Part shown: positions 1 through 64,000 of the stretch, one piece after another
Position numbering within the stretch: the stretch's first letter is position 1
Layout: every line of letters starts with the position of its first letter
Origin: Candidatus Saganbacteria bacterium
Lineage (GTDB): Bacteria; Margulisbacteria; WOR-1; XYC2-FULL-46-14; WPAF01
Length of the DNA: 64,000 bases
Assembly: GCA_016223205.1 (NCBI GenBank)
Contig: JACRPM010000006.1
Location: 209,228-273,227, forward strand
Direction: 5' to 3'
Position numbers and translations under genes: made by a program
Notes under the pieces: generated by a model
The model's input: only the letters and a program-made list of their open reading frames with translations
Database searches by the model: none
Told to the model about the DNA's origin: nothing

Positions 1-9756: not shown

Positions 9757-10874
9757 TTGATGTTCAGGATCCTGGCCTTGGGGAACCCGTTAAAGGTAGT
9801 GGCGGAAGCGCTGCTGTAGGCCCCGATGTTATTTACGTACAAAAGGTCGCCGATCTTAAGGTCCGGCAGGTTTTCCGAAGTTGAGACCGTATCAAAGGCG
9901 TCGCAAGTCGGTCCTACCACCGCGGAAAGCTGCGGTTTACCCCGCTTAAATGATCTGAAATGATAGGGAATGTGGTCAAAGACCACGCCGCTTAAGGTGC
10001 CGTAAACCCCGTCATCGATGTAATAAACCATCTTATCGTCGCGTCGCGCTTTGCCCACGATCGATACTACCAGGGTGGCGGAGGTGGCGGCGATAAAGCG
10101 GCCGGGCTCGGCCACGATCTCCACCTCCTTGGGGAAGAGCCGGTCGATCTCCCGCCGGAGTTTTCCGGCCAGCTTGGTGAAAGCGATGACATTATCATCA
10201 TAAGGAACAGGGAAACCCCCGCCGATATTTAAAAGCTTGAGCCGCCATCCCCGCGATCCCATTTCCGCAAAAATGCCGGCCGAAGCCTCCAGCGCGTTTA
10301 GGTAATTTTCTATATTGAGACATTGGCTGCCTACATGGAAGCTCAATCCCTCGACCGTTAATCCCATTTTGAACGCCTGTTCAATAAGATTTGGCGCGTC
10401 GCCCGGCTCCACCCCGAATTTGCTGGAAAGTTCCACCACCGATCCCACATTGGCCACCTTGATGCGGCAGATAAGCCCGGCGTCGGGACAATATTTCTTT
10501 ATCTTCTTCAGCTCTTCGGGATTGTCATAGGTCATCAGGGTCCGGTGCCGCGCCATTTTTTTTAAGGTATTGATAGGTTTGATGGTATTGGCCATGATGA
10601 TGCGGTCGTAGATGAAAGCGGGCAGGTCGCGAAGGTGCTTTTGGGGAACGGCGCGCAGGACGGATTCGTATTCTTCGAGCGAGGCCACGTCGTATCCGGC
10701 GTTAAGCTCGGCCAGGGTCTTGATTATTTCCGGTTCGGGATTGGCCTTGATCGCGTAATAAAGTCCTACCCGGGGCAGATGCTTCCTTAAAGCCAGATAA
10801 TTCTTTTTGATGGTATCCTGGTCGATCAAAAGCAGGGGGGTGCCGTGTTTGCGGGCCGGCTCTTTGAGGTTCAT
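9753..10874 (-). CDS. Type III PLP-dependent decarboxylase (Orn/Lys/DAP decarboxylase family, alanine-racemase fold)
   Basis: YYAIKANPEPEIIKTL PLP-binding motif near the N-terminus; 373 aa; beta-barrel C-terminal region with ...GPTCDAFD... motif. Confidence 0.8.
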   Translation of the reverse strand: MNLKEPARKHGTPLLLIDQDTIKKNYLALRKHLPRVGLYYAIKANPEPEIIKTLAELNAGYDVASLEEYESVLRAVPQKHLRDLPAFIYDRIIMANTIKPINTLKKMARHRTLMTYDNPEELKKIKKYCPDAGLICRIKVANVGSVVELSSKFGVEPGDAPNLIEQAFKMGLTVEGLSFHVGSQCLNIENYLNALEASAGIFAEMGSRGWRLKLLNIGGGFPVPYDDNVIAFTKLAGKLRREIDRLFPKEVEIVAEPGRFIAATSATLVVSIVGKARRDDKMVYYIDDGVYGTLSGVVFDHIPYHFRSFKRGKPQLSAVVGPTCDAFDTVSTSENLPDLKIGDLLYVNNIGAYSSASATTFNGFPKARILNIN

Positions 10875-11992
10875 TTTTTCCGCTTCCGCGGTTTTAGCTT
10901 CTCAATGAACAAGGCATAAGCCAGGACGATCCCCAGCTCGTTCACGATGGCATCCAGATTGAACAATCCGCGCTTGCTGGGTGTTTCTCCTTGGTGTATG
11001 AAGAAGACGATCATTCCCAGATAGGTCCCTCCCGGCGCCAGAAGCGGTTTGGCGACAAAACTCTCGATCCCTTCATCTTTTAACAGGGACCCGAAATTCC
11101 GGTCCTCTTCCGACGGCATCCGGCCGGGCTTGAGCTTTGAAAGGAAATTATTGACGGCAGTGGGCACTCCGATACTGCACCTTTTATGATAATGGGCGTT
11201 TTTGGGATGGACCACCAAAACCGAGCCGGAATGGAGCTTGAGCAGTTTAAAGGTTTCTTCCAGCACCTTCTCCAGCATGTAATCCAGATCCTGCAGGCGG
11301 GTCAAGATCCAGGAGATGTTGCTGATGGCGGCAAACTCCTGTTGCGCGGTCTCTTCTTCCACCAGTATCTTTTTGAACAGGTGCCTTTCTTTAAGCAAAT
11401 AACCCGAAATAAAATAGACGGCCAGGCAGGCGCCCAAAAGCACCAGCGGCACTCCCAGGGCATTTAAGATGATGATGCGCCCGGAAATCGCCGGATTAAT
11501 TTGATCGGATAAGAACCGGGGAAAGATCGGAAGAGAACCGTTTAGGGTCATGAGGATCTGGCCTTCGTAAAAGACCAGGGTTGCCGCCAGCCAGATGAAC
11601 AGCCCGGCCCGATAGTAGGGGAAAATAAAAGCCGTCATCAGCAGGCTTAACAGGTAAAAAACGAAAAAGGGGTTTTCTCCTCCTCCGGTAAAGTAGATCG
11701 ACAAGGTGATCAACACGATATCCAATAACGTAATAAAGACCGAAAGGAAGACGATCTCCACCATGGCGATCATCTTTTGGGTTTTTAGAAAATACTGGGT
11801 AAGCAGGGAATAGGTGAAAAGGAACAACCCCAGGAACAATACGGCTTCCGTGCCCGGGGAAAAAGTGAGGCGCAAAAAACCCAGGGCGGCGAAATAGGCA
11901 AAAAAGAAGAATCCCAGCGCCAGCCGGAAGTTATTGACCAAGAGCAAGCGCTCGGCCAGCTCACTGCGGGTGAATACGGAGATTTTCGACAT
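10871..11992 (-). CDS. Integral membrane protein (about 6 TM helices) with a C-terminal GAF-like sensor domain
   Basis: Multiple hydrophobic helices in the first ~200 aa; C-terminal ~150 aa soluble region with GAF-like pattern; 4-bp overlap with the downstream decarboxylase gene. Confidence 0.5.
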   Translation of the reverse strand: MSKISVFTRSELAERLLLVNNFRLALGFFFFAYFAALGFLRLTFSPGTEAVLFLGLFLFTYSLLTQYFLKTQKMIAMVEIVFLSVFITLLDIVLITLSIYFTGGGENPFFVFYLLSLLMTAFIFPYYRAGLFIWLAATLVFYEGQILMTLNGSLPIFPRFLSDQINPAISGRIIILNALGVPLVLLGACLAVYFISGYLLKERHLFKKILVEEETAQQEFAAISNISWILTRLQDLDYMLEKVLEETFKLLKLHSGSVLVVHPKNAHYHKRCSIGVPTAVNNFLSKLKPGRMPSEEDRNFGSLLKDEGIESFVAKPLLAPGGTYLGMIVFFIHQGETPSKRGLFNLDAIVNELGIVLAYALFIEKLKPRKRKK

Positions 11993-12000
11993 GGGCCGTA

Positions 12001-12570
12001 TTATCGCATAATGATGACGGGAGTGTCCACCTGGACCTGGGCGAAGAGGTATTTAATGACGCGGTTCTCTACCGCCACGCATCCGCGGGTGTTGTCTTTT
12101 TTGGTCACAAAAGCATAATTGGGGTTTAAACTTTCCATAAAGTTAAGCCGCGAGGCCAAGCGGGTCTCGGCGCCGTGGATGCCGTACTGGCCCAAAAATC
12201 CGAGAAAAAGGGTATAACGGCTCCGGTCATTCTTGGTGTAGACCGTGAACCGGCCTTCGGGCGTCCAGCGATTGTTGGCGCCCAGCGCCACCGGCACGGG
12301 GAAATTGAAAACAAATCCTCCCCAACGATCCCCGCTTACGATCAGTCCCTTGCGGCAATAATATAACAGATGGTCCCGCTTGCTCACCACGATGACGTCC
12401 CCATTGCTGTAACGATCGGCTATTTCCCGCACGCGGCTGTCCAGATCGTGACGAATGACAAAATTGACCGCCGGAGCGACCTCTGGAGCGTAAGATAAGG
12501 TCTTAAAGGCGGCGACACCGCTGAAGATCAGGATATAGGCGGACAGGACCAAGATTGCTTTTTTCTTCAT
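12001..12570 (-). CDS. L,D-transpeptidase (YkuD) catalytic domain protein with N-terminal signal/anchor
   Basis: YGIHGAETRL ... TRGCVAVENRVIKYLF matches the HG[TS]...[ST]xGC[IV]R catalytic motif; N-terminal hydrophobic segment. Confidence 0.7.
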   Translation of the reverse strand: MKKKAILVLSAYILIFSGVAAFKTLSYAPEVAPAVNFVIRHDLDSRVREIADRYSNGDVIVVSKRDHLLYYCRKGLIVSGDRWGGFVFNFPVPVALGANNRWTPEGRFTVYTKNDRSRYTLFLGFLGQYGIHGAETRLASRLNFMESLNPNYAFVTKKDNTRGCVAVENRVIKYLFAQVQVDTPVIIMR

Positions 12571-12596
12571 AACTATGATATTATCTCATAAAATCC

Positions 12597-13946
12597 ATGG
12601 ACTTACTAGAGCAGGCCACGCTAACCGACGCCCGGCAGAGGTTGAGATGGGGATTCGAACTGCGCTACGCTGTCGGGATACTGGGGTTGGCCGTCTTTAT
12701 CCTCTCCCTCTTCATTAACGGGCATCCTTTTTATAATCTTTCCCTTCTAGCCCTCTTTCTGCTCGGCTATAACATATTGGCGCATCTTTTATATGTCCCT
12801 TCCCATCGGCGGCTGACCCTCCTTCAGCTGGCGATCCTGCATATCGTTCTGCAGTTATTCGATATCGGGGTCATAACGGTGCTCATTTACTTTACCGGCC
12901 TGCTGGAAAGTCCCTATTGGTTCCTCTATCTGGTGCTGATCATCCTTTCGGGATTCGGTTCTTTCTCCGCTTATTCTTATGCCGTCTTTTTTGTGGCTTT
13001 TTTCTCCATGCTCTTTTATTTGGGGCTTTTGGTCGGAGCTTACGGTGGATTACTCCCGCCCTACGGCGCTACTTTTACTTTGACTCCCCAGCAGCTGCTG
13101 CTTTCCATATTCAACCGGGCCATCTATACCACTATCTCCTTTTTCCTTTTTGCCGTGACCTTGTTCTATTTTTCCAAGAACTTGAGCCGGCAGAAAGAAG
13201 CCCTGGCCGACCAGAACCGCCAGCTGCTGCAGCTGATCGATGAGCTGAAGGTGCTAAGCCAAATGAAAGATGAGCTCATCACTAATGTTTCGCATGAGCT
13301 GCGCACCCCGCTCTCTATCGTTAAAGAAGGCCTGCTGATGGTGCGGGACGGATTGGCGGGAACGGTGAACGAAAAGCAGCGTGAATATCTGAACAATGCC
13401 AAAGAAAGCATTGACCGGCTGACCCGCATCATCGCCAACCTGCTCAACATCGCGAAGCTCGAGAACCAGTCGTTCGAGATCTTTCCCCAGCCGGTGGATA
13501 TCGCCAAACTGGCCTGCAAGATCGCCGACAGCTTTTTGCCCAAGATGGCGGCCGCCGGCCTGATCTTCCAATGCCTCCCGGAAAAAGAAACGATCTGGGC
13601 GCTGGCGGATGCCGATAAGATCCATGAAGTTTTCTACAATCTGATAGAGGATGCCGTCAAGTTCACCCCCCGCGGCGGTCGGATCACGGTCAAGATCAAG
13701 GAAAAAGCAATGGACGTGGAATGCTCCGTGGAAGATACCGGAGCGGGCATTTCTCCCGAAGATCAGAAAAAGCTTTTCAAGAGATTCTCGCGCTTGAACC
13801 ACGAGCCGGGGGTGAAGGGCATCGGATTGGGACTGGCGATCTGCAAAGGCATCGTGGAGCTCCATCGGGGAAGGATCTGGGTGGAAAGCGCGGTGGGGAA
13901 GGGGACGAAATTTTTCTTTACTCTGCCGAAGGGGGAGCAAACCTGA
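12597..13946 (+). CDS. Membrane sensor histidine kinase
   Basis: Several N-terminal TM helices; HisKA H-box VSHELRTPLS; HATPase_c G-boxes DTGAGI and GIGLGLAICKGIVELHRGRIWVES. Confidence 0.85.
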   Translation: MDLLEQATLTDARQRLRWGFELRYAVGILGLAVFILSLFINGHPFYNLSLLALFLLGYNILAHLLYVPSHRRLTLLQLAILHIVLQLFDIGVITVLIYFTGLLESPYWFLYLVLIILSGFGSFSAYSYAVFFVAFFSMLFYLGLLVGAYGGLLPPYGATFTLTPQQLLLSIFNRAIYTTISFFLFAVTLFYFSKNLSRQKEALADQNRQLLQLIDELKVLSQMKDELITNVSHELRTPLSIVKEGLLMVRDGLAGTVNEKQREYLNNAKESIDRLTRIIANLLNIAKLENQSFEIFPQPVDIAKLACKIADSFLPKMAAAGLIFQCLPEKETIWALADADKIHEVFYNLIEDAVKFTPRGGRITVKIKEKAMDVECSVEDTGAGISPEDQKKLFKRFSRLNHEPGVKGIGLGLAICKGIVELHRGRIWVESAVGKGTKFFFTLPKGEQT

Positions 13947-13960
13947 ACGAAAAGAAAATA

Positions 13961-14314
13961 TTGATAATCGAAGATGAAGAGGTGATAGCCAAGATGCTAT
14001 TCGCCCGGCTCAATTCCCAGGGCTTTGAGGTGAAGGTGGAAGCCAATGGAATGAGCGGGCTTAAGACCGCCCGCGCCTGGAAACCGGACTTGATGATCCT
14101 CGATATCATGCTGCCGGAGATGGACGGCTACAAAGTGGCGCGGCTTTTGAAGTTTGACGAAGTATACAAGAACATTCCCATCATCATGCTCACCGCGCGC
14201 ACGCAGGATACCGACAGGCAAAAAGGCAAGGAAGCCGGAGCGGATGCTTATATAACCAAGCCCTATGAACCCGAAGAATTGATGGCCAAGATCAAGGAAT
14301 TATTGAAGGGTTGA
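13961..14314 (+). CDS. Single-domain response regulator (CheY-like receiver). Start uncertain, probably TTG 13961 or ATG 13994, not the long alternative-frame ATG at 13721.
   Basis: KILIIEDEEVIAKML...LMILDIMLPEMDGYKVARLLK...KPYEPEEL receiver motifs. Upstream part of ORF 13721.. overlaps the kinase in another frame. Confidence 0.75.
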   Translation: MIIEDEEVIAKMLFARLNSQGFEVKVEANGMSGLKTARAWKPDLMILDIMLPEMDGYKVARLLKFDEVYKNIPIIMLTARTQDTDRQKGKEAGADAYITKPYEPEELMAKIKELLKG

Positions 14315-15680
14315 CGCCGAAGACCTTTTTGTAGACCTCGGGATAGACATCTTTCCCGCCGATAGTCAGCATGGTCAAGGGCATGACCTTTTTGGCTTGT
14401 TTAACCATTTCCCGCGAAATATTCTGTATGTCCCATTGGGCGTGCCGGTCTTCCCGCAGTCGGGAGATATGGTAAAGTTCGCGGGCGTTGCATTTGAACA
14501 GCACCCTTTTACGGTGAGCTCCCGTCAAGATATAGGGAGCGGCCTGGGGAGCGCTTTTTAATATGGCTTGATAAGCTGCTTCGGTCTTTTTGACGATCGG
14601 TTCGAATTCCGCCTGGTCCACTGCCGACGGGATGGTCACTCCAAGCGATGGGTCGTACGCCTGCGCGGTGATGGTCGCCATCCGATGTCTTTTTAATTGT
14701 CCAAAGCAGGCGGAAGAAACAATGAGCTCAAAAGTGAGGTCGGTAAATTCAAATTCCCGCAGGGTTGAATCATAGAATTCCATATTCTTAAAAGCCGTCA
14801 TTAAGATCTTTTTCTGTTCATCCGCTTTCATTGCTTTTGATCTATTCAGACAATCTTCGTAGGGAATATCGCTGGTGGAGTGGAGGAGGGCGGCGATCAG
14901 CTTTTGGTCGGCGTTTTGTGTATAATCGACCAGTCCTACTTCTTTCAACTCGGCTTTACCCTGTGTTCTGTGTTCAGTGTTCTGTGCTCTAAGCTCTTGA
15001 TAAGTATCTCTATCCAAAGGGTTAGCTTCGGTAAAAAGTATGATCGACGGCGCGATATCCTTTACCTGGTTATACATTTCCCTTCCCAACTTCCGAATTT
15101 CAGAAAGAGGGTGGGAGGCAAAACGGCGGAAAAGCAGTTCCAGATTGCGGGCGTTGAGGGTCATCCCCAGTTGCGCGGGGGTGGCCAGGGCGGTCACATA
15201 GCGCGCGTCTTCCGCCTCCACTTTATTTTCTATGAGCCGGCGATAAAGATCGTTCTGCGCTTTGACGGTTGCAAGGAACAGATCGGCCAAGCCCGCTTTC
15301 TCGATCTCTTCCGGGACAAAAACCACATCTTCGAGCACCTGGTAGCGCTGGGATTTTTCGGTGTAGGAGCAGAGGCGGAATTTCTCGAGCTCCTCGAGAG
15401 CGAAGCGCGAGACCCCCAGAATATCGAAATTAAAGACCGCGTGCTCCGCCACCGAATGATGTCCCATCTTGAAGATGATGTTCTGGTTGGATTTGCGGGC
15501 CTTCTCGACTTCGGCTCGGGCGGCGGCCCGGAGCTCATTGACCGGTCGGGGATCGCGGGAGATGCGGGCGTAGGAAGCCGAGAGCACTTCGGGGGTGATA
15601 TCCTGGCGGTTGGTTTCCCCGTGTTTTAAGCCCTCGATGACCTCGGTATCCAGATTATAGCCGGCCAAAATGACTTTCAT
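14292..15680 (-). CDS. thyX: Tandem-fused FAD-dependent thymidylate synthase (two ThyX domains in one 462-aa polypeptide)
   Basis: Domain 1: HHSVAEHAVFNF and EKSQRY (ThyX NEQSxRY-like). Domain 2: RHRMATITAQ (ThyX RHR motif) and C-terminal ARELYHISRLR. Linker carries a heptamer repeat. 23-bp convergent overlap with the response regulator gene. Confidence 0.7.
   Translation of the reverse strand: MKVILAGYNLDTEVIEGLKHGETNRQDITPEVLSASYARISRDPRPVNELRAAARAEVEKARKSNQNIIFKMGHHSVAEHAVFNFDILGVSRFALEELEKFRLCSYTEKSQRYQVLEDVVFVPEEIEKAGLADLFLATVKAQNDLYRRLIENKVEAEDARYVTALATPAQLGMTLNARNLELLFRRFASHPLSEIRKLGREMYNQVKDIAPSIILFTEANPLDRDTYQELRAQNTEHRTQGKAELKEVGLVDYTQNADQKLIAALLHSTSDIPYEDCLNRSKAMKADEQKKILMTAFKNMEFYDSTLREFEFTDLTFELIVSSACFGQLKRHRMATITAQAYDPSLGVTIPSAVDQAEFEPIVKKTEAAYQAILKSAPQAAPYILTGAHRKRVLFKCNARELYHISRLREDRHAQWDIQNISREMVKQAKKVMPLTMLTIGGKDVYPEVYKKVFGVNPSIIP
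14962..14989 (-). repeat. Imperfect tandem heptanucleotide repeat (sense on minus strand: GAGCACA GAACACT GAACACA GAACACA GGG) inside thyX
   Basis: Plus strand reads ccc tgtgttc tgtgttc agtgttc tgtgctc; encodes ...QNTEHRTQG..., same peptide EHRTQ as in the giant ORF. Confidence 0.8.
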
Positions 15681-15686
15681 CGATTT

Positions 15687-16229
15687 TTATTGTAGCAGAT
15701 TTTGTTCGTCACCAATAGTGGTCGGACGGCCGTGGCCGGGGTAAACCCTGGTTTCGGGCGGCAAATCCAGGAGCTTCTTAAGAGAGGAGAGTATTTCCGA
15801 TTCGGAGCCGCCGGGCAGGTCGGTGCGGCCGTGATCTCCGGCGAACAGCGTGTCACCGGTGAAGATGACTTTTTCCTTTTCATTATAGAGACAGATGCCT
15901 CCCGGAGTGTGCCCTGGAGTGAGGATGATCTTAAAACCCTGGAGCATCTCGCCGTCTTTCAATGGACGGTCTGCTTTTTTCCCGGTGCTGTGGAGCAGCA
16001 TGAATTCATCTTTTTCCCCGATCCAAATCGGCGCACCCAAACCGAAAGCTTCGGTGACGTGATCGTAATGGCCGTGGGTCAAAACAATGGCTTTAACCTT
16101 AAGCCCGGCGATCTCTGGAGCTATCTTTTCTATTTCAAAACCGGGATCTATCACCAAAGCTTCTTTATCGTCCGAAACGATATAGCAATTGGTCCTCAAC
16201 TCGCCGACTTTTATGGTCTTGATATTCAT
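15687..16229 (-). CDS. MBL-fold metallo-hydrolase (glyoxalase II-like)
   Basis: LTHGHYDHV zinc-binding HxHxDH motif; 180 aa. Confidence 0.8.
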   Translation of the reverse strand: MNIKTIKVGELRTNCYIVSDDKEALVIDPGFEIEKIAPEIAGLKVKAIVLTHGHYDHVTEAFGLGAPIWIGEKDEFMLLHSTGKKADRPLKDGEMLQGFKIILTPGHTPGGICLYNEKEKVIFTGDTLFAGDHGRTDLPGGSESEILSSLKKLLDLPPETRVYPGHGRPTTIGDEQNLLQ

Positions 16230-16243
16230 GATAATATTATAGC

Positions 16244-17014
16244 ATGGCAGAAAAAATCCCCGGCCGTGCCTACCGGCAGGCAGGCAGGCGCACCCGCAAT
16301 ATCTTCGATCCCGGATCCACCCAGCCGTTCTCCATAAGCCGCTCCAAGCTGGAGCTTTTCACCGACTGTCCGCGCTGTTTTTACCTGGACCGGCGGCTGG
16401 GAGTGGGGCGACCCGACACGGCGCCCTATACTTTAAACTCCGCGGTGGATGCGCTCTTAAAGGCCGAGTTCGATCATTACCGGACCAAACAAGAAACCCA
16501 TCCGCTAATGAAAGATTTCGGGATCAAAGCCGTGCCCTTCGACCACGATAAGATGAAAACCTGGCAGGAGAACTTTCAGGGAGTGCAATATTTCCATTCG
16601 GCGACCAATTTCATCGTATTCGGAGCGGTGGACGATATTTGGGTGGAAGAAGACGGGACCCTGCATGTGGTGGATTATAAATCGACCTGCACCGCCAAGG
16701 AGATCTCGCTGGAGGACGAATGGAAGCAGGCCTATAAACGCCAGATGGAGATCTACCAATGGCTGCTGCGCCGCAACCAGTTTAAAGTTTCGGATGTCGG
16801 CTACTTTGTCTTTGCCAACGCGCAGAACCATCTCAAGTCGTTTGAAGGACGACTGGAGTTCAAGATGCAGATCATCCCCTATGAGGGGAAAGATGCCTGG
16901 GTTGAATCAACGGTGCTGAAAGCCCATGAGTGTCTTATGAGCGATAATATCCCAGGGCCCAATCCGGGTTGTAAATACTGCAATTACCGCCAAGCGGCAG
17001 AATCTGTAGTATAA
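16244..17014 (+). CDS. PD-(D/E)XK nuclease with Cas4/AddB-like 4-Cys cluster (N-terminal CxxC plus C-terminal CxxC), standalone
   Basis: N-terminal CPRCFY; core GAVDDIWVEEDGTLHVVDYKS (D...E..D-x-K); C-terminal CKYCNY. No cas1/cas2 or CRISPR array nearby. Confidence 0.6.
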   Translation: MAEKIPGRAYRQAGRRTRNIFDPGSTQPFSISRSKLELFTDCPRCFYLDRRLGVGRPDTAPYTLNSAVDALLKAEFDHYRTKQETHPLMKDFGIKAVPFDHDKMKTWQENFQGVQYFHSATNFIVFGAVDDIWVEEDGTLHVVDYKSTCTAKEISLEDEWKQAYKRQMEIYQWLLRRNQFKVSDVGYFVFANAQNHLKSFEGRLEFKMQIIPYEGKDAWVESTVLKAHECLMSDNIPGPNPGCKYCNYRQAAESVV

Positions 17015-17033
17015 TATCGTCGCGACCGAGGAG

Positions 17034-17369
17034 GTGATACGCATGATGTTATGGACATCGCTGTTGGGGACTCTCCTGATCCTTGGTTTTGCACATATTA
17101 TCTGGGTGATATCCATCAAGGAAGCGCCTACCACCAAACTTATCGGCCAAATTTTAGCCATCGCTATAACCGTCTTGATCGTCGTCCTATTTCTCTATGG
17201 AGGAGTATACGGCGGTTTGATGGGCCGCGGGGGCTACGGGATGCACGGCATGATGGGACCCGGGATGATGGGCAAAGGAATGATGGGGCCGGAATATATG
17301 GACAAGATGATGAAAAGCCCGGAGATGAAGAAGTGGATGGAGGAGTACGGGCGCGGGAAGAGGAAATAG
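17034..17369 (+). CDS. Small membrane protein with two TM helices and a Met/Gly-rich tail (MHGMMGPGMMGKGMMGPEYMDKMM), possible Cu(I)/metal-binding Mets motifs
   Basis: Hydrophobic N-terminal half; repeated MxxM/MMG motifs; alternative overlapping ORF 17051..17428 lacks such features. Confidence 0.4.
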   Translation: MIRMMLWTSLLGTLLILGFAHIIWVISIKEAPTTKLIGQILAIAITVLIVVLFLYGGVYGGLMGRGGYGMHGMMGPGMMGKGMMGPEYMDKMMKSPEMKKWMEEYGRGKRK

Positions 17370-17390
17370 GGTTATCCGGATATCGGGGGA

Positions 17391-18425
17391 TCAGGGAAGC
17401 CGGATCAGAAAACCAGACGGATCCTTGAATTTTTCGAGGAGTTGAGGTGGGGTTTTATTTGAACCCGGATTATGCAGGGCATCGTCTATCCAGTAGGTGT
17501 GGTTGATGTTAAAAAGCGGGGTGTAAGCTACACCTTCGGCCTTTAACGCCGGTAACCATATGTGGGAATTTGCTATGTTCAGGATAGCGACCCCTCCAGT
17601 TCGAAGTATGGATTTTAATTTCCTGATATACTTCGGGATATTCGGAGCATAAAACGAACTCCCCAGCTGGGAATAGACCAGGTCGAAAGCTACCGGAAAG
17701 TGGAAGGTTTCGAATTTGCCGGTGAATATCGGAATCGCGGGGTTTGCGGGTGAGAGTTCCGCTAAAAGGTTTATTCCATACCCGGTCGGTTGCCTGCCTA
17801 ATTCTTTCAATCTGCGCATCAGAGAGTAAATGGTAGTCGAACGGCCGATGCCGGCATCCAAGATATTTATCTCTCCCCGGTTGGATAAAGCGGCGACTTC
17901 AATGGTGGGGAATTTAATATCCGGGGGAATAAAACCCGGCATCATTACCTCGTCGATTTCTCCATCCGGCATCAGCGAGACCAGCCGTCTTTGTTCATCG
18001 AAGAAGCAGAGAGTGGTCTTTCCGCGGTTAACCTTATAATCACTTTCGGATATGTCGCCCGATGAAGCTTCCCAGTCCACTTGTTCCAAGAGCAGATAAA
18101 ATAGCCGGTCCCTTAGATCTTCTAGATGAGGGGGTACCTGCAGAAAACGATCTCTTCCAAATCCCGCGCGTTCACCCAGGATGGAAGCTAAAGTTTCGGT
18201 CTCCAGGCGGGATCTGATCGAGCAATCCAACTCCACATAGTTTTGCGGATTGAGCCGTACGCGATAATTCACCACTTGAGCCAGCGTGCCGGCGCGGTGC
18301 AGGCGCAGCAGCTCTTTATCGTCCAGACATCTTAGGCCAAGTTGCCGGGGTTGATGGGTCCCATCGACTTTTCTTAATTCAACGGCCATATAATAAGTAT
18401 CGTTTTTGCCGGTTGGAAATTTCAT
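17391..18425 (-). CDS. Class I SAM-dependent methyltransferase-like protein with ~170-aa N-terminal extension
   Basis: Motif I ILDAGIGRSTT, post-I YGINLLAE, motif II FDLVYSQ, motif III LRTGGVAIL. Confidence 0.5.
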   Translation of the reverse strand: MKFPTGKNDTYYMAVELRKVDGTHQPRQLGLRCLDDKELLRLHRAGTLAQVVNYRVRLNPQNYVELDCSIRSRLETETLASILGERAGFGRDRFLQVPPHLEDLRDRLFYLLLEQVDWEASSGDISESDYKVNRGKTTLCFFDEQRRLVSLMPDGEIDEVMMPGFIPPDIKFPTIEVAALSNRGEINILDAGIGRSTTIYSLMRRLKELGRQPTGYGINLLAELSPANPAIPIFTGKFETFHFPVAFDLVYSQLGSSFYAPNIPKYIRKLKSILRTGGVAILNIANSHIWLPALKAEGVAYTPLFNINHTYWIDDALHNPGSNKTPPQLLEKFKDPSGFLIRLP

Positions 18426-18440
18426 GATAAAATAACAGAC

Positions 18441-19049
18441 ATGCGATTAAAGCCATCCAAGATCATCTGCGTGGGGCTCAACTACCGCGATCACGCGGAG
18501 GAGCTGAAGCTGGAGATCCCGGAGTTCCCGCTGATCTTCTTGAAGCCGCCCACCACGGTCATCGGCGACGGGGAAGAGATCATCTATCCCGACTGGATGA
18601 CCCACGAGGTGCACTATGAGGCGGAACTGGGGATCGTCATTAAGAGGGAAGCCCATCGGGTAAGCGAGGAGAAGGCGGCGGAATATATCGAGGGCTTTAC
18701 CTGCGGCAACGATGTTACCGCGCGCGATCTCCAGCGGCTCGACGGCCAGTGGACCCGCGCCAAATCGTTCGACACCTTTTGTCCCCTGGGTCCCAAAGTC
18801 GTCCCGCTGAATCCCGACCACTTGGACATCAAGCTTTATTTGAACGATGAGATCAAGCAGGCCGGCAACACCCGACAGATGATCTTTAAGCCCTCGCTTC
18901 TGGTCTCGTTTATCTCTTCGGTGATGACGCTTTTGCCGGGGGATGTGATACTTACGGGGACGCCTCCCGGGGTGGGGCCCATGAAAAAATGGGATAGGGT
19001 AGCGGTGGAGATCGAGGGGATCGGACGGCTCACCAACTATGTCAGATAA
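18441..19049 (+). CDS. Fumarylacetoacetate hydrolase (FAH) family protein (2-keto-4-pentenoate hydratase/OHED decarboxylase-like)
   Basis: KIICVGLNYRDHAEE...; Mg-binding E/D pattern ...HYEAELGIVI...; 202 aa. Confidence 0.8.
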   Translation: MRLKPSKIICVGLNYRDHAEELKLEIPEFPLIFLKPPTTVIGDGEEIIYPDWMTHEVHYEAELGIVIKREAHRVSEEKAAEYIEGFTCGNDVTARDLQRLDGQWTRAKSFDTFCPLGPKVVPLNPDHLDIKLYLNDEIKQAGNTRQMIFKPSLLVSFISSVMTLLPGDVILTGTPPGVGPMKKWDRVAVEIEGIGRLTNYVR

Positions 19050-19067
19050 ATGGTATAATCGCCCCAG

Positions 19068-21215
19068 ATGACGAATCAGCCGCTTTATCTTGCGATGGTC
19101 TGGCACATGCACCAGCCCTACTATAAGGACCTGGTGACTAGCGAATACATCCTCCCCTGGGTGCGCCTGCACGGCATCAAAGATTATTACGAGATGGCCG
19201 CTTTGCTGGACGATTATCCCAACTTCAAAGCCACTTACAATCTGGTGCCTTCCCTGCTCCTGCAGATCGAGGATTACGTTCATCATGGGGCCAAGGACCG
19301 CGCGCTGCTGCTTTCGGAAAAAGCTCCAGCCGATCTTACGGACGAAGAAAAGCTCTATATCCTTAAGAATTTTTTCATGGTCAACTGGGAAGTGATGATC
19401 AAACCCTTCCCCCGTTACCAGGACCTGCTCCTAAAGCGCGGCAGGTTTTCTTCCCCGGCGGAACTGGCCCGGGTCTCCCAGCGCATGACCAACCAAGAGA
19501 TGCTCGACCTCCAGGTTTGGTTCAACCTGACCTGGTTTGGTTTCATATCCCGGAAAAACGATCCGGTGATCAAGGAACTTTTTGCCAAAGGCCGCAATTT
19601 CACGGCCGACGACAAACGAGCCCTGCTTGCCAAACAGATCGAGGTCCTATCCCGCATCATTCCCAAACACCGGGAGCTGGCAGAGCGGGGACAGATCGAG
19701 ATCACCACCACGCCTTTTTACCATCCCATCCTGCCCCTGTTATGCGATACCCACGTCGCCAAAGAGTCCCTGCCGCATATCAAACTGCCCGCCATCCGTT
19801 TTCGCCATCCCGAGGACGCCGAACAGCAGATCAGGTCGGCAGTCGAATATTTCAAAGAAAAGTTCGGGGAGCCGCCGGCGGGGATGTGGCCTTCGGAGGG
19901 GAGTGTCAGCGATGAGATGGCCCGGATCACTTCACAAGCCGGAATAAAGTGGATGGCCACCGATGAATCGGTATTGGGGTCGTCGCTTAGCCGGATGCTT
20001 TCCCCAGCGGAGCGCTGCCAGCCGTACTTTACGGATTGGGAAGGCAAGCGACTCGAGTTGATCTTCCGCAACCATTTCCTTTCCGACCAGATAGGGTTTG
20101 TTTATCAAAGGTGGCGGGCCAAAGACAGCGTGGACGATTTTATCAAGCACCTCTATGACATCCGCAACGCTCTGCCGGACGACGGCAAAAGATATTTAGT
20201 GTCCGTGATCCTGGACGGCGAGAACGCCTGGGAATATTACCGGGATGGGGGCGAAAACTTCTTGCGGGAGTTCCATAACCGCCTGCAAAACACGCCCCAC
20301 ATCGCGACTTGCCGGGTCAAAGATTTTCTGGCGGAAAACCCCCCGAACTATCATCTGCCGAAATTGTTCCCCGCTTCGTGGATCAACAACAATTTCCGCA
20401 TCTGGATCGGCCACGAGGAAGATAATGTTTCGTGGGATTACCTGGCACGCGCTAGAGCGGCGCTCGAGGGATCCACAAACCAGACCGCCTGGCAGGAGCT
20501 CCATGTGGCGGAGGGTTCGGATTGGAACTGGTGGTACGGCGACGACCATTCATCCGAGAACGATGAGGCCTTTGATGCTTTATACCGCAAGCATTTAAAA
20601 AATGTCTACCACCTGCTCGGCAAGGAACCGCCCAAGTATTTGGACCGGCCCATCAAGCGGCTCAAGGCCTTCAAGCCCACCCGGGAGCCGGTGTATCTTA
20701 TCGAGCCCGAGATCGACGGTCTGGTCACCAATTATTACGAATGGCTTTCGGCCGGCTATTTTGATATCGAAAAAGCCAAAGGGGCCATGCACCAGCTGGA
20801 GACGGTGCTCCACTCTTTCTATTACGGTTTCAGCCGCACCGCGCTTTATATCCGCCTGGATTGCGCCATCGGATTCACCGAAAATTGCCGGTCGCTCACC
20901 TTTGCCCTGCTGACCTACGCGCCGGGTGAATTTAAGGCGGAAATATCATTTGTGGACGGCGCGACCTTGACGCTTTATAAGATGGAAGAGGGGCAGGGCT
21001 GGGTCAAGATCAAGGACCTTTCGACATTAGGAGCCCGCAAGATCATCGAATTTGCGGTGCCTTTTGAGGACCTTTCGGTCAAACCGGGGGAAGAGCTGCA
21101 GTTCTCGATCACCGTAAGCCACAGCGGCAACGAACTCGAGCGCTGGCCGCGGGGCGGGGTGATCTGCCTCAAAGCCCCCACCGTAAGCTACGAAGCGGAC
21201 CAATGGAGCTTATAG
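19068..21215 (+). CDS. Glycoside hydrolase family 57 protein (alpha-amylase/4-alpha-glucanotransferase-like), 715 aa
   Basis: N-terminal LAMVWHMHQPYY GH57 signature; long C-terminal extension. Confidence 0.8.
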   Translation: MTNQPLYLAMVWHMHQPYYKDLVTSEYILPWVRLHGIKDYYEMAALLDDYPNFKATYNLVPSLLLQIEDYVHHGAKDRALLLSEKAPADLTDEEKLYILKNFFMVNWEVMIKPFPRYQDLLLKRGRFSSPAELARVSQRMTNQEMLDLQVWFNLTWFGFISRKNDPVIKELFAKGRNFTADDKRALLAKQIEVLSRIIPKHRELAERGQIEITTTPFYHPILPLLCDTHVAKESLPHIKLPAIRFRHPEDAEQQIRSAVEYFKEKFGEPPAGMWPSEGSVSDEMARITSQAGIKWMATDESVLGSSLSRMLSPAERCQPYFTDWEGKRLELIFRNHFLSDQIGFVYQRWRAKDSVDDFIKHLYDIRNALPDDGKRYLVSVILDGENAWEYYRDGGENFLREFHNRLQNTPHIATCRVKDFLAENPPNYHLPKLFPASWINNNFRIWIGHEEDNVSWDYLARARAALEGSTNQTAWQELHVAEGSDWNWWYGDDHSSENDEAFDALYRKHLKNVYHLLGKEPPKYLDRPIKRLKAFKPTREPVYLIEPEIDGLVTNYYEWLSAGYFDIEKAKGAMHQLETVLHSFYYGFSRTALYIRLDCAIGFTENCRSLTFALLTYAPGEFKAEISFVDGATLTLYKMEEGQGWVKIKDLSTLGARKIIEFAVPFEDLSVKPGEELQFSITVSHSGNELERWPRGGVICLKAPTVSYEADQWSL

Positions 21216-23366
21216 ATGAAGAAAATTAATTTTCTGTTCGGGATCCATTGCCATCAGCCGGTGGGGAACTTCGAGCACGTTTTCGACCAGGCCTACCAGG
21301 ATTGCTATCGGCCTTTCATCGAAACGCTCGACCGGCATCCGCGCATCAAGTTTGCGGCCCATTGGAGCGGCATCCTCTACGATTGGTTTCTAATAAAACA
21401 CCCCGAGTTCATCGACCTTTTGGGCAAGCTGGTAAAGCGCGGCCAGATGGAGCTTTTGACCGCCGGCTATTACGAACCTATCCTGCCCATCATTCCCGAT
21501 GCCGACAAGGTCGGCCAGATCAAGATGCAGAGCGAGTTCATAAAATCCAAGTTCAAATCCTCGCCGCGGGGGCTGTGGCTTACCGAGCGCATCTGGGAGC
21601 CGGCGCTACCCAAGGTCTTAAGCGAGACCGGGGTGGAATACGTGACGGTGGACGATTACCATTTCTTTTCGGCCGGCCTGCTGCCCGAAGAACTTTTCGG
21701 CTATTATCTGACCGAAGACCAGGGGGTGACGCTCAAGGTCTTCCCCATCAATAAAAAATTAAGGTACCTTATCCCCTTTAAACTGCCCGAAGAGACCATA
21801 AATTACCTCCGCTCCGAAGCCGGTGATGACCCCAGCCGGGCCGCGATACTGGCGGATGACGGGGAAAAGTTCGGGATGTGGCCCGGCACCCACCAGTGGG
21901 TCTTCAAGGAAAATTATCTGGAGAACCTGCTTACCAGGATCGAAGCCAACCTGGATTGGATCGTGCCTATGACCTTTTCGGAATACCTGGATGAATACCC
22001 GGCACAAGGACGCGTGTACCTGCCCACCGCCTCGTATTTTGAGATGATGGAATGGTCCCTGCCCACCCGGGCCGGATTGAAATTTGCGCGCCTGATGCAG
22101 GAGATCGAAAAGTCCGGCCGGGCCGAAGAATATAAACAATTCTTCAAGGGCGGCTTTTTCCGCAACTTCTTCGTCAAGTATGAAGAAGCCAATAATATGC
22201 ACAAAAAGATGCTGCAGGTCTCTTCCAAGCTGCAGACCATCAAAAAAAGCCCGTCCAGCGGAGAAAGGCAAAACCTGATCGAATCCGCAGAGCGCGACCT
22301 TTACCAGGGGCAGTGCAATTGCGCTTACTGGCACGGGGTCTTCGGCGGTTTGTACCTCGGCAATCTTCGCCACGCGGTCTACGAACACCTGATCAAGGCG
22401 GAAGATACCTTGCAAAAGATCCAGCGGGGAGAAAAGAAATTTACCGAAGTGGTGGTCACGGATTTTGACAAGGACGGAGCGGAGGAGGTCTTGATGGCCA
22501 ACGATCTCCTTAACCTGTATTTTTCCCCTCGCCTTGGCGGGGGGCTTTTTGAGATCGATTACAAACCCCAGGCCTTTAACCTGGCCAACACCTTGACCCG
22601 CCGGGAAGAGGCCTATCACCAAAAGATCCGCGAGGCCGCTCCCCAGAACCTGGCGGTCACCCAAACCGGCACCGCCAGCATCCACGATGTCGTGAGGGTA
22701 AAGGAAGCCGGGATCCAAAAATACCTGGTCTATGATAATTACCGCAAGGTCTCGCTTTTGGACCACTTCTTGCCGCTGGATATCTCCTTGGAAAAAATAG
22801 AACATTCCGATTACCAGGAGATGGGAGATTTTATCGGCGCTGAATACGGATTTTTCCCTCACCGCAAAAGCGAGGAAGCCAAGGTCACCTTTTCACGCGT
22901 CGGACGGGTGGGGAACCAGCCAATAGACCTGGCAAAAAGCGTTTCGCTTTTTTCCGGAGCCAGCATCGCGCATATCGAATACGAGATCATCAACCGATCG
23001 GACCTGCCGCTTTCGACCATCTTTGGGCTGGAATTCAACCTGACGCTTTTGGCGGGCGACGCGCCGGACCGTTACTATAAGGTACCCGGGAAAAAACTTG
23101 CCGAACCAAAGCTCCAAAGCCGCGGAGAGGTGCCCGCGGTTTCCGAAGTAAAGTTGATTGACGGTTGGAAGGGCTTTGGTGTATCATTGGGCCTGGAAAA
23201 GATAGGGGATTTTTGGCGTTATCCTCAAGAAACCGTATCCCAATCCGAAGGGGGTTTCGAGAGGACATTCCAGGGATCGGTAATCTTGTTCTTGTGGAAA
23301 TTGTCGCTTCCGCCCAATGCCAAATGGACCAATAAGATCGTCTTCAAGATCGAGGAAGGAGTATAA
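21216..23366 (+). CDS. Glycoside hydrolase family 57 protein, 716 aa (second GH57 paralog)
   Basis: FGIHCHQPVGNF GH57 signature; start adjacent to previous stop (1 bp). Confidence 0.8.
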   Translation: MKKINFLFGIHCHQPVGNFEHVFDQAYQDCYRPFIETLDRHPRIKFAAHWSGILYDWFLIKHPEFIDLLGKLVKRGQMELLTAGYYEPILPIIPDADKVGQIKMQSEFIKSKFKSSPRGLWLTERIWEPALPKVLSETGVEYVTVDDYHFFSAGLLPEELFGYYLTEDQGVTLKVFPINKKLRYLIPFKLPEETINYLRSEAGDDPSRAAILADDGEKFGMWPGTHQWVFKENYLENLLTRIEANLDWIVPMTFSEYLDEYPAQGRVYLPTASYFEMMEWSLPTRAGLKFARLMQEIEKSGRAEEYKQFFKGGFFRNFFVKYEEANNMHKKMLQVSSKLQTIKKSPSSGERQNLIESAERDLYQGQCNCAYWHGVFGGLYLGNLRHAVYEHLIKAEDTLQKIQRGEKKFTEVVVTDFDKDGAEEVLMANDLLNLYFSPRLGGGLFEIDYKPQAFNLANTLTRREEAYHQKIREAAPQNLAVTQTGTASIHDVVRVKEAGIQKYLVYDNYRKVSLLDHFLPLDISLEKIEHSDYQEMGDFIGAEYGFFPHRKSEEAKVTFSRVGRVGNQPIDLAKSVSLFSGASIAHIEYEIINRSDLPLSTIFGLEFNLTLLAGDAPDRYYKVPGKKLAEPKLQSRGEVPAVSEVKLIDGWKGFGVSLGLEKIGDFWRYPQETVSQSEGGFERTFQGSVILFLWKLSLPPNAKWTNKIVFKIEEGV

Positions 23367-23369
23367 GGG

Positions 23370-24404
23370 ATGCCGGAATTACGCAAGTGTCCCATCACTG
23401 ACCGCTGGGTGGTCATCTCGACCGAGAGAGGGAGACGGCCCACCGATTTTTCGACTCCCAGCGCCGCCGGCGTTGCGGATGACGCCAGCAAATGCCCGCT
23501 CTGCGAGGGAAAAGAAGATAAGACCCCGCACGAGATCGTGGCCTGGCGCCGCACCGATTCCCAGCCCGACAAGCCCGGCTGGCAGGTGAGGGTGATCCCC
23601 AACAAATTCCCGGCCCTGGTGATCGAAGGGGACGTCAACCGTTCGGGTATGGGTATTTTCGACATGATGAGCGGCATCGGCGCGCACGAAGTGATCGTCG
23701 AGACCCCCAGCCACAACGTAACCCTGGCGGACATGCCGGAAGAATCGATCGAAAAACTGCTCTGGGCTTACAAACAGCGGATCACCGATCTCGAGAAGGA
23801 TAAGCGTTTCCGCTATGTGCTGATCTTCAAAAATTACGGCAGCGCCGCCGGGGCCTCGCTGTCGCATGCCCATTCCCAGCTCATTGCCACTCCCATCACC
23901 CCGCGCTACGTCAAAATGGAACTGCATAACAGCCGCGTGTATTTTCAAGAGAAGGAACGCTGTTTGTTCTGCGACATGATCCGGCAGGAGTTGGGGCAGG
24001 GCGAGCGGCTGATCTACGAAAATGAATATTTCGTGGTCTTCGCGCCTTTTGCTTCGCGCTTCCCTTTTGAGAACTGGATCTTTCCCCGCCGCCACCACGC
24101 CGGCTTCCAGGACATGCCGGACGAAGAAAGGGCGCAATTGGCGCGCTGTATGAAAGATGTCTTGACCCGTTTGAAAAAGACCTTAAACGACCCGCCCTTC
24201 AATTACGTGCTGCATACCGCGCCCAACGCCGTGCCCCGGCCGGGCAAACCGGATTACTGGGGGACCATCAGCTACGATTATCACTGGCACATCGAGATCA
24301 TCCCGCGTCTCACCAAACAGGCGGGATTCGAGTGGGGCTCGGGGCTGTATATCAATCCCACCTCGCCCGAGGAAGCCGCCAAGTACCTAAGAGAGATCAT
24401 GTAA
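23370..24404 (+). CDS. galT: Galactose-1-phosphate uridylyltransferase-like (GalT/HIT family hexose-1-P nucleotidyltransferase)
   Basis: Zn site CPLCEG; active-site SHAHSQL (HxHxQ); 344 aa; second half-barrel repeat. Confidence 0.7.
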   Translation: MPELRKCPITDRWVVISTERGRRPTDFSTPSAAGVADDASKCPLCEGKEDKTPHEIVAWRRTDSQPDKPGWQVRVIPNKFPALVIEGDVNRSGMGIFDMMSGIGAHEVIVETPSHNVTLADMPEESIEKLLWAYKQRITDLEKDKRFRYVLIFKNYGSAAGASLSHAHSQLIATPITPRYVKMELHNSRVYFQEKERCLFCDMIRQELGQGERLIYENEYFVVFAPFASRFPFENWIFPRRHHAGFQDMPDEERAQLARCMKDVLTRLKKTLNDPPFNYVLHTAPNAVPRPGKPDYWGTISYDYHWHIEIIPRLTKQAGFEWGSGLYINPTSPEEAAKYLREIM

Positions 24405-24420
24405 GATCCGGGAGGGAAAA

Positions 24421-25341
24421 ATGCCGCCTAAGAAAAAAGCTGCCGTCCCTAAAAAAAGAGCAGTGTCCCGCCGGCCCCGGCGTAAAAAAATTACTGCGAC
24501 CCAGGATGTTATCCAACCGGCTGAAGAAAAAATAGAAGAAGCAAAATTCTATACCGGGCCGGTGATGCAGAAGTTCGAGGAAGCCCGGGGTTTTGAATTT
24601 CCCGGAGGGTACGGCGACAACCGCATAACCATCATGGTGCGCGATCCCTACTGGATCTACGCCTACTGGGAACTCAATCCGGGGAAAGTCGATCAGATCC
24701 GCCGCGACCTTAGGGAAAAATTCGATCAGGCCAAGCTGATATTGAGAATTTACGACGCCGGCAACTGGAGCTTTTTTGATATAGGCATCGGGGGCGGGGT
24801 CAGCAACTGGTACATCAACGTGGGCCGGCCCAATACCCCCTTCTGCGTGGATATCGGCTTCTTGACGCCGGACGGCACCTTTATCGCCGCGGCGCGCAGT
24901 AATCTGGTCACCACCCCGCGCGACCGGATGTCGGATGTGATCGATGAAGAGTGGATGATACCCGATTGGGAACGCATGTACGGATTATCCGGAGGATTTG
25001 GGGTGGGGAAGGGATCGCTTGAGATCCGGGAAATGATAGAGAAGAGGATGCTGCACCAAGTCACTTCCCCGGGCGTTTCTTCGCTCTTCTCGCCGACCAG
25101 GTCCGCCCAGCCGCGTCCTTTTTGGCTGGCCGCCAACTGCGAGCTGATCGTCTACGGGGCCACCGAGCCCACGGCCTCGGTCACCGTCCAGGGCCATCCC
25201 ATCAAACTGCGGGAAGATGGTTCGTTTTCATTGAGATTTTCTCTCCCCGACGGAAGGCAGACCATCCCAATTGAGGCCGTCCGGGAAGACGGGGCGGAAA
25301 AACGCCAGGTAACTCCCATCGTGGAGAGAAGAACCGAATAA
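24421..25341 (+). CDS. Hypothetical protein with Lys/Arg-rich N-terminus (possibly DUF4912-like, a family I recall as often neighbouring GH57 genes)
   Basis: ORF with ATG, SD-like GGGAGGG upstream; no catalytic motif recognised. Confidence 0.45.
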   Translation: MPPKKKAAVPKKRAVSRRPRRKKITATQDVIQPAEEKIEEAKFYTGPVMQKFEEARGFEFPGGYGDNRITIMVRDPYWIYAYWELNPGKVDQIRRDLREKFDQAKLILRIYDAGNWSFFDIGIGGGVSNWYINVGRPNTPFCVDIGFLTPDGTFIAAARSNLVTTPRDRMSDVIDEEWMIPDWERMYGLSGGFGVGKGSLEIREMIEKRMLHQVTSPGVSSLFSPTRSAQPRPFWLAANCELIVYGATEPTASVTVQGHPIKLREDGSFSLRFSLPDGRQTIPIEAVREDGAEKRQVTPIVERRTE

Positions 25342-26334
25342 TTGCTCACCGACCTCAAGTCCCTGAATTTGACCGAGCTTCAGGAGATCGTTCCCGGTTT
25401 TAAAGGCCGCGAGGTCTTTCGCTTTATCCACCGGCATTTAAAAGAAAAGATAAGCGATCTGACCTGCATTTCGCTTTCCGAACGAGAACAGTTGGCCGAA
25501 AAATATTTCATCTCCAATCTTGATATCCAAAAAACCTCAAACGAAAAAGAAGCCGGCAAAGTGGCCTTTAAGCTATCTGACGGCAATTTAGTGGAAACGG
25601 TAAGTTTGAAGGACAAAGAGAACCGCGTGACGTTGTGCGTTTCTTCGCAGGTAGGTTGTCCCGTCCAATGTCTCTTCTGCGCTACGGGGAAGATGGGATT
25701 TAAGCGAAACCTGACGGTCTCCGAGATCCTCTCACAGGTCTATCATTTTGCCAAAGGGGAAAAGATCTCCAATATCGTTTTTATGGGGATGGGGGAGCCC
25801 TTCTTGAACTATGAAAATGTTTTAGCCGCGGCCAGGATATTGAACCACCCGCTGGGGCAGAACATCGCCGCCCGCAAGATCACTATTTCGACGGTGGGCA
25901 TCATCTCGGGGATAAAGAAGCTGGCGGAGACCCCGGAGCAATTCCGCCTGGCCTGGTCGCTTATCGCGCCCAATGACGGCGCCCGGGGCGAACTGATACC
26001 GTCAAAATACAATGAGCCGATCGACAAGATAGTCGCCGCGCTTCGGGAGTATCAAAGGACCACCAGACGCAGAGTGACCCTTGAATATGTGGTCTTAAAG
26101 GACAAGAACGATTCAGAAAAGGACGCCGCTCAATTGGTAAAAATCGCCAAACAATTGGACAGCCATGTCAATTTGATCCCGTATAATCCGGTCAAGGGTT
26201 CATTTTATATGGAAGGGAATAAAGGGGCGCTCTTCTCGTATCTTAAGAAAGCCGGGGTCAACGTGACCATCCGCCAAAGCCGGGGAAGAAGCATATCAGC
26301 AGCTTGCGGGCAGTTGGCCATGCACCATGAATAG
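25342..26334 (+). CDS. rlmN: Radical SAM 23S rRNA (adenine2503-C2)-methyltransferase RlmN/Cfr family
   Basis: SSQVGCPVQCLFCATG (CxxxCxxC); MGMGEPFLN; C-terminal Cys pair; TTG start. Confidence 0.8.
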   Translation: MLTDLKSLNLTELQEIVPGFKGREVFRFIHRHLKEKISDLTCISLSEREQLAEKYFISNLDIQKTSNEKEAGKVAFKLSDGNLVETVSLKDKENRVTLCVSSQVGCPVQCLFCATGKMGFKRNLTVSEILSQVYHFAKGEKISNIVFMGMGEPFLNYENVLAAARILNHPLGQNIAARKITISTVGIISGIKKLAETPEQFRLAWSLIAPNDGARGELIPSKYNEPIDKIVAALREYQRTTRRRVTLEYVVLKDKNDSEKDAAQLVKIAKQLDSHVNLIPYNPVKGSFYMEGNKGALFSYLKKAGVNVTIRQSRGRSISAACGQLAMHHE

Positions 26335-26350
26335 GTGCATGGCTGGCGGG

Positions 26351-26881
26351 TCATTCCGCCGAATAAACAAAATCCATTATGGCTCGGAAGGGATTACCGG
26401 GAGCGTCTCCCAGTGGAGTAGAAAGCAATGCCGCAGAACTGATGCGGTGATCATTTCCGGTATCATCCGAAGTATTGTATGATAGATCAAGCCGCACGAT
26501 CGCACCTTGGGGTGGAATACCAATCATAGTGAGATGCCGAAAGGCACATCTTACCGCCGCTCTTATGGTTCTATCCGGAAAATCAGCCTTATAATATAAT
26601 TGATTGAGACCGCAATTAAAATTGATGGCAAGTGAATAAATCCCCGTTTCTAACATAGCTTGGCAAATGTGCCGATCTATTAAATGGGTCTGTTCCCGCC
26701 CCGCCGCTCCCATCATTCCGCTCTCAAAATCAAGATTTAATTTGGCGCCGTTGGTTTGCTGGGCTAGATTTCTAATCTGCCGTTCCAACTTATGCAGGCC
26801 GAACAATGGTCTGTTGCGCCCTATCCCTACCACAAGCATTCGTTGGCTAAAAAGTCTTATCCCAGTTCTTAATATCCCCAT
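26351..26881 (-). CDS. Hypothetical protein, tandem paralog A
   Basis: Shares DRTIRAAVRCAFRHLTMIGIPPQGAIVRLDLSYN block with upstream paralog B (DRILKATVRCVLRHLSMHGLPPEGDHISIVLSH); both start MGI. Confidence 0.45.
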   Translation of the reverse strand: MGILRTGIRLFSQRMLVVGIGRNRPLFGLHKLERQIRNLAQQTNGAKLNLDFESGMMGAAGREQTHLIDRHICQAMLETGIYSLAINFNCGLNQLYYKADFPDRTIRAAVRCAFRHLTMIGIPPQGAIVRLDLSYNTSDDTGNDHRISSAALLSTPLGDAPGNPFRAIMDFVYSAE

Positions 26882-27393
26882 GGCCCTCCTTCCTCTACCG
26901 CCGAAAATATTTTCACTATAGCCCCACGCGGGATACTGGGCGATCGGGCCAATAAAGCGAAAGCGTTGATTTGATTCAGATCGAGCAAGTTAAAGGTAAG
27001 ATGGGAAAGAACTATCGAAATATGATCTCCCTCGGGCGGCAAACCATGCATAGAAAGATGGCGCAATACGCACCTTACTGTTGCTTTTAATATCCGGTCC
27101 GGTATGACAGCACCGCTGCCCGGGGTCCCATTCATATCGATCAATATGGAATCGATCCCTTTTTTCCGCATTAATTCGCAAATTGTCCTATTTATTTCGA
27201 ATGGTTTTACTATCCCCCAAACTTTTGCCTCGCGATTTATGAAATTAAAGAGGAGATCGGCGCCGGGACATTGACCGGCCATCCGCTTAGACGCACGGGC
27301 TAATCCATATAATCCAGAAAGACGCTTTTTACCGGAAACGACCGACCCAACTCTTTTAAGAAATAGGGAACCCTGTGTCAATGTTATTCCCAT
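26869..27393 (-). CDS. Hypothetical protein, tandem paralog B (13-bp overlap with paralog A)
   Basis: See paralog A; co-oriented, overlapping, hence co-transcribed. Confidence 0.45.
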   Translation of the reverse strand: MGITLTQGSLFLKRVGSVVSGKKRLSGLYGLARASKRMAGQCPGADLLFNFINREAKVWGIVKPFEINRTICELMRKKGIDSILIDMNGTPGSGAVIPDRILKATVRCVLRHLSMHGLPPEGDHISIVLSHLTFNLLDLNQINAFALLARSPSIPRGAIVKIFSAVEEGGPWGY

Positions 27394-27425
27394 GATTCAC
27401 CTCACCACAATTATCTGTTTGCGCC

Positions 27426-27456
27426 TTAAAAAATTTCACACTATTTATGATATAAT
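27426..27456 (+). promoter_or_regulatory. Candidate sigma70-type extended -10 promoter (TGATATAAT) for the GH57 branching-enzyme gene; predicted TSS essentially at the ATG (leaderless or very short leader)
   Basis: tgatataat at 27448-27456; ATG at 27464; no SD between them; AT-rich upstream (ttaaaa 27426-31). Confidence 0.3.
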
Positions 27457-27463
27457 TTGTTAA

Positions 27464-29047
27464 ATGCAAAAAGGCTACCTCGCGCTGGTGCTCCACGCGC
27501 ACTTGCCTTATGTCCGCCATCCGGAACACGAGGATTTTCTGGAGGAGGACTGGTTCTTTGAGGCGGTGACCGAGACCTATATCCCCCTGCTCAACATGTT
27601 CGAAACCCTGGTGCGGGACGGGGTGGACTTCCGCCTCACCATGTCCGTTACCCCGACCCTGGGCGCCATGTTCACCGATGAGCTTTTGCAGAACCGCTAC
27701 CTCCATCATATAGAAAAATTGATCGAGCTTTCTTATAAAGAGATCGACCGCACCCGCTGGGAGCCGGCCTTTAACCACCTGGCCCGAATGTATAACCACC
27801 GCTTCAACCTGGCGCGGACGGCCTTTGTCGATACCTACGGCAAAAATCTGATCAACGGCTTTAAGAAATTCCAGGACATGGGGAAACTGGAGATCATCAC
27901 CTGCGGCGCGACACACGGTTTTCTTCCCTTAATGGAGATCTCCCGCGCCGCGGTCCGCGCCCAGGTAAAAGTGGCCTGTTCGCACTATGAGAAACTTTTT
28001 GGCAGGAGGCCGCGGGGCATCTGGCTGCCCGAGTGCGGCTTCCAGCCCGGAGACGACCAAATATTAAAAGAAGAAGGACTACGTTTCTTTCTGGTCGACA
28101 CCCACGGCATCCTCCACGGCTCGCCCCGCCCCAAGTTCGGCGTTTTCGCCCCGGTCTATACCAAAACCGGGGTGGCGGCTTTTGGTCGAGACATGGAAAG
28201 CAGTAAGGCGGTGTGGTCGGCGGTGGAGGGTTATCCCGGAGATTACAACTACCGCGAGTTCTACCGCGATATCGGCTTCGACCTCGATTACGATTATATC
28301 CGTCCCTACATCCATTGTGACGGCACCCGCATCAACACCGGGATCAAATATTTCAAGATCACCAGCCCGAACAATCACAAAGAGCCCTACGATCCGCACT
28401 GGGCCTGGGAAAAGGCCGCCGAACACGCCGGCAACTTTCTCTTTAACCGGCAAAAGCAGGCGGAGTTCCTCTCGGATTGGATGGGGCAGGATCCCGTCCT
28501 GGTCTCACCGTACGATGCCGAGCTTTTCGGACACTGGTGGTACGAAGGGCCGCAATTTTTGGAAGTGTTGCTGCGCAAGATCCATCACGACCAGGACACC
28601 ATTAAGACCGTCACTTTGATGGAATATCTCGAGCGGCATCCGCGCAACCAGGTGATCACGCCCTCGCTTTCTTCGTGGGGTTATAAAGGGTACGCCGAGG
28701 TGTGGCTCGAAGGCAGCAACGACTGGATCTACCGGCACCTGCACAAGGCCGCCGAGCGCATGGTGGAGCTGGCCGATCGCTTCCCCAACCGGAACGGCAA
28801 CTTAAGGCGGGCGCTCAACCAATGTGCACGGGAACTTTTGCTGGCGCAATCCTCGGACTGGGCCTTTATCATGAAGACCGGGACCATGGTGCCGTATGCG
28901 GTGAAACGCTTCAAGGACCACATCGAACGTTTTACCCGCCTGCACGATGCCATCCTCGGCAACCGGATTGACGAACCATATCTGGCGGATCTCGAAGGCA
29001 AGGATAATATTTTCCCGGAGATCGATTATATGGTGTATAAGTCATGA
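27464..29047 (+). CDS. GH57 1,4-alpha-glucan branching enzyme (Thermus/Thermococcus-type)
   Basis: N-terminal LALVLHAHLPYVRHPEHEDFLEEDWFFEAVTETYIPLL closely resembles characterised GH57 branching enzymes; 527 aa. Confidence 0.8.
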   Translation: MQKGYLALVLHAHLPYVRHPEHEDFLEEDWFFEAVTETYIPLLNMFETLVRDGVDFRLTMSVTPTLGAMFTDELLQNRYLHHIEKLIELSYKEIDRTRWEPAFNHLARMYNHRFNLARTAFVDTYGKNLINGFKKFQDMGKLEIITCGATHGFLPLMEISRAAVRAQVKVACSHYEKLFGRRPRGIWLPECGFQPGDDQILKEEGLRFFLVDTHGILHGSPRPKFGVFAPVYTKTGVAAFGRDMESSKAVWSAVEGYPGDYNYREFYRDIGFDLDYDYIRPYIHCDGTRINTGIKYFKITSPNNHKEPYDPHWAWEKAAEHAGNFLFNRQKQAEFLSDWMGQDPVLVSPYDAELFGHWWYEGPQFLEVLLRKIHHDQDTIKTVTLMEYLERHPRNQVITPSLSSWGYKGYAEVWLEGSNDWIYRHLHKAAERMVELADRFPNRNGNLRRALNQCARELLLAQSSDWAFIMKTGTMVPYAVKRFKDHIERFTRLHDAILGNRIDEPYLADLEGKDNIFPEIDYMVYKS

Positions 29048-31500
29048 AAGCGGTAGTTCTGGCGGGCGGATTGGGGACCCGTCTGCATCCTCTGACCATC
29101 AATGTCCCCAAGCCCATGGTGCCGGTGGCCAATCGTCCCTTGATGGAATACACCATCGAACTTTTAGCCAAGCACGGCTTTAAGGACATTGTCGTCCTGC
29201 TTTATCATCAACCCCATATCATCAAGTCGCATTTCGGCGACGGGAAAGATTTCGGGGTCAAGCTCACCTACATCGAAGCCCAGGAAAATTACGGAACCGC
29301 TGGTGCCGTAAAGTTCGCCGCGGGCGATTTTAAGGAACCTTTCCTGGTGATCAGCGCGGATCTGGTGACCAATTTTGACCTCAATAAGATAGTGGATTTC
29401 CATAAAGCCAAGAAGGCGGATCTCACCGTGGTGCTGACCCGGGTGGAAAATCCCCTGCCTTACGGTATCGTCATCACCCACAAGGACGGCCGCATCAAGC
29501 ACTTTTTGGAGAAGCCGACGGCGAGCGAAGTTTTCTCCGACACCATCAACACCGGCATTTACCTGGTAGATCCCCGCATCCTTGATCATATTCCCGCCGA
29601 GAAGGAATTCGATTTTTCTAACGATCTTTTCCCGCGGCTGCTCGAAGAAAAAGGGAAGCTTTACGGTTTTGTGACCGAGGGGTTGTGGCGGGACATCGGC
29701 AACCTCGAGGAATACGGAAGGGTGCAGGCGGAGATCTTACGGGATGTCCCTTCCATCGTTGAGAAAAGCGCCAAGGTGGCAAAATCGGCCCGCATCGAAG
29801 GCATGGGGATGATCGGGGAGAACGCGATCGTGGCTGACAACGCCACCCTTATCAACAGCGTAGTGGGCCCCAACTGCCGGATCGGGCGCGGCGCTTACTT
29901 GCGGGAATGCGTGATCTGGGAAAATACGAGCGTCGGCACCGAAGCGCGGCTGGAACGGTCCATCGTGGGGAACCGCTGCCAGATCGGAGACCGGGCTTAT
30001 CTTGAAGAATATTCGGTGATAGCCGATGAAGTGCGTATCGGCAAGGACGCGACACTTCGTCCGCACGTTAAGATCTGGCCGGGTAAGATCATCGAGGAGG
30101 GCTCCACCGTCTCGCGCAGTATGGTGCTCCGCGAACGCTTCCCCAAGACCATTTTCGGGCCTTTCGGGGTGACGGGGCTGATCAACATCGAGCTTACCCC
30201 GGAATTTGCCGCCACCCTGGGCGTATCTTACGGGGCTCTTTTGGGGCCGGGCTCGCTCATAACCGCCTCGCGCGATTCCCACAAGGCCTCGCGCATGATC
30301 TACCGCGCCCTGCTTTCGGGAGTGCTTTCGGCGGGGGTGAACGTCTCGGACCTCGAGATGAACGCCATCCCCGTGACCCGCTACGAGCTCAAGGCGCTCA
30401 AGAGCAAGGGCGGGTTCCACGTGCGCAAATCGCCGTACGACCCGGAAGTGATCGACATCAAGTTCTTCGGCGACGATGGCATGGACCTTTCATCGCTGAA
30501 CGAAAAAAGGATCGAACGTTTATTTTTCGGCGAGGATTTCAAGCGGCTCTGCGCCGAATGCGTGGGCGAACTTTCGTTCCCTTTCCACCGGGTGGCGGAG
30601 CAGTATAAAGAAGGCGTCCTCCATCATTTAAACCTCGATCTTATCCGCAGTAAAAAATGCAAGATCGTGATCGACTATGCTTACGGCTCGGCTTCCCAGC
30701 TTTTCCCCAATATTTTGGGAGAGTTGGGATGTGAAGTGGTAGCGCTCAATGCCCACATCGACGAGACCAAGATCACCAAGAACAAAGAGATGTTCGATCA
30801 TGCGCTCAAACAGCTCTCCTCGATCGTTAAATCACTCGAGGCGGACCTGGGCATCATGTTCGACACCGGGGCGGAGAAGATATTCCTCTGCGATGAGAAA
30901 GGCAATATCTTGAGCGGAGACGAGGCCCTGGGAGTGATCGCGGCTTTGATCTTCTCCACCCAAAAGAACGCTACCATCGCCGTGCCGGTGAGCGCCTCCG
31001 CTTCTCTTGAAAAAATAGCCAAACGGTACAACGGCCGCATTTTACGCACCAAGACCTCCTCACGGCACATGATGGAGGTGGCCACCCGTCCGGAAGTGAA
31101 GTTCGTGGGGGAAAGGGTGGGGGGCTATATCTTCCCGGAATTCCAGCCGCATTTTGACGCCATGTTCTCGGTCGTCAAACTGCTCGAGCTTTTGGACAAA
31201 AAGGACCGGGAGATTTCGGAGATCGAAGCGGAATTGCCGCCTTCGGGCGTGGTGAAGAAAGATATTTCCTGCCCGCCGGAGCTTAAGGGCCGCGTGGTGA
31301 GGACCCTGGCGGAGGAGCTTAAGGACGAAGAAGTGGAGCTTATCGACGGCATCAAGGTCTATCACGGCGAAAGTTGGGCGCTGGTATTGCCGGACCCGGT
31401 GCGACCGGTGATCGAACTTTTTGCCGAAGCCGAATCCGAAAAAGCCGCCCGCAAGATGCTTTCCGATTACACCAAGCGGATCGACGAGATAATCGGATGA
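29044..31500 (+). CDS. Bifunctional sugar-1-phosphate nucleotidyltransferase (N-terminal, with left-handed beta-helix) / phosphohexomutase (PGM/PMM, C-terminal), 818 aa
   Basis: MKAVVLAGGLGTRLHPLT...KPMVPV NTP-transferase motif; hexapeptide-repeat middle; C-terminal alpha-D-phosphohexomutase-like domains; ATGA overlap with glgA. Confidence 0.75.
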   Translation: MKAVVLAGGLGTRLHPLTINVPKPMVPVANRPLMEYTIELLAKHGFKDIVVLLYHQPHIIKSHFGDGKDFGVKLTYIEAQENYGTAGAVKFAAGDFKEPFLVISADLVTNFDLNKIVDFHKAKKADLTVVLTRVENPLPYGIVITHKDGRIKHFLEKPTASEVFSDTINTGIYLVDPRILDHIPAEKEFDFSNDLFPRLLEEKGKLYGFVTEGLWRDIGNLEEYGRVQAEILRDVPSIVEKSAKVAKSARIEGMGMIGENAIVADNATLINSVVGPNCRIGRGAYLRECVIWENTSVGTEARLERSIVGNRCQIGDRAYLEEYSVIADEVRIGKDATLRPHVKIWPGKIIEEGSTVSRSMVLRERFPKTIFGPFGVTGLINIELTPEFAATLGVSYGALLGPGSLITASRDSHKASRMIYRALLSGVLSAGVNVSDLEMNAIPVTRYELKALKSKGGFHVRKSPYDPEVIDIKFFGDDGMDLSSLNEKRIERLFFGEDFKRLCAECVGELSFPFHRVAEQYKEGVLHHLNLDLIRSKKCKIVIDYAYGSASQLFPNILGELGCEVVALNAHIDETKITKNKEMFDHALKQLSSIVKSLEADLGIMFDTGAEKIFLCDEKGNILSGDEALGVIAALIFSTQKNATIAVPVSASASLEKIAKRYNGRILRTKTSSRHMMEVATRPEVKFVGERVGGYIFPEFQPHFDAMFSVVKLLELLDKKDREISEIEAELPPSGVVKKDISCPPELKGRVVRTLAEELKDEEVELIDGIKVYHGESWALVLPDPVRPVIELFAEAESEKAARKMLSDYTKRIDEIIG

Positions 31501-32921
31501 AGATACTTTACGTTTCATCGGAAGTGGTGCCTTATGCCAAGACCGGAGGATTAGCGGACGTGGCGGGAGCGCTTCCCCAGGCGCTGTCTGCCCTGGGCCA
31601 CGAAGTAGTGGTGGTGATGCCCAAATACCGCATGGTGGATGAAAAGAAATTCGGCCTTGAAAAATTGAACGATGAGCTCTATCGCGCTAAAGGCAAAGTG
31701 ACCGTCTATTTTATCGCCAACGATAAGTATTTCGATAGGGAAGGGCTCTATCAGGAAAAAGGCGTCGATTATCCCGACAACTGCGAACGTTTCTCTTTTT
31801 TCTGCCGGAAAGTACTGGAGATACTGCCGAAGGTCGGCTTTTTTCCCGATATCGTCCATTGCAACGACTGGCAGACCGCGCTGATCATCGCCTATATCAA
31901 GAAGCTTGGTGAATGGCCGAAGACCGCCACGGTCTATACCGTCCATAACATGGGATACCTGGGCCTTTTCCCCAAAGAAAAGCTGGCCGCGACCGGCTTC
32001 GGCTGGGAAATGTACCTGCCGGAGAATTTGGAATTCTGGGGCAGCATCGCGCTGGCCAAGGCAGGCTTTGTCTTTGCCGACCTCATCAACACCGTTTCCC
32101 AGACCTATGCCGAGGAGATCCAAACCGATGAGATGGGATTCGGGTTGGCGGGGCTTTTGCGTTCGCGCTCCCAGGATGTTTCCGGCATCATCAACGGGAT
32201 CGATTATACCGTCTGGAATCCCGAGACCGACGCGGTGATCGCTCGCAAGTACGGGACCAAATCCATTCCCCTCAAATACGAGAACAAGAAGGCCCTGCAG
32301 AAAGCGAATAACCTTCCGGAAAAAGAAGATATTCCGCTCATCGGCATGATCACCCGTTTGGCCGACCAGAAGGGCTTCGATATCCTGGCGGGGGCGATGG
32401 AAAAGATCATGCATCTTAAATGCCAGATGGTGATATTGGGGACCGGGGAGCCGAAATATCACGAACTTTTACTGAACGAAAAGAAAAAGTATCCCCAGCA
32501 TATCGGGATCAACCTGGGCTTTAATGCCGCCCTGGCACAGCTCATCTACGCCGGGTCCGATCTGTTCCTGATGCCTTCCCATTACGAACCCTGCGGGTTG
32601 GGCCAGCTTATTTCATTCAAATACGGCGCCATCCCCATCGTCAGGAAAACCGGGGGACTGGCGGACACGGTGCACGATCTTAATCCCAAGACCGGCAAGG
32701 GGGACGGGTTCGTTTTCGAAGAATATTCCTCCGAAGCCTTGCTCAATGCCGTCAAGCGCGCGCTTACGGCTTATCGGAACAAAAAGGAATGGCTGAAGCT
32801 TATCGAAAAGGTGATGTGCTACGATTATTCCTGGAAGGTCTCGGCCCGCAAGTACGTTGAGCTTTATAACCGGGGCTTGACGAAGTTAAGTTTTATCCAG
32901 AAAAGCGGAAACCTGCTTTAG
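31497..32921 (+). CDS. glgA: Glycogen (starch) synthase
   Basis: MKILYVSSEVVPYAKTGGLADV N-terminal signature; start ATG 31497 overlaps previous stop (ATGA); longer ORF from 31374 rejected. Confidence 0.85.
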   Translation: MKILYVSSEVVPYAKTGGLADVAGALPQALSALGHEVVVVMPKYRMVDEKKFGLEKLNDELYRAKGKVTVYFIANDKYFDREGLYQEKGVDYPDNCERFSFFCRKVLEILPKVGFFPDIVHCNDWQTALIIAYIKKLGEWPKTATVYTVHNMGYLGLFPKEKLAATGFGWEMYLPENLEFWGSIALAKAGFVFADLINTVSQTYAEEIQTDEMGFGLAGLLRSRSQDVSGIINGIDYTVWNPETDAVIARKYGTKSIPLKYENKKALQKANNLPEKEDIPLIGMITRLADQKGFDILAGAMEKIMHLKCQMVILGTGEPKYHELLLNEKKKYPQHIGINLGFNAALAQLIYAGSDLFLMPSHYEPCGLGQLISFKYGAIPIVRKTGGLADTVHDLNPKTGKGDGFVFEEYSSEALLNAVKRALTAYRNKKEWLKLIEKVMCYDYSWKVSARKYVELYNRGLTKLSFIQKSGNLL

Positions 32922-33326
32922 GTATTCCTTGAAATCTTTTAAGGCCAGCGGAAGGATTCTGTATACTTTTTCGTCGTCGATTTCCATATATTCATGAACA
33001 ATGATATTTCTCATTCCGCCTGCGCCTTTTATTTTTTCCGCCAGGTCCCGGCTTATCAATCCGGCTTCTGCGGCGCGAACGAAAGATGAGGTGTAATCTT
33101 CGGGCGGGCGCTTGCCGGATTCGACCACCACATGATTGTTGATATCCGAGGCGCATTCAACCAGCAGCTGGATCAGGCGTTCCGCTGTGGATTTTATATA
33201 AAAGTCTTCTTGATATTCTTTGAACGATTTGTCCGAGATCGGCCGCAAGCGGTCAAGGTACATATTCAAACGCGATAGTTTTCGGCGGATCAAGTCGGCG
33301 TCAACCACGGGTATTCCCCGCCGCAT
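32886..33326 (-). CDS. hepT: HepT-like toxin (HEPN domain, DUF86)
   Basis: Rx4HxY HEPN motif in GMRNIIVHEYMEID; 146 aa; overlaps 3' end of glgA convergently and 26 bp with upstream mntA. Confidence 0.7.
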   Translation of the reverse strand: MRRGIPVVDADLIRRKLSRLNMYLDRLRPISDKSFKEYQEDFYIKSTAERLIQLLVECASDINNHVVVESGKRPPEDYTSSFVRAAEAGLISRDLAEKIKGAGGMRNIIVHEYMEIDDEKVYRILPLALKDFKEYLKQVSAFLDKT

Positions 33327-33711
33327 CCCTTACATATTGGGCTTCCAGCAGCCGGAATTTTTTGGTGTCCAGGTAGCGGCCTATGGCTCCCGCGCGGAAA
33401 TTATTAAAAACTCCCGGTTTTTCTTCAAAAAGCGGTTTTCCGTTAAGGGCCACATGATAAGTGATCATGGATTCGGCATTATTTAAAAAAGCCGGATCGG
33501 CCTTGTCCCCAAAAATGGCGATCAGGTCGGCCAGGATTTCATGATATCGATCTTTAATTGTTGACGAAGAATTTCCCAGAATCCCCAGATCAATATCACT
33601 GTCTTTGGTCGCCAATCCTTTCGCATAAGAGCCGTGCAAAACCAGCAGTTTTAGATCGTATTTGCGGCAGAGCCCTAACAATTTATCTCGATCGTATTGT
33701 AATTCGGTCAT
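33301..33711 (-). CDS. mntA: MntA-like minimal nucleotidyltransferase antitoxin
   Basis: LHGSYAKGLATKDSDIDLGIL (GSx9-13Dx[DE] NTase motif); immediately upstream of and overlapping hepT. Confidence 0.7.
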   Translation of the reverse strand: MTELQYDRDKLLGLCRKYDLKLLVLHGSYAKGLATKDSDIDLGILGNSSSTIKDRYHEILADLIAIFGDKADPAFLNNAESMITYHVALNGKPLFEEKPGVFNNFRAGAIGRYLDTKKFRLLEAQYVRDAAGNTRG

Positions 33712-33775
33712 GATAGCTGGATTATATCATTGGCCATTAGGTTTTCCCAGCGATCTTTCATGATAAAATAATTGA

Positions 33776-34606
33776 ATGGAATGTAAAATATCCTCGATCG
33801 GTCCACATAATGGCGAAGAGCCGCCTATATCGGGAACGCGCGGATCGGGAGCCATCTTCTTCTCCAGCTGCAATCTACGTTGTGTTTATTGTCAGAATTG
33901 GCAAATCTCGCAAGGCCAGGGCAAAGGGATGAGTTATGAGTTGTGCGCATCGGATCTGGCCGATAAAATGCTAGGTTTGCAAGGTCAAGGTTGTCACAAT
34001 ATCAACTTAGTTTCGCCTTCTCATGTAGTCCCGCAAATACTGGAAGCGCTGAAGATCGCAAAAAGCCGGGGCCTCAAGATCCCGATCGTCTATAACACCA
34101 ACGGTTACGATTCTCCCCGGATACTGAAGATGATGGAGGGCATGATCGATATCTATCTGCCCGATATTAAATATTCCAGCGATGAGAATGCTTTCAAATA
34201 TTCCGGGGCCAAGAATTATGTAAGGCGCAACCGGGAAGCGATCGCTGAAATGTACCGCCAGGTCGGGAATTTGGAATTGGATGAAGAGGGGATCGCCCGG
34301 CGGGGTGTCATCGTCCGCCACCTGGTCTTGCCGAATGACCTTGCAGGAAGCTTTGAGTCGTTAAAGTTTTTGTCATCGCTTTCCCCGGGCATTTGGGTAT
34401 CGCTCATGGCGCAGTATCATCCCTGTTACAAAGCCAAGGATTACCCCGAACTGAACCGCAGAATTAATTCTGCGGAATACGAAAAAGTTCTCAAATGGGC
34501 CGAGGAATTGGGATTGCGGAATGTTTTAACCCAGGAATTGAAGAGTTCCGATATTTATCTGCCGGATTTTAGCAAAGAAAAGCCATTCAAATCGAGTGAG
34601 ATTTAA
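33776..34606 (+). CDS. Radical SAM protein (PflX/AmmeMemoRadiSam-type activase-like)
   Basis: SSCNLRCVYCQNWQIS CxxxCxxC cluster motif; 276 aa. Confidence 0.75.
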   Translation: MECKISSIGPHNGEEPPISGTRGSGAIFFSSCNLRCVYCQNWQISQGQGKGMSYELCASDLADKMLGLQGQGCHNINLVSPSHVVPQILEALKIAKSRGLKIPIVYNTNGYDSPRILKMMEGMIDIYLPDIKYSSDENAFKYSGAKNYVRRNREAIAEMYRQVGNLELDEEGIARRGVIVRHLVLPNDLAGSFESLKFLSSLSPGIWVSLMAQYHPCYKAKDYPELNRRINSAEYEKVLKWAEELGLRNVLTQELKSSDIYLPDFSKEKPFKSSEI

Positions 34607-34620
34607 GATATAATGTAAAC

Positions 34621-35577
34621 ATGTATCGCCCGGAGATCAAAGTTTTGGATTGCACCATCCGCGACGGGGGGCTCATCAACGAGCACCTCTTTGAGGATAA
34701 ATTTGTCCGCGCGGTGTATGAGGCGGTCTCGGCTTCCGGGGTGGATTATATCGAGCTCGGCTACCGCGCTTCCAAGAAATATTTTTCCGCCGATAAGTTC
34801 GGCAAGGCCAAATTCTGCGAAGAGGACTTTTTACGCAAAGTCATCGATGGGGTAGAATCCAACACCAAACTATCCGTCATGGTGGACATTGGACGGGTGG
34901 AACCGGAAGATATCCCCTTAAAGAAGGATAGCGTGGTCTCTCTAATGAGAGTGGCCTGCTATGTGAAAGATATCGATAAGGCCATTGCCCTGGTCAAGCG
35001 CTGCGCCGATAAAGGGTACGAGACCACCGTCAACATCATGGCTATTTCTACCGCCCTGATGCCCGATCTAGAAGAAGGGCTTTCACAACTGGCGGAATGC
35101 CCGCTCAAGGCGGTCTATATAGTGGATAGCTACGGCGCGCTTTTTTCGGAGCAGATCCATTTCCTGGTCCAGCAGTACGCCAAGTATTTAAAGCCCAAGG
35201 GGATAGAGGTGGGCATCCACTGCCATAACAACCAGCAATTGGGCTTTGCCAACACCATCGAGGCCATCCGCAAGGGGGCCAATTTTATGGACGCCACCAT
35301 CTACGGCATAGGACGCGCGGCCGGCAACTGTCCGCTGGAATTGCTTTTGGCTTTCCTTAAGAACCCCAAATTCAAGCTCGATCCCATATTGGATATTATC
35401 GAGAAAGAATTCATACCGCTCCGGCAGAAGATCGAATGGGGCTACATGATCCCCGACATGATATGCGGGATATTGAACCAGCATCCCCGCTCCGCTATCG
35501 CCCTGCGCTCCGGCAAGGAAAAACGATCTTATTCCGAATTTTACCGCAATTTGCGCAATGACATGGAGCTGGCCTGA
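34621..35577 (+). CDS. DRE-TIM metallolyase superfamily aldolase (HMGL/4-hydroxy-2-oxovalerate aldolase-like)
   Basis: KVLDCTIRDGG N-terminal substrate/metal-binding motif; HCHNN metal-binding His pair; 318 aa. Confidence 0.6.
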   Translation: MYRPEIKVLDCTIRDGGLINEHLFEDKFVRAVYEAVSASGVDYIELGYRASKKYFSADKFGKAKFCEEDFLRKVIDGVESNTKLSVMVDIGRVEPEDIPLKKDSVVSLMRVACYVKDIDKAIALVKRCADKGYETTVNIMAISTALMPDLEEGLSQLAECPLKAVYIVDSYGALFSEQIHFLVQQYAKYLKPKGIEVGIHCHNNQQLGFANTIEAIRKGANFMDATIYGIGRAAGNCPLELLLAFLKNPKFKLDPILDIIEKEFIPLRQKIEWGYMIPDMICGILNQHPRSAIALRSGKEKRSYSEFYRNLRNDMELA

Positions 35578-36323
35578 TGTCCGGACATAGCAAATGGGCC
35601 ACCATCAAGCACGCCAAGGCCAAGACCGACGCCACGCGAGGCAAGGTCTTCACCAAGATCATCCGTGAAATAACCACCGCGGCCAAGATCGGCGGGGGAG
35701 ATCCCGGCGGCAATCCCCGTCTTCGATTAGCGATCGAGAAGGCCAAAGAAGCCAACATGCCCAACGACAACATCAAACGCGCAGTCGAAAAGGGAATTGG
35801 GGGAGGCGGTACTGCGCTGGAGGAGATCACTTACGAAGGTTACGGGCCGGGCGGGGTCGCTCTCACGATCGAAGTTATGACCGACAACAAGAACCGCGCG
35901 CTGGGAGAAGTGCGCAATATTTTAGAACGGCACGGCGGCAACCTGGGGGCTTCGGGCTCGGTGGCCTGGATGTTCAAGAAAAAGGGCTCCATCACATTCA
36001 ATCTGTCCGGGGTAGACGAAGAAAAGCTGACCATGGCGGCGATCGACGCCGGGGCCGAAGATGTTTTGGCCGAAGAATCTGTTTTCGAGGTGGTCACCAC
36101 CCCGGAGAATTTCATCAAGGTGCGGGATGCGCTCAAAACCCAGAACTTTAATCCCTTAAACGCGGAAGTGACCATGGTCCCCGCCAATACAGTTAAACTC
36201 GAAGGCGAGGACGCCCAAAAGGTCTTAAAGCTGGTGAACCTATTGGAAGAGCTGGACGATGTCCAGTCGGTGCACGCCAACTTCGACATCCCGGATGCCG
36301 TTCTCGAACAATTGTCAAAATGA
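35577..36323 (+). CDS. yebC: YebC/PmpR family DNA-binding transcriptional regulator
   Basis: MSGHSKWATIKHAKAKTDATRGKVFTKI canonical N-terminus; 248 aa. Confidence 0.85.
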   Translation: MSGHSKWATIKHAKAKTDATRGKVFTKIIREITTAAKIGGGDPGGNPRLRLAIEKAKEANMPNDNIKRAVEKGIGGGGTALEEITYEGYGPGGVALTIEVMTDNKNRALGEVRNILERHGGNLGASGSVAWMFKKKGSITFNLSGVDEEKLTMAAIDAGAEDVLAEESVFEVVTTPENFIKVRDALKTQNFNPLNAEVTMVPANTVKLEGEDAQKVLKLVNLLEELDDVQSVHANFDIPDAVLEQLSK

Positions 36324-37039
36324 AACCGATCGCCGACCTGCACCTGCATACCGTATCCTCCGGCCATTCTTATTCGACGCTTGAAGAATACATAAAAGAA
36401 GCCCAGAAGATCGGCCTTAAGATGATCGGCATCACCGACCACGGCCCCGCCATGCCGGGCGGCCCGCACTATTATCATTTCTCCAACATGCGCATGATAC
36501 CTCCGGTGATCGAGGGGATCAGGGTGTTGCGCGGGATCGAGGCCAATATCATCAACGAAAAAGGCGAGATCGACCTGGCCGAGCAGGAGATAAAATGGGG
36601 AGGGTTAGAGATCGTGATGTGTGCCATGCATCCCCGGACCGGGTATGAAAACCAGGGCGAAGAAAAAAACACCGAGGTTTTGCTTAAGGCCCTGAAAAAT
36701 CCTTACATCAACGTCATTGCCCATCCCGGCAATCCCAAATATCCGGTCAAGGTCAAAGAGGTCGTGGCGGCCGCCAAAGAACGCAAAGTTTTGATCGAGA
36801 TCAATAACAGCTCGGATTTTTCCCGGCCGGGCAGTCACGACCGGTGCGTGGAATTCGCCCGGGAAGTAAAGCGGGTGGGGTGGAAAGTGATCACCGGAAC
36901 CGATTCCCACATCTCTTCCATGGTCGGGAAGTTTGACGGCGCCCTCAAGATCTTTGCCGAGGCGGGATTGACCGAAGATGACGTGGTCAATACTTCCGAA
37001 ACCATGATAGAAAAATATCTTTTAAAAAGAAATGTATAA
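36320..37039 (+). CDS. PHP-domain phosphoesterase (histidinol-phosphatase family)
   Basis: DLHLHTVSSGHS N-terminal metal-binding motif; 239 aa. Confidence 0.75.
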   Translation: MKPIADLHLHTVSSGHSYSTLEEYIKEAQKIGLKMIGITDHGPAMPGGPHYYHFSNMRMIPPVIEGIRVLRGIEANIINEKGEIDLAEQEIKWGGLEIVMCAMHPRTGYENQGEEKNTEVLLKALKNPYINVIAHPGNPKYPVKVKEVVAAAKERKVLIEINNSSDFSRPGSHDRCVEFAREVKRVGWKVITGTDSHISSMVGKFDGALKIFAEAGLTEDDVVNTSETMIEKYLLKRNV

Positions 37040-37532
37040 ATACTCGATATTTGAAACGAAATACGGGAACATGGGCGCGGTGGCCTCGGAAAAAGGCCTC
37101 CACATGATCATCTTACCCAAAAAGAAACCGGAAGAAGTTAAAAAGGAATTGGAACAGTATTATACTGAACTCATCAGGGACGAGGAGGGATTGAAGGGGA
37201 TTGGAGGTAGGATGAGGGAATATCTTGACGGCAAAAAGGTAAAATTCAGGGAGAAGATGGACCTTGCCGGCGCGACGGATTTTGAACTTAAGGTCTGGGA
37301 CGCGACGCTGGGAATCCCGTATGGCGAAACCCGCTCCTATGCCTGGGTGGCCAAACAAATTGGCGAGGGGAAAGGGGTGAGGGCGGTGGGAGGAGCGCTG
37401 GGCCGCAATCGCCTGCCGATCATCATTCCCTGCCACCGTGTCGTCAGCAAAGAAGGCGATCTGGGCGGATTTTCGGCCGGCATCGAGATGAAAGTCCTCC
37501 TGCTTAAGATCGAAGGAGCGCTGTTATGTTAG
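37032..37532 (+). CDS. ogt: Methylated-DNA--protein-cysteine methyltransferase
   Basis: Active-site IIPCHRVV; [11 protein letters not shown] helix-turn-helix region. Confidence 0.8.
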
Positions 37533-38284
37533 CTAAAAGGATCATTCCCTGTCTGGACGTAAGAGAAGGCCGGGTGGTCAAGGGCCGCCGCTTCGTGGAC
37601 CTTAAAGACGCGGGCGACCCGGTAGAACAAGCCGTTTTTTACGATTCGGAAGGCGCCGATGAGCTGGTCTTTCTCGATATCACCGCTTCACACGAAAAAC
37701 GCTATATCATGCTCGAGGTGGTGCGCCGCGTGGCGGAAAGCATCTTCATACCTTTCACCGTAGGAGGAGGGATAAATGATGTCGAGACCATCCGCGATAT
37801 CCTGGCCGCGGGGGCGGATAAAGTATCCATCAACACGGCAGCCGTGAAAGACCCCAACTTGATCACGGTCGCCTCGGAAAAGTTCGGTGCCCAATGCGTA
37901 GTATTGGCAATCGATGCCAAAAAGACCGGAGCAGGTAAATGGGAAATATATACTCACGGCGGAAGGACGCCCACCGGAATGGATGCGGTGGAATGGGCCG
38001 TCAGGGGCTGGGATCTGGGGGCTGGGGAAATTCTCCTAACTTCGATGGATCGGGATGGGACCAAGGACGGCTACGATCTGGACCTGACCTCCGCCATTTC
38101 TTCGGCGGTCAATATTCCCGTCATTGCTTCGGGTGGAGCGGGAAAACTGGAGCATATCTATGATGCCTTTATCGAGGGTGGGGCGGAAGCGGCGCTTTTG
38201 GCCTCGCTTTTGCACTACCGCGAACTTACCATCAAAGAGATCAAGGACTTCCTGCAGGCCAAGGGGATAAATGTTCGCGCCTAA
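37526..38284 (+). CDS. hisF: Imidazole glycerol phosphate synthase cyclase subunit HisF (or HisF-like)
   Basis: [20 protein letters not shown]...; (beta/alpha)8 phosphate-binding GG motifs. No other his genes in the window. Confidence 0.8.
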
Positions 38285-39092
38285 ACTTATAGATCGGGCC
38301 TTGAGAAAATATTTGCCTACTAAGGGCGTATTGGCCAAAGCCATGCGCTATTCGGTCTTCGCCGGAGGTAAAAGGTTCCGCCCGATCCTAATGATAGAAG
38401 CCGCCCGGGCCTGCGGAGGCAATATCAATAAGGTGATGCCGGCGGCCTGCGCTATGGAGACGATCCACACATTTACACTAATTCATGATGATCTGCCCGC
38501 TATGGACGATTCGAATCTGCGGAGAGGAAAACCGACCAGCCACAAGGTGTTTGGCGAGGATATCGCGATCTTGGCGGGAGACGCGTTGAACACTTTGGCC
38601 TTTAAGATATTGGCCGATCGTTGTCCGGAAGCATCGGGCGAGCTGGCCGAAGGATTGCTCAAGGTGGTAGAAGGCCAGGTCCTCGATCTTCGATCCGAGG
38701 GGAAAAAGATCGGGTTCGCCCAATTGCAGAAGATCCATCTTTTAAAGACCGCGGCCCTGATCGAATCGTCGGTCAGAATGGGAGCGATACTTTCCAATGC
38801 CCGAGACCGGCAGATCAAGGCGTTGACCCAATATGCCCGCCACCTGGGATTGGCATTCCAAATCGCCGATGATATACTGGATGTGGTTTCAGAAGAGAAA
38901 ACACTGGGAAAACCTGCGGGAGCGGACCAAAAAGCCAAGAAGGCGACTTATCCCGGGCTTTTGGGACTCAAGAGGGCGCAGAAATTGGCCGACCGGCATT
39001 TTAGGGATGCCGTCCAAGCGCTTAAACCTTTCGGTAGACGGGCCGGGGAATTGGTCGAGATCGCGGAATTCGCAGTGAGGAGGAAAAAATGA
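38271..39092 (+). CDS. Polyprenyl diphosphate synthase (FPP/GGPP synthase, IspA-like)
   Basis: [21 protein letters not shown] and [13 protein letters not shown]. Confidence 0.85.
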
Positions 39093-39541
39093 ACTTGATC
39101 CAGTCGCTGATTAGCAATGTCCCGCTGGTGATCGGAGGCTCGGCCTTCATTCTCTCCCAGATCCTCAAGATAATAATTTACTATTTTAAAGATAAAAAGC
39201 TGGACCTTACGCACTTTTTCGAGGCGGCGGGAATGCCTTCCACCCATTCGGCCATGTCGTCCGCCATGACGCTTTCGATCGGGGTTAAGAGCGGCTTCGA
39301 CTCCACCTTCTTTGCCATTGCCGTGGTCTTTACCATCATCGTGATGTACGATGCCATGGGGGTGCGCTTTGCCGCCGGCCAGCAGGCCGTGGTCCTTAAT
39401 AAGATCATCGAGGATATCTATTCCGAAAAGATATCGGAAAAGGAGAAGATGAAGGAACTCATCGGGCACACCCCGATCGAGGTCTTTGCGGGCGGGACCT
39501 TGGGGCTGGCCGTGGCCATGGTGATGCTTTTCTTTCTATGA
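39089..39541 (+). CDS. Divergent PAP2-family membrane protein (YuiD/DUF212-like)
   Basis: GMPSTHSAMSSA signature; 150 aa with hydrophobic helices. Confidence 0.65.
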   Translation: MNLIQSLISNVPLVIGGSAFILSQILKIIIYYFKDKKLDLTHFFEAAGMPSTHSAMSSAMTLSIGVKSGFDSTFFAIAVVFTIIVMYDAMGVRFAAGQQAVVLNKIIEDIYSEKISEKEKMKELIGHTPIEVFAGGTLGLAVAMVMLFFL

Positions 39542-41382
39542 CCAAGCTCCTCGAAACGCTTAATCTGCCGGAGGGCTTACGGGCGCTTTCGGCCAAACAA
39601 TTGGACCAGGTAGCGGCCGAGGTCCGTGAAAAAATAATCGAAGTCACCTCGAAAACCGGAGGCCATGTGGCCTCAAGCTTAGGCGCGGTCGAGATCGCCG
39701 TGGCCCTGCATGCCGCTTTCCGCTCCCCCAAAGATAAAATATTGTGGGATGTGGGCCATCAGGCCTATGCCCACAAGATCTTGACCGGCCGCCTCAAGGA
39801 ATTCTCGACGCTTAGGCAATATAAGGGCTTGAGCGGGTTTCCCAACATCAACGAAAGCCCGCACGACCAGTTCACGGTCGGGCATGCTTCAACCTCCATT
39901 TCCCAGGCGTTGGGTTTGGCGTGGGCCGGGGAGCTTGACGGTGAAAAACGATCGGTTGTGGCGGTGATCGGCGACGGCTCCCTTTCGGGCGGCCTTTCTT
40001 TTGAAGGCGTGAACAACCTGGACGGATTAAAGAACAACCTCATCGTGATCCTAAACGACAACGAAATGTCGATCTCCAAGAATGTGGGGGCTATCGCCAA
40101 TTATTTGACCCAATTCACGACTTCCGGGGCCTACTCGGACTTGCGCGATCGTATCGAGAAGGTGGTAAAACGCATTCCGCGCTACGGGGTCTCGCTTTTT
40201 GAGGCGGCCCGCCGTCTTAAGGACCGCACCAAGCATATCGTACTCGACTTCAAGGTGGATGTGATCTTTGAGGAGCTGGGCTTTAAATATTTCGGCCCGA
40301 TCGACGGGCACAACATACCGCTCATCATGAGCACGTTGGAACATGCCAAAGAAATCCCGGGCGGCGTGCTGATCCATGTACTGACCAAAAAAGGCAAGGG
40401 TTATAAACCGGCCGAGCAAGATCCCACCCGTTTCCACGGCACCGGGCCGTATGATATCGCGACCGGAAAGCCGACAAACGGCGGAAGTAAATCCTTAACC
40501 TACACCCAGGTCTTCGGCCGAACCATGGTCCGCCTGGCGGAGGAAAATCCCAAGCTCGTGGCGGTCACGGCGGCCATGATCGACGGCACCGGGCTTGAGG
40601 AATTCGCCCAGGGCAATCCCACCCGCTTTTTTGACGTCGGCATTGCCGAGGAGCATGCAGTCACCTTCGCGGGAGCCCTGGCCAAGGGCGGGTTCCGGCC
40701 GGTAGTGGCCGTCTATTCCACTTTCCTCCAGCGGGCATACGATGAGATCATCCACGATGTCTGCCTGCAGAACCTGCCGGTGGTGTTTGCCATCGATAGG
40801 GCAGGGATCGTGGGAGAAGACGGGGCCACGCACAACGGCATTTTTGATCTGGCTTATCTGCGTACGATCCCCAACCTAACGGTCATGGCCCCAAGTGACG
40901 ATCTGGAACTGGACGAAATGCTTGAATATGCGGTCAAACAGCCCGGCCCGGTCGCGATCAGGTATCCCCGGGGGATTGCCCCGAACAGGGAGAAAGTAGA
41001 AAATAGAAAATTGAAAATGGAAAATAGGATCGCTATCGTTGCAATTGGATCCATGGTCTCTCCCGCCAGAGAAGCTGCCCAAAAGCTGGGCAATGCCAAA
41101 GTCATCAACGCCCGGTTCATCAAGCCGCTCGACGAAAAGCTGATACTGGAGGCCGCCGGATCGGCCGACCTCGTGGTTACGGTCGAAGAAGGAACGCTTA
41201 ACGGGGGGTTCGGGTCGGCGGTTTTAGAGTTGCTTGCCGATAAGGGAATAAATAAGCAAGTTAAAAGGTTGGGATTGCCGGATGCATTCATTGAGCATGG
41301 GAAAAGAGAGGAAATATTGGACCTTTACGGATTAACCTCGGATAAGATCTATCAAAGCATATCGAGGGATCTCAACCGCTGA
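39538..41382 (+). CDS. dxs: 1-deoxy-D-xylulose-5-phosphate synthase
   Basis: TPP-binding GDGSLSGG...NDNEMSIS; transketolase-like pyrimidine and C-terminal domains. Linker after RYPRG is encoded by a heptamer repeat (REKVENRKLKMEN). Confidence 0.9.
   Translation: MTKLLETLNLPEGLRALSAKQLDQVAAEVREKIIEVTSKTGGHVASSLGAVEIAVALHAAFRSPKDKILWDVGHQAYAHKILTGRLKEFSTLRQYKGLSGFPNINESPHDQFTVGHASTSISQALGLAWAGELDGEKRSVVAVIGDGSLSGGLSFEGVNNLDGLKNNLIVILNDNEMSISKNVGAIANYLTQFTTSGAYSDLRDRIEKVVKRIPRYGVSLFEAARRLKDRTKHIVLDFKVDVIFEELGFKYFGPIDGHNIPLIMSTLEHAKEIPGGVLIHVLTKKGKGYKPAEQDPTRFHGTGPYDIATGKPTNGGSKSLTYTQVFGRTMVRLAEENPKLVAVTAAMIDGTGLEEFAQGNPTRFFDVGIAEEHAVTFAGALAKGGFRPVVAVYSTFLQRAYDEIIHDVCLQNLPVVFAIDRAGIVGEDGATHNGIFDLAYLRTIPNLTVMAPSDDLELDEMLEYAVKQPGPVAIRYPRGIAPNREKVENRKLKMENRIAIVAIGSMVSPAREAAQKLGNAKVINARFIKPLDEKLILEAAGSADLVVTVEEGTLNGGFGSAVLELLADKGINKQVKRLGLPDAFIEHGKREEILDLYGLTSDKIYQSISRDLNR
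40992..41026 (+). repeat. Imperfect tandem heptanucleotide repeat GAAAGTA GAAAATA GAAAATT GAAAATG GAAAATA followed by GG, in-frame inside dxs
   Basis: 5 x 7 bp = 35 bp, same architecture as the GAACACA repeats at 7611-7645 and 14962-14989. Confidence 0.8.
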
Positions 41383-42155
41383 CGGATCTTCCGCAGAGTA
41401 TCGGCTTTGATCTGCCGCGCACGCTCCCGGCATACATTATTTTGAGCGCCCGCTTCTTTCAAGGTCAAATCATCATCCATACACAGGTTTAGAAATATTT
41501 CCAGATTACGAGGTGTTAGCTTGCCTTCAGCGACCAATTGACGCAAAATCTTTTCAATCACCTTCATATCGTGGAATAATTCAAAGCCTTCAAAATCCTC
41601 CAATAAGCGGGGATCGATCGCCTCGATCTTTTTACCTTCGCCTTCTTCATTTTTCCGGACTTCATCCAGCGATCGTTCAACCCGAGGCAAACCTTTGATC
41701 TGTGCAACTTTTTCGATAGGCAGACCGGATGCTGCCGCCAATTCTTCGAGCGTCGGATCGCACTCCATTTGGGCGGCCAATTCTTTTTCGGTCCTTCTTA
41801 AACTTTTTGCCTGGTCCAGCATATGGTTGGGCACTCTTATCGCTTTATTATCTTTTAAAGACCGAACAATTCTATTTCTGATCCACCAAGTGACATAGGT
41901 AGATAATTTATTGCCGCGGGAGGCCTCGAATTTTTCTATGCCTATCAGCAGTCCGATCTGGCCCTCCTGGGCAAGGTCAAGCAAGCCGCCGCCGTAAGCG
42001 TTTCGATAACTATTGGCTTTTTTATAAACCAGCCCCTGGTTCTGGACCGCCGTCCGGTTCCTTTGCTCGATACGGTCGGGTTCGATCTGTGAGATTATTC
42101 GTTTAACTTCACGTATTCGAGTAAAAAGCGGCCGGTGGAAGGATCCGATATTCAT
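41352..42155 (-). CDS. Sigma-70 family RNA polymerase sigma factor (group 3-like, regions 2-4)
   Basis: Region 2 DLAQEGQIGLLIGIEKF...TYVTWWIRNRI; region 4 HTH at C-terminus; 267 aa; 31-bp overlap with dxs 3' end (convergent). Confidence 0.75.
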   Translation of the reverse strand: MNIGSFHRPLFTRIREVKRIISQIEPDRIEQRNRTAVQNQGLVYKKANSYRNAYGGGLLDLAQEGQIGLLIGIEKFEASRGNKLSTYVTWWIRNRIVRSLKDNKAIRVPNHMLDQAKSLRRTEKELAAQMECDPTLEELAAASGLPIEKVAQIKGLPRVERSLDEVRKNEEGEGKKIEAIDPRLLEDFEGFELFHDMKVIEKILRQLVAEGKLTPRNLEIFLNLCMDDDLTLKEAGAQNNVCRERARQIKADTLRKIRQRLRSLDML

Positions 42156-42940
42156 GAAAATATCGCGCCGTTAAGCCGCAAGTTGATAAGTCTAAGGGCT
42201 TTTTGGATGATAAGACTGATTCCCGCTCTGGTCAGGCAATGATCCCGCCCGATCTCTTCCATGCTCAAGGGCCTTTTACCGTGCGCCAGATACCTTTCTA
42301 ATATCGCCAAATTCCGCTTGGTTAACCTGCCTTCTTCCACCAGCTGATTTCCGGCTGAAATTATCTTCTCTTGCAGGTCGCGCCGGATGCAGATATCCTC
42401 GGGGGTTTCCACTCCGTTTAACTCCACACTCTCCAGCGGCACTCCCTGGTATTGGCGGGTGATATCGACCGATTTGACGAAAATGCGATCATCGATCTCA
42501 TCCAGCTGACGATCGTCGTATTTGTGCGCCCGGCTGCGGCCCATCCTGAAGTTTCCCACGATCAAGCCATCGAGCCGCCCTTGTTTGGCCATGTAGTTTA
42601 TTTTATAAGAGACCGTTCCCAGGCGGCTCGCCAGCTGGCCGGTAGAAAGCTCATGCGGCCCAAGGTGCGGGGATCGGGAAACCAAGATCTTCCTAAGTTT
42701 GGGGAGGTCGGATTTGCGAAAAACAGGAGACGGTTTTCCCTGAAGCGTGATCTCGCGCCTGACAAAGCGTTTATAAAACTTCCGGTTGCGCAAGGCCATC
42801 CGAATGGTTAATAAGTTAACCCTGGTATAACGCGCCAGCAGGGTGGTTGAAAGTTCGTCCGCCGCCAGATATTTTAAACCTCCCTGGTTTGCCCGGTGTA
42901 ATCCTAAAAGTTCCCGGCGAGTATTTGCAGTTAATGACAT
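42152..42940 (-). CDS. Sigma-70 region-4-like HTH protein (sigma-factor-like, no clear region 2)
   Basis: C-terminal LTKRNLAILERYLAHGKRPLSMEEIGRDHCLTRAGISLIIQKALRLI resembles region 4 of the adjacent sigma factor; 4-bp overlap with it. Confidence 0.45.
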   Translation of the reverse strand: MSLTANTRRELLGLHRANQGGLKYLAADELSTTLLARYTRVNLLTIRMALRNRKFYKRFVRREITLQGKPSPVFRKSDLPKLRKILVSRSPHLGPHELSTGQLASRLGTVSYKINYMAKQGRLDGLIVGNFRMGRSRAHKYDDRQLDEIDDRIFVKSVDITRQYQGVPLESVELNGVETPEDICIRRDLQEKIISAGNQLVEEGRLTKRNLAILERYLAHGKRPLSMEEIGRDHCLTRAGISLIIQKALRLINLRLNGAIFS

Positions 42941-43003
42941 GGTAATAGTATCTCTTAAGAAACCGGCGGAAATTTCACTCCAAATATGATAATATTCATA
43001 AAA

Positions 43004-44569
43004 ATGAAGACCGATATCGAGATTGCGCAGGAAGCTAAATTAAAACAGATCGCCGACATCGCCAAACGAGCCGGGATACGCTTGGCCGATGTGGAACTGC
43101 ACGGCTGTTTTAAGGCCAAGATCAGCTTGAATGCCCTCAAGCGGGCAAAAAAGAAAAAAGAGGGAAAGCTGATCCTGGTTACCACCATGACTCCCACCGC
43201 CCAGGGGGAAGGCAAGACCACCACTACCATTGGATTGGCTCAAGCCCTCAACAAATTGGGTAAATCCGCTTTTGTCTGTATCCGGGAGCCGTCACTGGGG
43301 CCGGTGATGGGGCTAAAGGGCGGGGCGGCGGGGGGAGGATACGCGCAGGTGCTCCCTATGGATGACATCAACCTGCATTTGACCGGCGACATGCACATGA
43401 TCACCTCGGCCCATAATCTGTTGACCGCTATGGTCTATAACCATATTTATCAAGGTAACGAGTTGGGGATCGATGAGAGCCGCATCGTCTGGAAGCGGGT
43501 CATGGATATGAACGACCGCTCCCTGCGCGGGACTTTCGACATCACTGCTTCATCCGAAGTAATGGCGATCCTCTGTCTTTCGAAAAATATCACCGACATG
43601 AAGGAACGGCTGGGACGGATAGTGGTTGCCTATAACAAAAATGGGAGGCCCATCCAGGCGGCCGATCTTAAAGCCCAGGGGGCTATGGCGTTGCTGATGT
43701 GGCACGCTCTCAAACCCAATCTGGTTCAGACGCTGGAGGGTGGTCCGGCTTTCATCCATGGGGGGCCATTTGCCAATATCGCCCACGGCTGTAATTCCCT
43801 GGTCGCGACGGAACTGGCGCTCCAGCTTTCGGATTTTGTGGTGACCGAAGCCGGGTTCGGCTCGGACCTGGGAGCGGAAAAATTCTTCGATATCAAATGC
43901 CGGATTGGAGGGCTAAAGCCCTCCGCTACAGTGCTCGTGGTCACCCGCCAGGCGATAGACCGGCACGGTTATGATAACGTGGCCAAGCATATTGAAAACA
44001 TTCAACTTTTTGGCGTGCCGCTGGTCATAGCGGTCAATCGCAAAGAGAACGATCCCGACGAAGAGATCAGGTATATTGTTAAGCAATGTGAGAAGTTCAG
44101 CGTGCCGACAGTAATTAGTGAGGTATGGGGTAGGGGTGGCGTCGGGGGGCGCGAGCTCGGAAATCAGGTTATCCGGGTATCCGGTGATCGGGGGAAGTTC
44201 AAATTGCTTTATGGTTTAAAAGAATCGCTGAAAGATAAAATTGAAAAAATAGCGGTACAGATCTACGGAGCGAACGGGGTAAACTGGACGGATAAGGCCA
44301 ATAGCGACTTGGAGATCATGGAAGGTATCGGCATGACCAATGTGCCGGTCTGCATCGCCAAGACCCAGTATTCGCTTACCGACGATCCCAAGATCTACGG
44401 ACGTCCCAAGAGTTTCAAGATAACCGTCCGCGAGCTCAAGCCCTCGGCGGGAGCGGGCTTTGTGGTGGCTTTTACCGGCGACATCATGACCATGCCGGGT
44501 TTGCCCAAGCATCCGGCCGCGGAGAACATGGATATTTCGGAGAGCGGGAGGATTAAAGGATTGTTTTAA
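43004..44569 (+). CDS. fhs: Formate--tetrahydrofolate ligase
   Basis: [20 protein letters not shown]-loop signature; start taken at MKTDIEI (ORF opens at 42986). Confidence 0.9.
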
Positions 44570-44625
44570 CCCCCTCTCTTTCTCCCCCTTAGCAAGGGGG
44601 AGATGTCCGAAGGACAGAGGGGGTA
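44570..44625 (+). promoter_or_regulatory. Nested GC-rich stem-loop element between fhs and folE (outer 9-bp stem enclosing a perfect 10-bp/3-nt hairpin and a small gtcc/ggac hairpin)
   Basis: accccctct(44570-78)...tctccccctt(44582-91) agc aagggggaga(44595-604) tgtccgaaggac agagggggt(44617-25). No U-tract after it; followed by SD aaagagga and folE ATG. Confidence 0.4.
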
Positions 44626-44636
44626 AAGAGGATCTA

Positions 44637-45197
44637 ATGACAAACCTAAAGAAGATCGAAAAAGCGGTAAAAGAAATACTGATCGCCATCGGCGAAGACC
44701 CGAAGCGGGAAGGGCTCAAAGATACGCCTAAACGGGTAGCGAAGATGTACGCCGAGATCTTTTCGGGGCTCAAGACCGATCCCGCCAAAGTGATCACGCT
44801 CTTCAAACAGGCCGAACACGAAGAAATGGTGATGGTGAAGGACATCCCGTTCTATTCCGTTTGCGAGCACCATCTCATCCCCTTTATCGGCAAGGCCCAC
44901 GTGGTCTATATCCCCAAGGCCGGACGCGTTACCGGGCTTTCGAAATTGGTAAGGGTGATCGAAGGATTCGCCAAGCGGCCCCAGGTGCAGGAAAAACTCA
45001 CCACCCAGATCGCCGACACCTTAATGGCCCGCTTGCGGCCGCAAGGAGTTTTGGTTATAATCGAAGCCGAACATTTGTGCATGTCGATGCGGGGGGTGAA
45101 AAAACCCGGTTCCCTGACCGTTACCTCCGCGGTTAGAGGCGTGTTTGAAAAGAACGCTACCACCAGAATGGAGGCCCTGGAATTAATAAAAAGATAG
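44637..45197 (+). CDS. folE: GTP cyclohydrolase I
   Basis: [12 protein letters not shown] zinc-binding motif; 186 aa. Confidence 0.9.
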
Positions 45198-45283
45198 CGA
45201 TAATCCTGTTCGGTCTTTTTATTTTTGCTAACATTTCCTCGGCGGAAGATGTTACCACCGCGATCGATCCCACCCGCCTGGCC

Positions 45284-47014
45284 ATGGGTGCGCGGCCGTT
45301 GGCGTTGGGGCGGGCTTTCCTGGGGGAATCCGACGACGTGACCTCCATCTTTTCCAATCCCGCCGCTTTGGGCACCCTAAAAAATTGGCAAGCAACATCT
45401 CTGACGGGAAAATTCCTGAACGAAGTTGAATATGTCACCGGCGCTTATGCTTTCCCCACGGCCTACGGGACTTTCGGCATCGGCTATGTGGGCAGCGGCC
45501 TGGGAATTACCGCGCCGATCGCCACCCTTGAGGTGATAGACGGGGAATACCGCATCGTTCCATCATCCACCGAAGCCAGCTTTAATTATGTAACCCGCAC
45601 GGTTTTGCTTTCCTGGGCTAAAAAGCTCACCGCAAATATTTACGGCGCGGCCAATCTTAAGGTGCTTTTCACTTCGCTTACGGGATATCAAACCAGCAAC
45701 GCCGATTCCGCCAGCGGGCAACAGTTGGACCTTTCGCTTTTTTACAATCCCGAACGTTTCTATACCCTGGGATTGAACTGGCAAAACGTCCTGCCCGCAA
45801 GTTGGGGGGGGTTAACCTACGGCGACGGCTACCGCGAACCCCTGGGCCAGCTGGTAAAAGTTGGGACTAAGGTCTCACTGTTGGGAGATCGCTTAGCCCT
45901 GCGCGAACATAAGCAGTTCAAGCTCAATTTACTGTTGGACGCCGATGTTTCGTATGCCAGCCGGGTGATCCCCACCTTATTCCATACCGGATTGGAATTT
46001 TTCCCCACCCCCATATTGGCCCTGCGGGCGGGCGTGGACCAGGATTTTGTGGGGCCGGGGCAGATCGCCAATAATCTTACCGCCGGATTAGGATTTACCA
46101 CAGGGGGGGTCAAGTTCGATTACGCTTACCATCAATATAGCGAGCTCGCCAGCAATACCACCCACTATTTCTCCCTGGGATTCTCTCCGGAGTTAAGATA
46201 TCCACGGCCCTTTACCGTGGAGCAGCCCCCCAACCGTTTTATTTCATACGAAGATAAAATGCTGGTCGTCGGGAGAGTGGAAGACCTCGCCAATGTCCGG
46301 GTCTTAAAGATCGATAATGTCGAGGTAATGCCCGAAAGCGGCGGGCGCTTCGATTTTTATGCGCCGCTCAACCTTAAGCTGAACCTGATCACCCTGGAGG
46401 CCTTTGATAAGAACGGGAGGCTTTTAGGCAAACAGGAACTCAAAGGCCTGCGGCTTTTGACTTTTCGGGACCTCGATCCGGTGTATTTCGCCAAACTGCC
46501 CATAGAATATCTGGCGACGCTGGGGATCGTGACCGGCTATCCGGACGGGGCCTTCGAGCCGGGCGGCAAGGTCACCCGCGCCGAGATGTCGGCCCTGCTT
46601 ATCAGGGCCCAGGGAACACCCGAAGGAGAATCCTCTTCTGATTTTATTGATCTCAATAGAGATTACTGGGCTTACCAATACGTCAGCCGGGCGGCGGAGG
46701 AGGGGATCGTCAAAGGGTATCCCGATCAGACCTTCCGTCCCCAGGGCCAAATAACCCGCGCCGAAGGCGTGGCAATGATAGTAAGATATGCTAGAATACC
46801 GCACGGTCGGGTATATGAGCTTCCTTATAGCGATGTCCATGGAAGGCATTGGGCGATAGGGGAGATCACGGCGGCCAAGGAGATGGGTTTGCTTAAATAT
46901 CTGGGCGATGGTCCTTTCGAACCCGACCAGCCCTTGACCCGCGGAGAGGTAGCCGAGATGTTGTATCAAACCGATTATGTTAAACAGGAGATCAAAAAGT
47001 TATGGGGGGATTAA
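45284..47014 (+). CDS. Secreted/outer-membrane beta-barrel-like protein with three C-terminal SLH domains. True N-terminus probably upstream: an in-frame signal-peptide-like [19 protein letters not shown] at 45188-45244 without a canonical start.
   Basis: N-terminal ~300 aa with alternating amphipathic beta-strand pattern ending ...THYFSLGF. Three SLH repeats: YFAKLPIEYLATLGIVTGYPDGAFEPGGKVTRAEMSALL, YWAYQYVSRAAEEGIVKGYPDQTFRPQGQITRAEGVAMIV, HWAIGEITAAKEMGLLKYLGDGPFEPDQPLTRGEVAEML. Confidence 0.65.
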   Translation: MGARPLALGRAFLGESDDVTSIFSNPAALGTLKNWQATSLTGKFLNEVEYVTGAYAFPTAYGTFGIGYVGSGLGITAPIATLEVIDGEYRIVPSSTEASFNYVTRTVLLSWAKKLTANIYGAANLKVLFTSLTGYQTSNADSASGQQLDLSLFYNPERFYTLGLNWQNVLPASWGGLTYGDGYREPLGQLVKVGTKVSLLGDRLALREHKQFKLNLLLDADVSYASRVIPTLFHTGLEFFPTPILALRAGVDQDFVGPGQIANNLTAGLGFTTGGVKFDYAYHQYSELASNTTHYFSLGFSPELRYPRPFTVEQPPNRFISYEDKMLVVGRVEDLANVRVLKIDNVEVMPESGGRFDFYAPLNLKLNLITLEAFDKNGRLLGKQELKGLRLLTFRDLDPVYFAKLPIEYLATLGIVTGYPDGAFEPGGKVTRAEMSALLIRAQGTPEGESSSDFIDLNRDYWAYQYVSRAAEEGIVKGYPDQTFRPQGQITRAEGVAMIVRYARIPHGRVYELPYSDVHGRHWAIGEITAAKEMGLLKYLGDGPFEPDQPLTRGEVAEMLYQTDYVKQEIKKLWGD

Positions 47015-47015
47015 G

Positions 47016-50000
47016 ATGAAAAAGTTTATCTGGGTTTTGGTTATTGTATCTTGGTCATTGGTGATTGTCCTGCCAAAGGCGGGAGAGGCGGTATTGGCAA
47101 GGGGAATGACGGCTGCGGGTGTGACCATAAACAATACCCAGGGGGTTGCCGCCCAGCAGTATCCCAATATTATTGCGGACGGCGCCGGCAACACCATCGT
47201 GGCCTGGCATGATTATAAGTCGGGCATCGCCGCGCTCTATGCTCAAAGTTATGATGGCTCCGGAAATGCCCGCTGGTCTCCAGCCGCGGGAGTTCCCATC
47301 TGCACGGTAACCAATTTTTTTGGTACGATGATAGCCCTCGACAGCAACGCGCTGGCTTTCCATATGGTATCTGATGGGTCCGGAGGTGCGATCATCGCCT
47401 GGAACGACTACCGAACCGACGGCACGACTTCTCATGTTTATGCTCAGAGGATCAACAGCAGCGGCGTCGTACAGTGGACAGCGAACGGGAAACTAGTTTG
47501 CGATGCCGCGAATGGTCAGAGCTTGAATTCCATGGATATCGACGGCTCCGGCGGGGCCCTGCTGGCTTGGACCGACCTGCGCAATTTTGTCAACGGTTCC
47601 GACATCTATGTTCAAAGAATAGGAGGCAGCGACGGAGCGTCCCAATGGACGATCAACGGAGTGCAGGTTTATGATAATACAGCGCTGGGCGTGGGCGCCA
47701 ACCGTCCATCTATTATCAACAATGGTGGAGGGGCGATCGTTACCTGGGATGACAATCGGGCCAGCCCGTCTTATTATGGGATCTACGCGCAAAAGCTCAA
47801 CGCTAATGGGGGAGCAGTGGCGTGGGCCGCCAACGGAGTTGCGGTTCAGGTTAACGACACCGGCAGCGCCGTCAATCCCAAAATAGTTACAGACAACTCC
47901 GGGGGCGCCGTGATCGCCTGGTGGGATGAGCGTGTTAATCCGGGAGCTTCCCAATATGATGTTTTTTCGCAAAGGATCAACGCTTCGGGAGAAAAGGTTT
48001 GGACAACCCAGGGTGTCACCCTTTGCCTTCAATCCGACTATTCCGATAATAGCGTGGATATGGCCATAGTAACTGATACCGTAAATGGGGCAATTGTTTC
48101 CTGGCCGGACATGCGCAACGTGGGCGGAGGATACCGGATCTACGCGCAAAGAGTGGTGGCCAATGGAGGCGTCTCTTGGACTGCGGATGGCGTTGCGGTT
48201 AATACACTGCTCAACAACGATTCCAGTACTCGTCCCCGTATGGTAGCCGACGGTTCGGGGGGCGCCTATATAGCCACCTCCAATTATGGTTCGGGTGGCA
48301 CCCTCGATATCAGAGTCCACCGTATAAATTCAAGCGGGGAAACACCGGTGGGTTGGGCCGACGGAAAAGCGGTCAATGATACAGCTACGGTAGATGAGAG
48401 GAATCCGCGAGTCGCCTATGACACCATCAACGGCGTGGTGGTCGTGGTTTGGATGAATCAGGCGAATGATACCCGGGGCGATATTTGGGGACAGGCCCTA
48501 TCTTCGGGTGGAGCCTACGGCTGGGGCACTACCACCGGCAAAGAATTGATAGCCACCACCGGCGCCGCGACCCAAAGATATCCGGCGGTGGCGAGCGATG
48601 GAGCGGGGGGTGGTGTAACGGTCTGGGAAGACCAGCGTTCCGTCGATTATTACCAGATCTATTCCCAAAGGTTCAACAGCTCCGGCTCGGTCTTATGGGC
48701 GGCGGACGGGGTCCGTCTGGATAATACAGTACAGGATAACCTGCGTCCCTCGGTCTGCCGCACCTCCGACGGATATTACATAATGGCGTGGACCTCCGGT
48801 TCGACCATCTATGTGCAAAAAGTGAATTCTGATGGAACGGCGCAATGGGCGGCGGGCGGAGTAGCGGTTGCCAGTACTTTCGGTTCCGGATTTTATTATC
48901 CGGTGGTGGCTTCCGATGGCGCGGGCGGGGTGTTACTGGCTTATTCTGTTGGGGTGTCGGGAGCGGTCACCAAAACCAGCGCTAAACTGGGTGATCGGTT
49001 ATGGGCTTCTGCGTACTTGTCCGATATTTCTGAAGGGGAACTGCCTGATCTAAATGGGATTCTTTATGCAAAAGGCGATGGCGGGGGCGGGGGAGGGGGC
49101 GCAGGCACATTTCGTGTTTATTACAAACGTATCGCATCAGACGGCAGCATCGTAACCCCTTATGGAGGCGCAGTCCAGAATGCCACGTCTCTAGGTGTTT
49201 TGGCCACAACTTATCACGATGCGGTCAATGGGGAGATACAGCTCTGGCCGTCCATTGCAAAAGTGGATTCAACCAATGTTGTGATCACCTGGGATGACCG
49301 GCGGACGGTTGGTTCCGCCGCCTGGTATATTTATGCTCAAAAAGTGCTGATAGCCGACGGCATGAGGCAATGGACCGATGACGCCGTGGCGGTTACCTCG
49401 CCCGGTGGAACCGTAGCTACCTATTATCCCTGGATCGGGAGCAACGGGACCGATGGGACGGCGGTGGTAGCCTGGATGCAGAGCGCCACCAACGCGGCTG
49501 GATATAATTATAATATCCTGGCGAATAAATTGAGCAGCGCCGGGGCTTTGAACTGGTCTTCGGGGATAAATGTAGCGGCGGACGGGACACTCGATGAGAT
49601 CCGGCCCAAAGTTGCGGTCGATTCCTCCGGCAATTCCTTCTTCGTTTGGCAGGAAGGAACCTGGACCAGCGCCGATACACTGAATGCTTCAACCCTGCAT
49701 CCCAACGCCCCCACCATGAGCAACGGCGCCATCTACTCGCAACTGGTTGATTCTTCGGGTGCGCTTTCGGGCGCAAAATTCCAGGTCTCATCCTCGGCTG
49801 TCAATTTAAATTACGAAGCTCCGGACGTTACTACCACCAGCACCGCCGGAACCGATATCGTGGTTTATGACGCGGATATCTATGCCCAATCGGTAACTGG
49901 GGTGTCGGTCGCGGTAACTCCCACCGCGCCTACCGGTTTTTCCGGCACGGCTCAATCTTCCAGTTCCATACTATGGAGTTGGACGGACAATGCCAACAAC

Positions 50001-51104
50001 GAGACCGGATTCCGGCTGGTTAATTCCCAGACCAATTCGATCGTGGCGACCATCGCCACGGCCAACACCACATCATATTCCGAGACCGGCCTTTCGCCCA
50101 ATACCGCTTATCAGAGGACGATAGCGGCTTATACCGATGCCAACAGTTCGACTCCCACAGCGGTCACGGTCTACACTCTGGCCTCGATCCCGGACGAAAT
50201 GGCGGCCACAGCGGCCGAGACCTCCCTGGCCATAACCTGGGCGGTTGGGGACGGGACAACCTATAAAATGGAGAGAGCGGCCGCATCAACCGGCCCCTGG
50301 ACCACGCTTTCCTCGACCCTCACCTCCAAATCTTATAGCGATACCGGATTGACTGCCGGAACGACCTATTGGTACCGCTGTTCCTCGGCCAATGCCGATG
50401 GGGTCTGGTCGGCGGCCAGCGAACCTTATAGTTTTACTACCAGCACTTCGGGGGTCACCAGGCAATCGCCCACCATTGGCGGCACCAAGTCGTCGGGAAC
50501 CGGCCTGGCCATTGCCAGCAACGACTATATGTCCTCCACCGGAGATCTGAAGCTCAATGTCTCGGACCTTAATACCGACGGCCGGATCACTTCGGTTGTG
50601 GTACAGGTCTTCAACAGTTCAGGAGTAGAGGTTAGAAGGGTGGAAAGTTCGGAAGTATTAGCCTCTTATTCTGTAGCGGCTTTGCCGGCGGGCACTTATA
50701 GGGTACTGATCACCGCAACCAGCATCTATGGCACCACTTCGGTCAAGGAATTGACCGGCCTGAAGGTGTCCGACAAATTGCAGGTTACCAGCGCGCTGGT
50801 GGCTTATCCCACCGCGGTCTTGCAGAGCTCGATTTTGGCGCAGGGACACACCGCGGTGCAGATGGCTTACCAGCTAAGCAAGAACGGAAACGTCAGCATG
50901 GTCATCTACAACACCGCCGGACAGGTGGTCTATCGGGGCGATTATACTCCGGGCTCGAACGGCGGCAGCGCCGGGCCCAATGTGGCGAGCTGGGACGGCT
51001 ACACCGTGGCGGGAGTAAAGGCGGCGAGAGGGTTATATATCGTGCAGTTGATCGACCGGGACGGAAAGGCGCTTCTAGGCAAGGTGGTCGTGCCGGTCCA
51101 CTGA
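47016..51104 (+). CDS. Very large secreted repeat protein (1362 aa): signal peptide, about 15 tandem ~60-aa propeller-blade-like repeats, FN3-like domains, C-terminal FlgD-Ig / T9SS-type sorting-domain-like tail
   Basis: Start ATG 47016 with SD aaacaggag, 2 bp after previous stop. Repeats carry D-G-S-G-G-A-h-h-A-W-x-D and h-Y-A/S-Q-R/K-h-x-x-x-G-x-x-x-W motifs. FN3 at ...SILWSWTDNANNETGFRL.... C-terminus ...ASWDGYTVAGVKAARGLYIVQLIDRDGKALLGKVVV. Confidence 0.75.
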   Translation: MKKFIWVLVIVSWSLVIVLPKAGEAVLARGMTAAGVTINNTQGVAAQQYPNIIADGAGNTIVAWHDYKSGIAALYAQSYDGSGNARWSPAAGVPICTVTNFFGTMIALDSNALAFHMVSDGSGGAIIAWNDYRTDGTTSHVYAQRINSSGVVQWTANGKLVCDAANGQSLNSMDIDGSGGALLAWTDLRNFVNGSDIYVQRIGGSDGASQWTINGVQVYDNTALGVGANRPSIINNGGGAIVTWDDNRASPSYYGIYAQKLNANGGAVAWAANGVAVQVNDTGSAVNPKIVTDNSGGAVIAWWDERVNPGASQYDVFSQRINASGEKVWTTQGVTLCLQSDYSDNSVDMAIVTDTVNGAIVSWPDMRNVGGGYRIYAQRVVANGGVSWTADGVAVNTLLNNDSSTRPRMVADGSGGAYIATSNYGSGGTLDIRVHRINSSGETPVGWADGKAVNDTATVDERNPRVAYDTINGVVVVVWMNQANDTRGDIWGQALSSGGAYGWGTTTGKELIATTGAATQRYPAVASDGAGGGVTVWEDQRSVDYYQIYSQRFNSSGSVLWAADGVRLDNTVQDNLRPSVCRTSDGYYIMAWTSGSTIYVQKVNSDGTAQWAAGGVAVASTFGSGFYYPVVASDGAGGVLLAYSVGVSGAVTKTSAKLGDRLWASAYLSDISEGELPDLNGILYAKGDGGGGGGGAGTFRVYYKRIASDGSIVTPYGGAVQNATSLGVLATTYHDAVNGEIQLWPSIAKVDSTNVVITWDDRRTVGSAAWYIYAQKVLIADGMRQWTDDAVAVTSPGGTVATYYPWIGSNGTDGTAVVAWMQSATNAAGYNYNILANKLSSAGALNWSSGINVAADGTLDEIRPKVAVDSSGNSFFVWQEGTWTSADTLNASTLHPNAPTMSNGAIYSQLVDSSGALSGAKFQVSSSAVNLNYEAPDVTTTSTAGTDIVVYDADIYAQSVTGVSVAVTPTAPTGFSGTAQSSSSILWSWTDNANNETGFRLVNSQTNSIVATIATANTTSYSETGLSPNTAYQRTIAAYTDANSSTPTAVTVYTLASIPDEMAATAAETSLAITWAVGDGTTYKMERAAASTGPWTTLSSTLTSKSYSDTGLTAGTTYWYRCSSANADGVWSAASEPYSFTTSTSGVTRQSPTIGGTKSSGTGLAIASNDYMSSTGDLKLNVSDLNTDGRITSVVVQVFNSSGVEVRRVESSEVLASYSVAALPAGTYRVLITATSIYGTTSVKELTGLKVSDKLQVTSALVAYPTAVLQSSILAQGHTAVQMAYQLSKNGNVSMVIYNTAGQVVYRGDYTPGSNGGSAGPNVASWDGYTVAGVKAARGLYIVQLIDRDGKALLGKVVVPVH

Positions 51105-53753
51105 TCAGGCGGTTTCGGCCCAGCTGGGCCCGGCTCCGATCGTGATCTTAACGGGGATGGAAAGAGGTAAAGCTTTTTCCATCCCTTCTTTTACTATCTG
51201 CTTAATGTTTTCTACTGCTTCTTGGGGAACTTCAAATACCAGTTCATCGTGAACCTGCAAGATCAATTTTGAATTTTGACTTTTTACTTTTGAATTTATA
51301 TTGATCATGGCTACTTTGATCATATCCGCCGCCGTTCCTTGCACGGGCGTGTTGATGGCGGTCCTTTCTGCAAATGATCTCAATCCGTAGTTAGGCGAGT
51401 TAATATCGGGCAGGGGCCTTTTCCTGCCCAAAAGCGTGGTCACGAAGCCGTTCTCCTTGGCTTCCTTGATGGTCTTATCGATAAAGGCCTTGACCCCGGC
51501 ATATTTTATAAAATAATCATCTATGAATTTGGCGGCTTCGGTCTTTTTGATCTTAAGCTGTTTGGCCAGGCCGAAATCCGATAGCCCGTAGATCACGCCG
51601 AAATTAACCGTTTTGGCCGCCGCGCGCGTTATACCCAACTCATCGGCCACGGCCTGGTGGATATCCACATCCTTCTCAAAGGCCTCTTTCATCCTGCTAT
51701 CGCCGGATAAGTGGGCCAAAATGCGCAGTTCGATCTGTGAATAATCCGCCGCCACGATCACGGAACCCGCTTTTTGCGGGACGAAAGCGGATCTTATCAA
51801 TTTGCCCAATTCCCCGCGGATGGGTATGTTCTGCATGTTGGGATTCGAAGATGAGAGCCGCCCGGTCGAGGTTATGGTCTGGTTGAAGCTGGCATGGATG
51901 CGGCCGGTTTTGGGATTAATTAAAGTGGGGAGGACCTCGATGTAGGTGGACATAAGCTTGCTAAGCTGGCGGTATGAGGCCAGCTTTTGCGCGATCTCGA
52001 ACTTTTCGGATAATTCCTCAAGCACGCTGGAGTCGGTCGAGGGCCCGGTTTTGGTCCGCTTTAAAACGGGTATTTTGAGCTTTTCGAACAGGATATAGCC
52101 CAGCTGTTTGGGCGAATTCAGATTAAAGGTTTCTCCTGCAATGGCGAAGATGTTTCGCTCAAGATCATTCATTTGCGTTTTTAAGGTCTTGGCCAGGTCA
52201 TTTAACTTGCCGCAATCGACATATACTCCGGTCATCTCCAGATCGATCAGGATCGGCAAAAGGGGCATTTCCACCTTATAAAAGAGGTCGCTTAATCCTT
52301 CTTCTTTAAGCTTTTCCTTAAAGATCTCATATAGACCAAAGGTGACCTCGGCATCAGTGCAGGCGTATTGGGTTGCGACGTCGAGAGGTATGTCGGCAAA
52401 ACAGCCCTCTTCTTCCATGATCTCGTTCAATTTAAGCATCTCGTGGCGCCCCAGGTAATGCGCGCCGGTTTTTTTGAGCCCGTACCCGCCGGAAATGGGG
52501 TCAAGCAGGTAAGCGGCTACCATGGTGTCGAAATGGGGTGGGGCGACTTCGATCCCGTTATTTTTCAGGACTTCAATATCGTACTTGAGGTTATGGCCGA
52601 TCTTGAGCTTATCTGATGCGAAAATGGAATGTAGGGGCGGCCCTTGTGGCCGCCCGAGATCGCGGGCGGCGAAGGGGACATAATAGGCCTCACCGCTGGC
52701 CACGGAAAACGAAATGCCCACTATCTTGGCTTCAAACACGTTCAGTGAGGTGGTTTCGCAGTCAAAGGCGAAAGTGTCGACGGCTTGGAGTTTCTCAATT
52801 AGGGCTTTTAGCTTTTCCGGGGTATCGACGCAGTGGAAATCGAACTTGCTTAATTCTTCTCTTTTCTTCTCAACCACCGACCCGCGGGTGAACCCCGCGG
52901 TTTGCTCCCGGTATTTCTTGACCAGCGAATCAAATTCCATCTTCTCAAAGAAAGCCACCGCTTTGTCCCAGTCGGTCTTATATTCCTGAAGGTCGGCTTC
53001 GATGGGCACATCAAGCACAATGGTCGCCAGCCGGCGGCTCATGAGGGCCAGGTCCTTTTCGTCTGTCAGCTTGGCTTTCAGCTTGGGTTTTTTTATGTCG
53101 CCGGTATGCTCAAGCAGATTATCCAGGGTTTTATATTCTTTCAGCAGTTCGGTGGCGGTCTTTTCTCCGATCCCCGGGACTCCGGGGATATTATCGGAAG
53201 CGTCTCCTTTTAGGGCTTTAAAGTCGATCAGCTGATCGGGATCCAATCCGTATCTCTCTTTCACCGCTTTTTCATCGTAGAGCACCGTGTCGCTGATGCC
53301 TTTCCTTAAGGTCAAAACCTTGATCTGTTTATTGACGAGCTGGAGGGGATCGAGGTCGCCGGAGACGATCTCAACATTCATCCCCTTATCTGCTGATTGC
53401 TTAGCCAGCGTGCCGATCACGTCATCCGCTTCAAATCCGACTTTCTCAAAAATGGGGATAGAAAAGGCCTCGGCAGCTTCCCGCACGTAAGGCAGCTGTT
53501 CGATGAGGGTAGGTGGGGCCTTGTCGCGGGTGGCTTTGTATTCTTTATATTCCTTATGGCGGAAAGTTGGCTCCTTGAGATCGAAAGCGATGGCGATATA
53601 ATCCGGTTTTTCTTCGAGCAATTTAAGCAGCATGGTGGTAAAGCCGTAAATGGCATTGCTAACCAGACCGGTTGAGGTCTTCATGGTATCCGGCAGGGCA
53701 TAAAAGGCCCGGTAGGCCAGGGAATTGCCGTCGATCAGCATTACTTTCTTCAC
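51105..53753 (-). CDS. polA: DNA polymerase I (5'-3' exonuclease, 3'-5' exonuclease and polymerase domains)
   Basis: Pol motifs DYSQIELR (A), RRAAKTVNFGVIYG (B), VHDEL (C); Exo I FAFDCETTS; N-terminal 5' nuclease GxxxxDD region. Confidence 0.9.
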   Translation of the reverse strand: MKKVMLIDGNSLAYRAFYALPDTMKTSTGLVSNAIYGFTTMLLKLLEEKPDYIAIAFDLKEPTFRHKEYKEYKATRDKAPPTLIEQLPYVREAAEAFSIPIFEKVGFEADDVIGTLAKQSADKGMNVEIVSGDLDPLQLVNKQIKVLTLRKGISDTVLYDEKAVKERYGLDPDQLIDFKALKGDASDNIPGVPGIGEKTATELLKEYKTLDNLLEHTGDIKKPKLKAKLTDEKDLALMSRRLATIVLDVPIEADLQEYKTDWDKAVAFFEKMEFDSLVKKYREQTAGFTRGSVVEKKREELSKFDFHCVDTPEKLKALIEKLQAVDTFAFDCETTSLNVFEAKIVGISFSVASGEAYYVPFAARDLGRPQGPPLHSIFASDKLKIGHNLKYDIEVLKNNGIEVAPPHFDTMVAAYLLDPISGGYGLKKTGAHYLGRHEMLKLNEIMEEEGCFADIPLDVATQYACTDAEVTFGLYEIFKEKLKEEGLSDLFYKVEMPLLPILIDLEMTGVYVDCGKLNDLAKTLKTQMNDLERNIFAIAGETFNLNSPKQLGYILFEKLKIPVLKRTKTGPSTDSSVLEELSEKFEIAQKLASYRQLSKLMSTYIEVLPTLINPKTGRIHASFNQTITSTGRLSSSNPNMQNIPIRGELGKLIRSAFVPQKAGSVIVAADYSQIELRILAHLSGDSRMKEAFEKDVDIHQAVADELGITRAAAKTVNFGVIYGLSDFGLAKQLKIKKTEAAKFIDDYFIKYAGVKAFIDKTIKEAKENGFVTTLLGRKRPLPDINSPNYGLRSFAERTAINTPVQGTAADMIKVAMININSKVKSQNSKLILQVHDELVFEVPQEAVENIKQIVKEGMEKALPLSIPVKITIGAGPSWAETA

Positions 53754-53767
53754 GGGCTAAATATAGC

Positions 53768-54982
53768 ATGAAATTTCAAACAAATAAATTGGATATAGAA
53801 AGGATGAGAATTGCAATTTTAACTAAGCCGCGAGGCGTTACCGTTCCTGACTTCCGACCGGTACCGGTTAGGCGCCAGTTGATCGAAGCGCGGGAAATAA
53901 ATATGTTACATCCTTTTGCCGCCTTAAGCCGTACCGATGATGTGTTGGATCGCCGTATTTATTTTGAACCGCTCGATCCCCACCGCACCCGCTTTGCACG
54001 TGACCGTGACCGAATTATACATGCTAAATATTTCATGCTCTCTACCGGCAAGACACAGGTTTTTCCGGTGGTGGATTGGGTTAAAATTGATGAAGGGGTG
54101 GAATGGAAGTATACACCCATTACCACCTCCCGCCTGTTTCATGCCCTGCGTATGGCACAACTGGGCAAGGCCTGCGGACGAGCGTTAAGATTAAATGAGG
54201 ATCTTATCGAAACCATTGCGCTCGCGCACGATATGGGCCATGTACCTTTTGGCCATGCCGGCGAGCGGGCCGTGCAGAATATCCAGAAGTTAAATCCAGA
54301 AACCGGGCTTCCGCGCTTCCGCCACGAGGTTAACAGCCTGCGGGTGGTCGACCAGCTGGAGAGAATAGACGGAGCCTATTATCAGGGATTAAACCTGACC
54401 TATGAGGTAAGGGATGGGATAGTAAACCATTGCGGAGAGAAACGCCTCCGGGTTCTTATTCCCCGGGAAGATGATGGATCATCTCTTTCTGGATCATGTG
54501 GGGAGGACATGCCGGTCACATTGGAAGGTTGCCTGGTACGGCTGATGGATTTTGTAGGCTACGCTCCGCAGGACTTCCATGACCTTAAAAGGGCCGGTCT
54601 GGTTGAATACTTGCCCGAAAGCATTCAAAAGATATTGGGGGTGAGCGCCCGCCAGATGTATGGCCGGCTGATCAAGGATATCATTACGCAGACATCGTTG
54701 GCCTTTTCCTCGGGATTAAAACAGATAGGATTAAGCATTGAGGTCTATCAAGCGCTCGAAGAGCTGATCAAATTCAACGGGGATGCTATTATGAAATTCC
54801 TCTCCCGACACGAGAAGGAAGTGCTTATCAAGCAGATCATCCGCCTTTACGAGAATTATGTGAAAAAGAATATCGGTCTGCAGGATTTTATTGATCATCT
54901 GACCGGTATAACCGATGCCCAGCTAAAAAACGAGATCGATGAAATGAACGCACCTCCGGATGGGGCCACGGTAGTAGGTTAG
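53768..54982 (+). CDS. HD-domain dGTP triphosphohydrolase-like protein
   Basis: RLFHALRMAQL...IALAHDMGHVPFGHAGE HD motif; start taken at MKFQTN (ATG 53768). ORF opening at 53672 would overlap the polA start. Confidence 0.7.
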   Translation: MKFQTNKLDIERMRIAILTKPRGVTVPDFRPVPVRRQLIEAREINMLHPFAALSRTDDVLDRRIYFEPLDPHRTRFARDRDRIIHAKYFMLSTGKTQVFPVVDWVKIDEGVEWKYTPITTSRLFHALRMAQLGKACGRALRLNEDLIETIALAHDMGHVPFGHAGERAVQNIQKLNPETGLPRFRHEVNSLRVVDQLERIDGAYYQGLNLTYEVRDGIVNHCGEKRLRVLIPREDDGSSLSGSCGEDMPVTLEGCLVRLMDFVGYAPQDFHDLKRAGLVEYLPESIQKILGVSARQMYGRLIKDIITQTSLAFSSGLKQIGLSIEVYQALEELIKFNGDAIMKFLSRHEKEVLIKQIIRLYENYVKKNIGLQDFIDHLTGITDAQLKNEIDEMNAPPDGATVVG

Positions 54983-55578
54983 GATTTCTCCCCAAGTTGG
55001 TAGCGGGTAAATCTGCGGACAACTATATTCTCGCCGATCTTGGCGGAAAGCTCGCCCCACAGGTCCTTGATGGTCTTTTTGGGGTCGCGGATATAGACCT
55101 GGTCCATCAGGCACATTTCGGAATAGAATTTTTCCATCCTGCCGGTAGTGATCTTTTCAATAGCTTTTTCGGGCTTGCCTTCCTGTTTAGCCTGGGCTTT
55201 TAGGATATCCAGTTCATGGTCGAGGATGCCCGCCGGCACTTCATCCCTGGTCAAATACTGGGGATTCTGCGCGGCGACCTGCAGGGCCAGCTCTTTGGTG
55301 AAGTTCTTGAAATCGTCCCCGCGGGCCACAAAATCGCTTTCGCAGTTAACTTCGAGCAGAACTCCGATCTTATCCCCGGGGTGGATGTAAGAGGCGACCA
55401 CACCTTGGGCCGCGACCCTTTCCGCTCTTTTAGCCAAAGAAGCCAATCCTTTTTGCCTTAATAGATCGGCGGCTTTTTCCATGTCGCCCTTCGCTTCGGT
55501 TAAGGCCTTTTTGCAGTCCATCATGCCACAGCCGGTCTTTTCCCTTAATTGCTGGATAATATCAGTGGAGATCTGCAC
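54979..55578 (-). CDS. tsf: Translation elongation factor Ts (short form)
   Basis: IIQQLREKTGCGMMDCKKALTEAKGDMEKAADLLRQKG UBA-like N-terminal signature; 199 aa. Confidence 0.85.
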   Translation of the reverse strand: MQISTDIIQQLREKTGCGMMDCKKALTEAKGDMEKAADLLRQKGLASLAKRAERVAAQGVVASYIHPGDKIGVLLEVNCESDFVARGDDFKNFTKELALQVAAQNPQYLTRDEVPAGILDHELDILKAQAKQEGKPEKAIEKITTGRMEKFYSEMCLMDQVYIRDPKKTIKDLWGELSAKIGENIVVRRFTRYQLGEKS

Positions 55579-56421
55579 TTAGAAGCCGATCCTTTCCTTG
55601 TCTTCCTCGGCCACCGGAAGCTTGGTGGCCAATTCCGCCAGCCGCTCTTCTTCGGTGAGCATGGTGGCTTCTTCCATGGTCTCGTCGCCGATCTCGATGG
55701 GCACCGCGATCTCGGGGGCGCGCTCTTCGATGGGCTTGGTGAGCTCGCGGCCCGCGATCGCCGCCTCGGCGATAATGCTGGTCAAAAGTTTGATCGAACG
55801 GATGGCGTCATCGTTGGCGGGGATGGGGAATTCAACTTCATCGGGATCGCAGTTGGTATCCACCACCGCGATAATGGGAATGCCGAGCTTTTTGGCTTCG
55901 GCGATGGCGGTGGTCTCTTTTTTGCTGTCGATGATAAAGATGACCGAGGGCGGGTTGGTCATCAGGCGGATCCCGCCCAGGCCCCGCATCAGATTGCGGT
56001 GCTCGCGTTTAAGATTGGCCACTTCCTTGCGGGGCAGTTTCTCAAAGAGCCCGTCGGCTTCGATCTTCTCGATCTCGTTAAGCCGGGCGATATTCTTCTT
56101 CAACGTCTTAAAATTGGTGAGGGTGCCGCCCAGCCAGCGGTCGTTGATGTAGAACATGCCGCTTCTTTTGGCTTCTTCCTCCACCGCTTCCTGGGCCTGC
56201 TTTTTGGTCCCCACAAAGAGCACCGAACCGTTCTGGGATACCGCGGTCCGGACATACTCAAAAGCCCGCTCGATGAGCGGGATGGTTTTATGCAGATCTA
56301 TCACGTGCAGGTTGTTGCGCGAAGAATAGATGTACTTACCCATCTTGGGGTTCCAGCGCTTGCTTTGGTGCCCGAAATGCACTCCCGCTTCGAGCAATTC
56401 TTTCATGGTAACTACCGGCAT
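55579..56421 (-). CDS. rpsB: 30S ribosomal protein S2
   Basis: [24 protein letters not shown] canonical N-terminus; 280 aa; directly upstream of tsf (1-bp gap). Confidence 0.9.
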
Positions 56422-56460
56422 AATAAATAATTTTATCAGGTTTTATGCTAGAATGCAAGC

Positions 56461-57081
56461 GTGGGTATCAGGGAGAATATCGAGGAAATCAAAGCCAATT
56501 CCAAAGGGGCGCTTCTCCTGGCCGTCACCAAAAATGTGGACCTTCCGCAAATAATCGAAGCCATAGAAGCCGGCGTAACCGATATCGGCGAAAGCTATGT
56601 GCAGGAAGCTAAATCCAAGATCTCAATACTAAAATCCAAGTTCCCTAAGGTGCGCTTTCATCTGATAGGCCACCTGCAGACCAATAAAGTAAAGACCGCG
56701 TTAGAACTGTTTGATGTGATCCAATCGGTAGATTCTTTTCATCTGGCGGAGGAGATCAGCAAACGGGCGACAAAACCAGTTGAGATCTTCATCGAAGTCA
56801 ACACTTCGGGAGAAGAAAGCAAGTTTGGAATTGCGCCCGAAAAGGCCGTTGAACTGATCGGCCGGATCACCGGTTTGCCCAATCTCCGGATCTCCGGACT
56901 CATGACAATAGGCAATAGTACGCGCGAAGGATTTCGCCTCTTGCGAGAGCTCCGCGACCGGGCGGGAATAATGGGGTTGAAGCTTAGCATGGGCATGAGC
57001 CACGATTATGCTTTGGCAATTGAAGAAGGTTCTGATATAATACGAATAGGCGAGGGAATATTCGGACCAAGGAGGATATGA
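56461..57081 (+). CDS. yggS: YggS-family pyridoxal-phosphate homeostasis protein (PLPBP)
   Basis: LLAVTKNVD...AIEAGVTDIGESYVQEA, HLIGHLQTNKV motifs; 206 aa. Confidence 0.85.
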   Translation: MGIRENIEEIKANSKGALLLAVTKNVDLPQIIEAIEAGVTDIGESYVQEAKSKISILKSKFPKVRFHLIGHLQTNKVKTALELFDVIQSVDSFHLAEEISKRATKPVEIFIEVNTSGEESKFGIAPEKAVELIGRITGLPNLRISGLMTIGNSTREGFRLLRELRDRAGIMGLKLSMGMSHDYALAIEEGSDIIRIGEGIFGPRRI

Positions 57082-57554
57082 TGGAAAGTTTATTTAAGCG
57101 CGCCAAGGCCTTCATCGGGCTCGAAGAAGAAGGAGAGGGTGAGGGAGAAGAGCTGATCTCGACCCCGCAATCGTCCCGCCAGCTGGAGATCGCCTCCGTC
57201 CTGCGAGGTAAAAAAGAGGGCAAACGCGCCGCCCTGCCCGAAGGCGAATCCGACATCGTGGTCTATGAGCCCAAGGTCTACGAAGATTCCCTCAATATCT
57301 CCGCCAACCTGCGCGGGGGCTCCCCGGTCATCATCAACCTCAAACACCTGGAGCCCACCGAGGGCACCCGGCTGATCGATTTTGTCTGCGGCACCGCCTA
57401 CGCCATCGACGGCCACATGATGAAGATCGGGGATTCCATTTTCCTCTTTGCTCCCAAACAGATAAATATCATTGACGCCGAAGAAAAGTCCAACCTGGGG
57501 GAGGAGATAGGCGCCGTTGAGTCCAAGAGAGAATCGTTCTTTACACGCCGATAA
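57078..57554 (+). CDS. sepF: Cell division protein SepF
   Basis: VVYEPKVYEDSLNISANLRGGSPVIINLKHLEPTEGTRLIDFVCGTAYAIDGHMMKIGDSIFLFAP. Confidence 0.8.
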   Translation: MMESLFKRAKAFIGLEEEGEGEGEELISTPQSSRQLEIASVLRGKKEGKRAALPEGESDIVVYEPKVYEDSLNISANLRGGSPVIINLKHLEPTEGTRLIDFVCGTAYAIDGHMMKIGDSIFLFAPKQINIIDAEEKSNLGEEIGAVESKRESFFTRR

Positions 57555-58344
57555 ATTAGCTTTCATCGGGGCGGGGAAGATGGCCGAGGCCCTGATCGCC
57601 GGAATAATCAAAGCCAAAGTAGCCAGCCCTAAAGCGATCGCGGCTTCGGATATACTGCCTGCCCGGCTTAGCTATTTAAAAAAAACCTATAAGATCAATA
57701 CCGCTGCCGGCAATCAGAAGACGGCGGATAACGCGGATATCGTTATCCTGGCGGTAAAGCCGCAGGTCTTAGCCGAGGTTTGCAGCCAATTGCGGGTAAA
57801 AAATTCGGCTCTCATCGTCTCGATCGCCGCCGGAGTGGGGTTGGGCAAACTGCAGAACCTTTTCCCGGGAAACCCCGTGGTCAGGGTGATGCCCAATAAT
57901 CCGGCCCTGGTGGGGGCGGGGATCACGGCGGTCTCGGCCGGGGAGAGGGCGACCAAAGCAGACCTGGCCAAGGTTGATCGTATCTTCCGCTCGGTCGGCG
58001 AAGTGGTGGACGTCGAAGAAAAACTGATGGATGCGGTGACGGGGCTTTCGGGTTCCGGCCCGGCTTTCATTTACCTGATGGTTGAAGCTATGGTGGAAGC
58101 GGGAGAAAAACTGGGGATAAATAAGACCGTGGCGGAAAAGCTGGCGGTGACTACGGTTTTGGGCTCGGCCCAGACCCTGCTTAAGACCAAAAAGAGCCCC
58201 CGGGAACTGCGCGAGATGGTGACCTCGCCGGGAGGAACCACGCTTTCGGGCCTTAGGGTGCTCGAGGAGCGTCGGGCCGCCGAGGCGCTGATGGACGCGG
58301 TCATCATGGCGGCCAAAAGGGCCGCCGAATTAAGCCAATCTTGA
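57517..58344 (+). CDS. proC: Pyrroline-5-carboxylate reductase
   Basis: KLAFIGAGKMAEALIAG Rossmann motif; C-terminal P5CR dimerisation region SPGGTT. Start uncertain (ATG 57517 overlaps sepF by 38 bp). Confidence 0.8.
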   Translation: MSPRENRSLHADKLAFIGAGKMAEALIAGIIKAKVASPKAIAASDILPARLSYLKKTYKINTAAGNQKTADNADIVILAVKPQVLAEVCSQLRVKNSALIVSIAAGVGLGKLQNLFPGNPVVRVMPNNPALVGAGITAVSAGERATKADLAKVDRIFRSVGEVVDVEEKLMDAVTGLSGSGPAFIYLMVEAMVEAGEKLGINKTVAEKLAVTTVLGSAQTLLKTKKSPRELREMVTSPGGTTLSGLRVLEERRAAEALMDAVIMAAKRAAELSQS

Positions 58345-58598
58345 TCATACTAGTAAACGTACTTTTTTCGGTCTACTACCTGCTGATAATCATCAGGGGA
58401 TTTTTGCCGTACATCGGTTTTACGCGTTTCAAATGGCTGGTCGAACCGGTGATCCTATTGACCGACCCGGTTATAAAGCCGCTGCGGATGGGGATACCGC
58501 CGGATAAGCTGAATGGAGTGGACTTTGCGCCTTTTGTGGCCATCGTACTGCTCTGGCTTTTGCAAAGATGGATCATCTCACTTTTGGGAGGATTATAG
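58341..58598 (+). CDS. yggT: YggT family membrane protein
   Basis: 85 aa, two hydrophobic helices; ...DPVIKPLR...DFAPFVAIVLLWLLQ typical of the YggT/Ycf19 family. Confidence 0.65.
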   Translation: MIILVNVLFSVYYLLIIIRGFLPYIGFTRFKWLVEPVILLTDPVIKPLRMGIPPDKLNGVDFAPFVAIVLLWLLQRWIISLLGGL

Positions 58599-59525
58599 AT
58601 GAGCGTCCTGATCAGCGGAACTGTGGCCCTGGATTCGGTCGAGACCCCCTTCGGCAAAAAAGATAACATCCTGGGGGGCTCGGCGGTGCATGCCGCGGTA
58701 TCGGCCGGCTTTTTTACCCCGACTTCCATTGTCAGCATCGTGGGGGAAGATTTTCCCAAAGAGCACCTGGATTTTCTGGAAGATCGGAAGATCGACACCT
58801 CCGGCATCAAGAGGGTGAAAGGGCAGACCTTCAGGTGGAGCGGGTATTACGAATACGACATGAACCAGGCCCACACCCGCGATACTAAATTAAACGTCTT
58901 AACCGAGTTCGACCCAAAGCTCAATGACAGCCAAAAAAAGTCCGACTTTGTGTTCTTGGCCAACCTGGATCCCGAGATCCAGCTTAAGATCATCTCCGGG
59001 CTCAATAAGCCCAAATTCGTGGCGGCCGACACCATGGATTTTTGGATCAAAAGTTCGCGGGAAAAACTGCATGAGGTCATCCGCAAAGTGGATTTTATTT
59101 TGATGAACGAGAGCGAAGTGAGGATGTTCATGGAAACACCCAACCTGCCGCTCGCGGCCAAACGCCTGCTCGAGATGGGGACGCGCGCGGTCATCATCAA
59201 GCAGGGAGAGCACGGGGCCCTGCTTTTTACGCAGAATTTCCATTTTTCCGCGCCTTCTTATCCGCAGGAGGCCTTCCGTGATCCCACCGGAGCGGGAGAT
59301 TCCTTCGCGGGCGGCTTTATCGGCTATCTGGCCCGGACCGGGGACCTGTCGGACGGGAATTTAAGGAGAGCGGTGATCATGGGTTCGGTGATGGCTTCGT
59401 TCAATATCGAGGATTTCAGCTTAGACCGCATGCGGCGGCTTAAGATCCGCGAGATCATGGAAAGGTTCGAAGAGTTCCGCAAGTTCTCGGAGTTCGAGGC
59501 GCTCTCGGTAGCGCACTGGGTGTAA
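58599..59525 (+). CDS. PfkB-family carbohydrate/nucleoside kinase (ribokinase-like)
   Basis: DPTGAGDSFAGGFIGYL ATP/anion-hole motif near C-terminus; 308 aa. Confidence 0.8.
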   Translation: MSVLISGTVALDSVETPFGKKDNILGGSAVHAAVSAGFFTPTSIVSIVGEDFPKEHLDFLEDRKIDTSGIKRVKGQTFRWSGYYEYDMNQAHTRDTKLNVLTEFDPKLNDSQKKSDFVFLANLDPEIQLKIISGLNKPKFVAADTMDFWIKSSREKLHEVIRKVDFILMNESEVRMFMETPNLPLAAKRLLEMGTRAVIIKQGEHGALLFTQNFHFSAPSYPQEAFRDPTGAGDSFAGGFIGYLARTGDLSDGNLRRAVIMGSVMASFNIEDFSLDRMRRLKIREIMERFEEFRKFSEFEALSVAHWV

Positions 59526-59540
59526 CAAAGGAGTTGTAAA

Positions 59541-64000: not shown

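Follow-up and report, generated by a model that had tools for sequence, protein, structure and literature searches.

In a Candidatus Saganbacteria genome, an operon of the order fhs-folE-X-cargo contains, as its third gene, one for an outer-membrane barrel that carries its wall-binding domains at the C-terminus, and comparisons of gene neighbourhoods, domains and predicted folds suggest that this PorV-SLH protein, with a putative ATT start, probably acts as a wall-tethered barrel holding the C-terminal domain (CTD) of the protein encoded beside it. The composition of the product is strongly supported: a Sec signal peptide, a plug, a 14-stranded barrel of the PorV/FadL type, an Ig-like spacer and an SLH triad like those of Sap and SpaA. 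The gene spans 45182..47014 on the forward strand of the window, i.e. the whole 64-kb stretch of DNA analysed here, and specifies a precursor of 610 aa. Searches for literature on proteins combining PorV with SLH domains, or on a PorV-SLH family, returned nothing relevant.

Architecture of the PorV-SLH protein

The signal peptide (residues 1-21, 45182..45244, forward strand) has an n-region with NKK, a 12-residue h-region (mean Kyte-Doolittle value 3.1) and a c-region NISSA with cleavage before ED; residues 3-18 form a helix in the AlphaFold model, and equivalent signal peptides are present in homologues that start with ATG. The first-pass annotation, made from the sequence alone, had placed such a peptide in frame upstream of the annotated ATG, and this proved correct. 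The peptide is followed by a conserved N-terminal segment, DPTRLAMGARPLALGRAF...NPAALG (45245..45385, forward strand), which is a probable plug or hatch in the barrel and which contains the mis-annotated ATG at 45284. D29, G36, A37, R38, G43, N59 and P60 in this segment are near-invariant among 56 homologues; the model shows it as short helices, and the N-terminal part of the PorV/PorQ profile aligns with it.

The outer-membrane beta-barrel (45386..46183, forward strand) is of the FadL/PorV type, with 14 strands within residues 70-334 of an AlphaFold model of mean pLDDT 90.1. The last of these strands ends in THYFSLGF (46160-46183), an internal beta-signal which had already been noticed as a terminal strand typical of outer-membrane proteins. 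The earlier guess at a FadL/PorV-type barrel was also borne out: the best HMM is the NCBIfam PorV/PorQ family NF033709, matched over profile positions 4-325 of 326 with 80.3 bits (E=1.9e-22), a score below the curated cut-off of 90, and the best PDB match of the barrel in Foldseek is PorV (6h3i_F, E=1.7e-11, TM 0.68), followed by TbuX, TodX and FadL (E about 1e-8). In a PDB search with the sequence profile of the family, PorV was the sole barrel matched (E=8.6e-4), and two relatives (P0047 and P0098) carry the NCBI name PorV/PorQ family. The equivalog models for PorV and PorQ scored 16 and 36 bits against cut-offs of 250 and 220. No Pfam family besides SLH matched at E<=1, including the FadL/OMPP1/Toluene_X HMM, and the similarity to FadL is thus at the level of fold only.

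A Pro-rich linker and an Ig-like beta-sandwich spacer follow (residues 335-424, 46184..46453, forward strand; AlphaFold strands at 344-424), predicted to be periplasmic. PF09136 (Glucodextran_C) matches the spacer in several homologues, and there is a weak match to a domain of glucodextranase 1ug9. The C-terminus consists of three tandem SLH domains (46454..47011, forward strand), SLH1 at 46454-46636, SLH2 at 46637-46819 and SLH3 at 46820-47011, before the stop codon TAA at 47012-14. PF00395 matches them in three stretches with 122.9 bits (Pfam gathering threshold 20.8), and their motifs TRAE, TRAE and TRGE lie at residues 465-468, 525-528 and 586-589. The triad resembles Sap in Foldseek (3pyw, TM 0.84; 6bt4, TM 0.83) and in a PDB profile match (E=3e-24), and complexes of the SpaA SLH domains with pyruvylated secondary cell-wall polymer were also found. 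The inverted order that had been proposed for this protein, with a signal peptide, a barrel, a linker domain and three SLH domains at the C-terminus, is confirmed.

Several known systems share parts of this design. OmpM/Slp/SomA proteins (PDB 8BYM, 7ZGX), from the same broad clade, likewise join an outer-membrane barrel and periplasmic SLH in one polypeptide, and the wall ligand, a CsaB-dependent pyruvylated polymer, is presumably shared. They have a single N-terminal SLH per trimer subunit, a coiled-coil stalk and a C-terminal porin barrel, whereas the PorV-SLH protein is inverted, with three SLH domains per chain, no coiled coil and a barrel of the FadL/PorV type. A member of the family, OGC23703.1, was listed as an SLH protein and not as OmpM by Witwinowski et al. 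(bioRxiv 10.1101/2021.05.31.446380), as cross-checked for one genome. In placing the barrel, with its internal beta-signal, at the N-terminus and a putatively periplasmic wall-binding domain after it, the protein follows the logic of OmpA, which has, however, an 8-stranded barrel and an OmpA_C domain, neither related to the PorV-SLH modules in sequence or fold. The SLH triads of Sap (3PYW, 6BT4) and SpaA (6CWC, 7SV4) share the pseudo-trimeric unit seen in the model (TM 0.8); TRAE is kept in two of the PorV-SLH repeats and is TRGE in the third. In Sap and SpaA, the triad anchors a monoderm S-layer protein by its N-terminus, while the one described here is C-terminal, predicted to be periplasmic and from a diderm.

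The architecture is common to about 57 full-length homologues and also occurs in 97 of the 150 closest clusters at 50% identity. The PorV-SLH family is specific to Margulisiibacteriota/Saganbacteria, with several paralogues per genome, and it belongs to a wider barrel family, which comprises 1858 clusters at E<=1e-3. In 21 of the 150 closest barrel clusters, SLH is absent and the barrel is followed by other tails (coiled-coil, Pro/Lys-rich and one LysM-like) that can be read as periplasmic. One barrel relative without SLH is assigned to Margulisiibacteriota.

The neighbouring gene and barrel-CTD pairing

The gene directly downstream (47016..51104, forward strand) encodes a secreted protein of 1362 aa that has a signal peptide and contains about 14 repeats, each some 65 aa long (pattern DGxGGAI..W.D.R....DIYAQR...G...W), as well as fn3 domains and a C-terminal domain of the sorting type. 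It is conserved 3' of the orthologues of the PorV-SLH gene in loci L001/L002 and L005. A terminator-like hairpin with a 14-bp stem lies beyond it (51153..51186, forward strand) and likely marks the end of the fhs-folE-porV(SLH)-cargo operon. [quoted passage not shown] The domain is modelled as a 7-strand sandwich (pLDDT 81.6) with PorZ 5m11, FlgD 3c12 and PorU 6za2 as best PDB folds, all of them weak matches (E about 2e-3) that fail to separate a T9SS CTD from FlgD.

Pairing of a barrel gene with a CTD gene recurs well beyond this operon. The 53 loci and the window contain 34 CTD genes, of which 30 lie no more than 150 bp from a PorV-like gene, on the same strand and on either side of it; none lies at 151-3000 bp, and the remaining four are farther off, in 460 kb. 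TIGR04183 matches 16 of 28 neighbour CTDs, while 10 match the tail of PorU and 8 that of PorZ. Distances between barrels correlated with distances between the corresponding CTDs (r=0.63 over 29 pairs, a value reached in 0 of 2000 permutations), whereas for the SLH domains of the same proteins the correlation with CTD distances was r=0.12 over 29 pairs. This difference could partly reflect slower, saturated evolution of the SLH sequences instead of co-evolution of barrel and CTD. Barrel-only relatives without SLH are likewise paired with CTD genes (loci L049, L054 and L059). Clustering of the flanking genes revealed no recurrent third component beside the barrel-CTD pairs.

About half of the family genes are 'solo', in housekeeping contexts and with no CTD gene as a neighbour, so that holding cargo cannot be the sole role of the family. 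The contexts of these solo paralogues are conserved, either pheA-X-argS-ilvE...mlaEFD or beside lepA, and their barrels do not differ in length from those of paired genes (medians 299.5 and 302, respectively, p=0.90).

Proposed wall tether and surface anchor

Both ends of the barrel are expected to face the periplasm, so that the spacer and the SLH triad would hang into it. There, the triad might bind pyruvylated secondary cell-wall polymer on the peptidoglycan and thereby tether the outer membrane to the wall in an OmpA-like manner, with SLH domains in this part as they usually are in Terrabacteria. CsaB has been recorded for other Saganbacteria genomes (supplement of Witwinowski et al., bioRxiv 10.1101/2021.05.31.446380). 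At its outer face, the barrel would hold the Ig-like CTD of the adjacent giant protein, which could in this way be displayed on the cell surface. Such an arrangement would be a counterpart of the PorV-PorU, PorQ-PorZ and PorP(SprF)-PorE-cargo complexes of Bacteroidota, with wall binding fused to the barrel instead of residing in a separate protein.

The likeness is closest to PorV (LptO) and PorQ of the Bacteroidota T9SS (PDB 6H3I chain F), with which the protein shares the 14-stranded FadL-type barrel and the N-terminal plug, as well as an inferred partner whose Ig-like CTD, of the type A/FlgD_ig kind, most resembles the tails of PorU and PorZ. In PorU and PorZ, these tails are retained and stay bound to PorV and PorQ in the attachment complex. 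The members of this complex are PorQ, PorU, PorV and PorZ (PMC12365241). Unlike PorV and PorQ, the PorV-SLH protein adds a C-terminal Ig spacer and three SLH domains and belongs to Margulisiibacteriota, a phylum on the side of Terrabacteria. A second parallel is provided by PorP/SprF barrels, which bind CTD cargo encoded alongside and are connected to peptidoglycan by PorE (Gorasia et al. 2022, PMC9143113). In both cases, a barrel gene adjoins the gene of a CTD cargo, and anchoring at the surface would be combined with a link to peptidoglycan. PorE is, however, a separate lipoprotein with a domain of the OmpA_C type, whereas SLH is fused to the barrel in the PorV-SLH protein, whose partner has a type A-like and not a type B CTD and whose barrel is closer to PorV and PorQ than to PorP/SprF.

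A simpler explanation is that the protein is only a tether between the outer membrane and the wall, perhaps doubling as a FadL-like channel for hydrophobic substrates, and that its adjacency to CTD genes reflects co-regulation or co-inheritance of envelope genes. The conserved housekeeping contexts of the solo paralogues and the equal barrel length of paired and solo genes fit this explanation, as does the resemblance of the fold to the transporters FadL, TodX and TbuX, and a barrel with an SLH triad would be enough for tethering. We nevertheless give it a clearly smaller chance, roughly that of a serious minority option: the adjacency is very tight and confined to one strand, CTD divergence follows that of the barrel and not that of SLH, the characterised barrels most like it, PorV and PorQ, themselves bind CTDs, and even barrels devoid of SLH are paired with CTD genes.

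It is improbable that the protein is a genuine PorV orthologue that shuttles cargo for a complete and unrecognised T9SS in Margulisiibacteriota. Such a role would agree with PorV/PorQ being the best match in both HMM and fold searches, with the TIGR04183-positive CTD of the neighbour, and with the repeat family of the cargo, which is common among proteins ending in T9SS-type tails (those named come from Bacteroidales, Krumholzibacteria and Eisenbacteria). On the other hand, the score for the PorV/PorQ family stays under the curated cut-off and those for the equivalog models are far below theirs, and there are many paralogues per genome, each described beside its own cargo gene, while organisms with T9SS have a single PorV. 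Neither the 64-kb window nor, by family clustering, the recurrent neighbours in about 870 kb of flanks included any of the T9SS core genes (SprA/Sov, PorK/L/M/N, PorU), and our literature searches returned no link between T9SS and Margulisbacteria, Margulisiibacteriota, Saganbacteria or Melainabacteria. A homologue of the cargo from outside Margulisiibacteriota (L061) also lacks a barrel neighbour.

Returning to the wall-tethered barrel that holds a neighbour's CTD, a more general version of it can be put forward tentatively, at somewhat less than even chances: Margulisiibacteriota might use PorV-like, wall-tethered barrels as dedicated anchors, each holding one giant protein by a type A-like CTD while pinning the outer membrane via SLH, and this system might be independent of, or ancestral to, the T9SS of Bacteroidota. 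Margulisiibacteriota are sisters of Cyanobacteria and stand outside the group known for type IX secretion. If the proposal is true, it would add a third architecture of outer-membrane tethers beside OmpM and OmpA/Pal, and diderm Terrabacteria would gain a second kind of SLH-based tether, with inverted topology, which bears on current models of outer-membrane tethering and loss. A distant phylum would then have its own instance of a CTD paired with a FadL-type barrel, a combination regarded as peculiar to the Bacteroidota T9SS, and would have it as a simpler set of two genes amenable to testing in isolation. For this uncultured phylum, the paired genes would also supply ready candidates for surface or S-layer proteins.

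Start codon, leader and overlap with folE

The frame of the PorV-SLH gene (frame 2) is open from 45149, after a TGA stop at 45146-48, and from there up to the annotated ATG at 45284 it contains no ATG, GTG or TTG, in line with the first-pass annotation, which saw none ahead of the signal peptide. That annotation allowed for ATT 45182 and CTG 45206 as the only available starts; both are indeed present but not alone, as ATA 45194, ATA 45200 and ATC 45203 are near-cognate codons in the same interval. ATT (45182..45184, forward strand) is the sole near-cognate codon that is conserved in 4/4 genomes, lies 5' of the NKK of the n-region and has a properly spaced Shine-Dalgarno-like motif. This motif, GGAGG (45170..45174, forward strand), is located 7 nt 5' of the ATT inside the coding sequence of folE and is invariant in the window and three relatives; operon-internal genes in the window use GGAG/GAGG motifs, and no Shine-Dalgarno motif precedes ATG 45284. 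The upstream gene folE (GTP cyclohydrolase I, 44637..45197, forward strand; PF01227 on the orthologues in L001-L004) ends with TAG at 45195-97 and shares its final 16 nt with the beginning of the PorV-SLH gene. Nothing resembling a promoter or a terminator was seen between the two genes, and an Rfam scan of the window gave no matches, the folE junction being free of known RNA elements.

Three related loci (L002, L003 and L004) from assemblies of other samples keep ATTAATAAAAA, the GGAGG motif and the 16-nt overlap with folE, and likewise have no canonical start 5' of the signal peptide. Over the 12 codons from the signal-peptide cleavage site to the annotated Met35, there are 4-6 synonymous and 0-1 non-synonymous differences; dN/dS of the leader is 0.20-0.28, compared with 0.09-0.17 for the remainder of the gene. 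Met35 itself lies within a motif that is conserved family-wide, with V, I or L at this position in other members. Since relatives conserve the ATT, GGAGG and folE overlap and the upstream codons evolve as coding sequence, comparative sequence evidence strongly supports that the annotated start of the 576-aa product is wrong and that translation must begin 5' of the annotated ATG. The same observations exclude a sequencing error, one of two explanations offered earlier for the missing start, and leave the other, a non-canonical start, in place; we infer initiation at ATT 45182 as the sole conserved candidate. E. coli infC and pcnB are AUU-initiated genes as well and resemble the PorV-SLH gene in that ATT with a good Shine-Dalgarno motif is the only plausible start. 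Unlike theirs, the start of the PorV-SLH gene is inside the preceding gene, which makes termination coupling possible, and there is no sign of autoregulation of the IF3 type. Initiation at ATT, possibly aided by coupling to the translation of folE, may keep expression low or regulated.

An artefact or defect as the cause of the missing start, be it a sequencing error, a pseudogene, a start at ATG 45284 with no signal peptide or a -1 frameshift from folE, is very unlikely. In its favour, the window protein and two close relatives all begin at MGARPL in public gene calls, and there is an A-run within the overlap (reading A AAA AGA in the window and forming the canonical heptamer A AAA AAC in L003). 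Against it, the window agrees with the three assemblies from other samples, the leader is under purifying selection in the PorV-SLH frame, and a barrel protein started at 45284, where there is no Shine-Dalgarno motif, could not reach the outer membrane for want of a signal peptide. A programmed -1 frameshift from folE was rejected, as the slippery heptamer is not conserved, being canonical in L003 only, and a fusion of FolE to the barrel would have a signal peptide in its interior, which makes no biological sense. If initiation at ATT is right, every public gene model of this clade cuts off 34 residues, the signal peptide among them, and the PorV-SLH gene would be a concrete example of how a non-AUG start can mislead gene callers. 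A scan of the window also turned up many other long leaders lacking a start codon, which are produced by overlapping frames.

Architecture of the PorV-SLH protein

The main interest of the PorV-SLH gene (45182..47014, +) lies in a hypothesised surface-anchoring system and in a conserved start that is most likely an ATT codon. The first-pass annotation described a signal peptide, a FadL/PorV-type barrel, a linker domain and three C-terminal SLH domains, and both the family searches and the structural model bear this out. Pfam recognised only the three SLH repeats (122.9 bits; no other family matched), and the best NCBIfam match was the PorV/PorQ family (E=1.9e-22; residues 28-335 against profile positions 4-325 of 326), with weaker matches to the PorQ and PorV2 models. 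A confident AlphaFold model, run with 56 homologues (mean pLDDT 90.1), comprises a signal helix, short plug helices, a barrel of 14 strands (residues 70-334), a beta-sandwich (344-424) and three SLH units. In Foldseek searches against the PDB, PorV of the Flavobacterium SprA translocon ranked first (6h3i_F, E=1.7e-11, TM 0.68), followed by TbuX, TodX and FadL, while the C-terminal part matched the Sap and SpaA SLH triads (TM about 0.8), including complexes with pyruvylated wall-polymer fragments. PorV was also the only barrel in the PDB matched by the family sequence profile (E=8.6e-4). The evidence thus strongly supports a PorV-like barrel joined to a Sap-like SLH triad.

Barrels of the PorV/FadL kind have both ends facing the periplasm, which predicts a periplasmic location for the spacer and SLH triad and makes the “reversed” order topologically sound. 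The final barrel strand ends in THYFSLGF; this typical beta-signal occupies an internal position, like that of OmpA. The protein should not be filed as PorV (80.3 bits, below the curated PorV/PorQ family cut-off of 90), as OmpM, whose domain order differs, or as FadL, whose HMM it does not match; it is a new combination of known parts. In our literature search, no published account of a PorV-like barrel with fused SLH domains turned up. OmpM has been reported in these phyla in a survey of outer-membrane tethers (Witwinowski et al., bioRxiv 10.1101/2021.05.31.446380); in one cross-checked, CsaB-positive genome, the homologue P0020 (OGC23703.1) is among the SLH proteins and the OmpM column is filled by a different protein.

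Scanning one genome per species gave 53 loci, and nearly all of them belong to Margulisiibacteriota, Saganbacteria or WOR-1; a genome frequently holds 3-4 paralogues. An exhaustive query with the barrel alone returned 169 clusters at E<=1e-30 and 1858 at E<=1e-3. Among the closest 150, 97 carry SLH, 32 consist of the barrel alone and 21 have other tails after the barrel, namely Glu/Lys/Arg coiled-coils (e.g. P0086, P0094, P0141), Pro/Lys-rich stretches (P0121, P0168) and one LysM-like domain (P0179). We read these tails as periplasmic, and the pattern fits recurrent fusion of the barrel to wall- or periplasm-binding modules.

Translation start and leader

At 100% identity, the annotated product (45284..47014) corresponds to a Candidatus Saganbacteria (Margulisiibacteriota) protein that NCBI names “S-layer homology domain-containing protein”. 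The frame is open from 45149, and ATG, GTG and TTG are all absent before ATG 45284, so that the signal peptide indeed lacks a canonical start, as first noted. The earlier factual statements on this gene all hold, except that the near-cognate codons are more numerous than the ATT 45182 and CTG 45206 listed (ATA 45194, ATA 45200 and ATC 45203 are also present). Distant homologues have an ordinary ATG, then a signal peptide, then the motif xxDPTR(L/I)GVGARPLGMGKA. Met35, the residue at the annotated ATG, lies inside this motif, where the rest of the family has V, I or L, hence the annotated start cuts a conserved domain and drops the export signal. Immediately upstream, folE (44637..45197, +) ends at TAG 45195-97, and the open leader therefore overlaps its 3' end.

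The three closest relatives, which come from different samples and assemblies and share 88, 83 and 71% protein identity, all have folE immediately upstream, an unchanged junction (...ATGGAGGCC(C/T)TGG(A/C)ATTAATAAAAA...) and no canonical start ahead of the signal peptide. In the related locus L003, the sole canonical codon is a TTG midway through the hydrophobic core, and the gene caller chose it. The 12 codons from the predicted cleavage site to Met35 show 4-6 synonymous versus 0-1 non-synonymous differences, and dN/dS values of 0.20-0.28 over the entire leader compare with 0.09-0.17 in the remainder of the gene; judged by these substitutions, the leader has been evolving as a coding region in the barrel frame. 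A true N-terminus upstream of the annotated start is thus strongly supported, and public gene models of the clade are short by 34 residues. A GGAGG lies 7 nt 5' of ATT 45182, similar motifs serving internal operon genes of the window, and no Shine-Dalgarno motif precedes ATG 45284. From the sequence context, ATT 45182 is most likely the start, and we infer that initiation occurs there; coupling to the translation of folE may assist it, and nothing resembling a promoter or terminator was found between the two genes.

A -1 shift out of the folE frame is improbable: the A-rich heptamer in the overlap is canonical only in L003 (A AAA AAC, about 2162..2173; A AAA AGA within 45186..45197 of the window), and the resulting FolE fusion would carry its signal peptide internally; the A-run is probably a by-product of a Lys-Lys n-region. 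The sequencing error first offered beside a non-canonical start, like a pseudogene, is excluded by the junction shared across three other assemblies and by the coding-like evolution of the leader.

Elsewhere in the window, ~13 to 16 of the 38 confident genes, mostly first in their operons, show no Shine-Dalgarno motif but a TATAAT-like box whose end lies ~4-10 nt ahead of the start codon (starts at 7798, 10871(-), 12001(-), 12597, 14292(-), 15687(-), 16244, 19068, 27464, 33776, 34621, 51105(-, polA) and 62977), while internal operon genes carry GGAG/GAGG. Leaderless mRNAs thus look widespread in this genome.

Pairing of barrel and CTD genes

The product of the downstream gene (47016..51104, +) is a secreted protein of 1362 aa with fn3 domains, some 14 repeats of ~65 aa each (47016..~50000, +; SDGxGGAI..W.D.R.G..DIYAQRV...G...W...GV.C) and a C-terminal domain (CTD). 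The CTD narrowly passes TIGR04183, “T9SS type A sorting domain” (23.2 bits versus 23; 26.4 isolated), and Pfam FlgD_ig (30.3 bits versus 27). AlphaFold gives a 7-strand sandwich (pLDDT 81.6), whose best, weak PDB matches are PorZ, FlgD and PorU (E about 2e-3).

An iterative search seeded with this CTD and covering every ORF in the retrieved loci found 35 CTD-bearing ORFs, with the domain at the C-terminus or <=16 residues away in every full-length case. Of 34 non-duplicates, 30 lie <=150 bp from the nearest PorV-like gene on the same strand, up- or downstream, none at 151-3000 bp and four at greater distances, in 460 kb of sequence, which amounts to tight pairing of CTD genes with PorV-like genes. 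The proteins that these CTD genes encode are secreted and large, at 350 to more than 3300 residues, and beta-helix, Big and fn3 types are among them. Individual tails matched TIGR04183 (16 of 28), the PorU tail (10) or the PorZ tail (8), and several carry a YPNPF(N/S)P motif. In the 29 pairs compared, barrel distances correlate with tail distances (r=0.63; 0 of 2000 permutations as high), whereas SLH and tail distances, from the same barrel proteins, hardly do (r=0.12), which argues for barrel-specific co-divergence, with the caveat that SLH evolves slower.

Some arrangements are denser. L026 (659..16187) holds two CTD genes, two tandem PorV-SLH genes and a third CTD gene, with a fourth on the opposite strand, and in L024 two CTD genes precede one barrel gene. 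In L006, a 929-aa secreted protein without CTD (3154..5943) lies between two PorV-SLH genes and ends in Peptidase_S74, a tail-spike-type intramolecular chaperone domain.

Proposed surface anchoring and unpaired genes

We hypothesise that barrel and CTD cargo form a surface-anchoring system. The ATT-initiated product would be exported by Sec, cleaved after SSA and inserted by BAM via its internal beta-signal; the SLH triad would bind pyruvylated wall polymer, tethering the outer membrane, and the barrel would capture the neighbour's CTD on the outer face, displaying the giant protein. The PorP(SprF)-PorE-cargo complex offers the closest working parallel: a 14-strand barrel encoded beside its cargo holds the cargo CTD and a second protein provides the link to peptidoglycan (PMC9143113). 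In the PorV-SLH protein, by contrast, the proposed wall link is of SLH type and fused to the barrel. SprA/Sov, PorK-N and PorU were found neither in the 64-kb window nor as recurrent neighbours in the fetched loci, and the literature search found no paper linking T9SS to Margulisiibacteriota or Saganbacteria.

About half of the family genes have no paired CTD gene, so tethering may be the general role and cargo holding a specialisation. Unpaired genes fall mostly into two groups. In L008, L012, L014, L016, L017, L020, L022 and L039 (around 9900-12000 in each), the conserved order is pheA, small membrane protein, PorV-SLH, argS, ilvE, acpS, carbohydrate kinase, mlaE, mlaF, mlaD, which puts the gene near an outer-membrane lipid-asymmetry system (mlaE, mlaF, mlaD). 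In L041, L048, L051, L052, L053 and L057, a shorter form (about 550 aa) is always divergent from lepA and lacks a CTD neighbour; one such member, P0047, is named PorV/PorQ family protein by NCBI.

The cargo repeat region has thousands of homologues (more than 2600, many about 1000-1100 aa), with named matches in Bacteroidales, Krumholzibacteria, Eisenbacteria, Kiritimatiellae and Chloroflexota. Many end in FlgD_ig/Por_Secre_tail (T9SS-type) domains, those named being from the first three groups, and this distribution may reflect horizontal spread of the cargo family. Beside one non-Margulis homologue a barrel neighbour was absent, and the pairing therefore appears to be a feature of Margulisiibacteriota. 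The window also contains a 1990-aa ORF (1812..7784, +) without a Pfam match at E<=0.001 or a cargo-type CTD, and, between dxs and fhs, two adjacent ~265-aa genes (41352..42940, -) that look sigma-70-like by eye.

Follow-up and report, generated by a model that had tools for sequence, protein, structure and literature searches.

The window (the whole 64-kb stretch of DNA that was analysed, from Candidatus Saganbacteria of the Margulisiibacteriota) contains two genes in tandem, the first for an outer-membrane barrel protein and the second for a large modular protein, here called the cargo. The features at this locus are as follows.

45182 to 47014, + strand: gene for a PorV-like barrel, Ig-like and triple SLH protein (610 aa if the start is ATT 45182)
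45257 to 46204, + strand: outer-membrane barrel of the PorV family, with 14 strands and a short helical hatch segment at the N-terminus (NF033709, AF2, Foldseek, hhalign)
46211 to 46453, + strand: Ig-like beta-sandwich linker domain of the barrel protein (AF2 strands at residues 343-423)
46493 to 47008, + strand: three SLH domains of the barrel protein with TRAE, TRAE and TRGE motifs (PF00395, 123 bits over 3 stretches)
47016 to 51104, + strand: cargo gene, 1362 aa (NCBI hypothetical protein HZC35_04650, Candidatus Saganbacteria; database entry 100% identical)
47016 to 47090, + strand: Sec signal peptide of the cargo, MKKFIWVLVIVSWSLVIVLPKAGEA (from the translation; putative cleavage site)
47169 to 49904, + strand: 14-15 beta-propeller blades of the cargo, ~57 aa each (self-HMM, family consensus, AF2)
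49926 to 50453, + strand: two FN3 domains of the cargo (PF00041, FN3-like matches, profile matches to titin and chitinase FN3)
50463 to 50798, + strand: extra Ig-like domain of the cargo (kept in orthologues; weak Por_Secre_tail-like match at aa 1180-1236)
50799 to 51101, + strand: C-terminal domain (CTD) of the cargo, FlgD_ig / T9SS type-A-like (FlgD_ig, TIGR04183, CTD alignment)
51153 to 51186, + strand: terminator-like hairpin, 14 bp stem and T-rich tail (consensus scan only)

The database start of the barrel gene is ATG 45284, with which the signal peptide is lost. The in-frame stretch 5' of this codon, (I) plus 25 residues, forms a signal peptide and contains no ATG, GTG or TTG; it is kept as coding sequence in a related locus (L001), and a GGAGG (45170-45174) lies 7 nt ahead of ATT 45182. 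Distant barrel orthologues begin with canonical signal peptides. The barrel matched the PorV_fam model NF033709 over profile positions 12-325 of 326 (E 1.3e-21), with a score of 77.6 bits that is below the cutoff of 90; about that curated cutoff is reached by 16 of 70 barrel family members. The AF2 model (pLDDT 91.7) has 14 long strands, and its top Foldseek match in the PDB was PorV (6H3I_F, E 3.2e-12, TM 0.66), with TodX and FadL ranking behind. An intermediate profile, A8, matched PorV at E 4.7e-29 and the barrel family at E 1.3e-57 by hhalign. Taken together, the NF033709 match, the top structural match and the bridging profile identify the upstream barrel, on sequence and modelled structure, as a true PorV homologue. 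The Ig-like linker weakly matched the glucodextranase structure 1UG9 in the PDB, and PF09136 (Glucodextran_B) is precomputed on many barrel paralogues. The SLH profile matched the Sap SLH structure 3PYW (E 4.5e-23), and Foldseek aligned this region at TM ~0.8 with the secondary cell-wall polymer (SCWP)-binding SLH trimers of Sap and SpaA. By predicted topology the two ends of the barrel face the periplasm, as do the SLH domains, which are presumed to anchor the protein there to the cell wall or SCWP. A sequence-only reading of the locus had described a PorV/FadL-like barrel carrying SLH anchors, which the near-full-length profile match, the Foldseek result and the three PF00395 domains confirm.

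A gap of 1 nt, not the 2 bp first reported, separates the barrel stop (TAA 47012-47014) from the cargo start (ATG 47016), and a G-run at 47004-47009 could serve as the Shine-Dalgarno sequence of the cargo gene. The cargo translation begins MKKFIWVLV and ends GLYIVQLIDRDGKALLGKVVVPVH; inspection of its signal peptide revealed no lipobox cysteine. The signal peptide is followed by the propeller blades, two FN3 domains, the Ig-like domain and the CTD. The first FN3 domain scored 30.2 bits with PF00041 (cutoff 25, aa 971-1049), a second FN3-like module spans ~aa 1060-1146 (FN3-like matches over aa 1069-1145), and the profile of the region matched FN3 domains of titin and chitinase of solved structure, in agreement with the FN3 modules proposed earlier. 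All 11 cargo orthologues contain fn3, and an HMM of the extra Ig-like region scored 120-164 bits in all orthologues; PF18962 at aa 1180-1236 was sub-threshold (18.9 bits). The hairpin lies 50 nt past the cargo stop, where the convergent polA has its 3' end, and is weak evidence for a terminator, as terminator-like sites in total were no more frequent than the shuffled expectation in the consensus scan.

An iterated HMM built from the cargo itself resolved 14-15 blade units of ~55-58 aa, starting at aa 52, 117, 173, 233, 290, 351, 409, 467, 525, 580, 631 (a unit with a 45-aa insert), 747, 810, 866 and 938. Ten units had E values of 1e-18 to 1e-27 each, far past chance. In the AF2 model (pLDDT 83.8) the repeats are all-beta and each unit has four strands, consistent with the ~15 blades of ~60 aa initially counted, and the blades probably form two propellers. 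Structure matches of this region in the PDB were only generic or tandem 7-bladed propellers. The family consensus of the blade is DGxGGAxxxW.D.R....IYAQR...G...W. The repeat had been thought to match no recognised family; regular members of the family, however, pass the curated model TIGR04275 (beta_prop_Msarc; 139.6 bits in homologue P0009 and 129.9 in P0007, cutoff 85), while the cargo itself is too diverged to match at that cutoff. The sequence comparison thus points to a diverged TIGR04275-type repeat. The same ~57-aa blade motif occurs in TIGR04275 proteins with T9SS type-A CTDs from other, mostly uncultured phyla. More than 2600 homologues were found, many ending in FlgD_ig or Por_Secre_tail, and cargo homologues outside the phylum bear strong TIGR04183 domains. 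Unlike the cargo, the TIGR04275 proteins of other phyla lack an FN3 / Ig stalk and their genes have no adjoining barrel gene (e.g. P0009 in L095).

The C-terminus of the cargo matched FlgD_ig (PF13860) at 30.3 bits (cutoff 27, aa 1275-1344) and, marginally, TIGR04183 at 23.2 bits (cutoff 23, aa 1285-1359), while PF18962 and CHU_C (18.5 bits, cutoff 27) were both sub-threshold in the profile search. The PNP motif has degenerated (AYPTAV) and the WDG...GLY...GK motifs are retained. Sister cargoes scored higher (TIGR04183 34.2 and 24.5 bits; FlgD_ig up to 38). The cargo CTD aligns with those of other barrel-linked cargoes, and the solved structure that the CTD profile matched best was the PorU CTD, which stays uncleaved on PorV (6ZA2 residues 1066-1155, E 1.6e-6). 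The domain is therefore classified, from these profile matches, as type-A / FlgD_ig-like, the kind of tag used by type IX secretion (T9SS) in Bacteroidota. The FlgD-Ig/T9SS-like assignment of the sequence-only reading accordingly holds for two of the models it had named, PF13860 and (at cutoff) TIGR04183, and fails for PF18962.

The pair is conserved. Barrel and cargo are kept together across the clade at 80%, 43%, and 31-36% identity, with gaps of 0-31 nt, in differing neighbourhoods that include two unrelated genomic contexts, and one lineage carries a tandem cargo duplication. Across the Margulisiibacteriota, 10 of ~20 barrel genes directly adjoin a CTD-bearing gene, and the passengers of these genes are unrelated (propeller, TIG/Big_5, metallophosphoesterase, CBM11). 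In an unbiased sample of loci, for which CTD similarity was the only criterion of choice, a PorV homologue lay directly downstream of all ten genes encoding a signal peptide and bare CTD and of 31 of the 62 other CTD genes; it lay upstream in none. The shortest CTD proteins beside a PorV homologue are 109 aa long and consist of signal peptide and CTD only, and this minimal pair is kept beside rpsB-tsf in 14 loci. CTD genes thus adjoin PorV-homologue genes as a rule, whatever the passenger. A propeller-family member lacking a CTD (P0113) has no adjoining barrel. Wall anchors differ on the same barrel (SLH in the window protein, LysM in P0375, none in P0264). Approximately half of the barrel paralogues have no detectable adjoining CTD gene, e.g. 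in L012 and L013 (ytxH-barrel-argS) and L096, suggesting that the family also has cargo-independent roles. With orthologous groups removed, the correlation of barrel and CTD distances was r 0.30 (p 0.056).

With PorV homology, CTD type and gene adjacency in agreement, there is good sequence-level support for the suggestion that barrel and CTD cargo form a cognate surface-display module in a diderm outside the Bacteroidota. The reading favoured here, held with moderate confidence, is that the products of the two genes form a cognate display pair at the outer membrane, in which the CTD anchors the cargo to the barrel and the barrel itself carries the wall anchor. Both proteins would be Sec-exported by their signal peptides. 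The 14-strand PorV-family barrel of the upstream protein would sit in the outer membrane, and the Ig-like and SLH domains that follow it would reach into the periplasm, where the SLH domains may bind a peptidoglycan-associated SCWP and so pin the barrel to the wall. The cargo would be a double-propeller / FN3 stalk protein exposed on the cell surface, and its CTD a retained docking domain for its own barrel, not a disposable signal, modelled on the uncleaved PorZ / PorU CTDs on PorQ / PorV and on type-B CTDs on PorP/SprF. The outcome would be a chain from surface protein through barrel to cell wall, functionally like PorP-PorE-PG1035. In this chain the physical contact of CTD and barrel, the retention of the CTD, the display at the surface and the binding of SLH to SCWP are all inferred. 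The S-layer-associated adhesin operon originally offered as a fallback fits with the display pair and is no rival to it. Points against the pair are the marginal profile scores of the cargo (TIGR04183 exactly at cutoff, PF18962 below, PNP lost), the barrel score under the PorV_fam cutoff, the barrel paralogues that stand without a CTD gene, a distance correlation that falls short of a clear signal, and the lack of a cargo translocon in the loci covered.

A canonical T9SS encoded elsewhere would supply a SprA/Sov translocon and a PorU-like sortase that cleaves the CTD and leaves the cargo on glycolipid, with the barrel a PorV-type shuttle and the SLH fusion incidental. The homology of barrel and CTD to T9SS PorV and type-A CTDs, the strong TIGR04183 domains of out-of-phylum homologues, and the NCBI names already present in Margulisiibacteriota ('PorV/PorQ family protein', 'T9SS type A sorting domain-containing protein') all fit this explanation. 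It is nevertheless unlikely: neither the 64-kb window nor ~400 kb of related loci yielded a SprA-, PorU-, or PorK/L/M/N-like gene, reviews confine T9SS to Bacteroidota or the FCB superphylum (PMC11205867, PMC11611037), and no link between Margulisbacteria and T9SS was found in the literature. Furthermore, one general shuttle and a cleaved signal misfit the many cargo-tied paralogous barrels and the bare CTDs tied to a barrel. The lack of T9SS core genes in the loci covered and a phylum beyond the known T9SS range would suit an autonomous module in which the PorV-like barrel, alone or with BAM, takes its linked partner over the outer membrane and afterwards retains it. Slam/T11SS and two-partner systems would be its analogues, each with a dedicated barrel that is encoded beside its cargo and recognises a C-terminal beta domain in it. 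The tight one-to-one linkage with probable translational coupling and the minimal pair beside rpsB-tsf are in keeping with it. The cargo, however, is large, with big folded domains, and 14-strand barrels of the PorV and FadL type are not known as protein translocators; the part of PorV is just to take cargo over from SprA (6H3I). This explanation is considered quite improbable.

It is more doubtful still that the products are co-expressed and non-interacting, the barrel-SLH protein being a general outer-membrane-to-wall tether (an OmpM analogue) or FadL-like channel and the cargo an unrelated S-layer/adhesin protein sharing an envelope operon. Stand-alone barrel paralogues occur in housekeeping contexts, the distance correlation above falls short of a clear signal, and SLH tethers are expected in the lineage (10.1101/2021.05.31.446380). 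Adjacency, however, tracks the CTD and not the passenger, holding for passenger-less CTDs and SLH-less barrels, and the CTD and barrel families are known binding partners in T9SS (PMC10947112, PMC9143113). A wholly periplasmic assembly, in which the CTD would contact the barrel at its hatch or periplasmic face and build a sub-membrane scaffold with the SLH domains, would agree with the lack of a translocon in the loci covered and with the predicted topology, and is very improbable given that CTDs of homologous systems attach to PorV-family barrels on the outside of the cell (PMC10947112). Sister passengers (TIG/Big adhesin-like arrays, CBM11, phosphoesterases, FN3) are also typical extracellular modules.

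The proposed display pair, in a phylum without reported type IX secretion, resembles several known systems. In the PorQ-PorZ and PorV-PorU complexes of the Porphyromonas gingivalis T9SS, a barrel holds a surface protein via an uncleaved beta-sandwich CTD, and PorQ-PorZ assembles without PorU or PorV (PMC10947112). The likeness extends to the best solved matches of the Margulisiibacteriota CTD profile and barrel, PorU and PorV. PorZ is reportedly a double-propeller protein with a CTD; the cargo propellers are of TIGR04275 type and show no specific similarity to it, and 5M11 was absent from the top structural matches. Unlike those complexes, the pair comes from a member of the Terrabacteria instead of the Bacteroidota and is encoded by neighbouring genes with probable translational coupling. 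Ig and SLH wall anchors are part of its barrel protein, and the T9SS core of those systems was not seen in the loci covered.

In type-B CTD systems (SprB-SprF, PG1035-PorP-PorE), each cargo has a PorP/SprF-like barrel on which it stays at the surface, and PorE ties the P. gingivalis PorP-PG1035 complex to peptidoglycan (PMC9143113, PMC12618676); cognate shuttles are genetically linked to their own cargo (PMC12618676). One barrel per cargo and adjoining genes, usually cargo first and barrel second, are shared features, although the window clade has the barrel first. Here the CTD is type-A / FlgD_ig-like, the barrel matches PorV/PorQ and not PorP_SprF models (only paralogue P0229 has a weak PF11751 match), and wall binding is fused to the barrel rather than provided by a separate PorE. 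Earlier work describes SLH tethers that join an outer-membrane barrel and the wall in Saganbacteria and Margulisbacteria (10.1101/2021.05.31.446380; PMC10628300). Like the OmpM / Slp / SlpA tethers of diderm Terrabacteria, the window protein combines a barrel with periplasmic SLH domains that would link outer membrane and wall. It differs in its reversed domain order (barrel N-terminal, SLH C-terminal), in a 14-strand PorV/FadL-type rather than porin-type barrel, and in the coupling of its gene to that of a CTD-bearing partner.

The 1362-aa protein (hereafter the cargo) and the product of the gene directly upstream, which carries a PorV-like barrel, an Ig-like domain and three SLH domains (the barrel-SLH protein), are encoded as a tight pair. 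One nucleotide separates the cargo start from the upstream stop codon (TAA, 47012-47014), and a G-run at 47004-47009 precedes that start. The pair is flanked by housekeeping genes, with fhs and folE upstream on the same strand and polA downstream and convergent. The cargo is 100% identical to the database entry 'hypothetical protein HZC35_04650 [Candidatus Saganbacteria bacterium]', located on a 300,778-bp contig. The features of the locus are:

45182-47014, forward strand: barrel-SLH gene, with the barrel at aa 25-340 of its product
47016-51104, forward strand: cargo gene, with the C-terminal domain (CTD) at aa 1262-1362 of its product
51153-51186, forward strand: strong hairpin with a 14-bp stem and a T-rich tail, 50 nt past the cargo stop and within the last polA codons

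The hairpin may be the terminator of an fhs-folE-barrel-cargo transcript; apart from it, the promoter and terminator scan was uninformative.

The cargo begins with a Sec-type signal peptide, followed by 14-15 repeat units of ~55-58 aa as delineated with an HMM iterated on the protein itself. Ten of these units were each recovered at E 1e-18 to 1e-27; unit 11 has a glycine-rich insertion of 45 aa, and the final units have degenerated. C-terminal to the repeats, two FN3 domains and one further Ig-like domain lead up to the CTD. The FN3 model (PF00041) scored 30.2 bits against a cutoff of 25 and was present in 11/11 orthologues. This architecture bears out the sequence-only reading of about 15 blades of ~60 aa followed by FN3 modules. 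In the AF2 model, aa 36-965 are all-beta with four strands per unit (mean pLDDT 83.8), resembling generic single or tandem 7-bladed propellers in the PDB (GH74, CylK, lectins) and nothing more specific; the repeat region had no match to solved structures by sequence. More than 2600 homologues of the cargo share a very regular repeat consensus. The NCBIfam 'beta-propeller repeat protein' model (TIGR04275, membership cutoff 85 bits) gave no match on the window cargo at E<=0.1 and 20-43 bits in its orthologues, while two homologous proteins exceeded the cutoff (P0009, 139.6 bits; P0007, 129.9 bits). The cargo is directly homologous to both (phmmer E about 1e-180 to 1e-260), and its repeat can accordingly be placed as a divergent version of a type already in the catalogues. 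The earlier view that the repeat matches no recognised family was therefore not upheld, though the window cargo itself lacks a curated repeat match.

The same reading had likened the C-terminus to a FlgD-Ig/T9SS (type IX secretion) sorting domain, and HMM searches agreed for FlgD_ig and marginally so for the T9SS type-A model. FlgD_ig (PF13860) matched aa 1275-1344 at 30.3 bits (cutoff 27) and was found in 8/11 full-length orthologues; TIGR04183 matched aa 1285-1359 at 23.2 bits (cutoff 23) and 5/11 full-length orthologues. PF18962 (cutoff 27) had no match on the terminal domain and only an 18.9-bit match at aa 1180-1236, and the type-B CTD model CHU_C reached 18.5 bits, under its cutoff of 27. 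Among sister cargoes (CTD-bearing proteins encoded beside other barrel genes of Margulisiibacteriota), TIGR04183 scored 34.2 and 24.5 bits and FlgD_ig 38. The CTD profile matched the FlgD structures 3C12 and 3OSV at about E 2e-6 to 3e-6, and the best solved match of the Margulisiibacteriota profile was the CTD of PorU (E 1.6e-6). A T9SS type-A CTD was taken to span about 70-100 aa, to show PxPF/PNP close to its N-terminal end, to have GxY one strand before the last and to carry a basic residue in its final strand. The sister cargoes of the same phylum carry the full set, YPNPFxP...WDG...GxY...AKGK (alignment consensus YPNPFxP...IYD..G...WDG.D..G...G.Y...AKGK..V.K), while the window cargo has AYPTAV where YPNPF is expected and keeps WDG...RGLYIV...LGKVVV.

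For the barrel-SLH gene, the apparent start is a non-canonical ATT codon at 45182, which would make the gene overlap the 3' end of folE (stop 45195-45197). Public calls instead begin at ATG 45284, which leaves them with no signal peptide; the NCBI call is 576 aa and that of an 88%-identical relative 577 aa, both from an internal ATG, a truncation attributable to the apparent ATT start. The in-frame sequence upstream of ATG 45284 reads [22 protein letters not shown]. The placement at 45182 is based on coding conservation of this stretch, free of ATG, GTG and TTG, in the 88%-identical relative, on a GGAGG 7 nt before the ATT, and on the ordinary signal peptides with which more distant orthologues start. 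In the AF2 model (pLDDT 91.7), a short helical segment at the N-terminus is followed by 14 long strands, then by an Ig-like sandwich and the three SLH domains. PorV (6H3I chain F) ranked first in Foldseek against the PDB (E 3.2e-12, TM 0.66), above TodX and FadL, making the window barrel a 14-strand FadL-like barrel structurally nearest to PorV. The SLH region shows TRAE motifs and can be overlaid on its SCWP-binding counterparts in Sap and SpaA (TM ~0.8).

Homology to PorV is established by the structural match and by profile comparisons. The NCBIfam PorV_fam model (NF033709) matched the window barrel over nearly the full profile at 77.6 bits (E 1.3e-21), under the 90-bit cutoff; a profile of barrel-only relatives (A8) had PorV as its sole PDB match (E 4.7e-29); and A8 aligned to the profile of the window barrel's own family with 100% probability (E 1.3e-57). 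By the curated threshold the window barrel is a borderline family member, and 16/70 members of its family reach about the cutoff (best E 1.9e-35). NCBI names some barrel paralogues PorV/PorQ family proteins. All named members of the barrel plus SLH family are from Margulisiibacteriota, Saganbacteria or WOR-1. The barrel domain alone recovered 1830 cluster representatives at E<=1e-3, including barrel-only proteins and one LysM-fused paralogue. That paralogue (P0375; Candidatus Margulisiibacteriota), 871 aa long, carries an annotation as LysM peptidoglycan-binding protein, so this type of barrel also occurs joined to a wall anchor other than SLH. There are also barrel paralogues that stand alone amid housekeeping genes. 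When contigs were searched with the barrel-SLH query, the SLH motif dominated the matches, and only 9 loci were full-length.

The adjacency of barrel and cargo is retained in relatives. At 80% identity the cargo orthologue again has the barrel gene directly before it, in an unchanged fhs-folE-pair-polA setting, and at 31-36% identity the pair persists in a quite different one (smpB-x-x-pair-NIL/Fer4), in which one lineage carries the cargo as a tandem duplicate. In the 64-kb window, the barrel, CTD and repeat models had no further match beyond the pair. Across the Margulisiibacteriota loci examined, 10 of ~20 distinct barrel genes abut a gene ending in a similar CTD, with passengers including TIG/Big_5 arrays, purple-acid-phosphatase-like metallophosphoesterases, CBM11 and a 347-aa protein. 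A propeller-family member of the same phylum that lacks the CTD has no adjoining barrel gene, and neither does an out-of-phylum cargo homologue with Por_Secre_tail. Gene linkage tracks the CTD and not the window cargo as such. The proposal of a cognate pair is supported and extends to a general module, with CTD-barrel adjacency across differing passengers. Distances among barrels and among CTDs correlate (r 0.78 overall), a figure that says nothing on specificity, since between non-orthologous groups r is only 0.30 (p 0.056).

Several related loci show further arrangements. Tandem cargo duplicates (1364 and 1373 aa) lie behind one barrel-SLH gene at 10001-18254 of locus L006 and also in L007, L009 and L010; L006 additionally encodes another SLH protein (1-1461, P0229) with a weak PorP_SprF match. 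Locus L011 (1-9836) is a cluster alternating large secreted proteins and barrels, in the order 1706-aa beta-helix/FN3 protein with CTD, 347-aa FlgD_ig protein, barrel-SLH, 929-aa Peptidase_S74 (fibre chaperone) protein and barrel-SLH.

The Margulisiibacteriota CTD profile also recovered many ~109-aa proteins in which a signal peptide runs straight into the CTD, named by NCBI 'T9SS type A sorting domain-containing protein [Candidatus Margulisiibacteriota]'. At 7408-8744 of locus L097, such a mini-CTD gene (7408-7737) overlaps by 4 nt the gene for a 336-aa barrel-only PorV homologue (7734-8744). CTDs were detected with an HMM built from A6. Linkage was counted on metagenome contigs picked with the mini-CTD family as sole query. 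A barrel gene lay directly downstream in 10/10 evaluable mini-CTD loci (13/13 with truncated loci included) and in 31/62 evaluable loci of other CTD-bearing genes. Among these CTD-picked loci no barrel gene was found upstream, and none of the linked barrels carried SLH. The position of the mini pair is fixed in 14 Margulisiibacteriota loci (L097 and L098-L110), with the order alr-like <-|-> miniCTD-barrel-rpsB-tsf-polA, always with an alr-like/sepF/proC/pfkB/relA block on one side and rpsB-tsf-polA on the other. This block is also present in the window (flanking proteins 45-80% identical), but only 39 nt (56422-56460) occupy the mini-pair position, and the window's SLH-barrel/cargo pair sits across polA from this empty site. 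In metagenome contigs (L112-L177), many genes encode proteins of 1300-1785 aa with a type-A-like CTD at the C-terminus, and a gene for a PorV homologue of 300-430 aa comes after each of them. The CTD-barrel architecture may be widespread outside Margulisiibacteriota, and a complete T9SS may be present in some of the organisms from which these contigs derive.

The core that is conserved pairs a CTD with a PorV-family barrel, and a passenger on the CTD protein or a wall anchor on the barrel may be added to it or be missing; passengers of Margulisiibacteriota CTD proteins range from none up to 2200-aa proteins. In T9SS type-A secretion, the SprA/Sov translocon and PorK/L/M/N machinery are required, PorU removes the CTD, and members of the PorV/PorQ family bind CTD proteins and dock on SprA. 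No T9SS core genes were found with Pfam and NCBIfam models in the 64-kb window or in ~400 kb of related loci, which is weak evidence of absence. Two large proteins considered as SprA candidates were rejected: the 1990-aa window protein at 1812-7784 has no family match and is alpha-helical/coiled-coil, and a 2198-aa neighbour in locus L013 is a beta-helix surface protein. The tie between barrels and CTD proteins shown in this analysis is the genetic linkage of their genes. Reviews give the range of the T9SS as Bacteroidota or the FCB superphylum (PMC11205867, PMC11611037), and a search of the literature collection used returned no paper linking Margulisbacteria/Saganbacteria to T9SS, nor PorV to SLH.

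Two precedents for retention at a barrel are available. Bacteroidota PorU and PorZ retain their CTDs uncleaved, with PorV and PorQ holding the proteins at the cell surface (PMC10947112), and type-B CTD proteins remain bound to cognate, adjacently encoded PorP/SprF barrels, PorP also binding the peptidoglycan-associated PorE (PMC9143113, PMC12618676). Given these precedents and the PorU CTD as best match of the CTD profile, we infer that the window pair is a cognate anchor; binding, surface exposure and CTD retention would be expected by analogy. The CTD of the propeller/FN3 cargo would dock on its own barrel, and the Ig and SLH tail of the barrel would pin the complex to the wall. With the PorP/SprF and type-B CTD system (models PF11751 for the barrel, PF13585 and TIGR04131 for the CTD), the window pair has only genetic linkage in common: PorP_SprF gave no match on the window barrel, and CHU_C stayed under its cutoff on the cargo. 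OmpM-type tethers have an N-terminal SLH followed by a porin-type barrel, whereas the window protein has a PorV/FadL-type barrel, Ig and three SLH domains, in that order; its SLH domains as such are canonical. The SLH-to-wall part of the model agrees with SLH tethers of diderm Terrabacteria, this lineage included. The pair is read as PorV/PorQ-type CTD anchoring, but genetically hard-wired, equipped with SLH wall anchors and in Margulisiibacteriota.

In T9SS research, PorV-type barrels and CTD tags are regarded as machine parts confined to Bacteroidota/FCB. In Margulisiibacteriota both parts are found in hard-wired gene pairs, with wall anchors (SLH or LysM) fused to the barrel, suggesting a way in which uncultured relatives of Cyanobacteria assemble a surface layer that is anchored to the wall through the outer membrane. 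The matched CTD/barrel pairs are a natural set in which the recognition of a barrel by its CTD could be studied. The question posed is whether these genomes hold a type IX translocon or the pair works without one. The latter, in which CTD and PorV-like barrel form a self-sufficient outer-membrane display unit without the SprA/PorKLMN machine in a phylum sister to Cyanobacteria, is a speculative proposal that we consider rather improbable. Were it true, the smallest version of the unit would be the conserved pair of signal peptide plus bare CTD and barrel beside rpsB-tsf, and the shuttle/anchor half of the T9SS would be an independent, possibly older module, later coupled by Bacteroidota to a motor-driven translocon.

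Other features of the window are:

1812-7784, forward strand: 1990-aa protein without Pfam or NCBIfam match, with a poly-proline stretch, hydrophobic segments and the recurring motif L..AK..LRK.V.EI
19068-32921: dense glycogen/alpha-glucan cluster
within 19068-32921: three GH57 enzymes, one a 4-alpha-glucanotransferase and one a branching enzyme
24421-25341: DUF4912 plus Glucodextran_B protein of the same cluster
within 19068-32921: GalT-like protein, radical SAM protein, fused NTP-transferase/phosphoglucomutase and starch synthase
14292-15680, reverse strand: 462-aa ThyX protein with two Thy1 matches

The two Thy1 matches suggest that the ThyX protein is a flavin-dependent thymidylate synthase in duplicated or fused form.
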